Assembly: GCA_964549635.1 (NCBI GenBank)
Contig: CAZJVJ010000002.1
Span: 40,567 to 104,566 of the forward strand
Length of the DNA: 64,000 bases
DNA from: an uncultured Dehalococcoidales bacterium
Lineage (GTDB): Bacteria; Chloroflexota; Dehalococcoidia; GIF9; UBA5629
Reading direction: 5' to 3'
Shown here: piece after piece, positions 1-64,000 of the stretch
Position numbering within the stretch: position 1 is the first letter of the stretch
Layout: each line of letters begins with the position of its first letter
Position numbers and translations under genes: made by a program
Notes under the pieces: generated by a model
Told to the model about the DNA's origin: nothing
What the model saw: only the letters and a program-made list of their open reading frames with translations
Databases searched by the model: none

Positions 1-1
1 T

Positions 2-475
2 GACAGTATTGTAGCTCCACTATTTTATTTCTTGATTTTCGGAGTACCGGGAGCAATAGCTTACCGGGTAGTTAATACCTTTGATGCTATGGTGGGGTAT
101 CATGGTAAATTCGAGTATCTGGGCAAGTTCGCTGCTAAACTAGACGACGTGGCGAACTTTTTACCCGCACGGATTACCGGGATGATAATAGTTCTGGCTG
201 CTTTAGTCTGCAAGAAAAATATGCCCCAGGCCTGGCGCATAATGCTTCGAGACCATAGTAGAACAGAGAGCCCTAATGCTGGCTGGACAATGAGTGCTAT
301 CGCCGGTGCTCTAGGTACACAACTGGAAAAGGTCGGTCATTACAAGCTGGGTGATAACTTGGAGCCATTATCATTAGCCACCATAGATGCTGCTCTGCAA
401 ATGATTTTTGCAGTAGCCATAATCTGGAGTTTTGTGTTCATTTTGGTTGAGGTGATACGTTTTGCTGCAGCCTAA
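2..475 (+). CDS. cbiB: adenosylcobinamide-phosphate synthase (CbiB family), C-terminal part; 5' end lies outside the window
   Basis: Frame open to the window edge. 'FGVPGAIAYRVVNTFDAMVGYHGKFEYLGKFAAKLDDVANFLPARITG' is the conserved CbiB core. It heads a run of cobamide genes. Confidence 0.8.
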   Translation, partial: DSIVAPLFYFLIFGVPGAIAYRVVNTFDAMVGYHGKFEYLGKFAAKLDDVANFLPARITGMIIVLAALVCKKNMPQAWRIMLRDHSRTESPNAGWTMSAIAGALGTQLEKVGHYKLGDNLEPLSLATIDAALQMIFAVAIIWSFVFILVEVIRFAAA

Positions 476-1559
476 ACCGAACATAAGTAAACTTGCCCCA
501 TGTATCCACGGTGGGATTGATTATGCCGAGCTTAAGGGTTTGGGCATCCCGCCAGAGGCAATATTAGACTTCAGTGTTTGTTGCAATCCCTTTGGGCCGC
601 CACCAGGCGTAAAAGAGGCCTTAGCCAGCGCCCCAATTGACAATTATCCTGACTCAGAGGCCAGCCATTTGAAACAATTGCTCGCCGAAAGGCTGAAAAT
701 AGCTGCCGACAATATTCTAATAGGTAGTGGCTCAACCGAACTCATCAGGTTGTTGACAATTGTCTACTTCGGCAGAGATGATTTAGTGCTTATTCCGCAG
801 CCAACTTATGGTGAGTATGAAATAGCCTGCCATATTGTTGATGCTCAGATATTGAAGCAACCGGTGTTGTCAGGGCCGTGTTTTCGTCTAAATATTGCTG
901 AAACAACTAACCTGATTCAAAAATACCGACCTAAAGGGGTATTCCTGTGCAATCCGAACAACCCTACCGGAGAGTACCTGAGTAAGAGAGAGGTCAAACA
1001 TATTATGTTGGCTATGAAAGATGGCCTGCTTATTCTGGATGAGGCCTATATTGCCTTTACTGAAAAGGCTTGGCTGTCACAGGATTTGGTAGATAATGGC
1101 AATCTGGTTATCCTGCGATCAATGACCAAGGATTATGCTTTAGCTGGATTGCGTCTGGGTTATGCCATAGCTGCCAAGCCGGTAATTTCTGCTCTAAAAC
1201 GAGTTTGCCCACCGTGGAATGTAAATTCTTTAGCCCAGAAAGCTGGAATTGTAGCCATTAGTGTGCGAGGCTATCTGGACGAATGCAATAAAAAGATAAG
1301 CGAGGCCAAAGCTTTTCTAGTAAGAGAGCTGGAGTGTCTGGGGTTATCACCAATACCCTCGCAAACTAATTTTTTCTTGGTTAAGGTGGGCAATGCTACA
1401 AAATTCAGATTGGCGTTGCTGAAAAAGGGGTTCCTAGTTAGAGATTGCACCTCGTTCGGTTTACCCGAATATATCCGTCTGGCACCGCGCACCTTGCCTG
1501 AATGTCAGAAGTTAATCGTTGCGATTAAGGAGGTGACTAGCGCGAACCATGTCAGTTAG
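462..1559 (+). CDS. cobD: HisC-like PLP enzyme, most likely L-threonine-O-3-phosphate decarboxylase CobD
   Basis: 365-aa ORF overlapping the cbiB stop. Aminotransferase class I/II motifs 'NPNNPTG' and 'RSMTKDYALAGLRLGY', plus 'DFSVCCNPFGPP'. Sits between cbiB and cobO. Confidence 0.65.
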   Translation: MLQPKPNISKLAPCIHGGIDYAELKGLGIPPEAILDFSVCCNPFGPPPGVKEALASAPIDNYPDSEASHLKQLLAERLKIAADNILIGSGSTELIRLLTIVYFGRDDLVLIPQPTYGEYEIACHIVDAQILKQPVLSGPCFRLNIAETTNLIQKYRPKGVFLCNPNNPTGEYLSKREVKHIMLAMKDGLLILDEAYIAFTEKAWLSQDLVDNGNLVILRSMTKDYALAGLRLGYAIAAKPVISALKRVCPPWNVNSLAQKAGIVAISVRGYLDECNKKISEAKAFLVRELECLGLSPIPSQTNFFLVKVGNATKFRLALLKKGFLVRDCTSFGLPEYIRLAPRTLPECQKLIVAIKEVTSANHVS

Positions 1560-1673
1560 GCATGATTTAATTTTGTTTATAATTAAGGAGGAATATGATA
1601 AAGCAGTTAATAAACGAGAAAATATTCTTCATTACAGCAACATGTCTACAATAATTAGTTTCAGGAAGGAATA

Positions 1674-2198
1674 ATGGTTGAAAAAGATTCTAAAGGTCTC
1701 GTTCATATCTACACAGGTGATGGTAAAGGCAAGACTACGGCAGCTTTAGGTTTGGCGATGCGCGCTGTAGGACAGGGGATGAAAGTAGCTTTCATCCAGT
1801 TCCTGAAAGGGATGCAATGCGGGGAACATTTTTTTATTTCACAGTATCAACCTTTTAAAATAGTCCAGATAAGTGTTGGCAACAGTTTCGGCAAGTCTAA
1901 AGAACAGCTAGGCCGGGAAGCCCAGCAGACACTAGCTTACGCTGAACACGAGATACTTAGTGGGGCATATGACCTGGTCATTCTAGATGAAATTTTTGTC
2001 GCAGTCAGCCAAGGCCTAATAAGCGTTAAACAAGTGTTAGATTTACTAGATGAGAAACCGAGCTCGGTCGAGTTAGTTTTAACCGGTCGCGGGGCACCGC
2101 CTGAGATAGTCCAGCGGGCTGACCTGGTTACTGAAATGCTCATGATAAAACACCCCTTTACCGATGGGACAGGTGCCAGACGTGGCATCGAATATTGA
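1674..2198 (+). CDS. cobO: cob(I)yrinic acid a,c-diamide / cob(I)alamin adenosyltransferase (CobO/BtuR type)
   Basis: 174 aa with P-loop 'GDGKGKTTAALGLAMRAVGQG' and 'LVILDE'. RBS GGAAGGA lies upstream. Confidence 0.85.
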   Translation: MVEKDSKGLVHIYTGDGKGKTTAALGLAMRAVGQGMKVAFIQFLKGMQCGEHFFISQYQPFKIVQISVGNSFGKSKEQLGREAQQTLAYAEHEILSGAYDLVILDEIFVAVSQGLISVKQVLDLLDEKPSSVELVLTGRGAPPEIVQRADLVTEMLMIKHPFTDGTGARRGIEY

Positions 2199-3286
2199 GC
2201 GAGGTGCTTAAAGCAATGGCTAGTTCTTTAGATAAAATACTTAAAGAAATAAGGCCGTTAGATAGTTCGGCAATGGCTGCTGCTCAGCGTCGTCAAAATA
2301 GCTTGACAAAACCACAAAATAGCCTGGGCAGGCTGGAAGAACTATCAATTCAAATTGCCGGGATCAAAGGCGAAGCCATGCCTAAACTGGAACACAAAGC
2401 TATAATCGTAATGGCGGCCGACCATGGCGTGGCTGAGGAAACTGTCAGTCTATATCCGCAAGAGATCACTCGGCAAATGGTTTTCAATTTTCTCAAAGGT
2501 GGTGCTGCCATAAATGTCCTGGCTGAACAAGTAGGTGCTCGCGTGGTTGTGGTAGATATGGGAGTAAAAGGTGGTTTTCAACCGTTGCCAGGGCTTATGT
2601 GTAAAATGGTCGATTTCGGCACAAAGAATATGGCGCATGGGCCAGCTATGACTAGACAGCAGGCCATAGACAGTATTGAAGCTGGCATTCAGGTAATCGA
2701 GGCTGAGCTTGGTAAGAGGCTTGACATTATTGGTACAGGGGATATGGGCATCGGCAACACCACGGCCAGCAGTGCCATTTTTTCTGCTTTCAGCGGTCGG
2801 CCGGCCAAGAAAGTCACCGGCCGGGGCACCGGGATAGGTGATAGGCAGCTCTCTCACAAAATCAAAGTGATCGAAAGGGCTCTGTCGGTCAATAAGCCGA
2901 ACCCTAAAGACCCGATTGAGGTGCTGGCCAAGGTTGGCGGTTTTGAAATCGGTGGCCTAGCTGGGGTTATGCTTGCTAGTGCTGCATACAGAATACCAGT
3001 AGTCCTTGATGGATTTATATCAGGGGCAGCAGCACTTATTGCTTCGGGATTATCGCCTCAGGTAAAAGACTATCTCATTGCCGCCCACCTGTCAGCGGAA
3101 GCAGGCCATGAATTACTGCTTCAATTTCTTGGATTAAAGCCGCTGCTCAATTTGAACATGCGCCTGGGAGAAGGTACCGGTGCTGCTGTAGGTATTTTTT
3201 TAGCTGAGGCTGCCGTGAGGACTCTAAGCCGGATGGCTACTTTCGCCGAAGCCGGCGTTTCCGAGGCTAAGCAACTTGAAATATAA
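2195..3286 (+). CDS. cobT: nicotinate-nucleotide--dimethylbenzimidazole phosphoribosyltransferase
   Basis: 363 aa with 'GDMGIGNTTASSA' and 'MRLGEGTGAAVG' CobT signatures. ATGA overlap with the cobO stop. Confidence 0.85.
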   Translation: MSEVLKAMASSLDKILKEIRPLDSSAMAAAQRRQNSLTKPQNSLGRLEELSIQIAGIKGEAMPKLEHKAIIVMAADHGVAEETVSLYPQEITRQMVFNFLKGGAAINVLAEQVGARVVVVDMGVKGGFQPLPGLMCKMVDFGTKNMAHGPAMTRQQAIDSIEAGIQVIEAELGKRLDIIGTGDMGIGNTTASSAIFSAFSGRPAKKVTGRGTGIGDRQLSHKIKVIERALSVNKPNPKDPIEVLAKVGGFEIGGLAGVMLASAAYRIPVVLDGFISGAAALIASGLSPQVKDYLIAAHLSAEAGHELLLQFLGLKPLLNLNMRLGEGTGAAVGIFLAEAAVRTLSRMATFAEAGVSEAKQLEI

Positions 3287-3301
3287 CCGGGAGTTTCAAT
3301 T

Positions 3302-4033
3302 TTGGGATTTTGGGCAGCCGTCCAGTTTTTGACTATACTCCCAACTCCGCTTCGTGACAAAATCACAGCCGAAACATCCGGTCAATCTTTAACCTATTTT
3401 CCTGTGGTAGGTTTAATTTTGGGAGCCATACTGTTCGGATTGTATTACGGGATGTCTTTGATTCTGCCTTCTTCGATAATATATGCAATTCTTATCGCAT
3501 CTTTGGCAATACTCACGGGTGCTCATCACCTTGACGGCTTTATAGACACATGTGATGGACTTATCGCTGGCAAAAGCAGCGAAGAGAGGCTTGCTATAAT
3601 GTCAGACAGCAAAGTCGGCGCTTTCGGCATTGTTGGTGTAGTTGTTTTGTTGCTACTGAAATACGTTTCATTATCCGCAGCACCGACATTGCAGGCCCTT
3701 TTGCTTATGCCAGTGATTGGTAGATGGGCAATGGTGTCCGTTATTTTCACCTTCCCCTACGCTAAACTTTGGGGTATGGGGTTAGCCTTTAAGCAGGGGG
3801 CCACTTGGCGAAGGTTGACCCTAGCCACAGCTGTAGCTTCAATCGTATCTGTAGCACTTCTAAGGTGGTGGGGGTTAGTGCTGATAGCAGTTATCTGGCT
3901 TGTCATTTTCGGTGTCGGCAGTTATCTTTGTTCGCGGTTGGGAGGACTCACCGGCGATAACTACGGTGCTATGAACGAGATCGTTGAGGTTCTAGTGCCG
4001 TTGTTACTAGTCGTATTATGGAGGCTAATTTGA
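3302..4033 (+). CDS. cobS: adenosylcobinamide-GDP ribazoletransferase (cobalamin synthase)
   Basis: 243-aa polytopic membrane protein with the 'HHLDGFIDTCDGL' motif. TTG start. Confidence 0.8.
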   Translation: MGFWAAVQFLTILPTPLRDKITAETSGQSLTYFPVVGLILGAILFGLYYGMSLILPSSIIYAILIASLAILTGAHHLDGFIDTCDGLIAGKSSEERLAIMSDSKVGAFGIVGVVVLLLLKYVSLSAAPTLQALLLMPVIGRWAMVSVIFTFPYAKLWGMGLAFKQGATWRRLTLATAVASIVSVALLRWWGLVLIAVIWLVIFGVGSYLCSRLGGLTGDNYGAMNEIVEVLVPLLLVVLWRLI

Positions 4034-4161
4034 CGAAATATCCAAACTCGTTGAGCTGTAACAAAAACCTGTATTAAAGTATGTTAAAACGGTAGGCAAT
4101 CCGTTCCGAAGGTTGAAAAATAACTATAGCTACTTGGTCCTAGATATTTTGGAGTGAGACT

Positions 4162-4704
4162 TTGTCTAAGGAGTTAATCCTCATTCTCGGTGGTGCTCGC
4201 AGTGGCAAGAGCCGATTTGCTCAGGAGCTTGCTGCCGGAATAGGCGATAAGGTTCTTTTTGTAGCTACTGGTGAGCCCCTGGATGAAGAGATGCAGGCCC
4301 GCATTGATGAACATAGAAAGAACCGTCCGGAGAACTGGCGAACCCTGGAGGCCCGTGCTGGCATCGGCAGACAGATTAACAAACAAGCCGGCGATGCCGA
4401 TGTGGTGATTGTTGATTGCCTTACTTTGCTCCTGTCGAACCTGCTTAGCGATGAACCCAACTACATTGAGGCAGAGAACCGCGTGACTGCTGAAATAAAT
4501 GAACTCATCGCCTCTATAAGCGGATTAGGTGCCACCTTCATCATTGTCTCAAACGAGGTCGGTATGGGCCTTGTGCCCGACAATAGGCTTGGCCGTATAT
4601 ATCGCGACATGTTAGGCAAGGCCAACCAGCTAATTGCTCAATGTGCCACTGAGGTCTACGTAATGGTAGCTGGTATACCGACAAAAGTGAAGCGGAAAAA
4701 GTGA
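4162..4704 (+). CDS. cobU: adenosylcobinamide kinase / adenosylcobinamide-phosphate guanylyltransferase
   Basis: 180 aa with P-loop 'GGARSGKSRFAQ' and CobU-like 'VATGEPLDEEMQARIDEHR'. TTG start preceded by GGAG. Confidence 0.8.
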   Translation: MSKELILILGGARSGKSRFAQELAAGIGDKVLFVATGEPLDEEMQARIDEHRKNRPENWRTLEARAGIGRQINKQAGDADVVIVDCLTLLLSNLLSDEPNYIEAENRVTAEINELIASISGLGATFIIVSNEVGMGLVPDNRLGRIYRDMLGKANQLIAQCATEVYVMVAGIPTKVKRKK

Positions 4705-4749
4705 AAAGAATTGTTTTAAATTAATCGATTGCATTAGCGGAGGCGAAAG

Positions 4750-5061
4750 ATGAAATTCTGGGATTTAAAATCAGTGAAGCTGAATGAATTTCGTCCCGGC
4801 ATCTGGAGCAAAATAGAAACTGGGGCAAACCTGACCATGGCTTTCATGAAGATAGAGGCTGGTAATGAAGGTACTGCCCATGAACATCCCTTTGACCAAT
4901 GTGGCGTGGTAATCGAGGGAGAAATAGAGATGTCCATTGGTGAGGAGAAGAAATTGCTGAAGCCTTTGGAGACATATTTTATTACAGCGGGCACACGTCA
5001 CAGCTGGAAAACACTAGCATCGTGGGCGAAAATTTTAGATGTTGCGCCAAAACAGAGCTGA
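4750..5061 (+). CDS. small cupin-domain protein
   Basis: 103 aa with cupin motifs 'GTAHEHPFDQCGVVIEGE' and 'ITAGTRHSW'. RBS GGAGG 6 nt upstream. Confidence 0.6.
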   Translation: MKFWDLKSVKLNEFRPGIWSKIETGANLTMAFMKIEAGNEGTAHEHPFDQCGVVIEGEIEMSIGEEKKLLKPLETYFITAGTRHSWKTLASWAKILDVAPKQS

Positions 5062-5368
5062 CAGCTAAGATTAAGAATTGAAATCATCTGAATAGAGGCT
5101 AACTTACATAAGACCTGCCTATGTTGTGACTATCTAAGCGACTGTATTCTTATTTGCCCCGGCTCCAGTGATTGTTTAATCTACTTGATAGCTGCTGGCC
5201 AGGAGTACTTTCGAAACCTTGAATTTTTTGTGACATATATCGACAAGCCGGGCCCTGTTCATTTGAGATCGTAGAAATTCAATAATTTGGACGTTGTTGT
5301 GATATGGATTATTGTTGATGTGACGCTTCCATAAACTCTCATTCCCTCTGCTGGTTCAGTACAACGAA

Positions 5369-5397
5369 TTGACACCCAAGCGATGCTCTATTAAAAT
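5369..5397 (+). promoter_or_regulatory. candidate sigma70-type promoter for alaS (TTGACA-17 nt-TAAAAT)
   Basis: -35 TTGACA at 5369-5374 and -10 TAAAAT at 5392-5397. The predicted TSS would sit at the AGGTGA RBS (5404-5409), so the leader would be unusually short. Confidence 0.35.
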
Positions 5398-5415
5398 CCA
5401 AACAGGTGATAACAA

Positions 5416-8094
5416 GTGACCAGTGATGAAATCAGGGCAGCATTTTTACGCTTTTTCGAACAAAGAGGGCACCTGATTATTCCCAGTTCGTCTTTAGTTC
5501 CACACGGTGACCCTACTCTGTTGCTAACAACTGCGGGTATGGTGCAGATAAAGCCCTACTTTTTGGGGTTGGCCGTGCCACCTAGCCCAAGGTTAGCCTC
5601 GTGCCAGAAATGCTTCCGTACCACGGATATTGATTCAGTTGGCGATGCCAAGCACTTGACATTCTTCGAGATGCTGGGGAATTTCAGCGTAGGTGACTAT
5701 TTCAAGAAAGAGGCTATTGCCTGGGCGTGGGAGTTTATCACCGAGCATCTGCACATTGTGCCTGAAAGACTGTGGGTGACCATCTATTTAGACGATGATG
5801 AAGCGTTTAAGTATTGGCAAGAGATAGGTTTCCCTGAAAGCAGGATAGTGCGACTTGGAGAGGAGGATAATTTCTGGGGCCCTGCTGGAGATTCAGGCCC
5901 GTGTGGGCCATGCAGCGAAATACACTATGATTTTGGCGGAGAATTTGGTTGTGGTAAGCGTGATTGTCAACCTGGCTGCGAATGCGGCCGCTTTTCTGAA
6001 ATATGGAATCTGGTGTTTACTCAGTATGACCAAGACCGCAGTGGCAAACGAACTCCGCTGCCCAAGCCTAATATCGATACCGGGATGGGATTGGAAAGAA
6101 CAGCGGTTGTCATGCAAGGAGTATTATCTGTTTATGATACAGATGTTTTCATTCCTCTGCGTGATGCGGTATGTGATTTGGCAGGTGTTATTTATGGCCG
6201 TGACAAAGCTATTGATCAGGCTGTCAGGATCGTGGCTGAGCACAGTCGGGCGATTGCCTTTCTTATTGCTGACGGTGTGCTACCTTCTAACGATGGCAGA
6301 GGCTATGTTCTGCGTCGGATATTAAGACGTGCTGGTTTCTTTGGCCGCAAACTGGGCATAGACAAGACATTCTTGGGCACGGTGGCTGATGCTGTAATCG
6401 CCAAGATGGGGCATGTGTATCCCGAGCTTATCAAAAATCGAAGGCTTATACAGGAAGTGGTTAAATTAGAAGAAGAAAAATTCGTCAGCACGCTTGATGC
6501 TGGAATGAATCTTGTTGATAAAGCTATTGATGAGGCCTTAATGCAGGGAAGAGATTATATTTCAGGCGCAGAGGCTTTCAGGTTCTGGGATACTTACGGT
6601 TTTCCTCTGGAATTGACTGTTGAGGTTGCCCAGGAGAAAGGATTAAGTGTTGATCTTGAAGGCTTCAGGGCTGAGATGGAGCAGCAACGAGAGAGAGCCA
6701 GAGCCGGTCATAAGTTTAGCCAGCCCATTACTTCAAAAGGTGTGCCCTCAGTTGCAGAACTTGGTACCACTGCAATTGTACAGCCGAGCCCAACTAGGTT
6801 TGTAGGTTATGATAAGATGAGAACCCGGTCAAGGGTAACTTGCCTCTTAGATCAGGATTCGGGTCTTAGCATAGTATCTGCCAGCCAGGGTCAGAAAATT
6901 GCTGTTGTTCTGGAGGAAACACCTTTCTATGGTGAGATGGGTGGTCAGGTGGGTGACACTGGTAGAATAACTGCTGATTCCAGTCAAATCGTCGTGCATG
7001 ATACCATATGGTCTCCCTATGGCAGCTTGGCTGAAGGGGCTATTGTACATTTAGGTGAAGTTAGTAAAGGTACAATATCATTGGGCGATACCGTTGAAGC
7101 TGAGATAGATGTAAACCGCCGCCTCGATATTGCCCGAAATCATACCGCAACACACTTATTGCACGCTGGTTTACGACAGGTGCTGGGTGCTCATGCTTCC
7201 CAGAGGGGCTCTCTAGTTCATTCTGAAGGCTTTCGATTTGATTTCTCGCACCTGACTCCCATGAGCAAAGAGCAGCTCATTGATATCCAGCGTATTGTCA
7301 ACGAGATGATACGCCAGAATTTGCCGGTTAGAAGCAAGATTGTGACTTACCAGGAGGCCATTAATAGTGGCGCAATTGCCCTTTTCGAAGAAAAGTATGG
7401 AGAAAAAGTTAGAGTGCTGGAGATAGGTGAGCCTGCCATAAGTGCCGAGCTTTGTGGAGGGACGCATGTCAGATATACCGGAGAGATCGGCTTTTTCATC
7501 ATAACAAGTGAGGGTAGCATAGGTACAGGTTTGCGAAGAATTGAAGCTGTCACCGGGAGAGGCGCTGAGAAATATTTCCAGCAATGTCTTGGGGTATTGG
7601 AAACCGTAGCTGAAGAACTTAGAAGCTCGCCAGCAGAAGTTGCAGGCAAGGTAAAAGCTCTCCTAGCTGAACTTACGTCAGAACGCAAGCGTTCTGCTTT
7701 TATGGAGAAGGAATTACTGCGAGGTGCTGTTGAGACCCTGCTTAGTAAAGCAGAGCAAGTGGGTGGAATAACAGTTTTAGCGGCTAGAGTGCCAGCTATT
7801 TCGATGTCTGCCCTAAGGGAGATGGGTGATTTACTAAAGGATCGTCTGAAGAGCGCTGTAATAGTTTTAGGAATGGTTCAGGATGGAAAGCCTAATTTTA
7901 TAGCTGTCGTCACGCCGGATCTGGTGGACAGAGGGTTGCATGCTGGTGATATTATTAAACATGTGGCTTCAATTACGGGGGGTAGTGGTGGCGGAAAAGC
8001 AACAATGGCACAAGCTGGCGGTAAGGATAAGAACAAACTCGATGAAGCTATTAATACAGTAAAACAGCTAGTCAGCAAGTATGGTAACCTTTGA
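5416..8094 (+). CDS. alaS: alanine--tRNA ligase
   Basis: 892 aa with N-terminal 'EIRAAFLRFFEQRGH', 'FTTAGM'-type core, editing-domain 'HTATHLLH' and 'CGGTH', and a C-terminal DHHA1-like region. GTG start. Confidence 0.95.
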   Translation: MTSDEIRAAFLRFFEQRGHLIIPSSSLVPHGDPTLLLTTAGMVQIKPYFLGLAVPPSPRLASCQKCFRTTDIDSVGDAKHLTFFEMLGNFSVGDYFKKEAIAWAWEFITEHLHIVPERLWVTIYLDDDEAFKYWQEIGFPESRIVRLGEEDNFWGPAGDSGPCGPCSEIHYDFGGEFGCGKRDCQPGCECGRFSEIWNLVFTQYDQDRSGKRTPLPKPNIDTGMGLERTAVVMQGVLSVYDTDVFIPLRDAVCDLAGVIYGRDKAIDQAVRIVAEHSRAIAFLIADGVLPSNDGRGYVLRRILRRAGFFGRKLGIDKTFLGTVADAVIAKMGHVYPELIKNRRLIQEVVKLEEEKFVSTLDAGMNLVDKAIDEALMQGRDYISGAEAFRFWDTYGFPLELTVEVAQEKGLSVDLEGFRAEMEQQRERARAGHKFSQPITSKGVPSVAELGTTAIVQPSPTRFVGYDKMRTRSRVTCLLDQDSGLSIVSASQGQKIAVVLEETPFYGEMGGQVGDTGRITADSSQIVVHDTIWSPYGSLAEGAIVHLGEVSKGTISLGDTVEAEIDVNRRLDIARNHTATHLLHAGLRQVLGAHASQRGSLVHSEGFRFDFSHLTPMSKEQLIDIQRIVNEMIRQNLPVRSKIVTYQEAINSGAIALFEEKYGEKVRVLEIGEPAISAELCGGTHVRYTGEIGFFIITSEGSIGTGLRRIEAVTGRGAEKYFQQCLGVLETVAEELRSSPAEVAGKVKALLAELTSERKRSAFMEKELLRGAVETLLSKAEQVGGITVLAARVPAISMSALREMGDLLKDRLKSAVIVLGMVQDGKPNFIAVVTPDLVDRGLHAGDIIKHVASITGGSGGGKATMAQAGGKDKNKLDEAINTVKQLVSKYGNL

Positions 8095-8095
8095 G

Positions 8096-8515
8096 ATGCG
8101 TGCTATGGGGCTGGACATTGGCGATAGAAGAATAGGGGTCGCTATCAGCGATCCTGAAAAGATTTTAGCCAGCCCCCTGGTTACTATAATCAGGGATAGT
8201 GATGATAAAGCTATAAATGCTATAGTCAAACTGGTCGACAGGCACAACGTGGGGCGAATTGTAGTGGGTTTACCTTATTCGCTTGATGGTAGTATTGGTA
8301 GACAGGCTAGCAAAGTAATGGATTTCATTAAAAGGCTTTCCACAGCCACGAACGTGGAAATCGAAACAAGGGATGAGCGTTTATCCACTGTAGCTGTTGA
8401 GCGTATGCTGGCAAAAGCTGGTGTCAAAAGCATCAGATCGAAATCACGACGTGATGCTGCAGCAGCTGCCTTTATCTTGCAAGGATATTTAGACAGTCTA
8501 AAAGACTGCGACTAA
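8096..8515 (+). CDS. ruvX: YqgF/RuvX family putative pre-16S rRNA nuclease (Holliday junction resolvase-like)
   Basis: 'MRAMGLDIGDRRIGVAISD' is the canonical N-terminus. I prefer ATG 8096, just after the alaS stop, over the track start at 8081. Confidence 0.8.
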   Translation: MRAMGLDIGDRRIGVAISDPEKILASPLVTIIRDSDDKAINAIVKLVDRHNVGRIVVGLPYSLDGSIGRQASKVMDFIKRLSTATNVEIETRDERLSTVAVERMLAKAGVKSIRSKSRRDAAAAAFILQGYLDSLKDCD

Positions 8516-9390
8516 TGACAAGTTTTATTAGCGTTATAGGATACCCGCTGAAGCACACTGTTTCTCCAGTTTTTCAACAGGCCGCTCTGGATTATTACCG
8601 TCTTGATGTTCGCTATGAAGTGTGGGAAACGAAAGCCAGAGACCTAGCAGTTGTGGTAAATCAATTGCGACAGCCTAAAAGTCTTGGGGCAAACATAACT
8701 ATACCCTACAAAGAAGCGGTATTACCCTTTATGGACGAGTTGGATGACTTTGCCAGCTTTGTAGGTGCGGTGAATACCGTGGTCAATCGTGGCGGTAAAC
8801 TGGCGGGTTTTAATACTGATGGGTATGGCTTTATCAAATCTTTACGAGAGGAGGCTGAATTTCAACCGGCAAATAAGAAAGTGGTGATTATTGGCGCTGG
8901 TGGAGCTGCTCGTGCAGTGAGCTTCGTTCTTTTGCGAGAAGGAATAGATTTGCTGGCCATCGCCAATCGGACATTGGCACGAGCTGAAAGCTTGGCAGAT
9001 TCGCTAAAAAAATATGCTACTAATGAGGGAATTAAGGCTGCAATAATTGCTTTACCATGTCATGGATTTGAGTTTTCTAAGATGGTTAAAGGGTGTCATT
9101 TGATAGTAAACTGTACTTCATTGGGAATGAAAAATACTAATGAAGAGGGGCTGTCACCTTTAACGGGAGACTTAATCCCGCGAGGTGCTTTGGTTTATGA
9201 CTTAGTGTATAATCCTTTAATAACACCTTTGATGAGGATAGCTAAAGAATCAGGAGCTTATACAATGGGCGGCTTACAAATGCTGGTTTATCAAGGCGCT
9301 GCCTCATTCAAACTATGGGTAGGTAGGGAAGCCCCAGTGGACATAATGCTTTCAGCGGCTGAGCAGGCTTTACTTAAGATGCAGGAGTAA
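8515..9390 (+). CDS. aroE: shikimate dehydrogenase
   Basis: 291 aa with 'GYPLKHTVSPVFQQAA', 'GANITIPYK', 'NTDGYGF' and 'GAGGAARA'. TAATG junction with ruvX. Confidence 0.85.
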   Translation: MTSFISVIGYPLKHTVSPVFQQAALDYYRLDVRYEVWETKARDLAVVVNQLRQPKSLGANITIPYKEAVLPFMDELDDFASFVGAVNTVVNRGGKLAGFNTDGYGFIKSLREEAEFQPANKKVVIIGAGGAARAVSFVLLREGIDLLAIANRTLARAESLADSLKKYATNEGIKAAIIALPCHGFEFSKMVKGCHLIVNCTSLGMKNTNEEGLSPLTGDLIPRGALVYDLVYNPLITPLMRIAKESGAYTMGGLQMLVYQGAASFKLWVGREAPVDIMLSAAEQALLKMQE

Positions 9391-9393
9391 GGG

Positions 9394-10302
9394 ATGAAAA
9401 AGGCAGCTATCTTAGGCACATTTGTTCTGCTGGTGTTGGCTAATCTATCGATTGCCTGTTCCATTGGAACGAACAAAATTGCAGTAATCCCGCTAAGAGG
9501 ACCGATACAATCGGAAGGAAGTGGGCTATTTTTCACCACCGATGTTATTACTCCGCAGATAGTCAGAACTCATTTAGAACGAGCCAAGAATGATACTGCT
9601 GTGAAAGCGATTGTCCTTCAAATAGAAAGTCCTGGGGGCAATGTTGCTGCCTGTCAGGAGATCGTAAACGAGCTCAGGCGTGTGGAGAAACCTGTGGTAG
9701 TTAGTATGGGTAGTGTAGTTGCTTCCGGAGGGTATTATATTTCGGCGCAAGCTGACAAAATTGTGGCTCTGCCTGGTACGTTGACCGGGAGCATAGGGGT
9801 TATTGCTCAGGTCCCCAACATTAAGGGGCTTTTTCAAAAGCTTGGCATAGAGATGGAAGTGTTTACAGGGGGAAAGTATAAAGACATGTATGCTGGGCTT
9901 AGAGAGCTAACTCTCGAAGAGAGGATAATAATGCAGGAAATTACCGACCAGCTATATGATCAGTTTGTTCAAGTAGTGGTTGAAGGCAGAGGCTTGACGG
10001 AGGAGAGGGTTAGGGAATTAGCTACAGGTCAATTATATACGGGAGTACAGGCGAAGGAGCTGGGTTTGATTGATGAGCTGGGTGGAGTTAACGTAGCTAT
10101 AGAGCTAGCGGCTGGTTTGGCTGGTATCGAAAAGCCACAGGTTGTGTACTACAAGCGTGAAGTTCCTTCTTTACTGAGTACTTTGCTAGGGATGAATTTG
10201 CGGAATTTGAAGGGTCTAATTCGACTAGAGCCATTAAGTGTCGAAAGCCTTATTCTTCTGGAAATTCTGAATAACCCTTACCCACAGCCGGAATACCGTT
10301 AG
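9394..10302 (+). CDS. sppA: signal peptide peptidase SppA (36K type)
   Basis: 302 aa with an N-terminal membrane anchor and ClpP-fold motifs 'ESPGG', 'ASGGYYIS' and 'TGSIGV'. Confidence 0.8.
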   Translation: MKKAAILGTFVLLVLANLSIACSIGTNKIAVIPLRGPIQSEGSGLFFTTDVITPQIVRTHLERAKNDTAVKAIVLQIESPGGNVAACQEIVNELRRVEKPVVVSMGSVVASGGYYISAQADKIVALPGTLTGSIGVIAQVPNIKGLFQKLGIEMEVFTGGKYKDMYAGLRELTLEERIIMQEITDQLYDQFVQVVVEGRGLTEERVRELATGQLYTGVQAKELGLIDELGGVNVAIELAAGLAGIEKPQVVYYKREVPSLLSTLLGMNLRNLKGLIRLEPLSVESLILLEILNNPYPQPEYR

Positions 10303-10322
10303 CAAATCAGTGGTTAGGTACC

Positions 10323-11516
10323 TTGGGGCATTTTAGCTTTTACACTGCTGGAGAATCGCACGGCAAGGGTTTAGTTGCTGTTATTGAGGGAATGGTAGCC
10401 GGCTTGCCTCTAAGTGAAGAGTACATAGCGAAAGATTTAAGAAGGCGACAAATTGGTTATGGGCGAAGCGCTCGTATGGAAATAGAACATGACAGGGCCG
10501 AGATTATCTCTGGCGTGCGCCACGGCTTTACAATAGGCACCCCGATAAGCCTGCTGATATGGAATCGTGTTTGGGATGATTGGCATGAGATAATGAGCAT
10601 TTCCCCTATAGATAAAAAAATACCATTGTTAACCTTGCCCAGACCGGGTCATGCTGACCTTGCTGGCGTAATCAAGTATGGTCTAACAGATATTCGTCCG
10701 ATTTTGGAGAGGGCAAGTGCCAGAGAAACAGCGGCTAGAGTTGCTGTTGGTGCTGTAGCTCGAAGATTTCTCGAAGAGTTCGGTATAGTAATTCGCAGTC
10801 ATACGATAAGTATTGGCAAACATCGTTTGGTGAAGTTGCGCAAGCCGATAGATTGGCAACAAGTTGAGGATTCACCTGTTCGCTGCGCTGATCCTGGGGT
10901 GGAAAAGTCAATGATTGCGGCCATTGAGGGGGCTAAAGCTGAAGGAAATACACTTGGTGGTATTTTTGAGCTAATCGCCGTTGGAGTGCCTGTCGGGCTG
11001 GGTAGTCATGTACAGTGGTCTCGTCGGCTTGATGGTCAAATTGCCCAGGCGATAATGAGTATCAATGCTGTGAAAGGTGTTGAGATAGGAGATGGCTTTT
11101 CTTTAGCTAAGATGAGAGGTTCCCGGGCTCACGATGTAATCCAGCGTGGTTCGCGTGGGGCAATGCCATTTTACCACCGAACTACCAATAGAGCTGGGGG
11201 CATTGAGGGTGGAATAAGTAACGGAGAACCAATTGTAGTCAGGGCGGCGGTGAAACCAGTTGCTACGCTTGGTAAACCATTGCCATCTATAGACCTGCGC
11301 AGTAAAAAAGCAAGCAGAGCTCATTATGAAAGGAGCGACGTTTGCATTGTTCCCGCCGCTGGAGTTATCGGTGAGGCCATGTTGGCGATAGTTTTGGCAA
11401 ATAACATGTTGGAAAAATTCGGTGGTGACCACCTAAAGGAAACATTAAGAAACTATAACAACTATATGAGCTCTGCTTTTTCTTTCGGTTATCATGCATC
11501 GTCCGAAGCCAAATAG
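10323..11516 (+). CDS. aroC: chorismate synthase
   Basis: 397 aa with 'TAGESHGKGL', 'GRSARMEI', 'RPGHAD' and 'ERSDVCIVPAAGV'. TTG start. Confidence 0.9.
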   Translation: MGHFSFYTAGESHGKGLVAVIEGMVAGLPLSEEYIAKDLRRRQIGYGRSARMEIEHDRAEIISGVRHGFTIGTPISLLIWNRVWDDWHEIMSISPIDKKIPLLTLPRPGHADLAGVIKYGLTDIRPILERASARETAARVAVGAVARRFLEEFGIVIRSHTISIGKHRLVKLRKPIDWQQVEDSPVRCADPGVEKSMIAAIEGAKAEGNTLGGIFELIAVGVPVGLGSHVQWSRRLDGQIAQAIMSINAVKGVEIGDGFSLAKMRGSRAHDVIQRGSRGAMPFYHRTTNRAGGIEGGISNGEPIVVRAAVKPVATLGKPLPSIDLRSKKASRAHYERSDVCIVPAAGVIGEAMLAIVLANNMLEKFGGDHLKETLRNYNNYMSSAFSFGYHASSEAK

Positions 11517-13158
11517 AAACATTGCTCTTACAGGTTTTTCAGCTACTGGCAAATCAACTGTAGCCAAGAAAGTAGCTGAATTTTTGAATTGGGCCTTTAT
11601 AGATACGGATGATGAGATAGTCAGAATTAGCGGCAAACCCATTCCGGAAATTTTCGCGCAAAATGGAGAGTCTGAATTCAGAAGGCTTGAACGTGAAGTA
11701 TTACGGGAAGCTTGCCGAAAAAGGAATGTGGTTATAGCTACGGGAGGTGGAGCTATCCTAGACCCTGTGAACCAGGAATTGCTTTGTAAGACTAGCGTCG
11801 TTATTTGTCTGGAGGCCAAGCCGGAAACTATATATCAACGCCTGCTCCGTGATGGTATTTACTCTTCTAATCCTGTGGTACGACCGTTGCTCGTTGCTGA
11901 TAATCCTCAAGAACGTATAAAGCAGCTTAAGGCTTACAGGCAGCCTTATTATGCTATTGCGGATTGGACGGTCCATACAGATAATCTGACCGTTCAGGAA
12001 GTAAGTCAGGAGGTGATAAAGGGCTGGCGGTATATAATTCGCACTGAGGGTAAGCGACCTGATGATCCTGATTTGGCTTGTGAAGTGAAAACAGCAACTT
12101 CCAGTTATCCAATCTTTGTTGGATGGGGTCTGTTGAGTAAACTTGGGGACAAAATGAGACAGGCTGGTTTATCGGGCACAGCTAACCTTATTAGCGATGA
12201 AGTCGTTTTTTCTATTTATGGGGCACATGTTACAGAGACGTTGGAAAAGGCGGATTTCAACGTTAACTGCTGTGTGGTACCTCCCGGCGAAGCTACAAAG
12301 AATATCGCACAGGTAGTCAAAATTTATGATTTTCTTATTGAGCGCCATACTGAGAGGACTGATGTAATAGTTGCTTTGGGCGGTGGAATGGTTGGTGATT
12401 TGGCTGGCTTTGTTGCGGCTACTTTTGCAAGAGGATTGCCTTGGCTTCAGGTTCCTACCACTTTGATAGCTATGGCAGATGCCAGTATCGGGGGAAAGGT
12501 AGCCGTTGACCATCCACGAGGGAAAAACCTGATAGGTGCTTTTTATCAACCAAGCCTTGTTTTGGAGGACATTCAAACTTTGACCACTTTGCCTGAGCGG
12601 GAGTTCATTTCAGGGTGGGCTGAGATTATCAAACATGGTTTAATTCTTGATGGCGAGCTTTTCCAACTTATAGAAGGCAATGTTGACAGGCTTATTAAAT
12701 TGATACCCGATATCACATTAAACATTGTTGTCCGGAGTGCCTGTCTGAAGGCTCAAGTTGTTGCAGAGGACGAGAGAGAAACTGGGAGACGGATTATACT
12801 AAACTATGGACACACCATAGCTCATGGGCTTGAAGCTGCTACCAGATATAGACGCTTCCTCCATGGTGAGGCGGTAGCTATAGGAATGATGGGAGAGGCT
12901 AAACTGAGCAATAGGTTGGGTCTATTACCTCAACATGTTGTTGAACGGCTGGAGGCACTTTTGCAGAGATTTAATTTGCCTACCTTTTGTTCGAGAGTAG
13001 CTTTAGCTGATGTGCTTGCAGCTATGAAGCTGGATAAGAAAGTCCGTGGTAAAGAAATACAGTGGGTTTTACCAGTGGATATTGGCAAGGTAACAATTCG
13101 CGGCGATGTGCCTCAAAAAGAAGTTGTGGGTGTCCTTAAAGAGGTGATAAAACTTTGA
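11494..13158 (+). CDS. aroKB: bifunctional shikimate kinase / 3-dehydroquinate synthase fusion
   Basis: 554 aa. The N-terminal P-loop 'GFSATGKSTVAK' and 'DTDDEI' indicate AroK. Residues after about 190 carry AroB motifs 'GGGMVGDLAGFVAAT', 'GGKVAVD' and 'NYGHTIAHGLE'. Overlaps aroC by 23 nt. Confidence 0.85.
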   Translation: MHRPKPNRNIALTGFSATGKSTVAKKVAEFLNWAFIDTDDEIVRISGKPIPEIFAQNGESEFRRLEREVLREACRKRNVVIATGGGAILDPVNQELLCKTSVVICLEAKPETIYQRLLRDGIYSSNPVVRPLLVADNPQERIKQLKAYRQPYYAIADWTVHTDNLTVQEVSQEVIKGWRYIIRTEGKRPDDPDLACEVKTATSSYPIFVGWGLLSKLGDKMRQAGLSGTANLISDEVVFSIYGAHVTETLEKADFNVNCCVVPPGEATKNIAQVVKIYDFLIERHTERTDVIVALGGGMVGDLAGFVAATFARGLPWLQVPTTLIAMADASIGGKVAVDHPRGKNLIGAFYQPSLVLEDIQTLTTLPEREFISGWAEIIKHGLILDGELFQLIEGNVDRLIKLIPDITLNIVVRSACLKAQVVAEDERETGRRIILNYGHTIAHGLEAATRYRRFLHGEAVAIGMMGEAKLSNRLGLLPQHVVERLEALLQRFNLPTFCSRVALADVLAAMKLDKKVRGKEIQWVLPVDIGKVTIRGDVPQKEVVGVLKEVIKL

Positions 13159-14024
13159 AGATTTTGGTGACCAATCAGAAAACGTTTCTTGATCACATTG
13201 GCGTATTAAAGCCTAGAGAGACGGCTTTACTTACCTTTATTGGTGCTTGCTCATCAATTGTTGCTGCCGGGAGATATTTGCCTTTAGATGCCTTTGTCCT
13301 TGCTTTAGTAGCCATTTTTCTTGGCAGTGCTGGGTGTAACGGGCTAACTAACTACCTTGACAGAGATGTGGATGTCAGGATGGTGAGGACAGCTAATCGG
13401 GCTTTGCCTTCAGGACGTATTTCACCTCCACAGAAGGTTTTACCGCTTATCATAGTGCTTTTGATAGCTGCACTTGCATTAGCCTGGCTGTTACATCCTC
13501 TTTGTTTCCTATTTGGCTTGATTGGCATTGTTGCCGCAGCAGTGTGGCGAAAGACTGTTTCCTGTACATTTCTTGGCATAGTTGCCGGTTGTAGCCCAGT
13601 TCTTATCGGCTGGTATGCTCTCAGACCTACCTTTGATTTTGTTATCCTGCTACTTTGTTGCCTGGTTGCTATCTGGACTCCAATTCATGTCTGGAGTGTC
13701 ATGATCGCCAACCGGGATGATTATTTAAGTGCCGGTTTAAGTTACTTCCCATTAAGCTGGCAAGTCAAGGATGTGGTAAAAGTGCTTTTTGTTTTAGCCA
13801 TTTTCTTATATCTTGTTTCCATTCTTATTTATCTTGTCGGCGATTTTCATTATCTATATCTAATTGTGGCAAATATACTTGGACTATTGATGATTTATGC
13901 TAATGCCCGATTACTGTTCTCAATAACATCGACAGATGCCTGGCGAGTATACAAGTTGTCTGCATTTCCCTACCTAGGTGTAATCTTTTTGGGTATGTGT
14001 TTAGATATTTGGCTAATGCAGTAA
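13155..14024 (+). CDS. UbiA-superfamily prenyltransferase with a heme O synthase (CtaB/COX10)-like signature
   Basis: 289-aa polytopic membrane protein. 'NYLDRDVDVRMVRTANRALPSG' fits the CtaB-type first Asp-rich motif. TTG start overlaps the aroKB stop (TTGA). Confidence 0.6.
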   Translation: MKILVTNQKTFLDHIGVLKPRETALLTFIGACSSIVAAGRYLPLDAFVLALVAIFLGSAGCNGLTNYLDRDVDVRMVRTANRALPSGRISPPQKVLPLIIVLLIAALALAWLLHPLCFLFGLIGIVAAAVWRKTVSCTFLGIVAGCSPVLIGWYALRPTFDFVILLLCCLVAIWTPIHVWSVMIANRDDYLSAGLSYFPLSWQVKDVVKVLFVLAIFLYLVSILIYLVGDFHYLYLIVANILGLLMIYANARLLFSITSTDAWRVYKLSAFPYLGVIFLGMCLDIWLMQ

Positions 14025-15481
14025 TGGATGCGAGCCTGATAGATACGTTAGAAGCTGCCTTTCACGCTAAAGCTATTGCTGTAGTTGGAGCATCTGAAAC
14101 ACCGATTTCTTTCGGTTATCATTATATGAGGCATCTTCTGGACTATGGTTACCCTGGCCGCATTTATCCCGTAAATCCCGAAAAGTCCACGATTTTAGGC
14201 CTGAAAGCTTACCCAGATGTATCCAATATACCGGATACCGTAGATTATGTTATCTGTTGTCTTCCAGCAACTAAAGTTTTGGAGTTGCTGACACAATGTC
14301 GCTCTCGTGGTGCGAAGGTAATTCATCTCCTCGCAGCTCGACTGAGTGAAACAGGTCGACAGGCCGCCAAGGACCTCGAAGCTAGTATCCTTCGGGAAGC
14401 TAAAAAGCTCGGTATCCGACTTATTGGGCCTAATTGCATGGGGATTTACTATCCGCGGGGCGGATTAGGGCACGGTTATGACTTATCGAGGGAGCCAGGA
14501 ACAATAGGCTGTGTGTTTCAAAGCGGTGGTTCTTCTACGTTGCTCGTTCGTTATGGAGAATTGCGCGGGCTTCGTTTCAGCAAGGTCATCAGCTATGGCA
14601 ATGCCCTTGACTTGGACGAGAGCGACTTCTTGTACTATCTTGCACATGATGACGAGACAAAAATTATAGCAGCTTATTTTGAAGGCGTAAAAAATGGCAA
14701 AAAGTTCCTCAAAGCTCTGACTGATGCAGCGCGGGTCAAGCCTGTTATTGCCATTAAAGGTGGGCGGAGTATGGCAGGGGCAAAAGCAGCTGCTTCACAT
14801 ACCGCTGCGATAGCCGGCTCTGCAATTGTGTGGCAAACGGCTTTCAAAAAGGCAAATGTAGTAATAGCCCAAGACTTGAATGAGCTTGTTGATTTGCTTG
14901 TTGCCTTTTATTTCCTGCCCAAGATTACGGGGAACAGAGTTGCCATAGTCAGTGCCGGCGGTGGCCTAACTGTAATGGCTGCCGATCTTTGTGAGGAGGC
15001 CGGACTTGTCGTGCCACCGTTACCTGAAGAGATTAGAGAGGAACTCAAGGTACGAGCACCGGAAATATGGGATTGGCTTAACAATCCCATAGATGGCTCT
15101 GCCGTGGCTACAATCTCTACAGGTTTTCCAGAGACTCTTATGGAAATCACAAAAATTCTGGCCAGTAGCCCCAAATTTGATTTGGTCATTGCTGAATTCA
15201 CTGATGACAATCCGTTTCAAGAAGAAATATGGTCCAACGTTGCAAAGAGTCAAACCGAGGCATTTATTAATCTTTCCAGAAAAAAGTTGAACCCTTTAGT
15301 CGCCGTAGTTAGCAGTGGAATAACCGATTCCAAGCGCTGCAGGCACGGGCGCTGGAAGATGCTTGCCGAACAGAGAATGAGACTTATTGATGCCCACATT
15401 CCGACCTATTCTACAGTCGCTGAAGCTGCGAGGGCGGTCAGCAAGTTTATAAATTACTGGAAAGCGCGAGCTGAAACTTAG
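14024..15481 (+). CDS. ADP-forming acyl-CoA synthetase alpha-like subunit (CoA-binding + succinyl-CoA-synthetase-like domains), no adjacent ATP-grasp partner
   Basis: 'AIAVVGASETP', 'GRIYPVNPEKSTILGLKAY' and the phosphohistidine-loop-like 'AASHTAAIAGS'. I prefer ATG 14024, which forms a TAATG junction with the upstream stop. Confidence 0.7.
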   Translation: MDASLIDTLEAAFHAKAIAVVGASETPISFGYHYMRHLLDYGYPGRIYPVNPEKSTILGLKAYPDVSNIPDTVDYVICCLPATKVLELLTQCRSRGAKVIHLLAARLSETGRQAAKDLEASILREAKKLGIRLIGPNCMGIYYPRGGLGHGYDLSREPGTIGCVFQSGGSSTLLVRYGELRGLRFSKVISYGNALDLDESDFLYYLAHDDETKIIAAYFEGVKNGKKFLKALTDAARVKPVIAIKGGRSMAGAKAAASHTAAIAGSAIVWQTAFKKANVVIAQDLNELVDLLVAFYFLPKITGNRVAIVSAGGGLTVMAADLCEEAGLVVPPLPEEIREELKVRAPEIWDWLNNPIDGSAVATISTGFPETLMEITKILASSPKFDLVIAEFTDDNPFQEEIWSNVAKSQTEAFINLSRKKLNPLVAVVSSGITDSKRCRHGRWKMLAEQRMRLIDAHIPTYSTVAEAARAVSKFINYWKARAET

Positions 15482-15529
15482 CTTGGTGGCAAGGCAGCAT
15501 TACCCACGTCTTTGTCAGCTTGGTGTTAA

Positions 15530-16729
<1,200 letters not shown>

Positions 16730-16848
16730 ATGAATTCATACATTTACACATTATTTTGGGCAAACAGGACTAGCTAGCATACATGTGAGATCGTACCCGC
16801 CGATTAGTCGCTTGTTTACAGATTTTGAGTTTGAGATAAACTGGCAAA

Positions 16849-16877
16849 TTGAATAGGGGTCTGGCTTAAGTTATAAT
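16849..16877 (+). promoter_or_regulatory. candidate promoter for aspS (TTGAAT-17 nt-TATAAT)
   Basis: -35 at 16849-16854 and a perfect -10 at 16872-16877. Its position argues against the track start at 16879. Confidence 0.4.
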
Positions 16878-16893
16878 CTTGGGACATCTTTAT

Positions 16894-18717
16894 ATGGGGG
16901 TTCCCTTGCTGAAAACTCATTATTGTGGGGAGTTAAAAGAAGAGCATGTTGGTCAAAACGTCATCCTAGCCGGGTGGGTTCACCGTCGTCGAGACCATGG
17001 AGGTTTGATATTCATTGATTTGAGAGACAAGGAAGGCATAGTCCAGGTGGTATTTAACCCAGACACATCAGAAAAAGCACATAAAACGGCAAGTGAACTT
17101 CGCATCGAGTACGTGGCTAAAATTGCTGGCAAAGTAGTTAAGCGTCCTCCTGGCACTGAAAATTTAAAGCTACCCACGGGGCAAATAGAAGTTATCGCCA
17201 GTGATATACAGATACTCAATACAGCGAAAACACCACCGTTTTACATAAATGAGGATGTGGAGGTTGACGAAAACCTTTGCCTTAAATACCGCTATCTTTA
17301 TCTCAGACGCCCTAGAATGAAAGACAACATGATACTTCGCTACAAGGTCGAGAAATTTATGCGCGATTTTCTCGATGCCAGGGGCTTCGTTGAAATTGAG
17401 ACGCCCATTTTGTTCAAAAGCACTCCTGAGGGGGCACGGGATTATCTTGTGCCCAGTCGTCTACACCCAGGGAAGTTCTATGCGTTGCCTCAATCACCTC
17501 AACAGCTCAAACAACTATTAATGGTCGCTGGCTTTGAAAAGTACTATCAGATAGCTCGCTGTTTTCGCGATGAAGACTTGCGTGCTGATCGTCAGCCTGA
17601 ATTTACACAGCTCGACCTGGAAATGAGCTTTATTGACGAGGAGGATATCCTTAATCTTCTCGAAGAAATGTTCACGTCTCTGGTAGAGACCGTTAAACCG
17701 GAAATGCGGGTGTTAAAGCCTTTTCCACGAATTTCCTATGCTGAAGCGATAGACCGGTATGGTACTGATAAGCCGGATATGCGGTTCGGTCTTGAGCTAA
17801 AGGATCTGTCGACGATATTTGCTAATTCCGAGTTTTCGGTTTTTCGTTCTGTCCTCGAGAGCGGTGGTGCAGTGAGAGGTATATGCCTGCCGGGCTGCGC
17901 CGAATATTCGCATAAGCAACTCGAAGAATTGACCGAATTGGCGAAGTCTTATGGAGCCAAAGGGCTGGTAACGATGGCATTGCCTTCGGGTAACTACAAG
18001 TATCCGGAACAACTGACTCATGACAAGGTTAAATCTGTAGCCGCCAAATATCTGACTTTGGAGCAGCTAAGGGATATAGTCTGCAGGTTTGAAGCTAATC
18101 CTGGTGATTTGATATTAATTGTGGCCGGGGAGCGCAAGATGGTTGGTAAAGTGCTGGCTGAGTTGCGGCGAGAAATGGGGCACCGTCTTGGCCTCATTGA
18201 CCGAAGTCTGTTGGCTTTTGTTTTTATTGTAGATTATCCCTTGTTGGACTGGAATGAAGAAACAGGGAAGTGGGAGCCGATGCACCATCCCTTTACAGCA
18301 CCTGTGGAAGAGGACGTTCCACTACTTGATATAGACCCAGCCAAGGTGCGGGCGCGCCACTATGATATTGTGTGCAATGGTTACGAATTGTCAAGTGGGA
18401 GCATTAGAATTCATACGCGTCAACTGCAAGAGAAGATATTTCGGCTGCTTGGCTATAGTGATGAAGAGATAGAAGCACGTTTTGGGCATTTGCTTGAGGC
18501 ATTTGACTACGGCGCACCCCCTCATGGTGGTATCGCACCAGGTATTGACCGTCTTGTAATGTTACTGGCAGGGGCAGAAAACATCAGGGAGGTGATCGCT
18601 TTTCCTAAGAACCAGAGCGCTATTGATGTTATGAGCGACTCCCCTTCCCCAGTTTCCAAAGCCCAACTTGGTGAGTTGCATTTGGAACTGAAGGTTGAGA
18701 AGATTACCCAGATGTAG
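16894..18717 (+). CDS. aspS: aspartate--tRNA ligase
   Basis: 'THYCGEL', 'GWVHRRRDHGGLIFIDLRD', 'FRDEDLRADRQPEFTQLD' and 'GGIAPGIDRLVMLL'. The start is uncertain (ATG 16894 or TTG 16906). Confidence 0.9.
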   Translation: MGVPLLKTHYCGELKEEHVGQNVILAGWVHRRRDHGGLIFIDLRDKEGIVQVVFNPDTSEKAHKTASELRIEYVAKIAGKVVKRPPGTENLKLPTGQIEVIASDIQILNTAKTPPFYINEDVEVDENLCLKYRYLYLRRPRMKDNMILRYKVEKFMRDFLDARGFVEIETPILFKSTPEGARDYLVPSRLHPGKFYALPQSPQQLKQLLMVAGFEKYYQIARCFRDEDLRADRQPEFTQLDLEMSFIDEEDILNLLEEMFTSLVETVKPEMRVLKPFPRISYAEAIDRYGTDKPDMRFGLELKDLSTIFANSEFSVFRSVLESGGAVRGICLPGCAEYSHKQLEELTELAKSYGAKGLVTMALPSGNYKYPEQLTHDKVKSVAAKYLTLEQLRDIVCRFEANPGDLILIVAGERKMVGKVLAELRREMGHRLGLIDRSLLAFVFIVDYPLLDWNEETGKWEPMHHPFTAPVEEDVPLLDIDPAKVRARHYDIVCNGYELSSGSIRIHTRQLQEKIFRLLGYSDEEIEARFGHLLEAFDYGAPPHGGIAPGIDRLVMLLAGAENIREVIAFPKNQSAIDVMSDSPSPVSKAQLGELHLELKVEKITQM

Positions 18718-18754
18718 CCTAAAAATATAGGATGAAGAGGTAGTACATAAAATA

Positions 18755-20032
18755 ATGAAAGTATCCACAGAGCCAGTCAAGAATGGCCAGATGACATTGA
18801 AGATCGAAATGGAAGGCACGGAGGTAGACAGATACCTGGAGCGAGCTTACAATCGTCTGGTCAGGAAAGTCTCTATTCCGGGTTTCCGTAAAGGGAAAGC
18901 GCCAAGAGCAATACTCGAGCAACACATCGGTAAAGAAACTTTACTTCGAGAAGCTTTTGAGGATTTGATACCAGAGGCATACAAGGAAGCTACACAGAAT
19001 ATTGAAATAGACGCTATTGCGTCGCCCCAATTCGAGATTATTCAGACTGAGCCGTTAGTTCTAAAAGCAGTGATACCGTTGAGACCTACGGTCAAAATTG
19101 GAGATTACAAACAAATAAGGATTGATCCCAAACCTATACAAGTTGGGCAGGACGATGTTGATGCGGTTATGGAACAACTTCGTCTTCAGCAAGCGGTCTT
19201 ATTACCGGTAGACCGTCCAGTCCAATTTGGAGATGTAGTAACTATAGATGTAGAAGGTGAGAAACAGGGAGAATCGTTCCCCATCCGTAAGAATCTGGTA
19301 TATGAAGTTATTCAGGGGGCTAGGCTGCCCCTGCCCGGGTTTGCAGAGAAGCTGGAAGGCATGAGAAAAGGCGAGGAAAGGCACTTCGTATTATCCTATC
19401 CTGAAGATTATGAAATGCGGGAACTGGCTGGAAAAGAGCATACCTTTAAAGTCACAGTTACGGAGATAAAAGAGAAAAGACTGCCTCCGGTAAATGATGA
19501 ATTTGCTAAGAAATTCGGTAGTCAGGATTTGGCTTCATTCCGGGAATTGGTATTTGCTGATCTAAAGGCAAGAGCGGAGGAGAGGACCCGAATGGAGCTT
19601 GAACAACAAGTAGTTAACTCCGCTATTGAAATGAGTGAAGTGGAATACCCACCGATATTAGTTGACAGGGAAATCGAGCGATTGCTGAATGAGGAGTCGA
19701 GGCATTTTCACCAGGGGATCAAAGGCCTAGCGAATTACTTGAAAAGTGTTGATAGAACGCTTGATGAGCATCTTGAGGAATTGCGCCCTGTAGCAAGCAG
19801 GCGTGTTGCCCGCAGCTTGGTCTTGGCGAAGATAGCAGAAGAAGAGAATATCGAAGTTGGTGAGGCGGAGATTGATGAGGAAGTAGAGAAAATATTGAAA
19901 GACGCAGGCAAACAAACCGAGGAGCTTAGTAAATTATTAGATTTGGCACAAACCCGCGAGTCTATAAAGCAGTTTATAATTGCTCGGAAAACTGTGGAAC
20001 GGCTAGTTCAGATTGCCACTCAGAAAAGTTAA
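18755..20032 (+). CDS. tig: trigger factor
   Basis: 425 aa with the ribosome-binding 'GFRKGKAPRAILEQ' signature, a central FKBP-like region and a C-terminal helical domain. Confidence 0.9.
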   Translation: MKVSTEPVKNGQMTLKIEMEGTEVDRYLERAYNRLVRKVSIPGFRKGKAPRAILEQHIGKETLLREAFEDLIPEAYKEATQNIEIDAIASPQFEIIQTEPLVLKAVIPLRPTVKIGDYKQIRIDPKPIQVGQDDVDAVMEQLRLQQAVLLPVDRPVQFGDVVTIDVEGEKQGESFPIRKNLVYEVIQGARLPLPGFAEKLEGMRKGEERHFVLSYPEDYEMRELAGKEHTFKVTVTEIKEKRLPPVNDEFAKKFGSQDLASFRELVFADLKARAEERTRMELEQQVVNSAIEMSEVEYPPILVDREIERLLNEESRHFHQGIKGLANYLKSVDRTLDEHLEELRPVASRRVARSLVLAKIAEEENIEVGEAEIDEEVEKILKDAGKQTEELSKLLDLAQTRESIKQFIIARKTVERLVQIATQKS

Positions 20033-20110
20033 TGAAACGAACCTTTAACACTAGCGTTTTTCCTACCAGTCAGTTTATGCTAAAATTCAACTGAGCACGG
20101 GTGGAAGGGA

Positions 20111-20479
20111 ATGCCGCTTTATGAGTACTGGTGTAGCAATTGCCAACGCAAGGTCACGATATTTCACGTGACCTTAACTCAAGACTCGCCTATTTGTCCA
20201 AGATGTGGTAACAGCACCCTACGCCGGTTATTTTCTACCTTTTCCATACGTAGTAAAACATATAAAGATGTTTATGAAGATATCCTCTCCGATTCTAAGC
20301 TAACCAGGGGTATGTTGAGCAATGACCCGAGAGCTTTAGCCGAATGGAATAGGCGAATGAGTCAAGGTGAGGAAGTTGCTCCTGAATATAAAGAAATGCT
20401 TGAGCGGATGGAAAGAGGAGAGATGCCCACTGCGTTAGCTGGCACCGGTGCCGACGAGTCCTTTGAGGAATGTGAGTAA
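20111..20479 (+). CDS. FmdB-family zinc-ribbon protein (copy 1)
   Basis: N-terminal 'MPLYEYWCSNCQ...CPRCG' (CxxC-x16-CxxC) and an acidic C-terminal tail. Confidence 0.6.
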   Translation: MPLYEYWCSNCQRKVTIFHVTLTQDSPICPRCGNSTLRRLFSTFSIRSKTYKDVYEDILSDSKLTRGMLSNDPRALAEWNRRMSQGEEVAPEYKEMLERMERGEMPTALAGTGADESFEECE

Positions 20480-20483
20480 TACT

Positions 20484-20858
20484 ATGCCAGTTTATGAGTT
20501 TTACTGTTCAGCATGTGGTAAAAAGAGTAGCTTTTTTACAAGGACCGTCTTGACCTCTTTTGTGCCGAGTTGTACAAGCTGTGGTAGTCACGATTTGACT
20601 CGCATTATATCAACCTTCGCTTATCATAAGTCAATTAAAACCATTCATGAAGAGAGTGGCGAGCCGACTATGTATCCAAGTCCTGACTACTATAAGGATC
20701 CGCGTAACATAGGCAGGTGGGTGGAGAAGAGGTTTAAAGACATGGGGATGGAGATGCCTGATGAAATTCGGCAGAAGATTCAAGCTGCCAGAGAAGGTGT
20801 ACTACCAGAACCCTTGAAGGACTTACAAAGTGCCTCACCAGATGCTGCGTATCATTGA
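20484..20858 (+). CDS. FmdB-family zinc-ribbon protein (copy 2)
   Basis: 'MPVYEFYCSACG...CTSCG'. I prefer ATG 20484, 4 nt after the copy-1 stop, over the track start at 20448. Confidence 0.6.
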   Translation: MPVYEFYCSACGKKSSFFTRTVLTSFVPSCTSCGSHDLTRIISTFAYHKSIKTIHEESGEPTMYPSPDYYKDPRNIGRWVEKRFKDMGMEMPDEIRQKIQAAREGVLPEPLKDLQSASPDAAYH

Positions 20859-21894
20859 TGCTAATTGCAACCGTATTGGCGAAGGATTGCGTTTCCTAGA
20901 GGACGTTGCACGCTTTATAATCAATGATGCTGAACTCACACAGCAGCTGAAGGCAATGCGGCATGAACTAGTCAAAGGGCTCAGCAAATTTGGTATCCGC
21001 CTCCTTTCTGAAAGAAACGCAAAATCAGATATTGGGCTGAGCATTGAGATGCCTCAACAAAAACAGGACTTGCCATCGCTAATAACAGCTAATGCAAAAA
21101 GGGTAGAAGAGGCTTTACGTGTCGTTGAGGAGCTGGCCAACTCTCCGGATTTAGGGATAGAATTAAGCTCGAAGGAATTTGAGCGGGCGAGGTTCGGTCT
21201 CTATTCACTAGAGCGGGAGCTGTTATCTAAGGTATCACGTCGGCAAAAATTGGCACGCCTAAGCGGCCTTTACGTCATAATTGATACCGAAAAGTTGGGC
21301 CAAAAAGATGAAGTTGATGCCGCCAGTCAAGTTATTCTTGGAGGAGCCAGTATTATACAACTTCGTGACAAGCGTTATGATAAAAATAAACTTTTCACAA
21401 TAGCGCAAAAAATAAAGGACCTGTGCTATAAATCGGGTTCACTTTTCATAGTCAATGATTATCTAGATATAGCCTTAGCTGTTAATGCCGATGGGTTGCA
21501 CATAGGGCAAGAAGATTTACCATTGCCGGTAGTTCGAAGATTGTTGCCTATTGACAAGCTTGTTGGCGTGTCGACACACACGTTGGCGGAAGCCCAGCGG
21601 GCGGAAATCGAGGGCGCGGACTATATCGCCCTTGGCTCCATATTTCCGTCGCAAACTAAAAAAGATGCCAAAGTGGTTGGTCTAGAATGCTTGCGTCAAG
21701 TCAGGCAAGAGATATCTATTCCCATAGTAGCTATTGGTGGCATTGATAAGGAGAATATTACTGAAGTTATAACCGCAGGGGCTAATGCAATAGCAGTCAT
21801 CAGTGCTGTCATGACTAAAGGAGATATAGAGGCGGCAACTCGCCAACTGGTGAACGCGATTGAGGAGAAAACAAAAAGCTACAAAGAACCTTGA
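20830..21894 (+). CDS. thiE: thiamine-phosphate synthase with an N-terminal extension of about 140 aa
   Basis: The C-terminal ~210 aa carry 'GLYVIIDT', 'IQLRDK', '[10 protein letters not shown]', 'GVSTH' and 'IVAIGGI'. The N-terminal helical region '[25 protein letters not shown]' is absent from minimal ThiE. Confidence 0.8.
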   Translation: [354 protein letters not shown]

Positions 21895-22519
21895 ATCTAT
21901 CGCTGAGAAAATCCGCCTCGATTTTTCAACCAAAGATGCAGCGAGAGAAAATGCTTTACGCCTTTGCCGAGAGATAATTCGTTGTAGCGCCAGTGCAATT
22001 CGTACTGTGCACCGACGGGAGAGTGCGAAAGCCAAGCGCATGTTGAATCTGGCACACACCTTGCTTCGGGAGTTGAACCAGGATATACTCCAGAAACATA
22101 ATGATATACTTCATTCCGGCTTTGTTCACGACGCTCAAAAAGAGTTTGCCGAGGCAAGCGCTATTTATGCCATAGTCACAGGCAAAGTGATTCCAGCACC
22201 GGAGGATATTGGGGTTAGCTATGCGGCGTACCTGAATGGTTTAGGGGAAGCGGTAGGTGAACTCAGGCGCCATATCTTGGACAACCTACGGCGTGATGAC
22301 CTTGGTGGATGTGAAGAATTATTGTCAATTATGGATGATATTTATGCTGCGTTGGTAACCATGGACTTTCCAGAGGGCATTACCTACGGTTTAAGAAGGA
22401 CAACTGATTCTGTTCGCGCTATTTTGGAGCGCACTCGTGGAGAGTTAACTTTAATCCTCAAACAGAGAGAATTTGCAAAAAAACTAGAACAGATGACTGT
22501 AAAAGAAAGAAAGAAGTAG
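21860..22519 (+). CDS. translin-family-like (COG2178-type) helical protein
   Basis: 219 aa, all-helical. 'HSGFVHDAQKEFAEA', 'YLNGLGEAVGELRR' and 'ITYGLRRTTDSVRAILERTRGEL' resemble archaeal/bacterial translin-like proteins. Overlaps the thiE 3' end by 35 nt. Confidence 0.5.
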   Translation: MRRKQKATKNLESIAEKIRLDFSTKDAARENALRLCREIIRCSASAIRTVHRRESAKAKRMLNLAHTLLRELNQDILQKHNDILHSGFVHDAQKEFAEASAIYAIVTGKVIPAPEDIGVSYAAYLNGLGEAVGELRRHILDNLRRDDLGGCEELLSIMDDIYAALVTMDFPEGITYGLRRTTDSVRAILERTRGELTLILKQREFAKKLEQMTVKERKK

Positions 22520-22850
22520 CAAACGCACCTGTTTACTAGCAATGCGCGGCATTTCCAGACATGTGTCCAATTCGAACAAATATTTCTTTGTAGATTTGTT
22601 ATGAAATTAGGCTGCGGTATACCTTATTTTCTGTATCGGGATAACATGCTTTTGAGATGTCGCAAAGACAACTATTTTGGCAGCTTAGCTAGTTGCCTGC
22701 CAGTCTACTCGTTTCTCTGAAAATACTTAGATATCAATGCCTTTATGCTGCTGGTTGCCCAATACCGCCTTTGTCATAATGATGGCATTTTTACTGAACA
22801 GTTGGGCGGCAACAAAATAGTAGGACATCAATGTCCCAATTATGCTTTGA

Positions 22851-22880
22851 TTGACAGCGTTACAATGCATTAGCTAGACT
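22851..22880 (+). promoter_or_regulatory. weak candidate promoter upstream of the acyl-CoA synthetase alpha gene (TTGACA-18 nt-TAGACT)
   Basis: Perfect -35 at 22851-22856, imperfect -10 at 22875-22880. No clear SD precedes ATG 22922. Confidence 0.3.
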
Positions 22881-22921
22881 AACCACCTGCTGGCTAAAAA
22901 GTGGATCAAAAATAGCCTACT

Positions 22922-24304
22922 ATGCGAATTCTGCAACAGATGAAGCAATTTATGGAGCCACAATCAGTGGCCCTCATCGGGGTATCACGCTACACTGGCG
23001 AAGGCACTTTTAATGTGCTGGAGAACCTGCTTAGCTATGGCTACAAGGGCAGAATCTATCCGGTTAACCCAAGCGTTAGTGAAATACTTGGTATGAAAAC
23101 TTATTCCAAAGTCACTGAGATAAATGAACCTGTTGACTTAGCAGTGTTAACAACACCGCGCGTCTTGGTGCCTTCTCTGCTGAAAGAATGTATCTCAAGC
23201 AATATTAAATCAGCGATAGTAGTAGCCCAAGGCTTTTCTGATGCTCGTGACATGGAAGGCAGGGAACTTCAAAATGAGTTGAACAGTATTGTGGAAAGCA
23301 AACAAATACGAGTGGTTGGGCCTAACACCTTTGGCACTGCCAATGTGTTCATCAATTTTAGCTCATCATTTGTAAAAATAAGAATGAAAAGGCAGCCAGT
23401 CGGTATCATTTGCCAGACAGGAGTCTTTTTCATTGGCTTTTCGGAGATGACGTTCATAGGTAAAGGTATTGACCTGGGTAATGCCTGCGATATTAAATTT
23501 TCTGATTGTTTAGAATATTTTGAGCACGATGTGGAAACGAAAGTAATAGCCCTTCATATCGAAGGTATGCAGGATACGCAGGGTTTCATTAACGTTTGTA
23601 AACGCATCGCCCCCAAGAAGGCCATAATAGCATTGAAAACCGGAAAAAGCGAGCTTGCCGCTAAGGCAGTCCAATCTCATACCGGTTCTATTGCAGGTAA
23701 GAAGGAAGTTTGGGACATAGCCTTGAAGCAATCCGGTGTAATTTCAGTAGCTGATTTAGAGGAGCTTATCGATTTGACCAGAGCATTCTGCATACTGCCC
23801 CCTATGGAGACGCCCAAGGTCGGCGTTATCACTATCACTGGTGGCTTGGGTGTTATGGCCATAGATGCCTGTCGGAACTCGGTTGTAAGGATAGATACGC
23901 TATCACCAAAGACAAAAAGTTTACTGAATGCCATGTCGCCTGTCTGGCTTAGCGTTGGAAATCCAGTAGACATTTGGCCGGCAATGATGACATCACAAAT
24001 ACCACTAAGACCGCTGATAGATGGCCTAAAAATCCTTCTATCGGACTCTGACATAGGCGCAGTTCTGTTTATAGGAGCCGCTTTTGACGAAAAATGGGGT
24101 AGCGGCATTTGTCAGCTTTTGACCGAGCTGGCTACGGCATATGAAAATAAGCCTTTAGTATGTTGTATTTATGGACCTTACGCCGCTGAAACTGTAGAGA
24201 GGCTACAAAGTGAAGGAAAAGTGGTAGGTTTTGCAACCCCTGAAAGAGCTATGAGAGCGCTTATCCGACTCTACGAATATTCAGAATTACGAAAAGGGCT
24301 CTAA
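22922..24304 (+). CDS. ADP-forming acyl-CoA synthetase, alpha subunit
   Basis: 460 aa with 'SVALIGVSR', 'GRIYPVNPSVSEILGMKTY' and the phosphohistidine loop 'AVQSHTGSIAGK'. The size matches archaeal ACD alpha subunits. Confidence 0.75.
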   Translation: MRILQQMKQFMEPQSVALIGVSRYTGEGTFNVLENLLSYGYKGRIYPVNPSVSEILGMKTYSKVTEINEPVDLAVLTTPRVLVPSLLKECISSNIKSAIVVAQGFSDARDMEGRELQNELNSIVESKQIRVVGPNTFGTANVFINFSSSFVKIRMKRQPVGIICQTGVFFIGFSEMTFIGKGIDLGNACDIKFSDCLEYFEHDVETKVIALHIEGMQDTQGFINVCKRIAPKKAIIALKTGKSELAAKAVQSHTGSIAGKKEVWDIALKQSGVISVADLEELIDLTRAFCILPPMETPKVGVITITGGLGVMAIDACRNSVVRIDTLSPKTKSLLNAMSPVWLSVGNPVDIWPAMMTSQIPLRPLIDGLKILLSDSDIGAVLFIGAAFDEKWGSGICQLLTELATAYENKPLVCCIYGPYAAETVERLQSEGKVVGFATPERAMRALIRLYEYSELRKGL

Positions 24305-24988
24305 GATAACCCTGGCATCAACCGCAACGGCCCCATTTTTATAGGCAAAAATCGGGTTAAGGTCGAGCTCCTTTATCTCCGGGTTATTCTGGACAAAATC
24401 AGAAACCTTTAATATCAAATCTTCCAAAAACTCAATATCTGCTGGCTCTTGCCCCCTATAACCTTCAAGCAGAGGGTATCCTTTTATCTCCCGTATCATC
24501 TCTCTGGCATCTCTCTTAGCCAGTGGAACAATCCTGAAAGCTACATCCTTCAATACCTCTACTAACACTCCTCCCAAGCCAAACATCAGCACTGGCCCGA
24601 ACTGTGCGTCTTTTGTCATACCTATGATTATCTCTATTCCAGGACGTGCCATCTTCTGTACAGAGACCCCATGAATTTTTGCCACGGGATTATGTTTCTT
24701 AATGCTAGCGAGAATCTCGCTGTATGCGTTTCCCACCTGGGTAGCATTTTTTAAGTTGAGTTTGACACCGCCAGAATCGCTTTTGTGGATAATATCAGGT
24801 GAGACTATTTTAAGTACCACGGGGAACCCCATGCTTTTGCTAAGAGCTACAGCTTCCTTCTTGGCTCGTGCCAGCTTGGCCTCAACAACAGGTATCCCAG
24901 CTTCCTTAAGCCATTCTTTGGACTCAATTTCGGTCAATTGTGTCCTGTTCTCTTTTCTGGCCAGTTTTAATATCTCGTTCTTCTTCAT
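24287..24988 (-). CDS. ADP-forming acyl-CoA synthetase, beta subunit (ATP-grasp)
   Basis: 233 aa with 'FPVVLKIVSPDIIHKSDSGGVKLNL' and 'ELDLNPI'. Convergent with the alpha gene; the 3' ends overlap by 18 nt. Confidence 0.75.
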   Translation of the reverse strand: MKKNEILKLARKENRTQLTEIESKEWLKEAGIPVVEAKLARAKKEAVALSKSMGFPVVLKIVSPDIIHKSDSGGVKLNLKNATQVGNAYSEILASIKKHNPVAKIHGVSVQKMARPGIEIIIGMTKDAQFGPVLMFGLGGVLVEVLKDVAFRIVPLAKRDAREMIREIKGYPLLEGYRGQEPADIEFLEDLILKVSDFVQNNPEIKELDLNPIFAYKNGAVAVDARVILEPFS

Positions 24989-25236
24989 TTAATCCCCCTT
25001 ATAGTTCATCGGCCATAAAAACGCGAGCAACATTTTAGCTAATTTTGTTTACCTATGTAAAGAATTTGCATCTGCGAGGTCTTTTTTCAAGCACAATTAA
25101 CATTATTGGATTATTTGCCTACAATACGCCATATCGCTGTCGGTGTTATACATAAACTCATACCTAGAAAAGAATTTACTACAATCTCCGTGCTATACTT
25201 TGTGGTGCAAGATAAACCACTGTAGGGGGGAGATAA

Positions 25237-25860
25237 TTGTCGAGGCACGAAAGCTTATCCAGATTGAAAGTCCTGGGCATCGCCGGGAGTCCTCGTCGAA
25301 ACGGCAATACGGATATCCTATTGAAACAGGCAATGGCTGGTGTTACAAGTCAGGGTGCCGAGGCAAAAACAGTCATTTTAAGTGAATTGAATATTTTCCC
25401 TTGCCGGCACTGCGATGGTTGTATTAAAACAGGCAAGTGTGTGATAAATGATGATATGCAATGGTTGCACAACGACCTAAGAGAGGCTGACCGGGTGATT
25501 CTAGCGTCACCCATTTTTTTCATGGGGGTTACTGCTCAAACAAAAGCTATGATTGACCGCTGTCAGGCATTGTGGGTGATAAAATATGTTCTTAAACTTC
25601 CAGTGGCAACTGACCCTGAAAAAGGGCGCAGAGGCATCTTCGTTTCGGTAGGTGGGACGAAGCTTCGTAACTTATTCCAGCCAGCGATAGCTACGGTCAA
25701 AAGCTGGTTTACAACACTAGAAGTCAAATATGCGGGTGAATTAGTTTTCCCAGGTATAGATGAAAGAGATGCCATCTTTAAGCATCCTACGGCGATTAGA
25801 GACGCATATATTATGGGCCAAAAATTAGTCAGTAGCCTCGGTGATAAGGTAGATTTTTAA
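25237..25860 (+). CDS. iron-sulfur flavoprotein (Isf / NADPH-dependent FMN reductase family)
   Basis: 207 aa with flavodoxin-like 'GIAGSPRRNGNT' and the compact Cys motif 'CRHCDGCIKTGKC' (CX2CX2CX5C). TTG start after GGGGGGAG. Confidence 0.65.
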   Translation: MSRHESLSRLKVLGIAGSPRRNGNTDILLKQAMAGVTSQGAEAKTVILSELNIFPCRHCDGCIKTGKCVINDDMQWLHNDLREADRVILASPIFFMGVTAQTKAMIDRCQALWVIKYVLKLPVATDPEKGRRGIFVSVGGTKLRNLFQPAIATVKSWFTTLEVKYAGELVFPGIDERDAIFKHPTAIRDAYIMGQKLVSSLGDKVDF

Positions 25861-25885
25861 CTGCTTGGTTTAGCAAAACGCGGGA

Positions 25886-25914
25886 TTGACACAGGTTGTA
25901 GCGTGTGCTATATT
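25886..25914 (+). promoter_or_regulatory. near-consensus extended -10 promoter for the thiolase/hydratase/ACAD operon (TTGACA-17 nt-TGcTATATT)
   Basis: -35 TTGACA at 25886-25891, TG at 25906-25907, -10 TATATT at 25909-25914. AGGAGG lies 8 nt before ATG 25955. Confidence 0.55.
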
Positions 25915-25954
25915 GCCGTTCGGCTTTAAACGCTGACATCAGGAGGTTAATTAC

Positions 25955-27397
25955 ATGGTTGGTATTAAGTCCTATGGCGCTTACATCCCGCGGTACAGAA
26001 TGAACCGCAATACTATCTTTGGAGCGGTGGGGTTTCTGGGTACATTTCCAACACCTGGCGAGAAAGCGGTTGCCAATCACGATGAGGATACCCTTAGCAT
26101 GGCGGTAGCTGCTGGGATCGACTGCATCGATGGGCTGAAAAGAGAAGTAATAGATGGTTTGTATCTTGCTACTACCAGTCAGCCATATGTGCTGAGACAA
26201 AACTCGGCGATAGTTGCTGTTGCTCTTGATTTGCAGCCTAATATAAGGACAGCTGATTTCATCGCCTCCAACAAGGCGGGTACTACTGCTCTCATTGCTG
26301 CCTTTGACGCTGTAAAGGGGGGTACCTCGAGCAATATTTTAGTCTGCGCTTCAGATTGCCGACTGAGCAAGCCTGGTGGTCCTCAGGAACATCTGTATGG
26401 TGACGGCGCTGCAGCTTTATGGGTAGCGAATGACGATGTAATTGCTACTTTCGAGGGTTTTTATTCTGTTTCCTACGATTTCCCGGACCGCTGGAAGGCA
26501 AGCACCGAGGACTTTGAACATGCTTGGGAAGATAGATTCATTCGGGACGAAGGCTATACAAAAATGATACCCGAAGCAATTGCTGGCCTACTTAAGAAGT
26601 ATAATTTGAACATAAGGGAATTTGCCAAAATTGCGTTTCCCGGTATTTATGCCAGAGAGCATGCCGGTATTCTCAAAAGACTGGGTGCAGAACCGGGCCA
26701 AAGTCAGGATACCTTAATTGACAAAGTTGGTGATACCGGGACAGCTTCACCCTTAATGATGCTTGTAGCTGCGCTAGAGGATGCCAAACCTGGAGACAAG
26801 ATTCTGGTTGCCAGCTTTGGTAACGGCAGTGATGCCCTGTTTTTCCAAGTGACCGAAAATATAAAGAACGTAGGCGAGAGGCGTGGAGTGAAGAAACATT
26901 TGGTTTCAAAAAAGGAGCTCACCAGCTATGAAAAATATCTGGCTTTCCGTAAGTTAGCGCCGATGGACGTTGGCCTTCGGGGTGAGGTAGGCATTCGCAC
27001 CCCAATGTCTGCACTATATAGGGAACGAAAGACGATCCTAGGCTTGGTTGGCTCCAGGTGTAAAAAGTGTGGCACTCCGCAATATCCACCTCAAAGAGTT
27101 TGCGTCAACCCTGATTGTGGATCTGTGGATGAGATGGAAGACTATCGCTTTTCAGATAAGAAGGGCGTTGTGTTTACTTATACTGGAGACAATTTAGCTG
27201 CAAGTATTGACCCACCGTCAATTTATGGTCTGGTGGATTTTGAAGCTGGTGGAAGGTACTGGTTTGATTTTACAGATTGCGACCTTGACTCAGTTAGAGT
27301 AGGTATACCTGTGGAGATGACCTTTCGCAAAAGGTATGCGGACGAACCAACAGGTGTATATGGTTATTCTTGGAAGGCAACACCTATACGTGACTAG
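25955..27397 (+). CDS. HMG-CoA-synthase-like thiolase-fold domain fused to a DUF35 zinc-ribbon/OB-fold domain; catalytic residues apparently substituted
   Basis: The N-terminus 'MVGIKSYGAYIPRYRM' and overall pattern are HMGCS-like. The C-terminal 'CKKCGTPQYPPQRVCVNPDCGS' plus OB region matches DUF35. The Glu/Cys/His positions read T74/N106/P229 by eye alignment to MvaS. Confidence 0.7.
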   Translation: MVGIKSYGAYIPRYRMNRNTIFGAVGFLGTFPTPGEKAVANHDEDTLSMAVAAGIDCIDGLKREVIDGLYLATTSQPYVLRQNSAIVAVALDLQPNIRTADFIASNKAGTTALIAAFDAVKGGTSSNILVCASDCRLSKPGGPQEHLYGDGAAALWVANDDVIATFEGFYSVSYDFPDRWKASTEDFEHAWEDRFIRDEGYTKMIPEAIAGLLKKYNLNIREFAKIAFPGIYAREHAGILKRLGAEPGQSQDTLIDKVGDTGTASPLMMLVAALEDAKPGDKILVASFGNGSDALFFQVTENIKNVGERRGVKKHLVSKKELTSYEKYLAFRKLAPMDVGLRGEVGIRTPMSALYRERKTILGLVGSRCKKCGTPQYPPQRVCVNPDCGSVDEMEDYRFSDKKGVVFTYTGDNLAASIDPPSIYGLVDFEAGGRYWFDFTDCDLDSVRVGIPVEMTFRKRYADEPTGVYGYSWKATPIRD

Positions 27398-27432
27398 AGT
27401 TGCCTAATTGAATAAAGTACGGAGGATACAAA

Positions 27433-28635
27433 ATGGCAGAAGGCATTAAAGACAAGGTAGCTATTATAGGTATGGGATGTACTAAATTTGGAGAACTGTG
27501 GGACAAGAGCGCTGAGGATTTGATGGTTGATGCGTTTAAGGAATGCATTGAGGATGCGGGGATAGATAAGAAAGACCTTCAGGCTGCTTGGTTTGGGGTA
27601 CACTTTGAAGAGCAAAGTGTCGGCAAAGGCGCCACATCCTTGGCGCTGGCACTTAAGTTGCCCTTTATTCCGGTCACACGGACAGAAAACTTTTGTGCTA
27701 CCGCAACCGAAGCTTTCAGAGGTGCCTGTTACGCGGTGGCTTCTGGGGCTTATGACATTGTGCTTGCGTTAGGCGTGGAGAAGCTCAAGGATACTGGATA
27801 TGGTGGACTTCCTGGTGGCCCTGGTTTGATGGGGACGAGAAATGCACTTATCATGCCCAAGCTGACTGCCCCGGGGGCTTTTGCTATGATGGCTACTAGA
27901 TATTTTGCCGTGTATGGGCTCAGTCCGGAGGAAGGCAAAAGGATGTTGGCTAAGGTGTCAGTCAAAAGTCATTACAATGGAGCCAGGAATCCAAAGGCAC
28001 ACCTGCGCCGCGAGATAACTGAAGAGCAGGTGGTTAACGCCCCTATTATTGCTTGGCCGCTTGGGCTTTTCGACTGCTGTGGAGTGAGTGATGGCGCGGC
28101 AGCAGCAATTGTTACTCGAGCCGACATGGCTAAAAATTTCAGGCCTGACCCTGTATATGTGAAAGCGCTCCAGGTTGCCGTAAGTTCAGGTGAAGAGTTG
28201 ATGTATACCAAGTGGGATGGCGCTCATGTTGAGACGGGGTACCGGGCCGGAGTCCTTGCTTACAAAGAGGCTGGTATCAAGAATCCGCGCCAGGAGATAA
28301 GTATGGCCGAGGTACACGACTGCTTTTCGATTACTGAAGCAGTAACAATGGAGGATTTGCAGTTCAGCCCCAGAGGAAAGGTTAAAGAAGATATTGAATC
28401 TGGTCGCTTTAATATTAATGGAGAGCAACCTATCCAGCCTGATGGTGGCTTGAAATGCTTTGGGCATCCTATTGGCGCTTCTGGGTTGAGAATGCTGTAT
28501 GAAATGTACAAGCAGTTACAGGGGAAGGCTCAGTTGCCCGAGCGCCAGATAAAGAATCCCAAACTGGGTCTCACTCATAACATGGGTGGCTTCCCGGCGA
28601 TGAATATAGTCAGCGTGGCTATCGTCGGACTGTAA
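27433..28635 (+). CDS. SCP2-type (nonspecific lipid-transfer-protein-like) thiolase
   Basis: 400 aa with nucleophile region 'ENFCATATEAF', 'VHDCFS' (the HDCF motif of SCP2 thiolases), 'CFGHPIGASG' and 'HNMGG'. Confidence 0.8.
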   Translation: MAEGIKDKVAIIGMGCTKFGELWDKSAEDLMVDAFKECIEDAGIDKKDLQAAWFGVHFEEQSVGKGATSLALALKLPFIPVTRTENFCATATEAFRGACYAVASGAYDIVLALGVEKLKDTGYGGLPGGPGLMGTRNALIMPKLTAPGAFAMMATRYFAVYGLSPEEGKRMLAKVSVKSHYNGARNPKAHLRREITEEQVVNAPIIAWPLGLFDCCGVSDGAAAAIVTRADMAKNFRPDPVYVKALQVAVSSGEELMYTKWDGAHVETGYRAGVLAYKEAGIKNPRQEISMAEVHDCFSITEAVTMEDLQFSPRGKVKEDIESGRFNINGEQPIQPDGGLKCFGHPIGASGLRMLYEMYKQLQGKAQLPERQIKNPKLGLTHNMGGFPAMNIVSVAIVGL

Positions 28636-28662
28636 TAAGTAACTAAAGTTAAGGAGGTTTAT

Positions 28663-29142
28663 ATGATGGCTGAAGGCTCCCTAATTACGGATGCACTTAA
28701 AAAGCTGATAGGTGTTCCTGGAGAGCCAGTTATTTTTAAAGTTGAAGAAGGAGCGATACAAAGGTATGCACAAGCTATAGGTGACCCTAATCCTTTATTC
28801 AACGATATAGAGAATGCCAGCAAGAACAAATATGGCAGGTTGATTTGCCCTCCAGGCTTTACCGGGTGGCCGATAAAGCCCGGATTTTCTATGTTTAAAC
28901 TGATTGATTCGTTGGTCAAAGCTGGGGCACCACCTCGGTTGCTGGACGGCGGTGTGGAATATGAATTTTTTGAGCCGATAGGGGCCGGAGATGTGCTAGT
29001 TGCTACCACAAAGGTTGCTGATATCACTGAACGTGAAACAAGAATGGGCAAGACCTTGTTTACCACTGTCGAGACGACCTTTGTCAACCAAAAGAATAAC
29101 AAGGTCATGCTAAAAAGCCGTTCCACGTTGATCCAATTTTAG
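28663..29142 (+). CDS. MaoC_dehydrat_N / FAS1-like hot-dog subunit (non-catalytic hydratase partner)
   Basis: 159 aa. 'FKVEEGAIQRYAQAIGDPNPLF' is typical of the N-terminal hot-dog half of (R)-hydratases. It lacks the hydratase-2 motif. Confidence 0.65.
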   Translation: MMAEGSLITDALKKLIGVPGEPVIFKVEEGAIQRYAQAIGDPNPLFNDIENASKNKYGRLICPPGFTGWPIKPGFSMFKLIDSLVKAGAPPRLLDGGVEYEFFEPIGAGDVLVATTKVADITERETRMGKTLFTTVETTFVNQKNNKVMLKSRSTLIQF

Positions 29143-29176
29143 GTGGCTTGTAACCATTTCAGATTGAGGAGGAGAC

Positions 29177-29647
29177 ATGGCTAAGCAAGTTTATTATGAA
29201 GATGTTGAAGTGGGAACCGAAATACCCCCGCTAGCTAAAATTGCCACAACTCGGATGCTGGTTCAGTGGGCAGGAGCCAGTGGTGATTTTAACCCATTAC
29301 ATTATGAAGATGACTTTGCCAAAGCTATGGGTGTAGGTGCACCTATAGTGCACGGTGCACTCAAACGTGCCTGGCTTGGACAACTGATGACAGATTGGAT
29401 TGGTGAGGAGGGGGTGCTAAAAAAACTGTCATGCCAGTATCGTGGCATGGACTACCCGCGTAAGATGAAAACCATAGAAGAACCGCACGATGGTGAGACA
29501 TGGTGGTGCAAAGGTAGGGTGGTCAAGAAATATGAGGAGGGTGGCGAGCACCTGGTAGAGTGTGAAATCTGGGTAGAAAATGGTAAGGGGGAAAAGACGA
29601 CACCGGGTAAAGCCTTGGTTGCCCTACCATCAAGAGGCAAGAAATAA
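29177..29647 (+). CDS. MaoC-like (R)-specific enoyl-CoA hydratase catalytic subunit
   Basis: 156 aa with the hydratase-2 motif 'SGDFNPLHYEDDFAKAMG'. Confidence 0.8.
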   Translation: MAKQVYYEDVEVGTEIPPLAKIATTRMLVQWAGASGDFNPLHYEDDFAKAMGVGAPIVHGALKRAWLGQLMTDWIGEEGVLKKLSCQYRGMDYPRKMKTIEEPHDGETWWCKGRVVKKYEEGGEHLVECEIWVENGKGEKTTPGKALVALPSRGKK

Positions 29648-29758
29648 GCATAGAGCTTGGCTGGATAGGTAATCGAAGAGTGATTTGTACGAAACATTTG
29701 AAACGAGCTGGCGTTCCGCCAGACGAAAATAACAACGTAAAGGAGGTAAAGATAGAAA

Positions 29759-30538
29759 ATGGGAAAACTTGATGGAAAGGTAGCAGTTATTACCGGAGCG
29801 GCAAGGGGTATAGGCGAAGCTGATGCGGTATTGTTTGCCAAAGAGGGCGCTGCTGTTTTGTTGAGCGACATTGATGAAGCTCCGCTAAAGGAAGTGGTTC
29901 AGAAGATAAGGGCTGCTGGTGGAAAGGCCGAAGCTTGTGCCGGCGATGTTACGAAACCGGAGGATTGCCAGAGGATGATGGATATGGCAGTCGAGAAATT
30001 CGGCAAAATCGATATCCTAGTCAACAATGCCGGGCTTACCAGAGATGCCTTAATACATAAGATGACTGATGCCCAGTGGGACTTGTGCATCAACATTAAC
30101 CTTAAGGGGACTTTCAATTGCATTAGAGCTGCTTCCAAATATATGATGAAGGAAGGGCATAACGGAAGAATAATCAATGTTGCCTCTGTGGCCGGACTAA
30201 TGGGCAATGTAGGGCAGATAAACTATTCTGCGGCTAAGGCAGGTCTTATTGGGCTCACCAAAACCGTGGCCAGGGAATGGGGTAGATACGGTATTACTTG
30301 CAATGTTATAGCTTATGGTTTCGTTGATACGCGGTTGACAAGAGAGAAGGAAGTACAGCAAGAGGAAGTAGCTGGTGAACTAGTAGGTATACCAAAGAAA
30401 GTGAGGGATATGGTTCTTTTGCAAGTTAAGCCTATGACACCTGAAGATGCTGCCAAACCTGTACTTTTCTTGGCTTCTGATGATGCTGCTTTTATCACAG
30501 GCCAGGTATTGAACGTTTCAGCCGGAATGTATATGTAG
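29759..30538 (+). CDS. short-chain dehydrogenase/reductase (FabG-like 3-oxoacyl reductase / hydroxyacyl-CoA dehydrogenase)
   Basis: 259 aa with 'TGAARGIGEA', 'NNAG' and 'YSAAKAG'. Confidence 0.8.
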   Translation: MGKLDGKVAVITGAARGIGEADAVLFAKEGAAVLLSDIDEAPLKEVVQKIRAAGGKAEACAGDVTKPEDCQRMMDMAVEKFGKIDILVNNAGLTRDALIHKMTDAQWDLCININLKGTFNCIRAASKYMMKEGHNGRIINVASVAGLMGNVGQINYSAAKAGLIGLTKTVAREWGRYGITCNVIAYGFVDTRLTREKEVQQEEVAGELVGIPKKVRDMVLLQVKPMTPEDAAKPVLFLASDDAAFITGQVLNVSAGMYM

Positions 30539-30631
30539 TTTTACCATCTAGCCTGTTGGGGACATCGGGCTTATTGATGAGATAACAACTACGGGTGGGC
30601 AACAACCGAAATAAATATGAGGAGGCCTGAG

Positions 30632-31567
30632 ATGGCAAGGAGGCTGGAAGGTAAGGTAGCTGTGGTTACTGGTGCTGGGCGTGGTATTGGTAGGGCTGAG
30701 GCGTTGGCTTTAGCTGCCGAAGGGGCCAGGGTGGTGGTTAACGACTTTGGTGGTGCTGGTGATGGCACTGGTGCCTCTAAGGCTCCAGCAGGTGAGGTTG
30801 TCCAGGAGATTAAGAAACTTGGTGGCGAGGCCGTTGCTAATTATGACACTGTAGCCACTCCAGAAGGCGGGGAGAATATCATCAAGACCGCAATTGATGC
30901 TTTTGGTCGCATCGATATCCTAGTTAACAATGCCGGAATCCTTCGCGACCGCATGATTTTCAATATGAGCGAAGAGGAATGGGATGCGGTAATTAAAGTT
31001 CATTTGTATGGTACTTTCCATTGTACAAAACCGGCATGTGTCTATTTCAGGCAGCAGAGGAGTGGCAGGATAGTAAATACGTCCTCTACCTCAGGTTTAG
31101 GTAATATGGGACAGGCTAACTACAGTGCTGCCAAAGAAGGAATTGTTGGCTTTACTCGGACAGTAGCCAGGGACATGGGGAGGTATGGTGTAACGTGTAA
31201 CGCTATTCGCCCCAGTGCCGGAACAAGGCTGACGCTAACGCCGGAGCTGAGAGCTGCCTGGGAGAAGGCTAAGGCTGAAGGCTTGCGTCCTCAAGCAGGT
31301 GTCATAACCCTCGATGAACTTGAAAAAATGACCCCTGAGATGGTAGCTCCGCTGGTTGTATACCTGTGCACTGACGAAGCAGCGAACATAAACGGTTGCA
31401 CCTTCTGGGTGGGTGGTGGTGAGATAGGTATTTACTCGGAACCGGAAGTAAGAAGCCGGATATATAAAGAAGGTATATGGACAGTGGATGAACTGATTAA
31501 CATCGTTCCCAGAACTCTGGCTAGGGGACTGATAAATCCGGCACCTCCACAGACACCAAAGCAATAG
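30632..31567 (+). CDS. SDR resembling the (3R)-hydroxyacyl-CoA dehydrogenase domain of multifunctional enzyme type 2
   Basis: 'VVTGAGRGIGRAEALALAAEGARVVVNDFGG...GGEAVANYDTV...AFGRIDILVNNAGILRDR...GQANYSAAK' tracks the MFE-2/HSD17B4 N-terminal domain. I prefer ATG 30632 (GAGGAGG 6 nt upstream) over 30617. Confidence 0.7.
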   Translation: MARRLEGKVAVVTGAGRGIGRAEALALAAEGARVVVNDFGGAGDGTGASKAPAGEVVQEIKKLGGEAVANYDTVATPEGGENIIKTAIDAFGRIDILVNNAGILRDRMIFNMSEEEWDAVIKVHLYGTFHCTKPACVYFRQQRSGRIVNTSSTSGLGNMGQANYSAAKEGIVGFTRTVARDMGRYGVTCNAIRPSAGTRLTLTPELRAAWEKAKAEGLRPQAGVITLDELEKMTPEMVAPLVVYLCTDEAANINGCTFWVGGGEIGIYSEPEVRSRIYKEGIWTVDELINIVPRTLARGLINPAPPQTPKQ

Positions 31568-31772
31568 TTTGGTGATATACACACAGCATGGCTTGGCGCA
31601 CCAAGAAATTAGTCAGTGTAGCTAACAGCGATATCTGCGTTGGCGCTGCCTGCTTGTTAGTGTTTAGTTTCTGCTGGTAGGGGGCACTTGCTTTAGTTGA
31701 CATCGTGCTTCACTTAATGACTGGAGACTCAACAAAATGTCTCGTTAACACCAAGTTTTGGGAGGCTTTAGG

Positions 31773-32975
31773 ATGGATTTCAAACTGAGTGACAAAGAAA
31801 AAGCTTTAATAGAAGAGATTGCAAAATTTGCCAAGGAAGAGCTACCTGAAGATTTTGTCGGCACTCATCTAATTGACCAAGAGTACCCAAACTTCGAATT
31901 CGAAATATCTATGTCCAAAAAGCTGGCCCAGAAAGGGTGGCTAGTAATGAGCTGGCCGAAGGAGTATGGTGGGCAAGGAGCTTCTTTACTTGAACAAACA
32001 GTGTATGAAATGGAGATATCCTACTGGGGGATACCAGGAGCATGGATGGGCATAAGTGGCACACAGTGGGTGGGGCCATGCCTCATGCTGTTCGGAACAG
32101 AAGAACAGAAGAAGAAATACCTGCCGCTCATTGCCTCCGGTGATAAAGACGGTGTCTGGTGCACCGGGTACAGTGAGCCAAATGCAGGCTCTGACCTTGC
32201 CAATCTGCAGACACGAGCTGTGAGGGATGGTACCGATTACATAATCAATGGCCAGAAGGTATGGACTAGCAAGGCCCACCACGCAAGGTGGTGCTGGCTT
32301 CTGGCGAGGACAGACCCTAGTGCAGCGAAGAAACACCGTGGACTTAGCCTGTTTATAGTGGACATGAAGAGTCCGGGAATAACGGTCAACCCTATATTGA
32401 ACTACTACGGTCGGCATCACTTTAATGAGGTGTTTTTTGACAATGTTAAGATCCCGGCTTCTAATCTGGTTGGTGAGGAGAACAGGGGATGGTATCACCT
32501 GATGCAAGCTCTGGCATTTGAGAGACGAAGTGTGGCCCCCCTAGCTTATGGAAGTTCTAAGAGGTTGCTGGAATCACTGGTTAAGTATGCCAGAGAAACT
32601 CATTACCAGGGTAAGTTACTGAGCCAGGTTCCCGCTGTCCGTCATAAACTGGCTGAGCTGGCGATAGATGTGGAGGTGATTAAACTGTTTGCTTACCAGT
32701 TTACTTGGCGAGTGATGCAGGGTGCGATACCCGCCTATGAATCCTCTAGAAATAAAATCATGGGTGATGACGTGCTTCGAAAGGTGGCCATTTTGGGGGC
32801 AGATATATTAGGAGTATACTCGCAAGTTGATCCGAATTCGAAATGGGCCCGACTTAAGGGGGCCATTCAGGGGGCTTATCTCGGTTTTCCTGGCTCTATG
32901 ATTGCTGCGGGTACTGCTGAAATTGAAAGAAGCATTATAGCCCAGTTTAAGCTGGGCCTGCCGAAATCGTACTAG
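31773..32975 (+). CDS. acyl-CoA dehydrogenase, class A (IVD/LCAD-type catalytic Glu present)
   Basis: 'MDFKLSDKEKALIEE', 'ALAFERRSV' (Glu at the IVD position) and 'AAGTAEIERSII' (Ala at the MCAD Glu position). I prefer ATG 31773 after GGGAGG. Confidence 0.8.
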   Translation: MDFKLSDKEKALIEEIAKFAKEELPEDFVGTHLIDQEYPNFEFEISMSKKLAQKGWLVMSWPKEYGGQGASLLEQTVYEMEISYWGIPGAWMGISGTQWVGPCLMLFGTEEQKKKYLPLIASGDKDGVWCTGYSEPNAGSDLANLQTRAVRDGTDYIINGQKVWTSKAHHARWCWLLARTDPSAAKKHRGLSLFIVDMKSPGITVNPILNYYGRHHFNEVFFDNVKIPASNLVGEENRGWYHLMQALAFERRSVAPLAYGSSKRLLESLVKYARETHYQGKLLSQVPAVRHKLAELAIDVEVIKLFAYQFTWRVMQGAIPAYESSRNKIMGDDVLRKVAILGADILGVYSQVDPNSKWARLKGAIQGAYLGFPGSMIAAGTAEIERSIIAQFKLGLPKSY

Positions 32976-32994
32976 ACGTTTGTAGGAGGTCACC

Positions 32995-34149
32995 ATGGAT
33001 TTTGGTTTCACAGAAGAGCAAGAGATGCTCCGAACCATGGCAAGAGATTTTCTAGCCAATGAATGTCCCAAGTCGAAGGTTAGAGAGCTGGACAGAGATG
33101 AAAAGGGCTACGATCCTAAGATGTGGCGCGATATGGCAGAACTGGGGTGGATGGGACTTATCTTCCCGGAGAAGTATGGCGGGACTGGAGCCAAATTTGT
33201 AGATATGGTAGTTTTGATGGAAGAAATGGGGAGGAATATTGTACCGGGGCCTTTCTTTTCAACCATTGCCCTGTGCGCCTTACCCATCCTTGAATTCGGT
33301 ACGGAGGAACAGAAATCTAAATTTCTGCCAGAGATAATAAAAGGTGAAGCTATATGGACGTTAGCTCTGATGGAACCATCAGCTAGTTATGAGGCACCAG
33401 GGATAAATTTTAGTGCTTATTTGGAAGGAGATGAGTATGTACTAGAGGGTGAGAAGATTTTTGTTCCCGATGCTCACATAGCTGATTACGTTCTTGTGGT
33501 AGCCAGGACGGGCAAAGGTGAAACACCTGAAACGGGCATCGCGTTATTCATAGTCCAGGGCAAATCTCCAGCCCTCAAAATTGAAAGAATACCTACCATG
33601 GCTGGAGACAGGCAGTTTCAGGTTATTTTTGATAGAATCAAGGTATCTAGGAATGACATTCTGGGAATAGCAGGTAAGGGATGGGAAGTAGTGGACTTTA
33701 TTTTACAGAGAGCCGCTGTATTGAAATGTGCTGAGATTTCAGGCGCGTGTCAAGCTGTTCTTGATATGACCAGCACGTATGCCAGGGAGCGGATTCAGTT
33801 CGAACGTCCGATAGGAGCGTTTCAGGCGGTACAGCAAAAATTGGCTGACATGCTTATAGATGTTGAAGCGATTCAGTTCCTTGTTTACCAGGCGGCCTGC
33901 AGTATTGATGAAGGTAAACCATCCCAATTACTGATTTCAATAGCCAAAGCTAAAGCAAGCGAGGCTTATCAGAAGATTTGTATTGATGGCATTACCTCAC
34001 ATGGAGCGATAGGTTTTACCTGGGATCACGATATCGGGCTCTACTACAGGCGAGTCAAGGCAGCCCAGTTCACTGCTGGTGATATTGATCTGCATCGGGA
34101 GAAAATAGCTATTGAGCTGGGGCTTCAGCATGACACAGAGCTTAATTAG
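32995..34149 (+). CDS. acyl-CoA dehydrogenase family, class B (both known catalytic-base positions substituted)
   Basis: ACAD fold ('MDFGFTEEQEMLR', 'PEKYGGTG'), but 'DFILQRAAV' has Gln at the IVD position and 'FTAGDIDLHRE' has Ala at the MCAD position. Confidence 0.75.
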   Translation: MDFGFTEEQEMLRTMARDFLANECPKSKVRELDRDEKGYDPKMWRDMAELGWMGLIFPEKYGGTGAKFVDMVVLMEEMGRNIVPGPFFSTIALCALPILEFGTEEQKSKFLPEIIKGEAIWTLALMEPSASYEAPGINFSAYLEGDEYVLEGEKIFVPDAHIADYVLVVARTGKGETPETGIALFIVQGKSPALKIERIPTMAGDRQFQVIFDRIKVSRNDILGIAGKGWEVVDFILQRAAVLKCAEISGACQAVLDMTSTYARERIQFERPIGAFQAVQQKLADMLIDVEAIQFLVYQAACSIDEGKPSQLLISIAKAKASEAYQKICIDGITSHGAIGFTWDHDIGLYYRRVKAAQFTAGDIDLHREKIAIELGLQHDTELN

Positions 34150-34374
34150 TTTCCAGCGTTCCACTACATACATTAACATTTACTGGTTTTTGGCTAAAGT
34201 TCATGGTAAACTGTAAGGGGGCATGTATACGAGAATCATGGTGAAGGGAGGTGGTGTCACTGAAAGACTTGTGTAATTTGCTGGAGGAAATTCTAAAGGT
34301 CGATTTTGTCTGGCAAAAGTGAAGAGTTATCCCAACAAGTGAAGGTGTAATAATCGAGGGAGGTTAATTGGCAA

Positions 34375-36165
34375 ATGAAAAAGGGTCTGTTTCTATTGTT
34401 AACTGGTCTTTTGTCGGCATCATTGTGCCTGCCAGCGTGTCAACCTAAGGCTATAGAGGAGAACATCATCAAAATCGGCATCGTCGGGCCGATGCAGTTC
34501 ATGCAAGGTGAGCATCACTGGATGGGTGCGACTATGGCTGCTGAGGAAATCAACAATGCTGGCGGAGTAAGTTTGGGCGGGAAAAAGTATCTTATAAAGC
34601 TCGTCAAAATTGATAGCAATGAGATACTTGATGTTGCTGGTGCTGCATCCGCAGTGGAGAGAGCCATAACCGTGGATAAAGTTGACTTCCTAATGGGCGG
34701 TTTCAGGACAGAAGCAGTTTACCCCATGTCCGATGTAGCCATGGACTATAAAAAGATTTTCATCAACTGTGGCGCTGCCACTGCAGCACTTCAGAAGCGA
34801 GTGGCCGATGATTACAATCGTTATAAGTACTTTTTCAAGGGCACTCCGTTCAATGAGTACTTTTTGGTGGAAAACAATTTCCGCATGTTAGGAATGGTTG
34901 CCGCTATTTTAAAAAAGGAACTGGGCATAGAAGAACCTAGGGTTGCCATAATTGCTGAAAAGCTGGAGTGGACTGAAGCAATGGTGCGATTAGCCCAGGC
35001 GAAATTACCGGGTATGGGGATGGAGGTAGTTGGTGTGTGGCGGCCATCGGATACGGCTACAGATGTCACCGCCGAGCTGACGGCCATTGCTGCCAAGGAA
35101 CCCCACATTATATTTACCGTGTTCTCTGGCCCTGTGGGCATTACCTATGCTAAACAACGCGGCGAGCTGAAGATACCTGCTTGTTCAGTTGGTATTGTTG
35201 TTGAAGGTCAGAAAAAGGAGTTCTGGACAGCTACCGGTGGCAAAGGCAACTATGAGACATTCTTAAACACGTATGCCAAGGGTGTAGCCTTAACTCACAA
35301 GACGGTACCTTTCTTCGAAGAGTTCGAGAGGCGAACTGGTCAATTCCCGACATACACCGCGGCTACTTATGATGCTGTCTGGAGTACCAAAGAAACGATT
35401 GAAGCGCTTCAGACCCTAGATGCTGATGCTCATGTTCCCTATATTGAAAAGTCATCATTTGTTAGCACTGGTGGGGTTCGAGAGTACTATCAACTGGGTG
35501 ATTCGCCATGTCCGCCAAAGTGTCCTCATGACCTAGTTTATGGTCCGGGCAAACTAACAGGTATTTGCACACAGTGGCAGGATGGAGAGCTTAAAGCTGT
35601 CTGGCCAAAGAAGGAATATGGCACGGGTGAGTGGGCATTTGAGTATCCAGGCACTGTTCCATTCAAGATACCGCCTGAGGTAATCGCTAAGTTTAAGGAC
35701 GCCAAACCTGTACCGAAACCGGAAGCACCGAGACCTAAAGTTAACGAGTATGTCAATGCTGACTATGGCTTTTCAGTGAGATATCCAATACAGTGGGTGG
35801 CGGCAGCACCTACTGCGCCGGCTGTGCTATATGCTGCTAGCCCAGCTAGGGTTCCAGCTATTCATGTTTTCGTGCTAGAAGGTGCCACTTTTGCCGATGC
35901 GGTAAAAACCGCGCTGGAGAAAGGGGCTGGTGGTTCGGCTATTAAGATTGGGGGTGAGAAGGAGACAACCCTAGCTGACGGCACTAAAGCTACGGCAGCT
36001 AAGGTGGACTGGACAGTCCTGGGATTTTCAGGCGAATCATATGCCTTGGGAGTGAAAAAGGCTGACAAGTGGATTATAGTTACTATAACCACTGTAGCCC
36101 TGGTTGAGGCTTATGACGAGGCTAAATTCTCAGAGATAGCGCGCACTCTTGAGTTTAAAAAGTAG
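34375..36165 (+). CDS. lipoprotein: type-1 periplasmic-binding-fold (Leu/Ile/Val-binding family) solute-binding protein with an extra C-terminal domain of about 139 aa
   Basis: Lipobox 'LCLPAC'. SBP core 'IKIGIVGPMQF...AAEEINNAGGV'. A Pro-rich linker 'KPVPKPEAPRPK' precedes a C-terminal domain (nt 35746-36162) homologous to the C-terminus of the 48964 lipoprotein. Confidence 0.75.
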   Translation: MKKGLFLLLTGLLSASLCLPACQPKAIEENIIKIGIVGPMQFMQGEHHWMGATMAAEEINNAGGVSLGGKKYLIKLVKIDSNEILDVAGAASAVERAITVDKVDFLMGGFRTEAVYPMSDVAMDYKKIFINCGAATAALQKRVADDYNRYKYFFKGTPFNEYFLVENNFRMLGMVAAILKKELGIEEPRVAIIAEKLEWTEAMVRLAQAKLPGMGMEVVGVWRPSDTATDVTAELTAIAAKEPHIIFTVFSGPVGITYAKQRGELKIPACSVGIVVEGQKKEFWTATGGKGNYETFLNTYAKGVALTHKTVPFFEEFERRTGQFPTYTAATYDAVWSTKETIEALQTLDADAHVPYIEKSSFVSTGGVREYYQLGDSPCPPKCPHDLVYGPGKLTGICTQWQDGELKAVWPKKEYGTGEWAFEYPGTVPFKIPPEVIAKFKDAKPVPKPEAPRPKVNEYVNADYGFSVRYPIQWVAAAPTAPAVLYAASPARVPAIHVFVLEGATFADAVKTALEKGAGGSAIKIGGEKETTLADGTKATAAKVDWTVLGFSGESYALGVKKADKWIIVTITTVALVEAYDEAKFSEIARTLEFKK

Positions 36166-36189
36166 TTTAAAGATAGTTTGTTGGTTGTG

Positions 36190-36234
36190 CCAGATGGTTC
36201 CCCGGTTAGCTTCATCAGCCTGGGAACCATCTGG
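36190..36234 (+). promoter_or_regulatory. intercistronic stem-loop (13-bp perfect stem, 19-nt loop) between the SBP and permease genes
   Basis: ccagatggttccc (36190-36202) pairs with gggaaccatctgg (36222-36234). No T-run follows. Confidence 0.5.
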
Positions 36235-36273
36235 ACGGATATAGAGCTTTTTGAATTTCAGTTTGGAAAGTAA

Positions 36274-37146
36274 ATGATTCAGGCATTCATTGTCCAATTG
36301 TTAATAGCTAGCGGGATATATGCACTGCTGGCCGTCGGTTTTTCTCTTATTTTTGGTGTAGCCCGTGTGATAAATCTAGCCCACACTGCATTCTTCATGA
36401 TAGCAGCGTATGGTATGTTTTTTTGCAGCTATCAACTTGGTCTGAATCCCATTTTGTCAGTAATTCTGTCGCTATGTGTTGCTACCTTCGCTGGCGTTGC
36501 AAGCTACAAGCTGTTTATTGATCGAGTAAGAGAACATCACGCAGCAGTATTATTGATAACTTTGACACTGGCTATGATCTTCCAGGAATTGTTATTATTG
36601 GCTTTTGGTGCCCATTTTCGTGACACCCCTGTTATCGTAGCTGGCTTCGCGGAGGTATTTGGCGTTAGAGTGGCCTATCAGCAGTTGCTATCGCTTGGTA
36701 TAGTAATTGTTGTGCTGCTGGGTGTTATAACGCTGTTAAATTGGACAAAGTTGGGCATTGCTATCAGGGCAACGGCTCAGGATACAGAGATCGCTAATCT
36801 TATGGGAATAAACGTCTCCAGGGTACTTTTGGTGACTATGGGCATAGCTTCGGCTCTGGCGGCGATTGCTGGTGTGGTAGTGGCACCATTATGGGTAACT
36901 TTTCCTTACATGTGGATGTCTCCGCTGGTGATGATAATGGCGATTGTGACTCTAGGTGGATTAGGCAGTATCAAGGGAAGTGTTATAGGGGCTTTCATAA
37001 TCGGACTGGTTGAAACACTGGTTGTTTTCTTGATTCCAGCGGGTGCGTTTCTCAGGCTGCCCTTCGCTTTGCTTATCATGGTAATAATACTTGTGGTCAG
37101 GCCCGGAGGCCTTTACGGTATAGTTTTTGAGGAGGAAAGATTGTAA
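36274..37146 (+). CDS. ABC importer permease, LivH type
   Basis: 290-aa polytopic protein of the branched-chain-amino-acid-type permease family ('GINVSRVLLVTMGIASALAAIAG'). Confidence 0.8.
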   Translation: MIQAFIVQLLIASGIYALLAVGFSLIFGVARVINLAHTAFFMIAAYGMFFCSYQLGLNPILSVILSLCVATFAGVASYKLFIDRVREHHAAVLLITLTLAMIFQELLLLAFGAHFRDTPVIVAGFAEVFGVRVAYQQLLSLGIVIVVLLGVITLLNWTKLGIAIRATAQDTEIANLMGINVSRVLLVTMGIASALAAIAGVVVAPLWVTFPYMWMSPLVMIMAIVTLGGLGSIKGSVIGAFIIGLVETLVVFLIPAGAFLRLPFALLIMVIILVVRPGGLYGIVFEEERL

Positions 37147-38184
37147 GTGTTAAGACGGTTGCTCAAAGATTTTCAAGGCGATGTACTGGCTATTCCGGGA
37201 CGGCTTCTTGCGCTTATTTTCTTTTTGTTCCTGTTCATGATGCCCCTGATTACACAAGACCCTTATATTCTCCGCATTCTTATCTTTTGCAATATTTTTG
37301 CCATTTTTGCTGTTAGCTGGGACTTTTTGTCAGGCTACACCGGCCAGATAAACTTTGGACATGCGCTGTTCTTCGGTGTTGCTGCCTATACTGCAGCCAT
37401 GCTGAATAAATATTTGGATTTTGAGCCGTGGGCAACGATATCTATAGGTGCAATTTTCGCCGTGCTGGCTGGAGTACTTATGTGCCTACCTGCATTAAGA
37501 TTGAGAGGGCCTTATCTATCGCTGGTTACCCTGGCCTTTCCTCTCATAATGCTCGGAATCATCAAAGCGTTTCCCGATATTACTGGCGGGGAGCATGGTA
37601 TAACAGGCCTTTCCCGTCTCTCTGAATCCCGTGTGGCCGACTATTATATATCAGCGCTGGTCATGACTATTTCTGTCTTGATAATGTGGAAACTCACTGA
37701 TGCTAGGAGTGGCCTGGTCAGAACAGGAATTATTCTCCACGCCATCCGTGAGGATGAGATTACGGCTCGGGCTACCGGAATTAACACCATACGTTACAAG
37801 ATGCTTGCCTTTGCTGTAGGTGGTTTTTTTGCTGGAGTGGCTGGCGGTTTATATGCCCACTTTATGAGAATTGCAGGCCCATCAACTCTGGACCTTCTCC
37901 TATCTTTCCAGGCAGTGATATGGACTATCTTTGGGGGCATAGTCAGCATATATGGACCAATTGTTGGCGTCTATGTGCTATATCCACTTACAGAAGTACT
38001 GAGGATTATTCCTGAGCTGCGGTTTTTAATCCTTGGTGCTATAGTTATAGTGATTATTCTTTTTATGCCTGAGGGGATTGCAGTATGGATTAGAGATAAA
38101 ATTGAGAGGCGTTGTCCACGCTGCAAATTAGCTAACGCCTCGTTACGCCGTGAATGCAGAGCCTGTGGTGCTTCTTTGTACTAG
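37147..38184 (+). CDS. ABC importer permease, LivM type, with a C-terminal 4-Cys zinc-ribbon tail
   Basis: 345 aa with LivM-like 'GYTGQINFGHALFFGVAAY'. The last 23 aa are 'CPRCKLANASLRRECRACGASLY'. GTG start directly after the livH-type stop. Confidence 0.8.
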   Translation: MLRRLLKDFQGDVLAIPGRLLALIFFLFLFMMPLITQDPYILRILIFCNIFAIFAVSWDFLSGYTGQINFGHALFFGVAAYTAAMLNKYLDFEPWATISIGAIFAVLAGVLMCLPALRLRGPYLSLVTLAFPLIMLGIIKAFPDITGGEHGITGLSRLSESRVADYYISALVMTISVLIMWKLTDARSGLVRTGIILHAIREDEITARATGINTIRYKMLAFAVGGFFAGVAGGLYAHFMRIAGPSTLDLLLSFQAVIWTIFGGIVSIYGPIVGVYVLYPLTEVLRIIPELRFLILGAIVIVIILFMPEGIAVWIRDKIERRCPRCKLANASLRRECRACGASLY

Positions 38185-38198
38185 GCGCAGTTAAAGTC

Positions 38199-38948
38199 TT
38201 ATAAACCTAGATAGGTCTTTCTGATAGTTTCGTCTTTAAGTAGCTCCTGGGCTGTTCCTTGAGCTATTATGTGCCCTCTGGACATAACGTAGTTTCTGCT
38301 TGACAAGTTGAAGGCGAAGCTGACGTCTTGTTCAGCCAGAAGTATAGTGACGCCCAGTTCGTGATAAATTTCCTCTATGCGTTTAAACAGGTCGTCTTTC
38401 AGTTTTGGTGCCAGTCCACTTGATGGTTCATCGACCAGCATAAACTTCGGTTTACGCATCAGTGCTCTGCCGATAGCCAGCATTTGCCGTTCACCGCCGG
38501 ATAAAGTGCCAGATATCTGATTTTCTCTTTCCTTTAATCTGGGAAACAATTCATAGACCTTGTTGAGACTGTCGTTGACTTCCTTTTTATCCTTGACTAG
38601 GAAGGCTCCGGCCAGCAAATTGTCCTTTACCGTCATTTCGGCGAATGGTCTACCTCTTTCTGGGCAGAGAAGCAGTCCTCTTTTGGCTATTTCGAAAGCT
38701 GAAAGTTTTTCAATCCTCTCTCCTTCGAACTCAATAGAACCCTCAAAAGTTATGTCTGCTTGCCTTGTCCCTTTTAATATTTCCTTCTCCCAGTTTATCA
38801 GTCCAGCTATAGCGCGAAGGAGAGTGCTTTTACCGGCGCCATTAGGACCGACAAGCCCCACCAGCTCTCCCCTCTCAACCTTGAGGTCAGCTTCATCCAG
38901 CACCATTGCCGTATCATAACAAACGGTGACATTCTTAACTTCTAGCAA
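38199..38948 (-). CDS. ABC ATPase, LivF type
   Basis: 249 aa with Walker A 'GPNGAGKST', signature 'LSGGERQ' and Walker B 'MLVDEPS'. Confidence 0.85.
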   Translation of the reverse strand: MLEVKNVTVCYDTAMVLDEADLKVERGELVGLVGPNGAGKSTLLRAIAGLINWEKEILKGTRQADITFEGSIEFEGERIEKLSAFEIAKRGLLLCPERGRPFAEMTVKDNLLAGAFLVKDKKEVNDSLNKVYELFPRLKERENQISGTLSGGERQMLAIGRALMRKPKFMLVDEPSSGLAPKLKDDLFKRIEEIYHELGVTILLAEQDVSFAFNLSSRNYVMSRGHIIAQGTAQELLKDETIRKTYLGL

Positions 38949-39711
38949 TGAGCACCTCCCTACCGGTATAGGCTTCGATTACCGCCGGGTTTTTGGCTAT
39001 TTCTTCAGGTGTGCCCTGGGCGATAACCTCACCGAAGGCAAGCACAATAACTCTATCAACAATCTTCATGAGTTCGGTTAGCTTATGTTCGATAATCAGC
39101 ATAGCTGGCCCTTCGCTGTGCAGTCTGCCGAATCTTCCACCCTTGTGTAACCTTTTCATTGATTTGGCTACGAGATCCGTTTCTGCTGGATTTAGCCCGC
39201 CGAAAGGCTCATCAAGTATAAGTAACTCCGGCTCGGTGGCAATGGCTCTGGCTACCTCCAGTCGCTTTAGGTCCCCATGGGAGAGGATTGAAGCTGGTTC
39301 AAGGGCCAAGTCAGCGATTCCGACAAACTCTAAAGCATCCCTCGCCTTCATCTCAGCTCTCTTGACCCACTCACCTCGTTTGGTTATCCTGGGACAGAGA
39401 CAGCCTACCATGACATTTGCAATGATAGGTAAATGGCGGAACGGCTTAACTACCTGAAAAGTCCCTACTACACCCTTCTGGACGATTTCCCAGGGGCGTC
39501 GTCTAGTTATGTCTTCGCCTTTGAACCTGACCTTTCCAGAATCGGGCTTTAATATACCGAGTATGCACCGTATGAGAGTGGTCTTACCAGAACCGTTTGG
39601 CCCAATGAGACCAACGATTTCATCTCGTTCTATTTTGAAGCTTACATTGTTGACAGCAACTAGCCCACCAAAGCGTTTTGTAAGGTTTTCTACTTCGAAG
39701 AATGGTACCAT
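38935..39711 (-). CDS. ABC ATPase, LivG type
   Basis: 258 aa with 'GPNGSGKTT', 'LSHGDLKRLEVARA' and 'LILDEP'. The start lies 1 nt after the upstream acyl-CoA ligase stop. Confidence 0.85.
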   Translation of the reverse strand: MVPFFEVENLTKRFGGLVAVNNVSFKIERDEIVGLIGPNGSGKTTLIRCILGILKPDSGKVRFKGEDITRRRPWEIVQKGVVGTFQVVKPFRHLPIIANVMVGCLCPRITKRGEWVKRAEMKARDALEFVGIADLALEPASILSHGDLKRLEVARAIATEPELLILDEPFGGLNPAETDLVAKSMKRLHKGGRFGRLHSEGPAMLIIEHKLTELMKIVDRVIVLAFGEVIAQGTPEEIAKNPAVIEAYTGREVLIARS

Positions 39712-39712
39712 T

Positions 39713-41428
39713 CTACATTTCCTCCTCCCTCAGCTCTCGGCGGGATACTTTGCCCACATCTGTCTTAGGCACTTCGCCTCTAAATTCAACGATTTTCGGA
39801 CATTTGTAGTGTGCCAGCCGTTCCCCACAATATTTTATAATCTCTTCCTCTGAGATTTTGCCCCGTGCTTCTGTTTCTAGCACTACGATAGCTTTGACTT
39901 TTTCGCCAACATCGGGGTCAGGCACGCCGATTACTCCAGCCTCTTTAACTTTTGGATGGGAAACCAGAACCTCCTCTACCTCGCGCGCAAACACAGCCAG
40001 CCCTTTGTATTTGATCATGTCTCGTTTTCTATCGTAGAAATAGAAATAGCCGTCCTCGTCCATTTTTGCTAAGTCACCGGTCCTAAGCCACGTTTCGCCA
40101 TCTATATCGACAAACATTTTCTTGGTCTCTTCAGGCTTATTCCAGTACCCTTTGCATACTTGTGGCCCCTTGACTACAAGTTCTCCTATTTCGCCCACAG
40201 GTAGGAAGTTAGTGCCTTCGGGATCGATAATGCCTGCTACGGTATTGGGAAGAGGAATGCCGAATGAGCCAACTTTCGGTTTACCATAGGGGCTGACCAT
40301 ACCTACTGAGCTGGTCTCAGTCATACCCCAGCCTTCGTGTATTTTAGTACCGGTGCGTTTTTCCCAGCCTTTAGCGGTGTCTTCAAGCAGTGCATCAGCA
40401 CCGGAGATGAGAACTTTGATGCGTTTCCAATTCACCCTGTCGGTGCGGTGATAGTCTCTGAGAAATTCATATAAGGACGGCACACTGTAGAAGATGGTTG
40501 CCTTGTAGCTCTCCATTGAGTTTAAGATGTCGTCAAGGTCGGGTGTAGTGAATATCACGAGTGTATAGCCTTGGGAAAGGCCACCCATCATAACCACGGC
40601 TTGACCATAGATATGATAGAAGGGAAGATAAGCTAGTATTGTTTCTTTGCCCTCCTGGACAACATCACCCCAGAACTTTTCTCCTAGATATCGAGCAGCA
40701 GTGAGATTGTAATGAGTTATCATTGCCCCCTTGGGCAGTCCTGTGGTGCCACCTGTGTAGGGCAAGGTTACTAAATCCTCTCTGATGTTGAATTTGATTT
40801 TGGGTGGATTGGGTGGATATTTTCTGAGCAAGTCCTGGAACCTGTAAAATCCCTCCCGTTCATATATCTCTACCGGTGGTGCTGCCATCTTTTGATATAC
40901 CGCCCGGAGTACGCTGCTACCGAGGAACTTCTTTGTTCCGGGTAAATACTCAGTAATGCTGGTTAGTATGACCCTATCTAGCTTGACACCTGTCCTTTCT
41001 ACATTATCATAGAGGATGTCCTGGCAAACAATAGTCTTAGCCTCACTGTCTTCAAGCTGGTACTTAATTTCAGGACTGACATAAAGTGGGCTGATGGCAG
41101 TTATGGTGGCACCAGCTTTTAAGGCTCCGAAATAAGCAATGATAAACTGCGGGGAGTTCAGTAGCAAAAGGGCAACTCTGTCACCCTTTTTTATACCTAA
41201 ATCATGTAGCGCGGTAGCAAAGCGATCAACCTGCTCCCTTAGCTCCTTGTAACTCATTTTTTTACCATAGAATATTATGGCGGTTTTATTTTTCCATTTA
41301 TCCGTGCCTTCATCGAAAGTTTGCACGACGGATTTCTCCGGAATTTCCACATCTGGTGGCACATCTTTAAGATACCATTTTAGCCAGGGTCTGGACTCAT
41401 AAATAGCTTTATTTGGATCGGTTGGCAC
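39713..41428 (-). CDS. AMP-forming (long/medium-chain) fatty-acid--CoA ligase
   Basis: 571 aa with the AMP-binding motif 'LPYTGGTTGLPKGAMITH', plus 'GWGMTE' and 'TGDLAKMDEDGYFYFYDRKRDMIKYKG'. Confidence 0.85.
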   Translation of the reverse strand: MPTDPNKAIYESRPWLKWYLKDVPPDVEIPEKSVVQTFDEGTDKWKNKTAIIFYGKKMSYKELREQVDRFATALHDLGIKKGDRVALLLLNSPQFIIAYFGALKAGATITAISPLYVSPEIKYQLEDSEAKTIVCQDILYDNVERTGVKLDRVILTSITEYLPGTKKFLGSSVLRAVYQKMAAPPVEIYEREGFYRFQDLLRKYPPNPPKIKFNIREDLVTLPYTGGTTGLPKGAMITHYNLTAARYLGEKFWGDVVQEGKETILAYLPFYHIYGQAVVMMGGLSQGYTLVIFTTPDLDDILNSMESYKATIFYSVPSLYEFLRDYHRTDRVNWKRIKVLISGADALLEDTAKGWEKRTGTKIHEGWGMTETSSVGMVSPYGKPKVGSFGIPLPNTVAGIIDPEGTNFLPVGEIGELVVKGPQVCKGYWNKPEETKKMFVDIDGETWLRTGDLAKMDEDGYFYFYDRKRDMIKYKGLAVFAREVEEVLVSHPKVKEAGVIGVPDPDVGEKVKAIVVLETEARGKISEEEIIKYCGERLAHYKCPKIVEFRGEVPKTDVGKVSRRELREEEM

Positions 41429-41488
41429 CTTTTGCCTCCTTCATTTTGCTACAAGCACTATAACATAACTTGTCGGGCTTTGACAAAC

Positions 41489-41526
41489 ACTCACAAGTTT
41501 GCAAATAAGTGGTTTCACATGTGAGT
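41489..41526. promoter_or_regulatory. inverted repeat ACTCACA-N24-TGTGAGT (includes the palindrome CACATGTG) in the divergent control region
   Basis: Arms at 41489-41495 and 41520-41526. Flanked by -10-like boxes TATAAT (+, 41541-41546) and TATAGT (-, 41462-41457). Confidence 0.3.
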
Positions 41527-41592
41527 ATTGACAGATGTAGTATAATTATCTAAATCATCTTTGCGGAACGTTTTATAGAGTTAAGGAGCTTT

Positions 41593-42366
41593 TTGGGGGC
41601 ACGAGATCAGATCAAATTAAGAGTTGAAGACCTCGGTTTATATTTCGGAAAGCTCCGTGCTTTGGACGGGGTTAGTTTGGAGGTCAGGGGGACAGAAATA
41701 CTGGCTGTTATAGGGCCGAATGGTGCTGGAAAGAGCTGCCTCCTCAACTGCATAAATGGCTTCTATCGTCCCCAGCAGGGAAATATCTATTTCGAGGGCA
41801 GGAATATTACCCGGATGCCTCCTCACAAGATTGCCGAGATGGGCCTGGCTCGGACCTTCCAGAACATCGAGCTCTATACTGGACTTACTGTTCTAGACAA
41901 TATTATGGCAGCCAGGCATGTTAAAATGAAGCAAGGAGCACTGGCTTGTGCCTTCTATTTTGGTCCGGCCTATCGAGAGGAGATAGAGCACCGAAAGGTG
42001 GTTGAGGACATAATAGACTTTCTGGAACTGGAACCGATTAGGAAGAAGGTGGTGGGTCTTCTTCCCTATGGAATGCGGAAGCGAGTGGAATTAGCTAGAG
42101 CACTGGCTTTAGAACCGAAGCTCCTTTTACTTGATGAGCCTATGGCGGGTATGAACATAGATGAGAAGGAGGACATGGCTCGTTTCATTATTGATACTAT
42201 AGAACTACGTCGTATACCTATTGTCCTTATTGAACATGATATGGAAGTGGTGATGGATATTGCTGATAGGGTAGTTGTCCTTGATTTTGGACATAAAATC
42301 GCTGAGGGTACACCTGATGAGATAAAGGTCAACCCTGCAGTCATTAAGGCATATCTGGGTGAATAG
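41593..42366 (+). CDS. ABC ATPase, LivG type (second system)
   Basis: 257 aa with 'GPNGAGKSC', 'LPYGMRKRVELARA' and 'LLLDEP'. TTG start after AAGGAG. Confidence 0.85.
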   Translation: MGARDQIKLRVEDLGLYFGKLRALDGVSLEVRGTEILAVIGPNGAGKSCLLNCINGFYRPQQGNIYFEGRNITRMPPHKIAEMGLARTFQNIELYTGLTVLDNIMAARHVKMKQGALACAFYFGPAYREEIEHRKVVEDIIDFLELEPIRKKVVGLLPYGMRKRVELARALALEPKLLLLDEPMAGMNIDEKEDMARFIIDTIELRRIPIVLIEHDMEVVMDIADRVVVLDFGHKIAEGTPDEIKVNPAVIKAYLGE

Positions 42367-42376
42367 GAGGCCGTAG

Positions 42377-44344
42377 ATGGAGGAAATTCCCTTTTTTGAC
42401 ACTGCGGCAAAATACCTGAAATACAATTACGAAAAATGGGGCGATAAAAAAGTAGCGCTGCGGGTTAAGGACCGGGGTATCTGGCAGTCATACACCTGGA
42501 AGGACTACTACGAAAAGGTTAAGTATTTCTCGCTTGGCCTGATCAGCCTCGGCCTGGAGAGAGGGGATAAGGTTGCCATACTGGGTGAAAACAAACCCGA
42601 ATGGTTCATCGCTGAGGTCGGCGCTGGTGCTGCGGGGGCTACTGTGACCGGCATATTTGTGGACTGTCTACCGATTGAAGTCAAGTACTATGTTGAGAAT
42701 TCAGAGTCTAAGTTTGTCATAGCTCATGACCAGGAGCAGGTAGACAAGTTCTTACTCCCATATAAAGATAGGGAAGGTAATGAGCACCCACCTCTTAAGG
42801 ACGAGCTACCGCTATTAAAGAAAATTATTTTCTGGGATCCGAAGGGGATATTGGGTTATGAAGGGACTCCTATAGGTGCGTACGCCGACCCGATTTTAAT
42901 GGGCTTCGACCAGGTTATGGAGCTGGGCAAGGAGTACGAGAAATCCCACCCTGGCTTGTTTGAGGAAAACATCGAGAAGACGAGCGGTGACGACATAGGC
43001 CTTTTCATGTATACATCTGGCACCACTGGTCTACCCAAGGCTGCTATGCTCCGAAACAGGGTGTCACAGCTGACCAACAGGGCATGGTGTTCTGTGGACA
43101 AGTGGAGTCCTAATGAGCAATATGTCTCCTTCTTACCGCCAGCCTGGGTTACAGAGCAAGCCCTTGGCGTAGGTGCCAATTTGCTAACGGGCATGGAGGT
43201 GAACTTTCCTGAAGAGCCGGAGACGGTACTGGAAAACATAAGGGAGATCGGCCCTAGTATTCTCTTCTGGGGGCCGGCTAATTGGGAGAGTATAAGTCGG
43301 ATAATTCAGGCGAAGATCATTGACACTAGTCCGTTAAGAAGATTTCTATACCATCTTTTCTTGCCGGTTGGCTATAAAGTAGGTGACCTGAGGGTGGCTG
43401 AGAAAAAAGTTAACTGGTTCTGGCGAACGCTATATGCAATTGCAGAATTAATCATGTTCCGGCAGCTCAAGGACAAGGTCGGTCTGTCAAAGGTGAGGGT
43501 TGCCTACAGCGCTGGGTCGGCGATAAGCCCTGAAATCTTCCGCTATTTCCAGGCCCTTGGTGTGAAGCTCAAGCAACTATACGGCAGCACGGAAATGGGG
43601 CTGGTTACCATACATCCCGATAATGATATCAGGCCGGAAACTTGCGGGCCACTTATGCCTGGATATGAATGCCGGTTGTCTGAAGACGGCGAGATCTTGG
43701 TGCGGAGTGAGATGCTCTTTGCTGGTTATTACAAGAAGCCTGAAGCTACAAAGGAAAAGTATATAGGAGACTGGTATCGCAGCGGTGATTTTGGCTATAT
43801 CGAAGAACATGGGCATCTTATCTGCATTGACAGAATGGACCATTTGAGGGAATTGAAGGGCGGTCAAAAGTTTTCGCCACAATTTGCTGAAATCAGACTG
43901 AGGTTCAGTCCTTTTATCAAGGGTGCTTTGATCGTAGGAGGCGAGGACAAGGATTTTGTCACTGCCATAATAAATATCGACCTCGATAATGTAGGTAGGT
44001 GGGCAGAGCAAAGACGTATAGCATACACCACCTTCACTGATTTGTCCCAGAAGCCTGAAGTCATTGACCTGATAAAGAAAGAAATACAGAGGGTTAACAG
44101 GGTACTTCCAGAATGGACAAGGATAAAAAGGTTTGTCAATTTGCACAAGGAATTTGATGCTGATGATGCAGAGCTGACGAGGACCAGAAAACTACGGCGA
44201 GATTTTATCGAAGAGCGATATGGATATTTGATAGATGCGCTCTACGGTGATAAAGATGAACTTAAGGTTGAAGCGCCGATTACATACCGAGATGGTCGAA
44301 CAGGGACGATAACAACGACGGTGAAGGTTTGCACGGTTGCGTAG
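42377..44344 (+). CDS. AMP-forming long-chain acyl-CoA synthetase embedded in the ABC importer operon
   Basis: 655 aa with 'MYTSGTTGLPKAAML', 'YGSTEMG' and 'SGDFGYIEEHGHLICIDRMDHLRELKGGQKF'. Lies between the livG-type and livH-type genes. Confidence 0.85.
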   Translation: MEEIPFFDTAAKYLKYNYEKWGDKKVALRVKDRGIWQSYTWKDYYEKVKYFSLGLISLGLERGDKVAILGENKPEWFIAEVGAGAAGATVTGIFVDCLPIEVKYYVENSESKFVIAHDQEQVDKFLLPYKDREGNEHPPLKDELPLLKKIIFWDPKGILGYEGTPIGAYADPILMGFDQVMELGKEYEKSHPGLFEENIEKTSGDDIGLFMYTSGTTGLPKAAMLRNRVSQLTNRAWCSVDKWSPNEQYVSFLPPAWVTEQALGVGANLLTGMEVNFPEEPETVLENIREIGPSILFWGPANWESISRIIQAKIIDTSPLRRFLYHLFLPVGYKVGDLRVAEKKVNWFWRTLYAIAELIMFRQLKDKVGLSKVRVAYSAGSAISPEIFRYFQALGVKLKQLYGSTEMGLVTIHPDNDIRPETCGPLMPGYECRLSEDGEILVRSEMLFAGYYKKPEATKEKYIGDWYRSGDFGYIEEHGHLICIDRMDHLRELKGGQKFSPQFAEIRLRFSPFIKGALIVGGEDKDFVTAIINIDLDNVGRWAEQRRIAYTTFTDLSQKPEVIDLIKKEIQRVNRVLPEWTRIKRFVNLHKEFDADDAELTRTRKLRRDFIEERYGYLIDALYGDKDELKVEAPITYRDGRTGTITTTVKVCTVA

Positions 44345-44370
44345 AGCAAAGCTGAGTTGAAGGAGGCGAA

Positions 44371-45255
44371 GTGCAGTTTTTCCTGGATCTGAGTGTTAAC
44401 GGGTTGATTATAGGGGGGCTTTACGCCCTGGTGGCACTGGCTATAGTTCTTGTGTGCAAAGCCACGGAAGTGGTAAGCCTAGCCCACGGTCAATTGCTTG
44501 CCTTCGGTGCTCTGTTTTTCTATGTTGGCTATGTATTGCTTGGGCTACCTCTCTGGACAAGCTGGGTCCTGGCTATAGCAATGGGTGCCTTGCTGGGTTT
44601 CACGGTGGAGCGTGTCTGCCTGCGGCCATTGATCGGGCAGCCCTTATTTTCAGGCTTCCTCATGACCTTTGCTGTATTTATGGTGCTTGACGGCATTTTT
44701 GCGCTCATCTTGAAGGGTGAAGCCTGGGGATTTCCTGATTTTTTGCCCAAGGGTGAAATCAACATTGTAGGTGTCAATGTACATCTAGGCGGCCTATACA
44801 GTCTGGGTATCAGTATCTTAATCTTCCTGTTGACGACGGCTTTCTTCCGTTACACCAAAATTGGCTTGGGAATGAGGGCTACAGCAGAGTCGCACCAGCT
44901 AGCCCAGAGCGTGGGGATAAATGTCAGGACGATATTCTCGCTTGTCTGGATTCTGTCAGCGGTGGTGGCTGTGGTGGCAGGTGTTATGCTGGCAAGGTAC
45001 TACGACATCCGTTTTATGTTGACGCTTGTTGCCTTCAAAGGTCTGGTGGTGGCTATGGTCGGGGGCCTTGACTCGTTGCTTGGCGCTATTGTCGGCGGTC
45101 TGTTTCTGGGCTGGGTAGAGCATGTGGCTGCCGGCTATCTTGACCCGATTGTCGGTGGCGGCGTCATGGAGGTGGCTGGATACATTATACTCCTGTTCGT
45201 TTTGCTGGTGAGGCCATACGGGTTCTTTGGCTTAGAAAGAATAGAGAGGATATGA
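44371..45255 (+). CDS. ABC importer permease, LivH type (second system)
   Basis: 294-aa polytopic protein with 'GINVRTIFSLVWILSAVVAVVAG'. GTG start after GGAGG. Confidence 0.8.
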   Translation: MQFFLDLSVNGLIIGGLYALVALAIVLVCKATEVVSLAHGQLLAFGALFFYVGYVLLGLPLWTSWVLAIAMGALLGFTVERVCLRPLIGQPLFSGFLMTFAVFMVLDGIFALILKGEAWGFPDFLPKGEINIVGVNVHLGGLYSLGISILIFLLTTAFFRYTKIGLGMRATAESHQLAQSVGINVRTIFSLVWILSAVVAVVAGVMLARYYDIRFMLTLVAFKGLVVAMVGGLDSLLGAIVGGLFLGWVEHVAAGYLDPIVGGGVMEVAGYIILLFVLLVRPYGFFGLERIERI

Positions 45256-45256
45256 A

Positions 45257-46303
45257 ATGCTTCCCTGCGGTACTTTCAACCAGGATTATGGCAGAGATAC
45301 AGCGGTTATACGGACAAGGTTGCAGTGGATCATAACCATACTTGCCATTGTGGCGCTGTTAACTGTACCGCTTTATGGTGGCCATTACTTAATTGGTCTA
45401 ATAAACAAGATGTCAATTACCATAATTGCTGTGCTGGGATTGCAGTTGACGATGGGTTATTGTGGGCTCATCTCATTTGGTCAGGTGGCGTTTGTAGCTA
45501 TAGGTGCATTCACCTCGGCTATTCTCTGTGACACCTATAACTGGCCATTCTGGCTGGCGTTACCGGTTTGTGGCATTTTTGCAGGGGTAATTGGGGTACT
45601 CGGTGGCACTCCGGCCCTAAGGATTAAAGGATTCTATCTTGCTATCGCCACTTTAGCGATCCACTACCTCGTATCATGGCTGATAATACACCTGAAAATC
45701 ACCGGCGGTGTTATTGGTTTACATGTGCCACCCCCCACGGCGTTTGGTTTTACCTTCGATGATGATGGGAAGATGTATTATATAATCGTACCCATGATGC
45801 TGCTGATGACCTATTTTGCCAAGAACCTGGCTAGGTCAAGGATAGGCAGAGCCTTTGTGGCCATAAGAGACAATGACCTAGCAGCCTCGGTAATGGGGGT
45901 GAGCCTGTTTAGGTACAAAATGCTTGCCTTTTTCATCGGCTGTTTCTACGCAGGTATTGCTGGCTCACTGTTTGCTCACTGGATGCAGTTTGTTCACGTA
46001 GAACAGTTCCCGCTATCTGACGCCGTTTTTTACATAGGTATGCTCATCGTCGGTGGTCTGGGAACCATAGTCGGCGTTTTCTTCGGTACCATTTTTATAA
46101 GCCTGCTTATTGAGGCAGTCACGTTTGCTTCGCCGACTTTAACCGCATTGTTCCCGGCGCTTGGTATTGCCCCAGCAGCGGCGCTTGGGGTTACTGCCTT
46201 CGGGGTCATAATTGTTCTTTTCTTAATCTATGAGCCCAGAGGGCTAGCTCACCGGTGGAGTATTTTTAAGGCTTCTTACAGGCTCTTCCCGTTTGCGTAT
46301 TAA
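45257..46303 (+). CDS. ABC importer permease, LivM type (second system)
   Basis: 348 aa with 'GYCGLISFGQVAFVAIGAF'. No zinc-ribbon tail. Confidence 0.8.
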   Translation: MLPCGTFNQDYGRDTAVIRTRLQWIITILAIVALLTVPLYGGHYLIGLINKMSITIIAVLGLQLTMGYCGLISFGQVAFVAIGAFTSAILCDTYNWPFWLALPVCGIFAGVIGVLGGTPALRIKGFYLAIATLAIHYLVSWLIIHLKITGGVIGLHVPPPTAFGFTFDDDGKMYYIIVPMMLLMTYFAKNLARSRIGRAFVAIRDNDLAASVMGVSLFRYKMLAFFIGCFYAGIAGSLFAHWMQFVHVEQFPLSDAVFYIGMLIVGGLGTIVGVFFGTIFISLLIEAVTFASPTLTALFPALGIAPAAALGVTAFGVIIVLFLIYEPRGLAHRWSIFKASYRLFPFAY

Positions 46304-46330
46304 GACGGGGGTGAAAAAATAAAGGGAGGT

Positions 46331-47593
46331 TTGGAAATGGGAAAACAAAAGTCTCTGGTGGGCGTTATTTTTCTCGCAACAATGTTAGCTTTGGCATTAG
46401 CCTGCGCTCCTGGAGCTGCGCCAGCGCCGAAGGAGAAAGTGGTCACCTATCTGGATTTGGCAGATTATACTGGACCGATAGCCGGACTTAATGTACCTGT
46501 GGGTATAGCTACTGAAGACATGTACAACGAGATAAATGCCAAGGGTGGTGTTATGGGGGTTAAGATAAATTACCTGAGCGTGGACACCCGCTATGATTTA
46601 GCACGAGGAGTATCAGCCTACAAAAGGTATAGAACTGAGCCGAAGCTGATGGCGGTGGTTGCCATAAGCACAGCGCTGAGCAAAGCTATAACTCCCATGA
46701 CCGAAAAAGACGAGGTGGTCCAGTTCGTGACAGGCGATGGTGAGCCACAGGCCCGCCTGGGCTGGGTATTCATCATAGGTCCGGCTTATCAGAACGGCTT
46801 CGGCGCTAGTGTTGATTTCCTGCTGGAGGACTGGAAAAGGAAGGGTAATCCAGGTATGCCTACCATCGGTTACATAAACTGGGACAACCCCTACGGTCGG
46901 GAGTTGCTGCGTGGTGGTAAGGAATATGTTGAGAAACTGGGAGTGAAATTGCTGCCGCCGGAGTTTTTCCCAACTGGTGCTCCAGACCACACTGTGTGGT
47001 TGAAGAGACTGGCTGAAGGCAATCCTGATTACATACTTATTGCTGGTGTTGACCCGACACCGAGCAATATATTGCGGGATGCATACAAGCTGGGGCTTAC
47101 TAAAAAGATACAGTTTATTGACGCATCTTACTGGGGGCCCACCGAGGCAGTTGGCATCAAGCTGCACCCTGAGGCTACAGAAGGTTGCTGGGTTAATTCT
47201 TATTATCTTCGTGGTGATGAAGCCTGGGCACATCCACTGGCTGCCTCCATGGTGACTAAGTATCATGGCAAGAGTGTGGCGGAATTTCGTAAAACGACGG
47301 CCACAATATATGTTTCCGGGTTGACTCGACCGCTCGTTTTTGCCAAAGCCTTGGAGATAGCCCTTGGCAAAGCTGGTGGCTACGAAAAACTGGATGGCAA
47401 AGCTATGAAAGCCGGTTTTGAAGCTCTCACTGGTATGGACTTGTCACAAGGTCTGACAGGGCCAATTGCTTACAGTCCTACCAGCCGCCAGAATGTCGAG
47501 GAGGTAAAGTTTTATCAGGTTAAGGGCGGTACAGAAATACCTATAAGTGGCTGGAGAAAGGTGCCCGACTGCGTGTCGCTTCATTATAAATAA
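46331..47593 (+). CDS. lipoprotein solute-binding protein, type-1 PBP fold (paralogue 1)
   Basis: Lipobox 'LALAC' followed by an Ala/Pro tether. 'VDTRYDLARGVSAYKRYR'. About 70% identical by eye to the next gene. The start could be ATG 46337. Confidence 0.75.
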   Translation: MEMGKQKSLVGVIFLATMLALALACAPGAAPAPKEKVVTYLDLADYTGPIAGLNVPVGIATEDMYNEINAKGGVMGVKINYLSVDTRYDLARGVSAYKRYRTEPKLMAVVAISTALSKAITPMTEKDEVVQFVTGDGEPQARLGWVFIIGPAYQNGFGASVDFLLEDWKRKGNPGMPTIGYINWDNPYGRELLRGGKEYVEKLGVKLLPPEFFPTGAPDHTVWLKRLAEGNPDYILIAGVDPTPSNILRDAYKLGLTKKIQFIDASYWGPTEAVGIKLHPEATEGCWVNSYYLRGDEAWAHPLAASMVTKYHGKSVAEFRKTTATIYVSGLTRPLVFAKALEIALGKAGGYEKLDGKAMKAGFEALTGMDLSQGLTGPIAYSPTSRQNVEEVKFYQVKGGTEIPISGWRKVPDCVSLHYK

Positions 47594-47676
47594 ATGAGAG
47601 GGGGTGGTAATAGGCATTGTTTGATAGGAGACATGAAAGCAAGAGAATTGAATCAAGGAGGTGAAAGGTCGAAAAT

Positions 47677-48945
47677 ATGAGTAAAAAGATTTATTTACTA
47701 ATCGGTGCTATTCTAATCTGTGCTGCATTAGTGCTGCCGGCGGTATCAGCCTGTGCCCCAGCTGCAGCGCCACCACCTAAGGAGAAAGTGGTCACTTACC
47801 TTAGTCTGGCGGACTATACCGGACCTATTGCCGGCCTTAATGTTCCAGCCGACATGGGCTGCGAGGATATGTTTAAGGAGATAAACGCCGCAGGTGGAAT
47901 TGACGGCATAAAGGTCAATTTCATAGGTGTTGATACCAGATATGACGTAGCTCGTGGTGTTTCCGCGTATAAGAGGTACCGGACGGAGCCCAAGCTGCTG
48001 GTGGTGAATGCCATCAGCACGGCGTTTGGCAAGGCAATTTATCCGCTGACAATGGCTGACAAGGTGGTACAGCTGGCTCCGGGCGACGGGGAAGCCCAGG
48101 CAAAGATAGGTTGGGTGTTCCCCTGGGGGGTCTGCTACCAGAACGCCTTCGGTGCTACCATAGACTTCATACTGAACGACTGGAAGGCAAAGGGCAAAAC
48201 TGGCGTGCCGACCATAGGCTATATGAGCTGGGACAACGCTTACGGCAGAGAGCCATTGCGTGGCGGCAAAGAATATGCTGAGAAAATGGGTGTTAAGTTG
48301 CTGCCTCCAGAATTCTTCCCTACTGGCGCACCAGACCATACGGTGTGGCTGAAGAGGCTAGCTGAGGGTGGTGCGCAGTATATCATCATCGGTGGCGTTG
48401 ACCCGACGCCAAGCAACATACTGCGTGATGCCCACAAACTGGGACTGACCAAGACGATTCAGTTTGTTGACTCTACCTTCTGGGGGCCGACTGAAGCTCT
48501 CGGTGTTAAGCTGCATCCGGAAGCTACTGAGGGCTGCTGGGTAAATAGCTACTATCTGCGTGGTGACGAAGTCTGGACCCATCCTTTGGCTTCAAGGATG
48601 ATACCGAAGTATCGAGGAAAGAGCGTGGACGAGTTTCGTAAGACCACGCCGGCTAACTATGTAACAGGCATGATATGGGCGCTGGTATATCAGGAAGGCG
48701 CAAAGAGAGCCATCAAGGCTGTTGGCTATGACAAGCTGGACGGTTCAGCCATGAAAGCAGCCTACGAGTCGCTCACCGGCCTGGATCTGGGCCAGGGGCT
48801 GGTGGGGCCTTGCACCTACAGTCCCACCAACCGGCAGGGGAGCGACGTGACAAGGTTCTACCAGATACGGAATGGTAAAGAGGTCCCTATCAGTGGCTGG
48901 GTGAAGGTGCCTGATTGCGTTGCCCTGCATGATTGGAGCAAATAG
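47677..48945 (+). CDS. lipoprotein solute-binding protein, type-1 PBP fold (paralogue 2)
   Basis: Lipobox 'AVSAC'. Shares long identical blocks with paralogue 1 ('GVKLLPPEFFPTGAPDHTVWLKRLAEG', 'KLHPEATEGCWVNSYYLRGDE'). Confidence 0.75.
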   Translation: MSKKIYLLIGAILICAALVLPAVSACAPAAAPPPKEKVVTYLSLADYTGPIAGLNVPADMGCEDMFKEINAAGGIDGIKVNFIGVDTRYDVARGVSAYKRYRTEPKLLVVNAISTAFGKAIYPLTMADKVVQLAPGDGEAQAKIGWVFPWGVCYQNAFGATIDFILNDWKAKGKTGVPTIGYMSWDNAYGREPLRGGKEYAEKMGVKLLPPEFFPTGAPDHTVWLKRLAEGGAQYIIIGGVDPTPSNILRDAHKLGLTKTIQFVDSTFWGPTEALGVKLHPEATEGCWVNSYYLRGDEVWTHPLASRMIPKYRGKSVDEFRKTTPANYVTGMIWALVYQEGAKRAIKAVGYDKLDGSAMKAAYESLTGLDLGQGLVGPCTYSPTNRQGSDVTRFYQIRNGKEVPISGWVKVPDCVALHDWSK

Positions 48946-48963
48946 GCGGAAAGGAGGCCTGAG

Positions 48964-50040
48964 ATGAAATACGGTTTTAAGGCATTAATTATCATAGCTG
49001 CGGTGGCACTTCTGATATTGCCGATGGCAGCCTGTGCTAAACAGCCGCCTGCTCCTCCTCCCCCTCCGCCCCCTCCAGCAGGGACAATTAGCGTGGAGCC
49101 AGCGAAGGTTGACTTCGAGCTTTTGAAGAAGTACTTCCCGCCGATTGCCAAGGCGTTGGGACTTCCTGAGGCTATGTCAGCAACGGTGCCGCATTTGGCT
49201 ATGCTGGCTGTTCCCGTGACATTCAAGGGGAGCGGCTGGCGGCCCAATGAGATAATCACAGTGGAGTTGGTCGTACCTCCCGATATTGAAATACCGGGGC
49301 TTGACCGGGCTCGCGGCGAGGATTCTGTTGGTATCGCTTATGCGACCGCAGACAGCGCAGGAAACTTTGAAGCGAAGCTGGAGAGGACGGCGACTATTGG
49401 GTTCATACTGCGCGGTGGATTTCAGCCGACACTGGCGATAGACCCAAAGACGCTAATCCCAGGAAACCCGTTGCCCAATGGCAGCTATACGTTGAGGGCT
49501 ATGGGTGATGACCCCCGTGCCGTAGCTACCACGACCTGGGTGTTAGAGCTAAAGCCACCAGCAGCGCCGCCAACTCCACCGGCAGAGAAGCCAGCTGAGC
49601 CTGGCAAACTTACGTTTGAGGCTGCAGAGTACACCAACGCTGAATTTGGTTTCTCAGTCAAGTATCCTAAGGAGTGGAAGCCTGAGAAGTCTGAAACGCT
49701 TCTATTCTATGCTGCAGCACCTACCATGGTTCCGGTTTTGTTTGTTGATGTTGAGACAGGGGCCACCTGTGCCGAAGCACTCAAGAAAATGCTTGAGGCT
49801 GCCGGCGGGACTGCCTTTAAAGTCCTCTCTGAAAAGGACAGCACTTTGGCCGATGGTACAAAGGCCTCAACAGTGACATTCGAAATATCGTTGAGGGGAT
49901 TCGCCGGCAAAGGCTTTGCACTGGGCACGAAAAAGGATGACAAGTGGATTATGGTTTCAGTTGGAACCGTGGAGATGCTGGCGAAGTATGATGAGGCTAA
50001 GTTCTCGGAGATAGTCCATACCCTGCAACTCAAGAAGTAA
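48964..50040 (+). CDS. two-domain lipoprotein of unknown function; its C-terminal domain is homologous to the C-terminal extension of the 34375 SBP
   Basis: Lipobox 'PMAAC', then an 8-Pro run, a beta-rich N-domain of about 160 aa, a Pro-rich linker, and a 137-aa C-domain (nt 49627-50037) ending 'KYDEAKFSEIVHTLQLKK'. The SBP C-terminus ends 'AYDEAKFSEIARTLEFKK'. Confidence 0.7.
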   Translation: MKYGFKALIIIAAVALLILPMAACAKQPPAPPPPPPPPAGTISVEPAKVDFELLKKYFPPIAKALGLPEAMSATVPHLAMLAVPVTFKGSGWRPNEIITVELVVPPDIEIPGLDRARGEDSVGIAYATADSAGNFEAKLERTATIGFILRGGFQPTLAIDPKTLIPGNPLPNGSYTLRAMGDDPRAVATTTWVLELKPPAAPPTPPAEKPAEPGKLTFEAAEYTNAEFGFSVKYPKEWKPEKSETLLFYAAAPTMVPVLFVDVETGATCAEALKKMLEAAGGTAFKVLSEKDSTLADGTKASTVTFEISLRGFAGKGFALGTKKDDKWIMVSVGTVEMLAKYDEAKFSEIVHTLQLKK

Positions 50041-50075
50041 TGCATCGGGGCAAGATAGATAGCCGAGGAGGGCAA

Positions 50076-50116
50076 GGAAGGAGAAGCCTAATTCTGTGGC
50101 AAGGGCTTCTCCTTCC
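50076..50116 (+). promoter_or_regulatory. stem-loop (13-bp perfect stem, 15-nt loop) just after the lipoprotein gene
   Basis: ggaaggagaagcc (50076-50088) pairs with ggcttctccttcc (50104-50116). No T-run follows. Confidence 0.5.
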
Positions 50117-50163
50117 ACCTCCAATGTATTCATCATATTCTGTATGGAAGACAACATTTGCCA

Positions 50164-50224
50164 ATGTAGCGCGAGGCTTCAGCTTCGCTGAGGAGAGAGG
50201 CGACCCTGAAGGGTCGCGCTACAT
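50164..50224 (+). promoter_or_regulatory. structured intergenic element with mutually exclusive helices
   Basis: An 11-bp outer helix atgtagcgcga/tcgcgctacat (50164-50174 / 50214-50224) competes with the hairpin gcgaccc-tgaa-gggtcgc (50200-50217). An internal 6-bp hairpin lies at 50177-50193. Confidence 0.4.
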
Positions 50225-50374
50225 CGGACAACAAATTTATAAGGCTTTTTGTGAGCTTCCCATAAGCCAGCGGGAAAATGTGTGAATAAGCGGCGTCACT
50301 AAGGAAGGACGAACGAAATGAAGACAGGGTGTATCGTTATTCGGTTTAAAGCGAAAGTAGGAGAGGTATAAAGT

Positions 50375-51169
50375 ATGTTAAGGTTAAACAATATTGAAGT
50401 TATCTATCTGAATGTGATATTGGTGCTGAAGGGGGTATCTCTGGAAGTGCCAGATGGGCAGATTGTGACGCTGCTCGGCGGCAACGGTGCTGGTAAGACG
50501 ACAACACTCAAGGCTATTTCCGGGCTGCTTTATACAGAAGAGGGCGAGGTGACCGACGGCAGCATCGAGTGGGACGGACACCGAATAGATAGAATGAATC
50601 CCGAAGATGTGGTCAAGTTAGGGATTGTCCAGGTTTTGGAGGGGCGGCCGATGTTCGAACACCTATCTGTGGAGGAGGAATTAAAAGTAGGTGCATATAC
50701 GCGGCGTGATGCTGCGGGGGTAAAAAGGGACCTTGATATGGTATATAACTACTTCCCAAAGCTGAAGGATCTGCGTCATGCCACGACAGGCTATCTTTCC
50801 GGTGGTGAAAGGCAGATGGTGGTGATGGGGCGGGGGCTGATGGCACGTCCAAAGCTGATGCTTCTGGACGAGCCATCTCTTGGGCTCAGTCCTATACTTG
50901 TAAAAGAGATCTTTGACATAGTGAGGAAAATAAACGCGGAGGAAAAGACATCTTTTCTATTAGTGGAACAAAATGCCAGGGCTGCACTGGAACTAGCTAA
51001 CTATGGGTATGTAATGGAGAATGGCCGGGTGGTTATGGATGGGCCAGCTGAGAAGCTTAGAGATAATGAGGACATAAAGGAATTTTATCTGGGGTTGAGT
51101 AAGCTGGGCCAGAGGAGGAGTTACCGAGAGGTCAAGCACTATAAGCGACGTAAGCGCTGGCTGGCTTAA
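50375..51169 (+). CDS. ABC ATPase, LivF type (second system) with a basic C-terminal tail
   Basis: 264 aa with 'GGNGAGKTT', 'LSGGERQ' and 'LLDEPS'. A 23-aa tail 'SKLGQRRSYREVKHYKRRKRWLA' follows the usual 'EFYLGL' end. Confidence 0.85.
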   Translation: MLRLNNIEVIYLNVILVLKGVSLEVPDGQIVTLLGGNGAGKTTTLKAISGLLYTEEGEVTDGSIEWDGHRIDRMNPEDVVKLGIVQVLEGRPMFEHLSVEEELKVGAYTRRDAAGVKRDLDMVYNYFPKLKDLRHATTGYLSGGERQMVVMGRGLMARPKLMLLDEPSLGLSPILVKEIFDIVRKINAEEKTSFLLVEQNARAALELANYGYVMENGRVVMDGPAEKLRDNEDIKEFYLGLSKLGQRRSYREVKHYKRRKRWLA

Positions 51170-51230
51170 TGGAATGACATTGAAATGCACGGCTCTTTGA
51201 TTTGGAGCCTGTCTGCAGATAATAGGTTTT

Positions 51231-51262
51231 AGGCAGGTCTATTTCTGACCTGCCTCTTTTTT
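51231..51262 (+). terminator. rho-independent terminator after the livF-type gene
   Basis: A 9-bp stem aggcaggtc/gacctgcct with a 7-nt loop, followed by cTTTTTTg. Confidence 0.6.
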
Positions 51263-51348
51263 GCGCCATTACTGGATAAAGTTACACGATCGCTTAAGGG
51301 CAAAACTTAGGTGAGCCACCTCAAATCTTTGAGCTGAGGGATAGAAAT

Positions 51349-52482
51349 CTATAGGCCTAATTCCCTGGCTACGATGGCACGTTGAAAATTACTATCGCCG
51401 AACATTATATCGCCAGTCTTGGCCCGTCTGTAGTACAGATGAATATCGTGGTCCATAGTGAAGCCGATTGCACCGAATATTTGGTGTGCAAGCAGGGTAA
51501 CCCGGCAACAGGCTTCGCCGGTCCACGCTTTGGCAATAGCCACGTCCATATCAGAAGGTAGCCCCTCGCTCACCTTCCAGGCTGCCTTATACGTGATAAA
51601 CCGTGCTCCATCAACATCGGTCACCATATTGGCACAATAATGCTGAATAGCTTGAAAGCTGCCGATAGGTCGGTTAAACTGAATTCTTTCTTTGGCATAC
51701 TGTACAGCCATCTCTAATGCGGCTTGGGCACCACCGACCATTTCAGCGCATTTTGCCACAGTGGCTTTTCGGAGCGTTTCTTTCACTATAGGCCAGCCTT
51801 GGTCTAGACTTCCTATAATATTCTTCTGCGGGACGCTTACATTGTCGAAAACGACCTCACACTGTTTGTCACGAGCTAACGTTTTTAGTAGAGTGCACTT
51901 AACTCCTGGGCTTTTGGCATCAACAAGGAAAATGGTGATTCCATTCTCCGGGTCACCTCCATCCTTTGTCCTGGCCACGCATAGTATGTAGTCAGCTACA
52001 TTGGCATCAGGAATGAAAAGTTTGATACCATTAATAATGTACCCGTTGCTGCTAGCCACGGCCTTGGTCTTGATTGATGGAGCATCATACCTGGCGCTGG
52101 GTTCTGTTAGTGCTAGTGTGAGGAGCATCTTACCACTGGCGATTTGAGGCAGGAATTCCTTCTTTTGCTCCTCGTTTCCCGCTGCCAATATGGTAAGACC
52201 ACCGAGAACGACGGTGGAGAAAAATGGGCCGGGCACAATATTGTGGCCCATTACCTCAAGTAGGACTATCAAATCCAGGAATCTGCCGTTGCTACCGCCG
52301 TATTTTTCGGGGAAAACCAACCCCATCCAGCCCAGTTCAGCCATTTTCCTCCACAAATCAGGGGAGTAGCCTGTATCGCTTTCGTCTAATTGCCTAACCA
52401 ACTGCTTGGGGCATTCCTTTTGCAGAAAGTCACTGGCCGATTTTTTCAACATCTCTTGTTCTTCAGTTAGACCAAGGTCCAT
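51349..52482 (-). CDS. acyl-CoA dehydrogenase family, class B (catalytic-base positions substituted)
   Basis: 377 aa, a close paralogue of 32995-34149 ('MDLGLTEEQEMLK', 'PEKYGGSNG'). 'KETLRKATV' and 'IMFGDSNFQRA' lack Glu at both reference positions. Confidence 0.75.
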   Translation of the reverse strand: MDLGLTEEQEMLKKSASDFLQKECPKQLVRQLDESDTGYSPDLWRKMAELGWMGLVFPEKYGGSNGRFLDLIVLLEVMGHNIVPGPFFSTVVLGGLTILAAGNEEQKKEFLPQIASGKMLLTLALTEPSARYDAPSIKTKAVASSNGYIINGIKLFIPDANVADYILCVARTKDGGDPENGITIFLVDAKSPGVKCTLLKTLARDKQCEVVFDNVSVPQKNIIGSLDQGWPIVKETLRKATVAKCAEMVGGAQAALEMAVQYAKERIQFNRPIGSFQAIQHYCANMVTDVDGARFITYKAAWKVSEGLPSDMDVAIAKAWTGEACCRVTLLAHQIFGAIGFTMDHDIHLYYRRAKTGDIMFGDSNFQRAIVARELGL

Positions 52483-52582
52483 CTGGTTACCTCCTAGTCT
52501 ATTTCATGAAGTCTTTATATAAGCTGCGCAGCACCATTTGTGTAAACATCTAAAATAGCGTAAGTGGACATAATTTCCAGCT

Positions 52583-53779
52583 CTATCCACGAGGTAATCC
52601 GAGTCCTCTCATAGCGATGATGTTTCGCTGGATTTCAGAGGTACCAGCACCGACGAGGGCAGAAATACAATCCAGGTACCCGGCTTGGACTCTGCCCCTT
52701 AGAGCTGCCCACTTAGCATTTTTTTCCAGTAGCCCGTAATGACCCAGGATCTGCATTCCAGCGCTGGCTAACTTTTGGCTAAGCTGGGTGGTGAACAGCT
52801 TCAGCACAGAGGCTTCAATGTTCGGGACGAGGCCTTTGTCTAGCATCCAGGCCGTTTGCCAGAAGAACATGTAGGCGACCTCAATCTCGATTGCCGTGGA
52901 AGCTAACAGGTTCTTAACCATGGGGTCTTGGCTTAAGGTGCGGCCGTCTAGTTTTGTTTCTTTGGCATACTGGACTATCTCTTCGAACGTTCGCTTAAAG
53001 CCTCCAATGGGAATTACAAGTCTCTCAAAATCTAAGGCTACCATTACATAGTACCAACCCTTGTTCTTTTCGCCCACGATGTTCTTTTTGGGTACGCGTA
53101 CATTGTCAAAAAATACTTCATTGAAGGAATGGGTACCGCAGATGTTTATCAAAGGCCGGATAGTAACGCCCGGAGACTTATTGTCCACTATAAGCAGTGT
53201 AATTCCTTTGTGGGGAGCAGCATTGGGGTCTGTTCTGACAATCATCCAGGCATAATGCGATACATGGGCAGCCGTACTCCAGATTTTCTGTCCGTTGATA
53301 ACAAGGTAATCACCATCCTCCACAGCACGGGTTTGAATGGAGGCAAGGTCGGAGCCGGCATTTGGCTCGCTATAGGCGAGCCAGAAACGCACCTCACCTC
53401 GGGCTATTCTAGGGAGCCATTCCTTTTTCATCTCGTCGTTACCAAATAGCATAATCGTTGGTCCGCCAATGAGCGTGGCTACTTCACCGCTAGGCGCCCT
53501 GTAATAGCTCATTCGCTCATGGAAGATGGCTTGTTCAATATTGGAGCGGCCAGCTCCACCGTATTCTTTAGGCCACGAAATAGTAAGCCAGCCTTTCTGG
53601 GCTAGTTTGTGTCTGAACATTTCTATCTGAATGTTGATCTCTTCAAATTCTGATAGCGTGCCATATCCGCCGGGCCAGTAGATGGTTTTCTCAGCCCAGT
53701 CCGGCGGCAGTTCCTGCTTTATAAAGTCTTCGACTTCTTTTCGAAATGCCTCTTCCTTCTCACTGAAACGGAAGTCCAT
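52583..53779 (-). CDS. acyl-CoA dehydrogenase, class A
   Basis: 398 aa with 'MDFRFSEKEEAFRKEV', 'ALDFERLVI' (IVD-position Glu) and 'GAGTSEIQRNII'. Confidence 0.8.
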   Translation of the reverse strand: MDFRFSEKEEAFRKEVEDFIKQELPPDWAEKTIYWPGGYGTLSEFEEINIQIEMFRHKLAQKGWLTISWPKEYGGAGRSNIEQAIFHERMSYYRAPSGEVATLIGGPTIMLFGNDEMKKEWLPRIARGEVRFWLAYSEPNAGSDLASIQTRAVEDGDYLVINGQKIWSTAAHVSHYAWMIVRTDPNAAPHKGITLLIVDNKSPGVTIRPLINICGTHSFNEVFFDNVRVPKKNIVGEKNKGWYYVMVALDFERLVIPIGGFKRTFEEIVQYAKETKLDGRTLSQDPMVKNLLASTAIEIEVAYMFFWQTAWMLDKGLVPNIEASVLKLFTTQLSQKLASAGMQILGHYGLLEKNAKWAALRGRVQAGYLDCISALVGAGTSEIQRNIIAMRGLGLPRG

Positions 53780-53817
53780 GTTGTGTTGCCCTTTCCTTAA
53801 AGCCGGTGTTGTGCTTA

Positions 53818-55005
53818 CTATCGAGGTAACCCTAAACCTCTCACCGCAATAATGGTACGCTGGATCTCGTTAGTACCACCGCCCACGCCTATTGAAACTG
53901 AGCTTAGGTACATACGCATTATCATAGCATTGAGGGGAGCCCATTTGGATTCTCTGTCCAGTGCACCATAGTGTCCTAGGATGCGCATTCCAACATCAGC
54001 CACTCGCCTCGTTACTTCGCTACTAAAAACCATTGCCATGGATGATTCGTAGCTTGGGTGAAGGTTCTTACTGTACATCCAGGCGATGCGGTAACACATC
54101 ATTCTGAGGACTTCATTTGCGACTGTTACTTCTGCCAGTGCGTTTCTAATAAGCGGGTCATTGGCGATTGGTTCGCCGTTAACCTTGGTTTCTTTGGCAT
54201 ATTTAACCAGTTCCTCGATGACTCTTTGCTGTGCCGCTGCGGTGCCGACTGATGAGCGCTCATAGTCTAGAGCTATAACCAGTTGATACCAGCCGTTGTT
54301 TTTCTGCCCTACCAGGTTTTCTTTAGGAATGCGTACATCATCGAAGAAAACCTCATTAAACGAGTGGCGGTTCAAGATGTTTATCAAAGGACGAATAGTA
54401 ATCCCTGGTGTCTTCATGTCAACAATAAACATGCTGATCCCTTTATGCTTAGGGGCATTCGGGTCAGTTCTGGCAGCTAGCCAGCAATAGTCAGCTAAGT
54501 GACCGTAGCTACACCATATCTTCTGGCCATTGATCACATAGTAGTCACCGACTTCGACAGCGCGGGTCTGGAGTGCAGCAAGGTCGGACCCTGCGTTTGG
54601 TTCGCTATACCCAAGACAGAAGATGATATCACCTTTTGCCACCCGGGTTACATAGTCCTTTTTTTGTTTCTCAGTCCCGAAGAGCATTATGGTGGGGGCA
54701 ACCCAGTTGACTGTTATCTCTACTTCAACGCTTACTGGTGCTCTGTTGTATGCTAACTCTTCGGCAAGAATGAGCCGTTTTGTATGGCTCAATTCCAAGC
54801 CACCGTACTCCTTAGGATATGCTGGTGCCAGCCAGCCTTTTTGGCCAAGTTTGCGATGAAACTGACGAGAAATTGCCCAGGACTCTTCTGTTTCCTCCCA
54901 CACGCCAGGGGAAAGTTCAAACCACCTTGGCGGGATTTCCTTTTTTAGCCACTCACGCACCTCTTGCCTGAATGCCTCCTCCTCCTCGGAGAATCTGAAA
55001 TCCAT
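53818..55005 (-). CDS. acyl-CoA dehydrogenase, class A
   Basis: 395 aa with 'MDFRFSEEEEAFRQEV', 'ALDYERSSV' (IVD-position Glu) and 'GGGTNEIQRTII'. Confidence 0.8.
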   Translation of the reverse strand: MDFRFSEEEEAFRQEVREWLKKEIPPRWFELSPGVWEETEESWAISRQFHRKLGQKGWLAPAYPKEYGGLELSHTKRLILAEELAYNRAPVSVEVEITVNWVAPTIMLFGTEKQKKDYVTRVAKGDIIFCLGYSEPNAGSDLAALQTRAVEVGDYYVINGQKIWCSYGHLADYCWLAARTDPNAPKHKGISMFIVDMKTPGITIRPLINILNRHSFNEVFFDDVRIPKENLVGQKNNGWYQLVIALDYERSSVGTAAAQQRVIEELVKYAKETKVNGEPIANDPLIRNALAEVTVANEVLRMMCYRIAWMYSKNLHPSYESSMAMVFSSEVTRRVADVGMRILGHYGALDRESKWAPLNAMIMRMYLSSVSIGVGGGTNEIQRTIIAVRGLGLPR

Positions 55006-55040
55006 GCTTACCCTCCGTTAGTAAATTGGGTTGGTTGCGT

Positions 55041-55274
55041 CTATTCAATAATGGCTATAATGTCACCCTCTAAGATGGAATCGCCTTCTTTCACCCTGAT
55101 TTCTGCCACCGTGCCATTATAGGGTGCTTTCACTCGGATTTCCATTTTCATAGATTCGAGTATGACAATAGTTTCACCCTCATTGACTTTCGCACCAACC
55201 TCTGCCAGGATTTTCCAGACACTGCCTGTTATTGGTGAAGCAACTTCTTTCATGGCTATTTTAATTCGGTTCAC
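55041..55274 (-). CDS. stand-alone biotin carboxyl carrier protein (biotinyl domain only)
   Basis: 77 aa with 'ILESMKMEIRV', containing the biotinyl-Lys M-K-M motif. The GTG start overlaps the upstream stop (GTGA). Confidence 0.8.
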   Translation of the reverse strand: MNRIKIAMKEVASPITGSVWKILAEVGAKVNEGETIVILESMKMEIRVKAPYNGTVAEIRVKEGDSILEGDIIAIIE

Positions 55275-56137
55275 TCGTTCTTTGTTTCACTCAGCCCCAG
55301 AATGACTTTTGCCTCCTCCACTGTAGCTGGCTCTCTGCCGATATCTCGCGTCATCCTTACTGCTTTCTCCACCAGTGGGCCGTTTCCCTCTGCCATTATG
55401 CCGGGTGCTAGATAGAAATTATCCTCCAGTCCGACCCTAACATTGCCACCAAGAGCCAGCGCAGTGGCTACCAGCAACCATTGCTCCTCGCTGATACCTA
55501 TTACCTGCCACTGTGTTCCCTGAGGGACTACACTAGAAACGTGGGCTAAATTTCTAGCCGTGGCAGCCATCCCTCCCACTACGCCGAAAATAAGGCTTAC
55601 TTGAAAGTTCTTAAGCAACCCCATGTCAATCAGCGGAAATAGGCTCTCCAGATGTCCGAGGTCAAAGCATTCGCATTCTGGCTTTACCCCACTCTTGTTC
55701 ATGGTGTCCAAAAAAAACATTATATCGTCGAATGGGTTTTGGAAGACTACAGAGAAAACGAAATTCTTTCGCCTTGGACTGTACTTGGCATAGTTCATTG
55801 TTCCCATATTAAGTGCTGCAATTTCCGGCTTCAGTTCACGGATGTGAGCGATTCTGTTTTCCCTGTCGATGCCTACAGCACCAGTAGAGAAGTTTATTAT
55901 GATGGGACATCTTTTCCTCACCTCGTCCATGATTTCCTTAAAAATTTCCACCCTCCATGACGGCCTGCCATCGTATTCTCTACCGTGGATGTGTACCACG
56001 GAAGCTCCGGCATTGTAAGCTCTTAGTGCCTCGTCAGCAATTTCCTGTGGGGTATAAGGTATCCATTTGCACTGGTCTCTGTTAGCTGCTACACCGGTCA
56101 AAGCAGCAGTGATAACTACCTTGTCTTGCAGCCCCAT
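55271..56137 (-). CDS. BKACE-family (beta-keto acid cleavage enzyme, DUF849) TIM-barrel protein
   Basis: 'VVITAALTGV...PYTPQEIADEALRAYNAGASVVHIHGRE' carries the H-x-H metal motif. I prefer ATG 56137 (GAGAGGAG upstream, 19 nt after the crotonase stop) over 56191. Confidence 0.75.
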   Translation of the reverse strand: MGLQDKVVITAALTGVAANRDQCKWIPYTPQEIADEALRAYNAGASVVHIHGREYDGRPSWRVEIFKEIMDEVRKRCPIIINFSTGAVGIDRENRIAHIRELKPEIAALNMGTMNYAKYSPRRKNFVFSVVFQNPFDDIMFFLDTMNKSGVKPECECFDLGHLESLFPLIDMGLLKNFQVSLIFGVVGGMAATARNLAHVSSVVPQGTQWQVIGISEEQWLLVATALALGGNVRVGLEDNFYLAPGIMAEGNGPLVEKAVRMTRDIGREPATVEEAKVILGLSETKNE

Positions 56138-56156
56138 GTTTACTCCTCTCTTTAAA

Positions 56157-56942
56157 TTATTTTCCTTTCCAAACTGGTTCTCGCTTCTCAAGAAAAGCGG
56201 CTATACCTTCAGCTACGTCTTCGGCCATAGTGTTGACAGCCAGCATTGAGGCCAGATATTCCAGAGCTTTTTCATATTCCATATCTCGCATGGTGTAGAA
56301 AGCTCTTCTACCAAGCCTCAGAATGGCTGGGCTTTTGTTGACTATTTTCTTGGCGACCTCTTCAACTTTTGCATCTAACTGTTCCCTGGGCACGACATAG
56401 TTCACCAGCCCGAGCTCCTGGGCTTCTTTGGCATCTACTCTTTCACCGGTCAGCATTATTTCTAGAAGCCGTTTGGGGGATGAGGTGAACTTAATCAAGG
56501 TAGCCATGATGATGTAAGGGAACAGTCCCACGTTTATCTCCGGGGTTCCAAAGCGGCAATCGTCAGCCGCGATTACTATGTCACAAGCTGCAGCTAGTCC
56601 AAGGCCACCACCGAGGGCGTGACCATTTATCCGGCCAAGCAGCGGTTTCTTAAGTCCGCGGATCAACTTAAAGAGCTCGGCAAAATTCCTCTGACCTTCG
56701 TAACGGTCAAGAAAAGTTGTTGGGGTGCCCATCGATTCTGCAAAGTCAGCACCGGCGCAGAAAACTTTGCTACCAGCTCCTGTTAGCACAATAACTACTG
56801 TTGACGGGTCCTCGTCATATTGCTTGAAGGCATTCAGCAGTTCAACTAACATTGTTGGGGTTATGGCATTCCTGCGCTCTTCGCGAGACAAGGTGATTGT
56901 AGCTACTTTATCTGTAACGGCGGTTGTTATGGTTTGATACAT
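56157..56942 (-). CDS. enoyl-CoA hydratase/isomerase (crotonase) family
   Basis: 261 aa with 'LTGAGSKVFCAGADF', 'INGHALGGGLGLAAACD' and 'FGTPEINVGLFP'. Confidence 0.85.
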   Translation of the reverse strand: MYQTITTAVTDKVATITLSREERRNAITPTMLVELLNAFKQYDEDPSTVVIVLTGAGSKVFCAGADFAESMGTPTTFLDRYEGQRNFAELFKLIRGLKKPLLGRINGHALGGGLGLAAACDIVIAADDCRFGTPEINVGLFPYIIMATLIKFTSSPKRLLEIMLTGERVDAKEAQELGLVNYVVPREQLDAKVEEVAKKIVNKSPAILRLGRRAFYTMRDMEYEKALEYLASMLAVNTMAEDVAEGIAAFLEKREPVWKGK

Positions 56943-56953
56943 AGGTGACCTCC

Positions 56954-58525
56954 TTATACCGGGTAGACTCCATGCTTTCTCGGATGTCGATATATCTTCT
57001 TATCTTTTGTAAACTCAAGGGCTCGGATTAAGACCCTTCTAGTTTCTCTGGGGTCAATAACGTCATCTACGAAGCCAAGTCTGGCTGTCTTATAGATGTT
57101 AATCTGCGGCCTTATCTCGTCGGCAAGGCGTTCTATCATTTCCTGAGGGTTTTCAGCCTCAGCTATTTGTTTTCTAGCGAAGATAGACACCATGCCTTCA
57201 GGCCCCATAACTGCTATTTCAGCTCCCGGATAGGCGATCAGCAGGTCGGGATCAAAAGATCTGCCACACATAGCGTAATAGCCGGCGCCGTAGGCTTTTC
57301 TGGCAATTAGGGTAAATTTGGGGACGGTAGCTTCAGCTACAGCATGAATCATTTTAGCACCGTGTCTAATTATCCCAGACCTTTCTGCCTTGGACCCTAC
57401 CATAAAGCCAGGAACATCGGCTATGAAGAAAAGTGGAATATTAAAAGCATCGCACAGCCAGATGAAACGAGCAGCTTTGTCAGCAGCATCTATGTCAATA
57501 ACTCCACCGTAGAAGAGAGGGTTGTTGGCAACAAATCCTACTGAATAGCCAGCTATCCTGCCGAATCCGACAATAATATTTCTGCCCCATTTTGGCTTAA
57601 TCTCGAAGAAGTAGCCATCGTCAACTATATATTTTATCAGGTCATGCATATCGTAGGCTTCTCGACGATTGTCCGGTATGACATTTAATATACCATCGGA
57701 GATCAAGGCTTCGGGGTCTCCAGTCCACTCTTTTCTGAGCGGTTTCTGGTCGCAGTTCTGGGGGAAAAAGGAGAGATACTGTTTTATGACTTTAATACAT
57801 TCCTCGTCGTTAGCTACTTCCAGATCACCGCAACCACTTATCTCACAGTGGATCTTAGAGCCGCCCAGTTCGTCTTCAGTTAAAGTTTCCTTGATGACCA
57901 TTTTTACAAGGGATGGTCCCCCGAGTCCCATAAAGCTGGTTCCTTTAACCATGGGTACGAAATCGGAAAGTCCAGGGATATAAGCGGTGCCAGCATAACC
58001 TGGGCCCATCATAGCGCACACAAGGGGAATTACTCCTGACATCAATGATTCTTCCTTAAAAAGGTACCCAGAATCGGCAAACATGGCTACCCGTTCACCA
58101 GAGAGACCTCCACCGCTCACTCTGGCACCACCGGAGTCACTCAGCCATATCATGGGGATTCTCTCCTTAAGGGCGATTTCTCTTATTCTGGTTACTTTAA
58201 TCTCGTTGACTACGCCCATGGAGCCGCCTCTAACAGTGAAGTCATAGGCTGCAACAGCTACATCTCTAAGCCTAATACCATCATTCAGCTTGCCATACCC
58301 GGTAATGCATCCGTCTGCCGGAACAAGTTCAGGCACACCAAACTCGCTACCGAGCATACCAATTTCAACAAATGTTCCCTTTTCAATTAAAAGGTCAATC
58401 CGTTCTCTGGCCGTTAATTTTCCTCTTTCATGATGTTTTTTGACAGCCTCTTCGCCGCCCATCTTCATGATTTCAGCGCGGAGTTCCTGAAGCTTTTTAA
58501 CTTCCTGTTTCATCCATTCACCCAT
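56954..58525 (-). CDS. acyl-CoA carboxylase carboxyltransferase (beta) subunit, specificity unresolved
   Basis: 523 aa with 'GKLTARERIDLLIEKGTFVE', 'DFTVRGGSMG', 'SDSGGARV' and 'ELGGSKIH'. The start overlaps the biotin carboxylase stop by 8 nt. Confidence 0.8.
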   Translation of the reverse strand: MGEWMKQEVKKLQELRAEIMKMGGEEAVKKHHERGKLTARERIDLLIEKGTFVEIGMLGSEFGVPELVPADGCITGYGKLNDGIRLRDVAVAAYDFTVRGGSMGVVNEIKVTRIREIALKERIPMIWLSDSGGARVSGGGLSGERVAMFADSGYLFKEESLMSGVIPLVCAMMGPGYAGTAYIPGLSDFVPMVKGTSFMGLGGPSLVKMVIKETLTEDELGGSKIHCEISGCGDLEVANDEECIKVIKQYLSFFPQNCDQKPLRKEWTGDPEALISDGILNVIPDNRREAYDMHDLIKYIVDDGYFFEIKPKWGRNIIVGFGRIAGYSVGFVANNPLFYGGVIDIDAADKAARFIWLCDAFNIPLFFIADVPGFMVGSKAERSGIIRHGAKMIHAVAEATVPKFTLIARKAYGAGYYAMCGRSFDPDLLIAYPGAEIAVMGPEGMVSIFARKQIAEAENPQEMIERLADEIRPQINIYKTARLGFVDDVIDPRETRRVLIRALEFTKDKKIYRHPRKHGVYPV

Positions 58526-59864
58526 TTTTTGCCTCCAATAACTTTGGTATAAAGTGTGTATCGTAGGTTCCTGATTTGAACATGGCAGAATGAAAGGCTT
58601 TTTTCAGAAATGGGATATTGTTTTTAATGCCAGTTATTTCATAATTTTCCAGAGCTTTAAGCATTCTCTCGATTGCTTTATCCCTATTTTCACCCCAAAC
58701 AATTAGCTTTGCAATCAGAGGGTCGTAAAACTGACTAATAGTATCACCAGCTTTATATCCGGAATCGACTCTTATTCCGTCCCCCACTGGTTCCACATAC
58801 GACAGCAGTTTACCTGGTGATGGATAGAATTTTTCTGAGTCTTCAGCATAAATTCTGGCTTCAATGGCCCAGCCTTTCCATTTTATCTCCTCGTCCTTAA
58901 TAGACAAAGGCTGTCCCGAGGCAATTTCGATTTGTTTTTCAACTAGGTCAAATCCAGTGATCATCTCTGTGATCGGATGTTCTACCTGAAGCCTGGTATT
59001 TATTTCCAGGAAGTAAAAGTTTCGGTTTTTGTCGACCACGAACTCTATCGTGCCGGCATTAGTGTATCCAAGCTCCTGAGCTAGCGTCTTGGCTGCCCGT
59101 CTCAGCCCGGTTCGAAGCTCCGGAGTGGCGAATGGTGATGGTGATTCTTCGATTACCTTTTGATGTCGTCTTTGGACTGAACATTCTCTTTCCGGGAAGG
59201 TAACCACATTGCCACTATGGTCTGCTAATACTTGTATTTCTATGTGATGAGGAGATTCCAGATACTTCTCTATGTAGACTCTTTCATCACCGAAAGCCAA
59301 TCTAGAACGATTTGTGGCTTGCTCAAAAGCTTCAGCTATATCCTCCATTCGCTCTACTTTCTGCATCCCTATTCCACCACCGCCGGCTGATGCCTTGAAG
59401 ATAACAGGGAGAGAGAGTCTTTCTGCCCATTCTTTTGCCTCTTCAGCATTGCGCAATATATTGCTACCAGGCGGTATGGGGATACCCAAACTAGTAGCAA
59501 TTTCTCTGGAGCGTGCCTTATCGCCCATTCTGTGGATGACTTGAGATTTTGGGCCGATAAAAATTATTCCCTCCCTCTCACATCTCTCAGCAAATTCCCA
59601 TCTTTCAGAAAGGAAACCATATCCGGGATGAATAGCCTCTACGTTTAGTTCCTTGGCAATAGCAATAATATTGTCAATGTTAAGGTAACTATCTTTGGGT
59701 CTTGGACCGCCAACATTTACAGCTTTATCCGCTTCTTGGACAAACAGGGCTTGCTCATCAATGTCTGAGTAGATGGCTATGGTTTTAATGCCTAACTTTT
59801 TGGCAGTTCTGATTACACGCCTCGCAATCTCCCCGCGGTTAGCAACGAGTATGGATTTAAGCAT
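58518..59864 (-). CDS. biotin carboxylase (stand-alone, no fused BCCP)
   Basis: 448 aa with 'ILVANRGEIARRVIRT', 'IHPGYGFLSE', 'KASAGGGGIGM' and 'EINTRLQVEHPITE'. Confidence 0.9.
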   Translation of the reverse strand: MLKSILVANRGEIARRVIRTAKKLGIKTIAIYSDIDEQALFVQEADKAVNVGGPRPKDSYLNIDNIIAIAKELNVEAIHPGYGFLSERWEFAERCEREGIIFIGPKSQVIHRMGDKARSREIATSLGIPIPPGSNILRNAEEAKEWAERLSLPVIFKASAGGGGIGMQKVERMEDIAEAFEQATNRSRLAFGDERVYIEKYLESPHHIEIQVLADHSGNVVTFPERECSVQRRHQKVIEESPSPFATPELRTGLRRAAKTLAQELGYTNAGTIEFVVDKNRNFYFLEINTRLQVEHPITEMITGFDLVEKQIEIASGQPLSIKDEEIKWKGWAIEARIYAEDSEKFYPSPGKLLSYVEPVGDGIRVDSGYKAGDTISQFYDPLIAKLIVWGENRDKAIERMLKALENYEITGIKNNIPFLKKAFHSAMFKSGTYDTHFIPKLLEAKNG

Positions 59865-60006
59865 GCTCCAATAACATCCTTAAAAATTAGCTAGTTCCCT
59901 TCAGAGTGTGACCCCGTTTTTGGTAGAGGTTTGAGGGACAATTGCTTGTCAATCCTGCAGCATCATCCAAGCGAAACGGCATTCTGTCGATCTGCTTAGC
60001 CGCTAA

Positions 60007-60035
60007 ACTATACCTTATTTTCTAACTATTGTCAA
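60007..60035 (-). promoter_or_regulatory. candidate promoter for the carboxylase operon (TTGACA-17 nt-TATAGT on the minus strand)
   Basis: The reverse complement of 60030-60035 is TTGACA and of 60007-60012 is TATAGT. This predicts a leader of about 135 nt before ATG 59864. Confidence 0.45.
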
Positions 60036-60158
60036 GCTATTGGGGGCTCATCGGGCTGAAGCTGATATTCTCTGAGATAAAAACGCAAGTGAGATATTAA
60101 ACATTAGTTGCAGGTGTGTTCATATGTTTGGCAATTAGGTTAGACTGTAGATATCCAG

Positions 60159-60187
60159 GTGACACTTGGTTTTAAACACTGTATAAT
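60159..60187 (+). promoter_or_regulatory. candidate promoter for the lipoprotein pair (GTGACA-17 nt-TATAAT)
   Basis: -35 at 60159-60164 and a perfect -10 at 60182-60187. The position argues against the ATG 60191 start. Confidence 0.45.
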
Positions 60188-60229
60188 CAGATGGCAGTGA
60201 AGGCTTTTGTTTTTGTGAAGGAGGATTCA

Positions 60230-60736
60230 TTGAGAAGCAACAAGAAGAATCAATTACTGTTTTTTGGACTTATAGTTTTGCTGGTTGGCCTGTCTACTGC
60301 CTGTGGTAAGCCCACAGGTTATATTACGTATAAGAATGATGCTATGGGATATGCCATAAGTTATCCATACAACTGGCAGCTTGAGGTTTCTGAGGATGGG
60401 ACAAAATGTTTCATAGTATCCCCCATGCGTAGAGCTTCGGTTATGATAGACGTGTCTCCACCTATGGCAGCACGAGATGCTGCCAACCGCTGGATTATGG
60501 CGCTGGGAACGGCGTGGTCTGAAATCACCTTGCTCAAAAATGAACCTGGGCAGGGATTGTGGGATTGGTATCTTTCATATGATTATGAGGGTCAATATGG
60601 TCTTTATCATGGCGAAGCCTATTTCAAAAGAACTGAAAAAAGACTTTATAAGGTGGATACGGCAGCAGACAAGAACGGATATGAACATTATCCTTTTGAT
60701 ACGATAATTTCAACATTCAAGTTGCTGGGGAGATAA
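60230..60736 (+). CDS. small lipoprotein whose N-terminal pattern resembles the transporter-associated C-terminal domain (PsbP-like?)
   Basis: I prefer TTG 60230 (AAGGAGG 5 nt upstream). Signal peptide and lipobox 'LSTAC'. 'YKNDAMGYAISYPYNW' parallels 'YVNADYGFSVRYPIQW' and 'YTNAEFGFSVKYPKEW'. Confidence 0.6.
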   Translation: MRSNKKNQLLFFGLIVLLVGLSTACGKPTGYITYKNDAMGYAISYPYNWQLEVSEDGTKCFIVSPMRRASVMIDVSPPMAARDAANRWIMALGTAWSEITLLKNEPGQGLWDWYLSYDYEGQYGLYHGEAYFKRTEKRLYKVDTAADKNGYEHYPFDTIISTFKLLGR

Positions 60737-61743
60737 TGCAATTTGCTTTTCTACGTGGTGCACTGTCGAAAGATTGGTTCAGATACAAGCGCTCTACTCA
60801 GTGTTTACTACTGGCTTGTTGTATAGCTTTATCGCTGATTCACCCATTCACAGCTTGTCGACCAAAACCGCCAGTTATTATTACGTTCAGTGTAATACCA
60901 AGTGAGATTACTGTAGGTGAGGAAACGACTTTAAAATGGATCGTTGAAGGTGCAACCACTGTGACTATTGACCATAATATAGGCAAGGTTACTGCTACTG
61001 GCTCAGTAAAGCTGCTACCCGATAAAACTATTGCCTATACTTTGACAGCCACAAATGCAGGGGGCACTGTTAGCAAGTCGGTGGTCATCAATGTAGTGGC
61101 TGCACCGTTACCACCTCCTGACACTAAGGCGCCAGTAATTTCGAATGTATCAGCTTCATTTGAGTCAGGGGGAAAAGTGCTTATCACCTGGACAACAGAT
61201 GAGCCTAGTACTGGTCAAGTTGAATATGGAAAATCTGTTGACTATGGCTTCGTATTGTCTACAAGTGAGGCTCTAACTACTACCCACAGCGTGACTTTAA
61301 ATGGGCTTGAGCCTAACACCACTTATCATTACCGGGTGAGGTCCAAGGATGAGACTGGAAATGAAGCTTTGTCAGGAGATTACAGCTTTGTTACCCCGGC
61401 ACCTAAGTCGCCATATGTTTTGGAACTGGAAAAGTTCGAGTGGGGACGGGTTAAAGAAGACATTGACCAGGGATTAGACACAGCATCAGTAAGAACGTAC
61501 CTTTTTGTTAAGGGTTCGGTGAGGAATAACAGCCGGGCTACTTTGAGGGCTTTAATATGCACAATGAATTGCTGGAGCGGTAGTACTCTAGCAAAATATG
61601 CAACGTATGTGCATCATAGCCCCATTTTGCCGGGGCATGTCTTGAATTTCGACATTAGGACTCTTGATGATCCTTCTGTTGACAAAGTGACCATAGAGTT
61701 CGCCGATGCTTTGGGGCAGGAAATCCAAGTTATTAAAAAATAG
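60736..61743 (+). CDS. lipoprotein with Ig-like and fibronectin-III-like (purple-acid-phosphatase N-terminal type) domains
   Basis: Lipobox 'PFTAC'. 'ITWTTDEPSTGQVEYGKS...HSVTLNGLEPNTTYHYRVRS' is an FN3-like signature. TAATG junction with the upstream gene. Confidence 0.6.
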   Translation: MQFAFLRGALSKDWFRYKRSTQCLLLACCIALSLIHPFTACRPKPPVIITFSVIPSEITVGEETTLKWIVEGATTVTIDHNIGKVTATGSVKLLPDKTIAYTLTATNAGGTVSKSVVINVVAAPLPPPDTKAPVISNVSASFESGGKVLITWTTDEPSTGQVEYGKSVDYGFVLSTSEALTTTHSVTLNGLEPNTTYHYRVRSKDETGNEALSGDYSFVTPAPKSPYVLELEKFEWGRVKEDIDQGLDTASVRTYLFVKGSVRNNSRATLRALICTMNCWSGSTLAKYATYVHHSPILPGHVLNFDIRTLDDPSVDKVTIEFADALGQEIQVIKK

Positions 61744-61880
61744 TGAGATACAGCCATCACACTGATAGGCTGATAAAAAGTATTTTGATGCCGTGGAGTA
61801 CTATCAGCATAACGCTTTAGTGACAAACTGCACGTGATTACTGTGTCTTAAATTTTGGGCTGAGATAGAATGACAAAGTG

Positions 61881-61954
61881 TCGGGGTGGGCGGATTTGAA
61901 CCGCCGACCACCTGAACCCCATTCAGGTGCGCTACCAGGCTGCGCTACACCCCG
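61881..61954 (-). tRNA. tRNA-Pro: tRNA-Pro (anticodon GGG), CCA not encoded
   Basis: The reverse complement CGGGGTGTAGCGCAGCCTGGTAGCGCACCTGAATGGGGTTCAGGTGGTCGGCGGTTCAAATCCGCCCACCCCGA folds as a cloverleaf: 7-bp acceptor stem, GCGC D-stem, CCTGA/TCAGG anticodon stem with loop AT-GGG-GT, and GGCGG/CCGCC T-stem. Confidence 0.9.
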
Positions 61955-62057
61955 TGGCTTTGAGATAATCAATATGTTATCATAAGTATCGATTTACTAC
62001 AATTGAGCTTGCACTCACGCCGTGATTAGATAGAGCGTCAAGGAGACTTTGTAGACG

Positions 62058-63323
62058 GTGAGTAAAAAGAGAGTTGAGACAAAAAGGCCACTCACTAAAC
62101 GTCAAATATCCAAGTGGCAGCGTGAACGGCGAATACAGCGTATAGCAATAAGCGTAGGTGTCTTTTTCTTCGTTTCCATAGTGGGGTGGATTGCTTATGG
62201 GTACTACACTGAACAGGTGAAACCTCTGAGACAGCCAGCAGTACGCGTAAATGACGCTGTTTTTGACATGGGCTACTATGTCAAGGTGCTTGACATCCTT
62301 AGCCAGGGGCAGGAGCCTGCGGCAATCACGTCCGCAGCAGATACTGCCATTCGATTTATCGCTCAAGCTGAGCTGATAAGACAAAAGGCGGCTGATTTGG
62401 GTGTTGGTATTACTACAGACGAAGTCAGCAATGAGCTAAATAGTCTTGGATTACCTGATGCCAAGATATACAGAGATATTGTTGCCGCTAGAATCCTAAC
62501 AAGCAAATTAATCAAAGACTATTTTGAACCTAAAGTCCCGGCTGCGTGTGAGCAGGCAAAGGTGTACGCCATGTTCTTGGAAAGCAAAAAGGTAGCTGAG
62601 GAAGCAAGAGAGAGGCTTCAGGCTGGCGACGATTTTGCTTTTTTGGCCGAGAAGGGCTCTAGAGAGGCAATGACCAAGGAGAGGAAAGGCGACTTGGGCT
62701 GGCTCCCGAAAGGTTTCACCGACAAATTGTTTGGAGAACTCGGCAATTCTAAACTTGAAGAGATCGTTTTTAGCCTTGACCCTGGAATGGTTAGTGAACC
62801 AGTATACGATGATTCTGTGACAAAGAAGATAGGTTACTGGGTTCTAAAGGTGGTCGAAAAAGATACAGCCAAAGGATCTCACGTCTTAGGCATGTTGTTG
62901 AGCACTTGGGATGAAGCAGCAGATATAAAAGTCAGGCTGGAAGCTGGTGAGGATTTCAGTGACTTGGCCAAAAAATATTCGCAACACCTAGGCAGCAAGG
63001 AGCAAGGTGGTGATTTAGGCTGGACACGAGGTGGTGAATTTCGCAACAGGCTTATTGCAGCATTTGCCGAGCCGCTAGAGCCTGGTGGCATAAGTAAACC
63101 GGTGACTGATGAATCTGTACAGACCAAGGGTGGTTACTGGCTGGTAAAGGTTGAGCAGAGAGACCCTAACCGGCAGCTAGATGAGAAGTTAAGAGAAGCT
63201 CTAGTATTTAAACTTTTCCAGGACTGGGTTAATGAGCTGTTACAGAATAGTATGTTGGAAAATTATCTCACTGAAGAAGATAAGGCATGGGCAGTATCTC
63301 AAGTGCTGAGAAGCAGGAGATAG
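62058..63323 (+). CDS. membrane-anchored peptidyl-prolyl isomerase with two parvulin (PpiC) domains (PrsA/SurA-like foldase)
   Basis: 421 aa with an N-terminal TM helix and two repeats of 'L.AG.DF..LA...S......GDLGW'. GTG start. Confidence 0.75.
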   Translation: MSKKRVETKRPLTKRQISKWQRERRIQRIAISVGVFFFVSIVGWIAYGYYTEQVKPLRQPAVRVNDAVFDMGYYVKVLDILSQGQEPAAITSAADTAIRFIAQAELIRQKAADLGVGITTDEVSNELNSLGLPDAKIYRDIVAARILTSKLIKDYFEPKVPAACEQAKVYAMFLESKKVAEEARERLQAGDDFAFLAEKGSREAMTKERKGDLGWLPKGFTDKLFGELGNSKLEEIVFSLDPGMVSEPVYDDSVTKKIGYWVLKVVEKDTAKGSHVLGMLLSTWDEAADIKVRLEAGEDFSDLAKKYSQHLGSKEQGGDLGWTRGGEFRNRLIAAFAEPLEPGGISKPVTDESVQTKGGYWLVKVEQRDPNRQLDEKLREALVFKLFQDWVNELLQNSMLENYLTEEDKAWAVSQVLRSRR

Positions 63324-63326
63324 TAC

Positions 63327-64000
63327 ATGGTTAAGGAAAGCATTGGCATAGGCTTAATGGGTTTGGGTGTAATTGGAGGTGGTGTAGCTAAAGTTTTGCT
63401 ATCCAAATCTAATATGTTGGCCAGAGAAGCCGGCAGCCAATTAGTGTTAAGAAAGGTCTTGGAGAAAGATTTAAATAAGCATGGTTCACTTGGAATTGAT
63501 CGTGGTATTTTTACTACTGAGTTTGAGGAGCTGGTTAACCATCCTGAGTTGGATATCGTTGTTGAGCTTATAGGTGGTGAGTATCCCGCTTTACAATTTA
63601 TAAGGGAGGCGTTATCTCGTGGTAAACATGTTGTCACCGCTAACAAGGAGGTTATATCCAAGCATTGGAGCGAGCTTTTGACTATAGCCCGCGAGCATAA
63701 GGTGTCGCTTCGCTTTGAAGCAAGCGTGGGTGGAGGTATACCGTTGATTGCTCCGTTCCAAGAAGACCTGGTGGCTAATGAAATTTCTGCTATCTACGCT
63801 ATCGTTAACGGTACTACTAACTACATTTTGACTCAAATGGCTAAGGAAAGGGTGGACTTTTCAGCGGCCCTGAAAAAGGCCCAGGAGTTAGGCTATGCTG
63901 AGGCTGATCCTTCTAAGGACATAGAGGGAGTCGATGCTGCGTATAAGCTGGCTATTCTGGCAACCATTGCTTTTGGAACCGAGATTAAGCCCGATAGTGT
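63327..64000 (+). CDS. hom: homoserine dehydrogenase, N-terminal part (3' end outside the window)
   Basis: I translated this myself because it is not in the track: 'MVKESIGIGLMGLGVIGGGVAKVL...HVVTANKEVISKHW...FEASVGGGIPLI...NGTTNYILT...GYAEADPSKDIEGVDAAYKLAILA'. The frame is open to the window end. Confidence 0.85.
   Translation, partial: MVKESIGIGLMGLGVIGGGVAKVLLSKSNMLAREAGSQLVLRKVLEKDLNKHGSLGIDRGIFTTEFEELVNHPELDIVVELIGGEYPALQFIREALSRGKHVVTANKEVISKHWSELLTIAREHKVSLRFEASVGGGIPLIAPFQEDLVANEISAIYAIVNGTTNYILTQMAKERVDFSAALKKAQELGYAEADPSKDIEGVDAAYKLAILATIAFGTEIKPDS

Follow-up and report, generated by a model that had tools for sequence, protein, structure and literature searches.

Why should lipoproteins of two different ABC importers, encoded side by side in one genome, end in the same domain? 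The question is raised by a stretch of 64,000 nucleotides from an uncultured Dehalococcoidales bacterium, the whole of which is called the window here. Dehalococcoidia, abundant inhabitants of subsurface sediments, are believed to use recalcitrant organic acids; to our knowledge, how cells without an outer membrane gather substrates of this kind is poorly understood. In the preliminary description of the window, the shared segment was taken as a Rosetta-stone domain, fused to a binding protein in one Liv-type system and encoded as a separate neighbor in the other, and this was read as a sign of functional or physical partnership. What is the segment, how regularly does it accompany such importers, and what might it do there?

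The first importer (system 1) and the genes convergent with it are arranged in the window as follows.

34375-36165, forward strand: gene of a 596-aa fusion protein, a putative lipoprotein; its translation has a signal peptide, a Peripla_BP_6 domain, a Pro-rich linker and a C-terminal PsbP-like domain
35695-35745, forward strand: Pro/Lys-rich linker ...KDAKPVPKPEAPRPKVN, about residues 441-457, read from the sequence
35746-36162, forward strand: copy A, predicted PsbP/Mog1-fold domain of 139 aa at the C-terminal end of the system-1 fusion protein (BLASTP, AF2, Foldseek)
36274-37146 and 37147-38184, forward strand: LivH-like and LivM-like permeases (Pfam BPD_transp_2, E 2.7e-36 and 1e-41)
38199-38948 and 38935-39711, reverse strand: two ABC ATPases (Pfam ABC_tran, BCA_ABC_TP_C)
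39713-41428, reverse strand: acyl-CoA-ligase-like AMP-binding gene (Pfam AMP-binding)

In the fusion protein, Peripla_BP_6 covers residues 38-358 (Pfam, E 7.4e-24), and a Pro-rich linker read from the translation, KPVPKPEAPRPKV, connects the binding-protein part with the PsbP-like domain. The Pro/Lys-rich linker is the least conserved segment among fusion orthologues (24-82% identity), and the orthologue in L006/L045/P0196 has a binding-protein part 93% identical to that of the window. The arrangement with convergent ATPases and ligase is kept in loci L006, L009, L011, L024, L054 and others. The ligase-like product matches NCBIfam models of long-chain-fatty-acid--CoA ligase, in every case under the model cut-off.

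System 2 follows on the forward strand.

41593-42366, forward strand: ATPase (Pfam)
42377-44344, forward strand: 655-aa AMP-binding ligase (Pfam)
44371-45255 and 45257-46303, forward strand: LivH-like and LivM-like permeases (Pfam)
46331-47593 and 47677-48945, forward strand: two paralogous Peripla_BP_6 binding-protein genes (Pfam)
48964-50040, forward strand: gene of a putative 358-aa lipoprotein with a signal peptide (Cys24), a poly-Pro run, a probable N-terminal Ig-like domain, a Pro-rich linker and a PsbP-like domain
49078-49560, forward strand: N-terminal domain of this lipoprotein, about 161 aa (AF2, Foldseek)
49627-50037, forward strand: copy B, predicted PsbP/Mog1-fold domain of 137 aa (BLASTP, 50% to copy A; PsbP_2, E 9.5e-4)
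50375-51169, forward strand: second ATPase, after a 335-nt gap (Pfam ABC_tran)

Both systems hold the Pfam set of a Liv-type (HAAT) importer: Peripla_BP_6, two BPD_transp_2, two ABC_tran (one with BCA_ABC_TP_C) and an AMP-binding ligase. The system-2 operon is conserved in L013, L016, L047, L064, L085, L102 and L130, and the second ATPase occupies the same position in L013, L016, L064 and L130. An 81-aa ORF at 50040-50285 was dropped as a gene, having no homologue in 124 related loci. Identity between the two binding proteins of system 2 is 68-70%, and neither shows significant BLAST similarity to that of system 1. As had been described, the lipoprotein gene lies directly 3′ of these two genes, both of which are Peripla_BP_6 by Pfam; lipoprotein homologues of 353-389 aa likewise follow binding-protein genes in L010, L013, L015, L016, L018, L030, L046, L047, L049, L050, L062-L066, L072-L074, L078 and others. 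By eye, the N-termini of the fusion protein and the lipoprotein are hydrophobic and run into LPAC (Cys22) and MAAC (Cys24), respectively, with non-canonical residues at positions -2/-3, and stand-alone homologues of the domain show, also by eye, a lipobox-like motif (LTLPAC) and Pro-rich linkers. NCBIfam gave no informative name for either protein, and a scan with Rfam and for terminators around the two genes gave no match.

How closely are the two tails related? BLASTP aligns copy A (residues 458-596 of the binding protein) end to end with residues 222-358 of the lipoprotein, with 70 identities in 139 positions (50%), 70% positives, 2 gaps and an E-value of 2e-43. The hand count of about half identical positions between 35746-36162 and 49627-50037 was thus accurate, and the motifs quoted with it (TLADGTKA, DKWI and YDEAKFSEI..TL..KK) are all present in the alignment. 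These two copies are the only ones in the window: with either as query against the whole of it, the next tblastn match has an E-value of at least 0.34. Chance similarity is ruled out by the E-value of the alignment together with a family of 768 clusters, and a recent duplication within the window is ruled out as well, since the copies are 50% identical and have closer relatives in other genomes. One part of the earlier picture has to be corrected: the domain of system 2 is not free-standing, being the C-terminal half of a lipoprotein with a separate N-terminal domain of 160 residues.

This N-terminal domain matches neither Pfam nor, by sequence, the PDB. Among 5.8 billion proteins it has only seven homologues, four of which are lipoproteins of about 200 aa consisting of that domain alone. 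The AF2 prediction was of middling quality (pLDDT 79, pTM 0.73), one of five models being confident. The domain is probably an Ig-like β-sandwich with a helical insertion, outside known families; the label is tentative because Foldseek returned generic β-sandwich matches only (TM 0.3-0.46).

For the shared C-terminal domain, a PsbP/Mog1-like fold had been guessed, and the guess proved sound. The AF2 model of copy A (pLDDT 94.8, pTM 0.90) contains two helices besides nine strands, and Foldseek ranks the cyanobacterial PsbP 2xb3 first among its matches (E 1.2e-6, TM 0.76). The residues Y2, W17, D78-G79-T80, K105, K108, E125 and S129 of the domain are invariant. Nearly all of the 30 PDB matches at E ≤ 0.001 are PsbP, PnsL, Eag, DcrB, Apa or accompanying proteins; besides PsbP, the matches include PnsL, the Jonesia protein 3lyd, EagT6/SciW, Apa, Mtc28, LpqN and DcrB. 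By its predicted model, the domain belongs to the PsbP/Mog1 fold superfamily. Both window proteins stay under the 27-bit cut-off of the Pfam family PF18933 (PsbP_2), at 12.2 bits (E 0.18) for the fusion and 19.7 bits (E 9.5e-4) for the lipoprotein, and the isolated domain gave no match in Pfam. P0043, whose identity to the window domain is 55% and 49%, scores 49.8 bits on the same family, and among the 82 multi-domain relatives from a domain-profile search 42 match PF18933 (best 2.1e-63) and nine match PF01789 (PsbP). The window domain is linked to PF18933 transitively, through homologues above the cut-off. A sequence-profile search of the PDB with the domain gave noise-level matches only, one being an SDR (E 0.24) judged spurious. 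The other, the PsbP-like PnsL1 at E 1.3, is suggestive only.

Does the domain accompany Liv-type binding proteins elsewhere? Loci were retrieved by peptide patterns of the close subfamily (Chloroflexota/Dehalococcoidia) and fell into 70 gene clusters at 80% clustering, from which 14 with too little flank were set aside. A Liv-type binding protein is fused to the domain in 17 of the 56 informative clusters, adjacent in 19, within three genes in four and absent in 16, numbers that are to be read in the light of many orthologous loci and of few independent associations (about five context classes, three with binding proteins). None of 459 distal genes encodes a recognizable binding protein, this background recognizing solely binding proteins similar to the three of the window. 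Recurrence of the domain, fused to or beside Liv-type binding proteins, is found in at least three operon contexts of the close subfamily, and the binding-protein subfamilies of the differing contexts have no detectable BLAST similarity to one another. Stand-alone domain genes adjoin binding-protein genes in L015, L018, L031, L033, L034, L039, L077, L104 and L118, and three to six or more copies of the domain occur per MAG, including tandem domain-domain proteins. Judged from these gene arrangements, the Rosetta-stone pattern recurs, binding protein and domain being fused in some genomes and separate neighbors in others.

Is the domain then a part of the transporter? Among the 120 closest homologues of the system-1 binding-protein part, 49 carry the domain and 71 do not, and its presence and absence on an NJ tree of these homologues imply at least five state changes. 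The domain-less operons L126/L127, L128 and L129 and the part-covered L125 have no copy in up to 8 kb fetched per side. In L130 the same second operon is present and its lipoprotein has lost the domain, of which only a C-terminal relic, FPEIACKLQFKK, is left. When the window is compared with L009/L011, identity reaches 79-81% in the binding-protein part and only 54-55% in the domain, and domain copies cluster by genome rather than by host gene. These data show the domain to be optional, not a core part of the transporter, and to have been swapped between the two host genes. Neutral gene conversion acting on similar sequences that lie close together, instead of a shared partner, could account for the grouping by genome.

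What could such a domain do? For this optional, exchangeable and tethered accessory module we lean, tentatively, toward an added binding function, most likely docking. The PsbP/Mog1-fold domain is predicted to lie outside the cytoplasmic membrane, at the C-termini of lipoproteins and on a Pro-rich tether. A multi-copy subfamily of it has been attached repeatedly, in this Chloroflexota/Dehalococcoidia lineage, to lipoproteins of two Liv-type importers, both encoded with acyl-CoA ligases and β-oxidation-type enzymes: in system 1 to the binding protein itself, and in system 2 to the putative Ig-like lipoprotein whose gene follows those of the binding proteins. The domain may confer on its host a second binding function independent of the host protein. 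In the likeliest version, the lipoproteins would dock via the domain on a shared partner in the envelope or on the transporter side, or on each other, to form one surface assembly. Docking is suggested by analogy, because PsbP-fold proteins dock in this way on the extrinsic faces of membrane complexes. LpqN, a lipoprotein with this fold that reportedly interacts with MmpL3/MmpL11 and binds a lipid mimic, offers a precedent (PMC7458404), and the presumed extracellular domain tails of receptor-like kinases and TIR proteins agree with an added binding function. Copies of the domain that stand alone with no transporter within 10 kb speak against it.

The main rival to docking is substrate capture, in which the domain would bind the hydrophobic or amphipathic carboxylic acids imported by these systems and, keeping them close to the membrane on its flexible tether, would enrich them locally for the binding proteins. 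This reading, analogous to the proposal for LpqN and MmpL transporters, seems unlikely to us, although several observations agree with it. The fold matches Eag chaperones, which shield hydrophobic helices, and LpqN, a lipoprotein reported to bind a lipid mimic (of trehalose monomycolate) and to interact with MmpL3/MmpL11, for which a role as accessory to membrane transporters of hydrophobic substrates has been proposed (PMC7458404). Within the lineage, clusters for acyl-CoA-type catabolism (ligases, thiolases, MaoC hydratases, ACADs and a glycyl radical enzyme) make up four of the five context classes. In one of the contexts the domain gene stands alone between genes for thiolase, DUF35 and CoA-transferase proteins, with no transporter within 10 kb, and the domain protein is the sole recognizably exported product. 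The C-terminal domain tail of receptor-like kinases and TIR proteins, presumed to be extracellular, would also fit a ligand sensor. On the other hand, otherwise identical transporters do without the domain, lost or absent, and the two systems that have exchanged it use binding proteins of unrelated sequence. Nor do the DUF1254 fusions, which occur in the same lineage, or the LytR_cpsA_psr and glycosyltransferase neighbors in Bacillota suggest fatty-acid binding.

About as improbable is a generic envelope module that anchors or spaces lipoproteins relative to an S-layer or glycopolymer and has no role in transport, the binding proteins being merely abundant lipoproteins of these monoderms. Architectures across the 768 clusters of the wider family are promiscuous: the hosts include kinases, TIR proteins, DUF1254 and others, and Ser/Thr kinases, TIR proteins, an ABC-2 permease, CotH and Ig-like repeats carry the domain as an extracytoplasmic tail. 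The long Pro-rich tethers, the optional and exchangeable nature of the domain, and its position beside LytR_cpsA_psr and GT4 genes in three loci of Syntrophomonadaceae/Bacillota MAGs point the same way. However, random attachment predicts SBP_bac_1 and SBP_bac_5 hosts too, and among the domain partners in the best 25 of 88 Pfam families and in ten long fusions scanned neither was found, Peripla_BP_6 and its clan being the only binding-protein family. The association also persists with an orphan binding protein whose permease genes are absent (L104) and under a different gene order (L078), and the domain itself showed no known anchoring motif. The preliminary description had set against its own proposal a generic module on unrelated lipoproteins with no enrichment near ABC transporters; the domain does occur on unrelated proteins, but it is enriched near ABC transporters.

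Least probable is the specific partnership originally proposed, in which the domain would be a dedicated importer subunit binding the Liv-type binding protein or LivHM directly: the fusion in system 1 with adjacency in system 2, the strong enrichment near binding proteins, and extra stand-alone domain genes between fusion gene and livH in six loci (L031, L033, L034, L039, L077 and L079) speak for it, but the constant companion of the system-2 binding proteins is the Ig-like N-domain, not the PsbP-like domain, many copies have no transporter nearby, and the partnership is left unsupported because the domain is dispensable in both contexts, exchanged, fused to unrelated proteins and shared by binding proteins without detectable sequence similarity. 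Of the Rosetta-stone proposal, homology and recurrent linkage are supported, whereas the step to a specific physical partnership is not, the association being neither specific nor obligatory enough for it.

Returning to the accessory module with a docking function, a broader version can be conceived and is rather unlikely. A multi-lipoprotein capture-and-delivery assembly on the outer-membrane-less surface of Dehalococcoidia would have the domain as its unifying part. Its tethered modules would bind organic acids of low solubility, or dock on LivHM and among themselves, bringing binding proteins and Ig-like lipoproteins of several importers together in one uptake complex, and exchange would keep the domain uniform within each genome. 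If true, such an assembly would be an accessory layer undescribed for Liv-type ABC importers. The earlier remark that no described accessory extracytoplasmic domain was known for these importers agrees with the literature searched: no report connects PsbP-like domains with binding proteins, with Dehalococcoidia or with Chloroflexi, and for PF18933 nothing related was found. Grafted repeatedly onto lipoproteins of acyl-acid importers, lost from them and exchanged between them, the PsbP-fold module is a testable candidate for an accessory uptake step, and it extends the known contexts of the PsbP/Mog1 fold, previously photosystem II, NDH, MmpL accessories and T6SS chaperones, to ABC importers. 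Even as no more than a generic envelope tail, the domain would aid annotation: these "branched-chain amino acid binding proteins" of about 600 aa are two-module proteins, and the 358-aa "hypothetical" protein is a putative Ig-like domain followed by a PsbP-like domain.

How does this arrangement compare with known systems? Cyanobacterial PsbP and CyanoP (2xb3, 2lnj) and the PF18933 family have the fold predicted for the window domain (TM 0.76 to 2xb3), and PsbP and the window domain have an N-terminal Y-x-N-x-x-x-G-F-S-x-x-Y-P-x-x-W motif in common. However, identity to solved PsbP structures is 10-18%, and PsbP belongs to a photosystem, whereas the window domain is attached to the binding protein of an ABC importer in a non-photosynthetic Chloroflexota bacterium. 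DcrB, DUF1795 and the Eag proteins EagT6 and SciW are of the same fold class and match weakly (TM 0.47-0.54), and Pfam DcrB is matched by two relatives from the wider family. DcrB itself is a periplasmic lipoprotein of proteobacteria, and Eag proteins act in the cytoplasm as chaperones for type VI effectors. The mycobacterial LpqN (6e5d), Mtc28 (4pws) and Apa (5zx9), lipoproteins or secreted proteins, share the fold and are weaker matches (TM 0.48-0.60; TMq 0.48 for 6e5d against the domain model by Foldseek). The partners of LpqN are RND-type MmpL exporters, in contrast to the Liv-type importers here, and fusion to a binding protein is undescribed for LpqN, Mtc28 and Apa. Liv-type (HAAT) importers with acyl-CoA ligase genes have the full Pfam set, as do both systems of the window, but canonical ones lack an extra extracytoplasmic module, as do the closest paralogous operons (L126-L129). 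In Gram-positive importers such as GlnPQ and OpuA, binding domains are tethered or multiplied, fused to the permease and held near the translocator. The logic is similar to that in the window, with extra extracytoplasmic modules near the translocator in bacteria without an outer membrane; the extra modules of GlnPQ and OpuA, however, are substrate-binding domains on the permease, whereas that of the window is an unrelated, predicted PsbP-fold domain on a binding protein or lipoprotein.

Two genes of the window encode proteins with related C-terminal segments:

34375-36165, + strand: fusion gene of system 1 (ORF translation, 596 aa)
48964-50040, + strand: lipoprotein gene of system 2 (ORF translation, 358 aa)

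The fusion protein starts with a hydrophobic N-terminus terminating in LPAC, has a Peripla_BP_6 fold at residues 38-358 (Pfam E 7.4e-24) and continues through a Pro/Lys-rich linker, KPVPKPEAPRPKV, into a C-terminal segment of 139 aa (copy A, 35746-36162). In the putative lipoprotein, a signal sequence terminating in MAAC and a poly-Pro run precede an N-terminal region of ~160 aa, from which another Pro-rich linker leads into a C-terminal segment of 137 aa (copy B, 49627-50037). The two segments align end-to-end in BLASTP with 70/139 identities (50%), 70% positives and E 2e-43; this confirms the identity at about half of the positions proposed in the preliminary description, all of whose quoted motifs lie in the alignment. 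Copy B had been taken to be free-standing, but it forms the C-terminal half of a lipoprotein with two modules. A tblastn search of the whole window with either copy found no third copy.

The lipoprotein's N-terminal half (residues 39-199, window 49078-49560) has no Pfam match and no PDB sequence match, and only 7 homologues were found among 5.8 billion proteins. Its AlphaFold2 model, of moderate quality (pLDDT 79, pTM 0.73, one good of five models), resembles generic Ig-like beta-sandwiches (TM 0.3-0.46), the N-domain appearing in it as an Ig-like sandwich that has a helical insertion.

The C-terminal domain itself matches PsbP_2 (PF18933) over about the first 30 residues only, and both window copies (12.2 and 19.7 bits) stay below the curated Pfam cut-off of 27. 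A word-indexed search yielded 42 homologues with 37-59% identity from Chloroflexi metagenome bins, nearly all of them proteins of 182-224 aa in which a signal peptide, an LPAC motif and a Pro/Glu/Thr-rich linker precede the domain. An AlphaFold2 model built from a 20-sequence alignment (pLDDT 94.8, pTM 0.90) matched cyanobacterial PsbP (2xb3, E 1.2e-6, TM 0.76) in a Foldseek search against PDB, followed by PsbP-like chloroplast NDH subunits, plant PsbP and the Jonesia protein 3lyd, and more weakly by EagT6/SciW, Apa, Mtc28, LpqN and DcrB. An exhaustive profile search gave 768 representative clusters with E <= 1e-3, 213 of them with E <= 1e-10; the top match (P0043) is a tandem domain repeat with identities of 55% and 49% to the window copy and a PF18933 score of 49.8 bits. 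PF18933 is matched by 42 of the 82 multi-domain representatives (best 2.1e-63) and PsbP proper by 9. From the Foldseek matches and these PF18933-passing relatives, the early guess of a PsbP/Mog1-like domain is therefore right as regards fold and superfamily.

The order of genes in the two importers is as previously described. System 1 comprises the fusion gene, LivH and LivM, then convergent genes for two ATPases and an AMP-binding ligase; system 2 comprises an ATPase, a 655-aa AMP-binding ligase, LivH, LivM, two binding-protein genes, the lipoprotein gene and an ATPase. Thiolase, MaoC, SDR and acyl-CoA dehydrogenase genes flank the whole two-importer region. In the flanks, at 27433-34149 and 51349-55005, an SCP-x-type thiolase gene is accompanied by MaoC hydratase genes in pairs, by genes for two SDRs and by acyl-CoA dehydrogenase genes in sets of two and three, a complement typical of the breakdown of bulky or branched acyl-CoAs by beta-oxidation. 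The thiolase gene is found in every fusion-bearing locus with enough upstream sequence and is missing from the domain-less paralogous operons L125-L129. Downstream of the lipoprotein gene, a 335-nt gap (50041-50374) contains a perfect 13-bp hairpin (50076-50116) and an imperfect one with 28-nt arms (50161-50227), both without a T-run, an Rfam match or a second copy in the window; an 81-aa ORF in the gap is not conserved in related loci. GC content is 0.545 at 48001-50000 and ~0.47 in the adjoining sequence; the raised stretch overlaps the Pro-/Ala-rich lipoprotein linkers and the binding-protein N-termini, and probably reflects codon composition, not foreign DNA.

A domain-profile scan of genome and metagenome contigs gave 119 related loci, nearly all from Chloroflexota/Dehalococcoidia MAGs and three from Syntrophomonadaceae/Bacillota, with 3-6 or more domain copies in individual MAGs. 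With neighbouring genes labelled by phmmer using the window's own proteins as queries, and by Pfam on selected loci, five recurrent contexts were recognized:

Class A (window system 1): thiolase, two MaoC, SDR, two ACAD, [binding protein + domain], LivH, LivM, convergent ATPases and ligase
Class B (window system 2): ATPase, ligase, LivH, LivM, one or two binding proteins, [Ig-like domain + domain], ATPase
Class C: glycyl-radical enzyme and activase, orphan binding protein, [Ig-like + domain], stand-alone domain gene, enoyl-CoA hydratase; without permease genes
Class D: DUF1214, then [DUF1254 + domain]
Class E: stand-alone domain lipoprotein amid thiolase, DUF35 and CoA-transferase genes; transporter-free within 10 kb

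Several class A loci have one or two additional stand-alone domain genes 5' of livH. In a class C example (L104:4578-12065; also L062, L063, L105, L118 and L050), the orphan Liv-type binding protein is immediately preceded by a PFL-like glycyl radical enzyme with its radical-SAM activase and followed by the Ig-like+PsbP-like lipoprotein, a stand-alone PsbP-like lipoprotein and enoyl-CoA hydratase, with no permease genes nearby. DUF1214 and DUF1254 usually occur in one protein; in class D loci (L059:8820-10417; also L007, L008, L051-L053, L055, L056 and L060) they are split, and DUF1254, the second, bears the domain. One contig (L074:1-14209) runs from a system-2 operon, ending with its Ig-like+PsbP-like lipoprotein gene, directly into system-1 LivH/LivM, ATPase and ligase genes, with no fusion binding-protein gene in between.

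The loci had been retrieved by peptide patterns specific to the subfamily, and clustering of their domain-bearing proteins at 80% identity gave 70 clusters. The domain is fused to a binding protein in 17 of these and adjoins a binding-protein gene in 19; in 4 a binding-protein or permease gene is found within three genes, 16 have no such gene nearby and 14 have too little flank. Among 459 genes five or more positions from the domain gene there was no recognizable binding protein, the labelling detecting only those that resemble the window's three; the system-1 binding protein has no significant BLAST similarity to the two of system 2. From the cluster counts, the empty distal set and the diversity of binding proteins, the close subfamily is therefore genuinely and repeatedly associated with Liv-type binding proteins. 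Many loci are orthologous, so independent association events are few.

The domain is nevertheless optional in both systems. Of the 120 closest homologues of the fusion's binding-protein part (56-93% identity), 49 have it and 71 lack it, a distribution that needs five or more gain or loss events on an NJ tree of that part. Loci retrieved for four domain-less binding proteins, with up to 8 kb on each side, contained no domain copy; three (L126/L127, L128 and L129) keep the same operon layout and the fourth (L125) ends soon after the gene. In system-2-type operons, it is the N-domain, not the PsbP-like domain, that is the constant neighbour of binding proteins. Three further N-domain homologues are N-domain-only lipoproteins, and a complete system-2 operon in FWPV01008626.1 (L130; 8590-8970 versus window 49561-50040) encodes a 200-aa lipoprotein with the Ig-like domain alone. 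One frame of the intergenic DNA 3' of that gene reads FPEIACKLQFKK-stop (also quoted as ...FPEIACKLQFKKQ-stop), by its sequence a relic of the C-terminus of the PsbP-like domain, so the domain was deleted there.

Between the window and L009/L011, the fusion's binding-protein part is 79-81% identical and the domain just 54-55%. In the L009/L011 genomes the fusion's domain is instead 75-82% identical to that of the neighbouring lipoprotein and 68-72% to window copy B; in two further contigs it is the copy A type that both domains resemble. Copies within a genome share 72-82% identity in four contigs (L009/L016, L011/L013, L054/L047 and L108/L049) versus 50% in the window. Judged from these identities, the domain types group by genome, not by host gene, which requires at least two replacements or gene conversions and points to such events between two genes ~13 kb apart.

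Across the wider family, fusion to a binding protein is uncommon (3/82 multi-domain representatives). Partners there include fn3-/CARDB-type Ig-like domains, InlB B-repeats, Ser/Thr kinases (kinase, fn3, domain), TIR proteins, ABC-2 permease, CotH, DnaJ, beta-lactamase and DUF1254. One 585-aa TIR - fn3 - PsbP-like protein (L113:352-6403), encoded 3' of SLATT/DUF4231 and AAA + RyR-domain genes, looks like part of a conflict/defence-type locus with the domain at the protein's C-terminal end. The three Syntrophomonadaceae/Bacillota loci (L026, L027 and L028) have a divergent, stand-alone PsbP-like protein adjoining LytR_cpsA_psr genes, with GT4 glycosyltransferase genes in L026/L027 and a Ser/Thr kinase in L028, a cell-envelope context and not one of transport.

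Since the module functions on hosts unrelated to each other, and the operon stays together when it is removed, it probably contributes a binding function of its own and takes no part in the transport cycle. Docking on the extrinsic side of membrane complexes (PSII, NDH) is typical of PsbP-fold proteins. For LpqN, interaction with MmpL3/11 and binding of a lipid mimic have been reported (PMC7458404). On these two grounds we tentatively favour independent binding by docking, in which the domain would attach to a shared partner or to other copies and thereby gather lipoproteins near translocators. Tethered capture of hydrophobic acids seems doubtful. Just as doubtful is a generic envelope anchor or spacer without relation to transport. 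The preliminary description had weighed a generic module without enrichment near ABC transporters, and the domain does occur on unrelated proteins, whereas the 17 fused and 19 adjacent clusters contradict the lack of enrichment. Least probable is the dedicated binding-protein or permease partner first proposed, as the domain is optional in both systems, has moved between hosts and is so seldom fused to binding proteins in the wider family.

Apart from the docking reading, the PsbP-fold module is extracytoplasmic on a Pro-rich tether, multi-copy, optional and interchangeable between lipoproteins, and within this lineage concentrated on the lipoproteins that belong to two importers, whose genes accompany those for acyl-CoA ligases and beta-oxidation-type enzymes. 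This architectural observation is clear and well supported, and the domain is generic, not transporter-specific. We found no paper describing PsbP-like modules that are joined to Liv-type binding proteins or encoded next to them, nor one on their gain, loss and exchange. The PsbP fold and its Pfam family are already known, as are mycobacterial lipoproteins of PsbP-like fold that accompany transporters.

Follow-up and report, generated by a model that had tools for sequence, protein, structure and literature searches.

Two Liv-type ABC importers, each with a closely linked acyl-CoA synthetase gene, belong to conserved ligase-transporter cassettes

The stretch of DNA that was analyzed (64,000 nucleotides; referred to here as the window) comes from the small (1.72-Mb) genome of a freshwater Chloroflexota bacterium and encodes two separate binding-protein-dependent ABC importers of the Liv type (HAAT family), each with an acyl-CoA synthetase gene. 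The span highlighted in the preliminary description, 38199-44344, comprises the ATPase and ligase genes alone; in full, the two systems occupy 34375-51169. Their genes and flanking features are as follows.

31758..34149, plus strand: pair of acyl-CoA dehydrogenases, PimC-large-like and PimD-small-like (Pfam ACAD domains)
34375..36165, plus strand: SBP1, lipoprotein substrate-binding protein (PF13458, E 7e-24)
36274..37146, plus strand: LivH1 permease (PF02653, E 3e-36)
37147..38184, plus strand: LivM1 permease (PF02653, E 1e-41)
38199..38948, minus strand: LivF1 ATPase (ABC_tran; best NCBIfam matches LivF and UrtE, below cut-off)
38935..39711, minus strand: LivG1 ATPase (ABC_tran and BCA_ABC_TP_C)
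39713..41428, minus strand: ACS1, FadD/PimA-like AMP-forming acyl-CoA synthetase of 571 aa (PF00501, E 8e-91, and PF13193)
41429..41592, no strand: putative divergent control region of ACS1 and livG2, with near-palindromes and inverted repeats I1 and I2
41593..42366, plus strand: LivG2 ATPase (ABC_tran and BCA_ABC_TP_C)
42377..44344, plus strand: ACS2, FAA1/FadD11-like acyl-CoA synthetase of 655 aa (PF00501 and PF23562)
44371..45255, plus strand: LivH2 permease (PF02653)
45257..46303, plus strand: LivM2 permease (PF02653)
46331..47593, plus strand: SBP2a, lipoprotein binding protein (PF13458, E 2e-38)
47677..48945, plus strand: SBP2b, lipoprotein binding protein (PF13458)
48964..50040, plus strand: lipoprotein of 358 aa, with lipobox, poly-Pro tether, N-domain and C-domain (from translation and alignment)
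50375..51169, plus strand: LivF2 ATPase with a C-terminal extension (ABC_tran; best NCBIfam matches LivF and UrtE)
51095..51166, plus strand: basic tail of LivF2, LSKLGQRRSYREVKHYKRRKRWLA, signature of the ACS2-type cassette
51349..55005, minus strand: three acyl-CoA dehydrogenases (PimC-like, PimC-like, PimD-like), downstream of LivF2
55271-59864, past the three dehydrogenases: BKACE, enoyl-CoA hydratase, carboxyltransferase and biotin carboxylase

Gene calls and Pfam searches agreed with the preliminary description that both importers have a ligase gene tightly linked to their ATPase genes, and the layout that it had given was recovered in each particular. System 1 is split over convergent strands, with SBP1, LivH1, and LivM1 on the plus strand and ACS1, LivG1, and LivF1 on the minus strand; the LivM1 stop and the convergent livF1 stop are 14 nt apart. 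A single nucleotide separates the ACS1 stop from the LivG1 start (ATGTAGaATG), upstream of which lies the Shine-Dalgarno sequence GGGAGGAGG. The LivG1/LivF1 overlap read from the sequence is 14 nt, and LivF1 starts with a TTG codon (N-terminus MLEVKNV). In system 2, ACS2 lies between livG2 and livH2, with gaps of 10 nt on the 5' side and 26 nt on the 3' side, and LivH2 is followed by LivM2, the two SBPs, the lipoprotein, and LivF2. The two systems are indeed independent instances, as had been proposed, with parts just 24 to 40% identical. From their sequence, translational coupling across the ligase/transporter junctions is plausible. The region between ACS1 and livG2, which contains the near-palindrome AACTTGT...ACAAGTT at 41467-41499, is a candidate shared operator.

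Both ligases appear catalytically complete, with ANL motifs A3, A5, A7, A8, and A10 intact; in ACS2 the motifs read YTSGTTGLPK, YGSTE, SGD, DRMDHLR, and TRTRKLRR. ACS1 consists of AMP-binding and AMP-binding_C domains, and ACS2 scored 244 bits against the FadD11 model, the cut-off of which is 950. SBP2a and SBP2b are 68% identical. SBP1 combines a Peripla_BP_6 domain with a C-terminal PsbP-like module of ∼140 aa, and its C terminus is 50% identical to that of the 358-aa lipoprotein. In a low-confidence model with weak fold matches, this lipoprotein has a conserved beta-sandwich N-domain and a PsbP/DcrB-like C-domain. Locus maps placed homologues of the N-domain after the SBP gene in cassettes of Chloroflexota and Thermodesulfobacteriota.

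The arrangement of ligase and importer is a widespread cassette that is not peculiar to this locus. The system-2 order (livG, ∼650-aa ACS, livH, livM, SBP, livF) is present in at least 10 phyla; it was found in Chloroflexota, Thermodesulfobacteriota, Methylomirabilota, Rokubacteria, Acidobacteriota, Gemmatimonadota, Actinomycetota, and Burkholderiales and, in a separate search, in Thermus. Of 80 related loci, 70 had this order, 4 others had ACS followed by livG, and the remaining 6 were cut off by contig ends; the ACS2-type gene abutted livG in all 74 loci in which both neighbors were visible. The linkage persisted across phyla even where ACS identity was as low as 36%, and LivG2 was 50 to 64% identical to cassette LivGs from other phyla. 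The system-1 cassette is narrower, belonging to Dehalococcoidia and Thermodesulfobacteriota. Its unit of FadD-like ligase, livG, and livF was present in 36 of 36 loci with an ACS1 homologue at least 58% identical and absent from 44 of 44 loci in which the homologue was at most 48% identical. Within the host genome, all seven LivH/LivM pairs adjoin an ACS gene, which is of the ACS2 type in six cases and ACS1 in the seventh, system 1. We conclude that the association of ligase and transporter is genuine and ancient and that systems 1 and 2 are independent cases of it.

Genes of acyl-CoA catabolism surround the locus. The flanks also encode MaoC hydratases, SDRs, an SCP2-type thiolase with DUF35, and ECH, and the host genome has 22 acyl-CoA dehydrogenase (ACAD) genes. 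TIGR03204 and TIGR03203 were among the best NCBIfam matches, below cut-off, of the dehydrogenase pair directly upstream of SBP1. Genes for acyl-CoA metabolism lay within 8 kb in 28 of 45 distant loci.

Ligase-linked Liv-type importers are a known kind, represented by the pim system of Rhodopseudomonas palustris and by RB-TnSeq data, and the cassettes described here are uncharacterized members of it. The R. palustris pimFABCDE genes with their Liv-type transporter (SBPs RPA3723-3725) share with the window the importer, an adjoining ligase (PimA), and a heteromeric PimC/PimD, and two of these SBPs, RPA3723 and RPA3724, encoded beside pimA, have fatty and dicarboxylic acids as ligands (PMC3223731). 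Pim models rank among the best NCBIfam matches of the ACADs and of ACS1 in the window, but every one of these scores falls far short of its equivalog cut-off. Furthermore, the R. palustris ligase belongs to the catabolic operon and not to that of the transporter, and the LivF tail has not been reported for the pim transporter. In Ralstonia sp. UNC404CL21Col, a Liv-type ABC importer (ABZR87_RS12600-12620) and the adjacent ligase RS12625 were both specifically needed for growth on pimelate (RB-TnSeq, PMC12543098). This likewise pairs an importer with a neighboring acyl-CoA ligase for one organic acid, although the Ralstonia ligase adjoins the importer operon rather than being embedded in it. LivJ/K-LivHMGF of Escherichia coli (HAAT, TC 3.A.1.4) has the same two PF02653 permeases, LivG/LivF-type ATPases, and Peripla_BP_6 protein but transports Leu, Ile, and Val and lacks both a ligase gene and the LivF tail. 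The proteins in the window fall well below the equivalog cut-offs of the Liv models. The logic proposed for the window is that of vectorial acylation, in which CoA thioesterification makes uptake of a membrane-permeant acid irreversible. FadL-FadD in E. coli, FATP/ACSL in eukaryotes, mce1 and fadD5 in mycobacteria, and peroxisomal ABCD proteins with acyl-CoA synthetases are examples; in the mce1 and ABCD cases an ABC-type transporter is paired genetically or physically with a ligase. The transporter families differ, those in the window being binding-protein-dependent type I ABC importers.

The explanation that we favor, with a probability of roughly 0.55, is that each importer is co-expressed with its own ligase for organic-acid import, CoA trapping, and then PimCD-like beta-oxidation. 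The lipoprotein SBPs would capture the acid outside the cell, which we infer to be medium-chain, branched, dicarboxylic, or alicyclic, and LivHM with LivGF would drive it inward at the expense of ATP. The ligase, presumably translated from the transporter mRNA in matching amounts, would at once convert the acid to its CoA thioester, so that it could neither leak back nor acidify the cytoplasm, and the ester would pass to the flanking PimCD-like enzymes. ACS2-type cassettes are also present in genomes of the same class with 0 or 1 ACAD genes. The retention of ACS with the transporter in these genomes ties it to transport and not to one downstream pathway. Its occurrence in genomes that have no ACADs means that catabolism cannot be what the cassette serves everywhere.

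There are indirect hints of a tighter association, one of them described here for the first time: the LivF proteins of system-2 cassettes carry at the C terminus a basic tail, KHYKRRKRW, that hardly varies. Among the complete LivF sequences from related loci, about 58 in number, the pattern KHY[KR]RRKRW was near-invariant across phyla despite only ∼57% identity of the whole proteins, and the tail codons varied synonymously. The tail DNA pattern had 28 matches in 9 genomes, which carry 45 to 106 PF02653 permease genes, and an ACS2-type gene lay no more than 7 kb away from 27 of the 28. The tally for 151 Chloroflexota genomes was 27 for the tail with an ACS2-type gene, 1 for the tail alone, 1 for the gene alone, and 122 for neither. 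The ligase might dock on the LivG/LivF dimer, perhaps via the tail, so that transport and thioesterification are mechanically or allosterically linked and substrate leaving the permease passes straight to the ligase (vectorial acylation). ACS2 is acidic (net charge of about −9 overall and −11 in the N-domain), and ACS-LivG distance correlation was the strongest in the module (rho, 0.93; partial, 0.68; partial Mantel P, 0.001); the abutment of ACS on livG and the retention of ACS where beta-oxidation is absent also fit docking. However, such co-divergence could stem from a shared recombination history of adjacent genes, and a role of the tail in membrane anchoring or in regulation is just as conceivable. 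System 1 has a ligase, yet LivF1 ends in TYLGL, without the tail; livG is inverted, away from ACS, in one cassette of the host genome; and none of the 80 loci showed a fusion of ACS to an ATPase. We thus regard a physically coupled machine as doubtful.

The alternative that the transported substrates are amino acids, branched-chain or other, with the ligase acting on another molecule, such as related branched-chain fatty acids, and the linkage reflecting shared regulation rather than a common substrate, seems unlikely, but it bears on an earlier claim. The preliminary reading stood with respect to the ligase-transporter link, which is conserved in both cassettes; its assertion that the substrates are "carboxylic acids rather than amino acids" is weakened by a Thermus thermophilus SBP, 3LKB, which contains valine in the crystal. 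The Thermus orthologues of 3LKB lie in the same cassette as system 2 (livG, ACS, livH, livM, SBP, and livF with the tail KAYKRRKRFM), making it the sole solved binding protein traced to this cassette type. It is also the closest solved structure to SBP2b by sequence and fold (TM, 0.78 to 0.86; sequence identity, 18 to 29%). The AlphaFold2 model of SBP2b (pLDDT, 93) had 3LKB, 4RU0, and 4N03 as its nearest folds, and proteins that bind amino acids and proteins that bind acids are not told apart by this search. A literature search on 3LKB found no paper. Multicopy Liv systems, some with an adjoining acsL, have been read as branched-chain amino acid importers in a 2026 paper on branched-chain amino acid assimilation by a Calditenuis archaeon, which has 8 to 12 copies of each liv gene and two acsL genes beside such transporters (PMC12979851). 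The occurrence of the cassette in genomes without ACADs counts in favor of amino acid import as well. On the other hand, cassette SBPs are only 21 to 29% identical between phyla, so the Thermus ligand need not hold for the SBPs in the window. No conserved acidic residue aligned with Glu226 of LivJ/LivK, in a weak mapping in which 3LKB also lacks such a residue. Branched-chain amino acid catabolism yields acyl-CoA directly, with no AMP-forming ligase required, and the fact that a catalytically intact ligase is retained strictly 1:1 speaks for a substrate common to ligase and importer.

A further possibility is salvage rather than catabolism, with imported fatty acids activated to acyl-CoA or acyl-ACP chiefly for membrane lipids. 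FAA1/COG1022-type enzymes include acyl-ACP synthetases for lipid recycling, and the ACS2-type cassettes in the ACAD-poor genomes of the same class, which are small, are single copy. This is quite improbable for the host, however, given its 22 ACADs, the ACAD, hydratase, and thiolase genes on both sides of the two systems, and seven cassettes, more importers than salvage alone needs.

Chance or purely historical adjacency of functionally unlinked genes, which the abundance of ANL ligase genes (16 in the host genome) might suggest, is effectively refuted by the cassette conservation (the system-2 loci, the 36 system-1 loci, and the abutment in 74 of 74), by its persistence across phyla in two independent cassettes, and by the ligase linkage of every Liv system in the genome.

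The genes of the two Liv-type importers in the window lie together with two genes for AMP-forming acyl-CoA synthetases (ACS1 and ACS2), and the gene calls of both systems were borne out by the ORF listing and by Pfam and NCBIfam scans. System 1 consists of a substrate-binding protein (SBP), two permeases, two ATPases and the FadD-like ligase ACS1; system 2 consists, in order, of LivG2, the ligase ACS2, LivH2, LivM2, SBP2a, SBP2b, a 358-aa lipoprotein and LivF2.

Features of systems 1 and 2 (window positions, strand, product, basis or context)
34375-36165, + strand, SBP1, a 596-aa lipoprotein (ORF listing, Pfam)
36274-37146, + strand, LivH1 (ORF listing, PF02653)
37147-38184, + strand, LivM1 (ORF listing, PF02653)
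38199-38948, - strand, LivF1 (ORF listing, Pfam/NCBIfam)
38935-39711, - strand, LivG1 (ORF listing, PF00005 and PF12399)
39713-41428, - strand, ACS1, the 571-aa AMP-forming ligase (ORF listing, Pfam/NCBIfam)
41593-42366, + strand, LivG2 (ORF listing, PF00005 and PF12399)
42377-44344, + strand, ACS2, the 655-aa ligase, between LivG2 and LivH2
48964-50040, 358-aa lipoprotein (gene flanked by the SBP genes and livF2), lipobox LPMAAC followed by eight prolines
50375-51169, + strand, LivF2, last in system 2, after the 358-aa lipoprotein

The junctions described in the preliminary description were found in the sequence as claimed. A single nucleotide separates the ACS1 stop from the livG1 start (ATGTAGaATG), with a ribosome-binding site (GGGAGGAGG) in front, and the livG1 and livF1 reading frames have 14 nt in common. 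ACS2 is spaced 10 nt from LivG2 and 26 nt from LivH2. System 1 is indeed split on convergent strands (SBP1, LivH1, and LivM1 on the plus strand; ACS1, LivG1, and LivF1 on the minus strand), a layout retained in most orthologous loci of Dehalococcoidia. The convergent stops of livM1 and livF1 are 14 nt apart (window 38182-38201), which leaves no space for two terminators, so that the 3' ends of the system 1 transcripts probably overlap. The two linkages had also been proposed to be independent instances. Between matching parts, systems 1 and 2 share only 24 to 40% identity and therefore represent independent lineages; their ligases belong to different ANL subfamilies. ACS1 and livG2 diverge from a 164-bp region with two near-palindromes (window 41467-41529; AACTTGTCGGGCTTTG/CAAACACTCACAAGTT and AACACTCACAAGT/ACATGTGAGTATT), which could be a candidate shared operator. 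No regulator gene was seen in the cluster.

The family membership of the parts is consistent with this description. LivH1, LivM1, LivH2, and LivM2 match BPD_transp_2 (PF02653; E values, 1e-25 to 1e-41), and each system thus has the two PF02653 permease subunits that define HAAT or Liv-type importers (TC 3.A.1.4). LivG1 and LivG2 match PF00005 and PF12399 (BCA_ABC_TP_C motif), the best NCBIfam models for LivF1 and LivF2 are LivF and UrtE, and all NCBIfam scores of the LivG and LivF proteins are under the equivalog cut-offs. SBP1, SBP2a, and SBP2b match PF13458 and are Cluster B (Peripla_BP_6) binding proteins; the predicted model of SBP2b (pLDDT, 93) has only LivJ-like proteins as its top folds. 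By Pfam, both ligases have the AMP-binding N-domain and mobile C-domain of ANL AMP-forming acyl-CoA synthetases, and every ANL motif (A3 P-loop, A5, A7, A8, and A10 lysine) is kept in ACS1 (YTGGTTGLPK, WGMTE, TGD, DRKRDMI, and PKTDVGKVSR) and in ACS2 (YTSGTTGLPK, YGSTE, SGD, DRMDHLR, and TRTRKLRR). Judged from these matches, the ligases resemble Escherichia coli FadD, mycobacterial FadD11, and Rhodopseudomonas palustris PimA, yet they fall outside those equivalog families: ACS1 scores 401 against the FadD cut-off of 884 and 313 against the PimA cut-off of 705.6, and ACS2 scores 244 against the FadD11 cut-off of 950.

From the comparative data, an ACS2-type cassette was defined as an ACS gene (∼630 to 660 aa, with AMP-binding_C_3) adjoining livG in an operon with livH, livM, an SBP gene, and livF, with a basic LivF C-terminal tail as the second criterion. 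A gene for a FadD-like ACS of ∼570 aa that has livG and livF immediately after it, and SBP-livH-livM either upstream or convergent, was defined as an ACS1-type cassette. By gene order, system 2 fits the former definition and system 1 the latter. The best 80 genomic relatives of ACS2 came from Chloroflexota, Thermodesulfobacteriota, Methylomirabilota, Rokubacteria, Acidobacteriota, Gemmatimonadota, Actinomycetota, Omnitrophota, and Burkholderiales. The order was livG-ACS-livH in 70 and ACS-livG in 4, and 6 were cut by a contig end; the ligase gene thus adjoined livG in all 74 informative loci, at ACS identities down to 36%. ACS-livG-livF was likewise found in 36/36 loci of ACS1 homologues with at least 58% identity (Dehalococcoidia and a few Thermodesulfobacteriota), with SBP-livH-livM convergent in most and all genes codirectional in four. 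None of the 44 ACS1 homologues with ≤48% identity (from archaea, Anaerolineae, and others) had a Liv neighbor. The recurrence at both kinds of loci indicates that each system belongs to its own conserved cassette, and gene order argues decisively that the linkage of ligase and transporter is more than chance. No ligase-ATPase fusions were found among the 80 loci; long open frames that were considered as such were rejected as high-GC read-through in other frames.

With regard to the second criterion, LivF2 runs 24 residues past the usual YLG end (LSKLGQRRSYREVKHYKRRKRWLA) and has a C terminus (...VKHYKRRKRWLA) that fits the pattern K-[HAT]-Y-[KRSH]-R-[RK]-K-R-[WF]. In the ∼58 complete LivF sequences of related loci, this tail is near-invariant across phyla at distances at which overall LivF identity is only ∼57%; the tail of Thermus LivF is KAYKRRKRFM. 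Synonymous codon changes in the tail show that it is the peptide that is under selection. A search of nine genomes with the back-translated motif gave 28 matches, 27 of them within 7 kb of an ACS2-type gene, versus none for the reversed control; four of the larger of these genomes have 45 to 106 PF02653 permease genes each. Among 151 Chloroflexota genomes, tail and ACS2-type gene were both present in 27 and both missing from 122, and the two genomes with only the tail or only the gene (one each) had it at a contig end. The distance from tail to ligase was 4 to 7 kb, on the same strand, in each case. LivF1 does not have the tail; the tail is therefore a mark of ACS2-type cassettes rather than of ligase linkage as such. 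An acidic tail on LivG is not a general feature, and LivG2 ends at AYLGE. Few kinds of importers are as numerous in environmental bacteria as the Liv-type ABC systems, and the 9-residue tail provides a simple annotation marker for a Liv subclass that always comes with its own CoA ligase.

The assembly that holds the window (1.72 Mb; 47 contigs; 96% complete) has seven LivH/LivM pairs, and all seven adjoin a ligase gene: system 1 and six ACS2-type cassettes. The five further ACS2-type cassettes, whose ACS paralogues are 45 to 71% identical to ACS2, are located as follows.

Further ACS2-type cassettes of the same genome (contig and positions)
C4:9284-16354
C4:59474-66358
C10:30658-37735
C32:3702-10416
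C31:772-5908

The tail is present in 5/5 complete ACS2-type cassettes of this genome. In one of the further cassettes, livG is inverted and lies downstream of livF, away from the ligase gene. Nine more ANL genes in the genome have no transporter linkage. ACS2-type genes were found in 28 of the 151 sampled Chloroflexota and were nearly always single copy, with a maximum of three versus the six of this genome. Orphan SBP2b-like genes are located at C10:39545, C13:23089, and C4:129558; a gene homologous to that of the 358-aa lipoprotein comes after the third of these. The genome also has 22 acyl-CoA dehydrogenase genes; in 1.7 Mb, these and the seven modules point to an organic-acid-scavenging lifestyle in lake water.

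With this density of acyl-CoA dehydrogenase genes, catabolism is the likely sink for the imported substrates in this organism. Several genomes of the same class (1.4 to 1.9 Mb) have a single ACS2-type cassette but at most one acyl-CoA dehydrogenase gene (none in G029, G041, G104, and G131, which are small), and beta-oxidation therefore cannot be the sink in those genomes. That the ligase is retained there argues for activation as an inherent part of what the importer does, be it trapping of the substrate or supply of lipid synthesis, and for a ligase that follows the transporter and not the pathway.

It had been proposed that the substrates are carboxylic acids rather than amino acids. The exclusion of amino acids was not established. 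By sequence and by fold, no solved structure is closer to SBP2a and SBP2b than 3LKB, an SBP of Thermus thermophilus with bound valine, and all 13 Thermaceae orthologues of 3LKB (loci L241-L253; 66 to 94% identical) are encoded in a livG-ACS-livH-livM-SBP-livF cassette with the LivF tail. Ser79, Thr102, Tyr202, and Glu226 of LivK align with T114, G137, V240, and S266 of SBP2a, but valine-bound 3LKB is likewise without the Tyr/Glu pair in this alignment, so these positions do not distinguish amino acid binders from others. The only direct literature mention found of acsL genes beside Liv transporters, in a 2026 study of Calditenuis, concerns multicopy systems that were read as branched-chain amino acid importers (PMC12979851).

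Other evidence is consistent with organic acids. PimA is among the ACS1 matches, below its cut-off, and the flanks encode PimC/PimD-like dehydrogenase pairs, MaoC hydratases, SDRs, an SCP2-type thiolase with a DUF35 partner, enoyl-CoA hydratase, BKACE, and biotin carboxylase/carboxyltransferase. Acyl-CoA metabolism genes occurred within 8 kb in 28 of 45 distant loci. Liv-type SBPs encoded beside pimA bind fatty and dicarboxylic acids (PMC3223731), and growth on pimelate requires both a Liv-type importer and the neighboring ligase (PMC12543098). The fold neighbors of the SBP2b model are a mixture of valine, fatty-acid, and aromatic-acid binders and thus do not separate these substrate classes. 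Cassette SBPs are only 21 to 29% identical between phyla, which suggests that specificity probably differs from cassette to cassette.

Other candidate precedents were rejected. PDB entry 4N03, a "fatty acid ABC transporter SBP," was considered as a member of an ACS cassette, but the operons of its orthologues (livF-livG-livH-livM-SBP; loci L161-L240 of Thermomonospora, Streptomyces, and Nonomuraea) have neither the ligase nor the basic tail. LivF in these operons has an extension of another kind, acidic and ending in L[TS]RW plus 1 to 4 more residues. The "ABC transporter" for C7/C8 fatty acids identified by RB-TnSeq is the Mla system and not a Liv precedent, and the strongly phenotypic ligase ABZR87_RS02020 does not adjoin a transporter gene.

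The best-supported reading for both systems is that of an import-then-trap module, in which a binding-protein-dependent ABC importer would be coexpressed with a dedicated CoA ligase. Ligase and importer are probably translationally coupled, and the ligase would make uptake irreversible and hand the substrate to the neighboring beta-oxidation enzymes. Such modules have precedents in pim, cou, hba, and bzd-type clusters and in RB-TnSeq evidence, and both cassettes are uncharacterized members of this known kind. No functional study of the embedded-ligase cassette was found in the literature.

It is also conceivable, albeit unlikely, that the ACS2-type cassette encodes a transport-activation complex across many phyla. 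The invariant basic LivF tail (KHYKRRKRW) would bring the acidic 650-aa ligase to the importer on its cytoplasmic side, or would regulate it there, and the substrate would be thioesterified on leaving the permease; alternatively, the ATPase would be subject to feedback by acyl-CoA. ACS2 has a net charge of approximately -9, and the tail is strongly basic. In 42 complete loci, the pairwise distances of ACS and LivG were the most highly correlated in the module (rho, 0.93; LivG versus LivF, 0.87), and the partial correlation was 0.68 after control for the other four parts (partial Mantel P = 0.001). There was no partial correlation for the adjacent LivH-LivM pair, so adjacency alone does not yield the ACS-LivG signal. 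Shared recombination history and nonindependence among loci are possible causes of this codivergence. For vectorial acylation or group translocation (TC class 4.C concept), in which uptake would depend on the ligase or be physically coupled to it, the LivF tail, this codivergence, and the persistence of the ACS in genomes that lack beta-oxidation are indirect evidence. If the complex did exist, it would provide the first case of an enzyme as an obligatory subunit of a binding-protein-dependent ABC importer, and "branched-chain amino acid" transporters in the databases that have the tail and the ligase would need reannotation. The presence of the ACS2-type cassette in Thermus, a tractable model, makes it a defined question whether an ABC importer works together with an enzyme.

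Several other features of the window were noted. The 358-aa lipoprotein shares 50% identity over its C-terminal ∼140 aa with the extension at the C terminus of SBP1 (35746-36162). Its predicted model has moderate confidence for the N-domain and poor confidence for the C-domain, and the fold matches are weak (DcrB/PsbP-like and Ig-like). The N-domain is a conserved beta-sandwich, which occurs alone as a lipoprotein of ∼165 aa encoded after the SBP gene in cassettes of Thermodesulfobacteriota and other Chloroflexota. An operon on the minus strand (55271-59864), ahead of three PimCD-like acyl-CoA dehydrogenase genes, encodes a biotin carboxylase (448 aa, with no BCCP domain), an mmdA-like carboxyltransferase, an enoyl-CoA hydratase, and a BKACE protein whose best match is 3-keto-5-aminohexanoate cleavage enzyme, below the cut-off. 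Just upstream of the beta-oxidation genes, convergent and overlapping genes (22922-24988) encode an ADP-forming acyl-CoA synthetase in two parts, alpha (CoA_binding and Succ_CoA_lig) and beta (ATP-grasp_5), and thus the locus may gain ATP from acyl-CoA as well as spend it in activating acids. A cobamide salvage and remodeling block at 1674-4704 (CobA/BtuR adenosyltransferase, CobT phosphoribosyltransferase, CobS, and CobU) is unrelated to the importers.

Follow-up and report, generated by a model that had tools for sequence, protein, structure and literature searches.

An uncultured Dehalococcoidales bacterium encodes a BKACE (DUF849) enzyme within an operon for a split biotin-dependent carboxylase, a crotonase and three acyl-CoA dehydrogenases (ACADs), and conserved linkage in four lineages supports a functional tie of this BKACE to the carboxylase and the crotonase. 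No description of a biotin-carboxylase context for BKACE was found in the literature searched. We describe the gene content, conserved linkage and active-site residues of the operon, which lies in a 64,000-nucleotide stretch of contig CAZJVJ010000002.1 (the window), and tentatively propose, at a little less than even confidence, that its products could take a beta-methyl branch off an acyl-CoA much as the Liu/Atu pathways do, the last steps falling to non-orthologous enzymes. The original prediction, which matched the operon gene for gene to Liu (leucine/isovalerate) or Atu (acyclic terpene) catabolism with a BKACE where the lyase would be expected, is partly supported.

Operon layout and conserved linkage

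The genes form one operon on the minus strand (59864-51349) in the order biotin carboxylase (BC), carboxyltransferase (CT), crotonase, BKACE, BCCP and three ACADs; translations and Pfam/NCBIfam matches confirm all eight genes in the predicted order, and the predicted 8-nt overlap of BC and CT is exact. A promoter-like site upstream of BC (TTGACA-17-TATAGT; 60007..60035, minus strand) is known by its consensus match only, and sites of this kind are no more numerous in the region than expected from shuffling. A GC-rich hairpin (51231..51255) separates the end of the operon from a convergent ABC-ATPase gene. The BKACE gene (55271..56137, minus strand) most likely starts at ATG 56137, giving 288 aa, given a GAGGAG 6 nt upstream of it and orthologue lengths of 283-293 aa; TTG 56191, to which the ORF extends, is an unlikely start, and the gene therefore follows the crotonase after a 19-nt gap, with no overlap. 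Gene calls give 70 aa for the BCCP orthologues, which favours ATG 55253 over GTG 55274 and makes the predicted GTGA overlap between BKACE and BCCP uncertain.

The arrangement recurs in dozens of Dehalococcoidia contigs and so is not due to chance, and BKACEs of the same clade (56-93% identity) adjoin CT, ECH and BCCP/BC genes in four lineages. The BKACE lies with a CT and the same crotonase subfamily in 29/29 Dehalococcoidia loci and in 5/5 from Pseudomonadota and Myxococcota MAGs; in Actinomycetota MAGs it accompanies BCCP in 18/18 cases and CT in 15/18. Actinomycetota loci with housekeeping flanks and no ACAD still keep CT, BCCP, the crotonase subfamily and BKACE together. In the Pseudomonadota and Myxococcota MAGs, BKACE comes after the hydratase, in the place expected for liuE, and the CT is a true MCC-beta, a point of likeness to the Liu/Atu systems. 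Locus L083 has such a CT, scoring 645 bits against 3u9r_B (PaMCC-beta) and 651 against AccD1 vs. 476 for GCC and ~255 for PCC; next come BC, BCCP, an ECH of the same single-Glu subfamily and BKACE. The 84 BKACEs recovered cluster as a single clade, to which Kce, BKACE15, 3lot, 3e49 and the Dehalococcoidia paralogue do not belong, and most of them, not all, are carboxylase-linked; lone BKACEs occur in Calescibacterium and one Planctomycetota MAG, which counts against the route proposed below. In related Dehalococcoidia loci the set is joined by SCP2, Fe-ADH, an aldehyde:ferredoxin oxidoreductase, HADH, MaoC and thiolase/DUF35 pairs, as would fit a pathway that breaks down some branched, lipophilic alcohol or acid.

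Active sites of the encoded enzymes

The BKACE (PF05853, 314 bits) shares its fold family, Zn ligands and catalytic Glu/Arg/Asp with characterised members (Kce 2y7d; BKACE15 8rio/8rip/9hnf; the dehydrocarnitine, 3-oxoadipate and 3,5-dioxohexanoate cleavage enzymes), but falls in a separate clade, below every curated equivalog cut-off, and has a distinct pocket. The residue comparison suggested with the original prediction showed that every catalytic residue of true BKACEs is kept (H46/H48/E230 as Zn ligands, with E143, R226 and D231, in Kce numbering) and that polar pocket residues are lost: Kce E14 and T106 are replaced by Ala, Tyr145 by Phe and Gln170 by Ser. The pocket of this subfamily (Ala18, Ala108, Phe158, Ser181, Trp220) is more hydrophobic than in other BKACEs. 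Glu14 of Kce binds the substrate's amino group, and its equivalent is Ala throughout the clade. Together these residues suit an enzyme that truly acts on beta-keto acids, with a substrate that is more hydrophobic and carries no amino group.

The carboxylase is encoded by three separate genes, as predicted. The BC (448 aa; 58518..59864, minus strand) has Biotin_carb_N, CPSase_L_D2 and Biotin_carb_C but neither a BT nor a BCCP domain, and scores 597 bits against PRK08654, under that equivalog's cut-off. The minimal BCCP (55041..55274, minus strand; 70 or 77 aa, depending on the start) is a Biotin_lipoyl domain with an SMKM biotinylation motif. The CT (523 aa; 56954..58525, minus strand) matches Carboxyl_trans with 496 bits. 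Its best matches are PCC/MMD-type (1x0u, 456 bits; 1vrg, 452 bits), with MCC/GCC-type subunits at 275/268 bits and the glutaconyl-CoA decarboxylase subunit GcdA very distant at 94 bits. The ~30-residue N-terminal helix that defines MCC/GCC-beta according to Jurado et al. is missing. Separate BC, BCCP and CT and the top overall CT similarity are shared with archaeal-type carboxylases (Sulfolobales; CT structure 1x0u), from which the window system differs in its CT active-site loops and specificity residue and in a BCCP cut to a 70-aa biotinyl domain. As read from the alignment, both active-site (oxyanion) loops of the CT (AGTAYIP and GAGYYAMCGR; in longer form GYAGTAYIPGLSD and YGAGYYAMCGR) follow the MCC pattern (CTAGAAYIPAMSD and FGAGNYAMCGR) and not that of PCC (AAGGAVYSPALTD and YGGAYxxMxSK), despite the overall PCC likeness. 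Such loops are no proof of gamma-carboxylation, because other uncharacterised CT clusters carry them too. The CT joins an MCC-containing group in 73% of 200 neighbour-joining bootstraps, a simple distance method. Where PCC has its specificity Asp (D407 of the M. extorquens enzyme), the window CT has Tyr, which indicates that the carboxylase is not a plain propionyl-CoA carboxylase. Placement and pocket inspection, both proposed earlier for this subunit, thus give a PCC-like body without the MCC/GCC helix, combined with MCC-type loops and grouping.

The crotonase-family enzyme (261 aa; 56157..56942, minus strand; ECH_1) reads GGGLGL where canonical hydratases have GGGxE, with Gly at the first catalytic Glu position, and keeps the second Glu in its TPE motif. 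The first Glu is missing across the whole subfamily. The enzyme is not the LiuC/AUH-type two-Glu hydratase that the liu/atu comparison implied. Its best solved relative is the 3-hydroxypropionyl-CoA dehydratase 5zai. A mechanistic parallel is the crotonase HCHL (2j5i/2vss), where Ser123 likewise replaces the first catalytic Glu and the second is kept as Glu143; HCHL adds water to an enoyl-CoA and follows this with a retro-aldol cleavage that gives acetyl-CoA and a carbonyl compound. Since HCHL does both without the first Glu (GGGFS123...SE143), a single-Glu crotonase could do so as well; similarity is, however, only ~130 bits, the window enzyme has Gly rather than Ser, and its lyase activity is putative.

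The ACADs comprise two ChsE4/PimC-like large subunits (53818..55005 and 52583..53779, minus strand), the second a paralogue of the first that is missing from some related loci, and a PimD/IpdE2-like small subunit (51349..52482, minus strand). The first large subunit carries its Glu base where ChsE4 has E247. In translation the small subunit has no Glu at either known base position and probably serves as non-catalytic partner in an alpha2beta2 enzyme. By structure and by profile, the ACADs are best matched by ChsE4-ChsE5 (4x28), the IpdE1-IpdE2-like Tcur3481/3483 (6wy8) and PimCD, with 240 bits for such heteromers vs. 143 for IVD; the predicted IVD-type base is present, with a catalytic Glu at the IVD/LCAD position, in proteins closer to these heteromers than to IVD. 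As in steroid-type alpha2beta2 ACADs, large and small subunit genes are adjacent and the base at the ChsE4 E247 position is confined to large subunits; two alternative large subunits set the operon apart. No steroid-degradation genes were found near the ACADs. Heteromers of the ChsE4-ChsE5/IpdE type act on bulky branched acyl-CoAs, which we count in favour of a branched substrate.

A possible route and its alternatives

In the Pseudomonas Liu and Atu pathways, an ACAD (LiuA/AtuD), a carboxylase (MCC LiuBD or GCC AtuCF), a hydratase (LiuC/AtuE) and LiuE act in turn (PMC4097962; PMC4673880). The window operon keeps the logical order of ACAD, biotin carboxylase, crotonase-family enzyme and a C-C cleaving enzyme giving a C4/C2 fragment. 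Gene-for-gene identity fails: the CT is PCC-like and has no MCC/GCC helix, BC, CT and a 70-aa BCCP make up a split carboxylase that lacks a BT domain, the crotonase is one catalytic Glu short, the ACADs are alpha2beta2 ChsE4/PimCD-like rather than IVD/AtuD-like, and a BKACE stands in place of a DRE-TIM lyase. The predicted absence of the latter holds among the scanned window ORFs of at least 180 aa, none of which matched the HMGL-like/DRE-TIM family.

From these features we infer the substrate, the carboxylation site and the enzyme for the retro-aldol step. The alpha2beta2 ACAD, with either large subunit and the small one, would form a 3-methyl-2-enoyl-CoA; the split carboxylase would place CO2 on its gamma-methyl group; and the single-Glu crotonase would hydrate the product to a 3-hydroxy-3-alkylglutaryl-CoA. 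Thioester-side retro-aldol cleavage, by the crotonase in the manner of HCHL or by BKACE, would then yield acetyl-CoA and a free beta-keto acid, R-CO-CH2-COOH, and Claisen exchange of this acid with that acetyl-CoA by BKACE would give R-CO-SCoA and acetoacetate (net, 3-alkylglutaconyl-CoA + H2O -> acyl-CoA + acetoacetate). As regards the proposal that BKACE replaces the lyase, its linkage to carboxylase and crotonase and its liuE position beside MCC-beta are in favour; its Claisen residues are kept, and it could instead act in a step after retro-aldol cleavage, so that a simple replacement need not apply. For R = CH3 the canonical BKACE reaction would be degenerate, and presence beside a true MCC is then explained only if BKACE or the crotonase is the lyase. 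Gamma-carboxylation is weakened by the missing helix and the greater overall similarity of the CT to PCC-type subunits. These carboxylate the alpha carbon of saturated acyl-CoAs.

That overall similarity, the missing helix, the public annotation of the CT as an acyl-/acetyl-CoA carboxylase subunit and a window rich in CoA ligases, ACADs, thiolase and transporters would also suit an alpha-carboxylating short-chain carboxylase (for acetyl-, propionyl- or butyryl-CoA) acting on beta-oxidation products. The ACADs and crotonase would then perform ordinary beta-oxidation, BKACE would independently turn a free beta-keto acid into acyl-CoA and acetoacetate, and the shared operon would reflect only a common catabolic island. 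We consider this unlikely: the specificity residue is Tyr, where PCC has Asp and the D407I variant, which accepts acetyl-CoA, has Ile; both oxyanion loops follow the MCC type, and the crotonase is not a canonical hydratase. Left unexplained would be the cohesion of CT, BCCP, crotonase and BKACE in ACAD-free Actinomycetota loci with housekeeping flanks, and the same BKACE/ECH pair beside a true MCC-beta in Pseudomonadota and Myxococcota. The strict form of the original prediction makes BKACE by itself the lyase for HMG-CoA (3-hydroxy-3-alkylglutaryl-CoA), direct and non-orthologous, with the crotonase only a hydratase and no part for Claisen exchange; it has much in common with our preferred route and differs only in the retro-aldol enzyme. 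BKACE follows the hydratase in MCC-type clusters, and the Zn TIM barrel of BKACE15 binds acetoacetate and acetyl-CoA together (PMC11961710); these are the HMG-CoA cleavage products, which we count for this reading and for our preferred route. PMC6689899 provides a precedent in the R-specific leucine route of M. tuberculosis (AccA1/AccD1 MCC, MaoC-type hydratase, CitE-like lyase Rv2498c), a Liu-type pathway with hydratase and HMG-CoA lyase both non-orthologous, although with MaoC and CitE/HpcH enzymes there and a single-Glu crotonase and BKACE here. A BKACE acting alone nevertheless seems quite unlikely, since its Claisen-type residues are strictly conserved with no obvious need for them in a pure lyase, and the loss of the first catalytic Glu across the crotonase subfamily would have no explanation.

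With R = H, crotonyl-CoA would be carboxylated to glutaconyl-CoA, then hydrated and split into acetyl-CoA and malonate semialdehyde, from which BKACE and acetyl-CoA would make formyl-CoA and acetoacetate, a natural counterpart of the BKACE step in the synthetic CORE cycle. Among 124 BKACEs, more than 20 take malonate semialdehyde as a substrate (PMC11961710), the ACADs also match NF045552, a model for non-decarboxylating glutaryl-CoA dehydrogenase (150-223 bits), and the crotonase has 5zai as its best solved relative. This is very improbable given ATP spent on carboxylation and a C1 unit then released to no evident benefit, the distance of the CT from GcdA, a cluster with no formyl-CoA or formate-handling genes and the more hydrophobic BKACE pocket. 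Barely credible is a BKACE of lysine fermentation or carnitine degradation, unrelated to the carboxylase, as its NCBI annotation ('3-keto-5-aminohexanoate cleavage protein') and top NCBIfam model (Lys_ferment_KCE) would have it. The score of 269 bits lies below that model's 382-bit cut-off, BKACE stays under the cut-off of every curated NCBIfam model, Kce Glu14 is replaced, and kamA, kdd, kal and carnitine dehydrogenase are absent from the window and related loci; no carnitine-pathway genes were seen beside BKACE, whose conserved neighbours are the carboxylase and the crotonase.

Under the proposed beta-methyl removal route, the net reaction for R = CH3 would be that of HMG-CoA lyase, and for larger R the route would stand in for the lyase and thiolase of the Atu pathway. 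The carboxylase-linked BKACE module is a good lead for experiments.

The operon and its surroundings

Pfam and NCBIfam identify eight closely packed minus-strand genes (59864-51349), in the order given by the original prediction. The first encodes a biotin carboxylase (BC, 448 aa) and overlaps by 8 nt, also as predicted, with the gene for the carboxyltransferase (CT, 523 aa); there follow a crotonase (261 aa), the BKACE/DUF849 protein, a minimal biotin carboxyl carrier protein (BCCP) with biotinylation site ESMKME, two PimC-like large acyl-CoA dehydrogenase (ACAD) subunits (395 and 398 aa) and one PimD-like small ACAD subunit (377 aa). BC, CT and minimal BCCP are indeed three separate genes and, with the biotinylatable Lys of the BCCP ((A/S)MKM motif), make up a complete biotin-dependent carboxylase set. 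The BKACE start is almost certainly ATG 56137, as GAGGAG stands 6 nt before it and the orthologues measure 283-293 aa, and that of the BCCP is probably ATG 55253, since its orthologues are called at 70 aa. The latter makes the proposed 'GTGA' coupling of the BKACE and BCCP genes doubtful, but the two abut regardless. Upstream of BC there is a promoter-like site, and the last ACAD gene is followed by a hairpin. The operon proteins are present verbatim in an NCBI Chloroflexota MAG, where they carry generic names only. As anticipated from the first reading, the scanned window ORFs (180 aa or longer) include no HMGL-like domain protein (DRE-TIM, LiuE), and neither do the genes called in six related loci with BKACE homologues (L001-L006).

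The BC-to-ACAD3 operon closes a ~37-kb catabolic island (22.9-59.9 kb), and housekeeping genes occupy the left third of the window. The island also has genes for ADP-forming acyl-CoA synthetase subunits and two AMP-forming ligases, for Liv-type ABC transporters, for two SDRs and a second ACAD pair, and for a thiolase along with an HMGS-like/DUF35 fusion. In the 480-aa fusion protein, a weak ACP_syn_III_C (HMG-CoA-synthase-like) match is joined to a C-terminal DUF35 part (zf-ChsH2 and OB_ChsH2_C), and the thiolase gene comes directly after (both within 25955-28635, plus strand); this layout resembles the archaeal thiolase/HMGCS/DUF35 complex, except that in the window two parts are fused. The second PimC/PimD-like pair of large and small ACAD genes (31758-34149, plus strand) is preceded by the two SDRs (29759-31567), and the island would thus encode at least two heteromeric ACAD systems. 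Two genes are of the ADP-forming acyl-CoA synthetase alpha type (CoA_binding and Succ_CoA_lig; 13997-15481 and 22922-24304, both plus strand), and the end of the second is overlapped on the opposite strand by an ATP-grasp_5 beta-type gene (24287-24988, minus strand). A Peripla_BP_6 binding protein and a Pro-rich lipoprotein-like ORF have in common a ~130-aa C-terminal domain of unknown function (signature …ADGTKA…KK.DKWI.V…FSEI..TL..KK), to which a third small ORF adjoining the operon looks related; this domain has no Pfam match in any of the three ORFs (34375-36165, 48964-50040 and 60191-60736). Clustered cobalamin lower-ligand/salvage genes (CobT-like DBI_PRT, CobS and CobU; 2195-4704, plus strand) form an arrangement common in Dehalococcoidia.

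Active sites and relatives of the operon enzymes

BKACEs convert a beta-keto acid and acetyl-CoA to an acyl-CoA and acetoacetate. In an alignment to the lysine-fermentation enzyme Kce (structure 2y7d) and in an alignment of 84 clade members (97 sequences with outgroups), the Zn ligands His46, His48 and Glu230 as well as Glu143, Arg226 and Asp231 (Kce numbering) are invariant, so that the window protein should, judging by these residues, perform genuine BKACE chemistry. Polar pocket residues are lost in the clade: Kce E14, which binds the substrate amino group, and T106 are both Ala, Ala18 replaces the His of most other BKACEs, Tyr145 corresponds to Phe158 and Gln170 to Ser181. The 84 BKACEs form one clade apart from Kce, BKACE15, 3lot, 3e49 and a Dehalococcoidia paralogue. 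The window protein scores below the curated cut-off for lysine-fermentation Kce (NF052387; 269 vs. 382 bits) and below those of other curated equivalogs (221 vs. 430, 201 vs. 725 and 176 vs. 350 bits). A carnitine or lysine-pathway substrate, which the first reading had named as a competing role, is rejected on account of these sub-threshold scores, the replacement of Glu14 by Ala and the lack of pathway genes nearby.

Canonical enoyl-CoA hydratases have two catalytic glutamates (GGGxE...PE). The window crotonase has GGGxG...PE, with Gly for the first Glu and the second Glu intact, and the alignment shows the same pattern in every orthologue from Dehalococcoidia, Pseudomonadota/Myxococcota, Actinomycetota (copy e1) and Calescibacterium. 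Having lost the first Glu, the enzyme is not of LiuC/AUH type, and the claimed gene-for-gene match to the Liu/Atu (Pseudomonas leucine/isovalerate and acyclic terpene) routes fails at the hydratase. Its best profile, PRK08139, is below cut-off and uninformative. A possible precedent is HCHL, which has Ser123 at the first Glu position and Glu143 at the second (sequence verified) and which both hydrates and cleaves by retro-aldol reaction. A second Actinomycetota crotonase (e2; L053 11118-11888, L073 11119-11895 and L081 11133-11918), encoded directly after the BCCP, lacks both glutamates (GGGFQL ... IPAA) and is thus probably not a hydratase.

Of solved structures, ACAD1 is closest to ChsE4 from the M. 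tuberculosis alpha2beta2 enzyme ChsE4-ChsE5 (240 bits), followed by the IpdE1-like Tcur3483 (214 bits), scores that rule out IVD identity (143 bits). ACAD1 (DYER) and ACAD2 (DFER) have Glu in the ChsE4 E247 column, the IVD/LCAD-type position, whereas ACAD3 has no base there or at the MCAD-type position, from which the YEG Glu is missing in all three proteins. The predicted IVD-type base therefore stands as to position, but not as to kinship: IVD is a homotetramer (base Glu254), whereas the window ACADs are organised as large and small subunit genes, with the base in the large ones only. Adjacent paralogous large and small ACAD genes with the catalytic Glu in one subunit type only are the signature of predicted heteromeric ACADs for bulky branched acyl-CoAs.

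For the CT, global similarity and active-site features point in different directions. Against solved structures, phmmer gives 456 and 452 bits to PCC/MMD-type enzymes, 275 to MCC-beta, 268 to GCC-beta and 94 to GcdA, the last of which, together with the presence of an ATP-dependent BC, rules out a glutaconyl-CoA decarboxylase. An alpha-carboxylating lineage (PCC/ACC) has been distinguished from a gamma-carboxylating one (MCC/GCC), and PCC-beta lacks an N-terminal helix of ~30 residues (Jurado et al. 2015, PMC4673880). This MCC/GCC helix is missing from the window CT, which begins in register with PCC-type sequences, whereas the MCC-beta of L083, a Pseudomonadota/Myxococcota MAG locus, has an N-terminal extension. 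The active-site loops of the window CT (GYAGTAYIPGLSD and YGAGYYAMCGRSFDP) nevertheless match the pattern of the L083 MCC-beta (CTAGAAYIPAMSD, FGAGNYAMCGRAYSP) and not that of PCC (AAGGAVYSPALTD, YGGAY-D/I-xMxSK). Where PCC has its specificity Asp (within GGAYDVM; D407 in M. extorquens PCC and D422 in S. coelicolor PccB), the window CT has Tyr (GAGYYAM), as do its orthologues in Dehalococcoidia and Actinomycetota. In a set of 130 representatives from the nearest CT clusters, the combination 'AG.AYIP + GAG.Y.M' is limited to CTs of the MCC type, those of the window/Actinomycetota type and a few clusters that are uncharacterised. The checks of specificity residue and phylogeny put forward in the original prediction thus differ in outcome: on the residue and loops a plain PCC is rejected, whereas the placement is mixed, with the window type joining the MCC-containing group in an unrooted NJ tree (73% bootstrap support for the bipartition) despite its PCC-type phmmer scores and missing helix. 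From these features we place the window CT in a clade of its own, allied to MCC/GCC. The linked CT of L083 is unambiguously an MCC-beta (645-651 bits vs. ~255 for PCC). At L083 (4963-9207), and also at L054, L057, L084 and L086, bona fide MCC-beta goes together with a BC (482 aa) and a small BCCP that are encoded by genes of their own, whereas classical MCC has a fused BC-BT-BCCP alpha subunit.

Conservation across lineages

The BKACE has more than 8000 homologues; the best 120 of these are 82-97% identical, and those with a named source are from Dehalococcoidia/Chloroflexi MAGs. Homologue contigs have either the window arrangement (BC-CT-ECH-BKACE-BCCP-ACAD, with ECH for crotonase) or CT-ECH-BKACE-ACADx3 without BC and BCCP, the latter flanked by thiolase/DUF35 pairs, a MaoC hydratase, a second divergent BKACE, SCP2, Fe-ADH, aldehyde:ferredoxin oxidoreductase and 3-hydroxyacyl-CoA dehydrogenase. 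We mapped the window proteins onto 80 loci obtained by scanning one genome per species, and counted linkage in loci with sufficient flank only. In Dehalococcoidia, CT and ECH are linked in all 29 such loci, BC and BCCP in 23 and ACADs in 27; in Actinomycetota MAGs, BCCP is linked in 18/18, CT in 15/18 and ECH in 16/18, with the order ECH-CT-(upp)-BKACE-BCCP-ECH2, housekeeping flanks and no ACAD. All five loci from Pseudomonadota/Myxococcota/'Deltaproteobacteria' MAGs have CT-BC-BCCP-ECH-BKACE; Calescibacterium and one Planctomycetota MAG have a solitary BKACE. Around these last loci, as around those of Actinomycetota and Pseudomonadota/Myxococcota, lie housekeeping genes that give no hint of the substrate. 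The gene arrangement is more than chance, and since the BKACEs are a single clade that shares its carboxylase/crotonase context across four lineages, the linkage is old.

In L002 (14594-20177), a Dehalococcoidia variant lacking BC and BCCP, the cluster runs on into genes for ferredoxin, SCP2, Fe-alcohol dehydrogenase, aldehyde:ferredoxin oxidoreductase and 3-hydroxyacyl-CoA dehydrogenase, which may point to a lipophilic alcohol as the start of an anaerobic route. Many Dehalococcoidia relatives also have, beside the cluster, the second BKACE paralogue (34-35% identity, 306-308 aa; L002 2617-3543, L005 14747-15667, also L007-L010, L025, L027, L029 and L039), often with a MaoC dehydratase, DUF35 proteins and two thiolase-like genes; it is missing from the window.

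A possible beta-methyl excision route

Removal of a beta-methyl branch may be the chemistry that links all operon parts, a reading to which we give a little under an even chance. A substrate R-CH(CH3)-CH2-CO-SCoA would be dehydrogenated, its gamma-methyl group carboxylated, the 3-alkylglutaconyl-CoA hydrated and the resulting 3-hydroxy-3-alkylglutaryl-CoA cleaved on the thioester side to acetyl-CoA and R-CO-CH2-COOH; from this free beta-keto acid and acetyl-CoA, the BKACE would form R-CO-SCoA and acetoacetate. The retro-aldol step could be carried out by the single-Glu crotonase in the manner of HCHL or by the BKACE, the latter being conceivable because acetoacetate and acetyl-CoA lie next to each other in the active site of BKACE15 (PMC11961710). 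For R = CH3 the steps would add up to the HMG-CoA lyase reaction; with larger R, the pathway would stand in for LiuE plus thiolase of the Atu route (summarised in PMC4097962). Branch removal would account for the conserved pairing of ECH with BKACE, for a BKACE that has kept its full catalytic machinery, for an MCC-type CT in Pseudomonadota/Myxococcota and MCC-like loops in the window CT, for ACADs of the bulky-substrate kind and for lipid-handling genes in sister loci. Its full form, possible but doubtful, is a previously unrecognised multi-phylum route in which a split carboxylase gamma-carboxylates a 3-methyl-2-enoyl-CoA, the single-Glu crotonase acts as hydratase-lyase to give acetyl-CoA and a free beta-keto acid, and the BKACE clade reuses the acetyl-CoA to yield a shortened acyl-CoA and acetoacetate. 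The branch and two chain carbons would then leave as acetoacetate, without thiolase or free CoA.

Among other explanations, a plain alpha-carboxylating ACC/PCC beside an unrelated BKACE agrees with the global similarity of the CT, yet we consider it unlikely, as it disagrees with the CT loops, the specificity residue and the cross-phylum linkage. A narrower version of branch removal, with the BKACE as lyase and nothing more, strikes us as quite improbable. Starting from crotonyl-/glutaconyl-CoA, the same enzymes could give malonate semialdehyde and formyl-CoA, which is chemically possible but of no evident benefit and, in our view, very improbable. That the BKACE serves lysine or carnitine metabolism, contradicted by residues and context alike, is scarcely credible.

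A literature search found no paper linking BKACE/DUF849 to carboxylases, HMG-CoA lyase or leucine/terpene catabolism (a mention in the family paper, Bastard et al. 2014, is possible), and the NetSyn context survey of the BKACE family does not mention a carboxylase context. With support from comparative genomics, the operon is best filed as a putative variant of a known pathway type. If true, beta-methyl excision would give the BKACE family a new physiological role and substrate class, supply the HMG-CoA-lyase step with a third, non-orthologous solution alongside DRE-TIM and CitE-type lyases, and add a CT clade bridging the PCC and MCC lineages; the enzymes may also be of use in engineering, as BKACEs already feature in synthetic CO2-reduction cycles. 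It would also make sense of a gene set found very commonly in sediment/groundwater Dehalococcoidia (>8000 BKACE homologues, many with >80% identity). At present its genes are annotated under lysine fermentation and acetyl-CoA carboxylase, so that reconstructions of the metabolism of these abundant, uncultured bacteria are distorted. For the anaerobic Dehalococcoidia themselves, the route would mean the use of isoprenoid-type or sterol-side-chain-type lipids.
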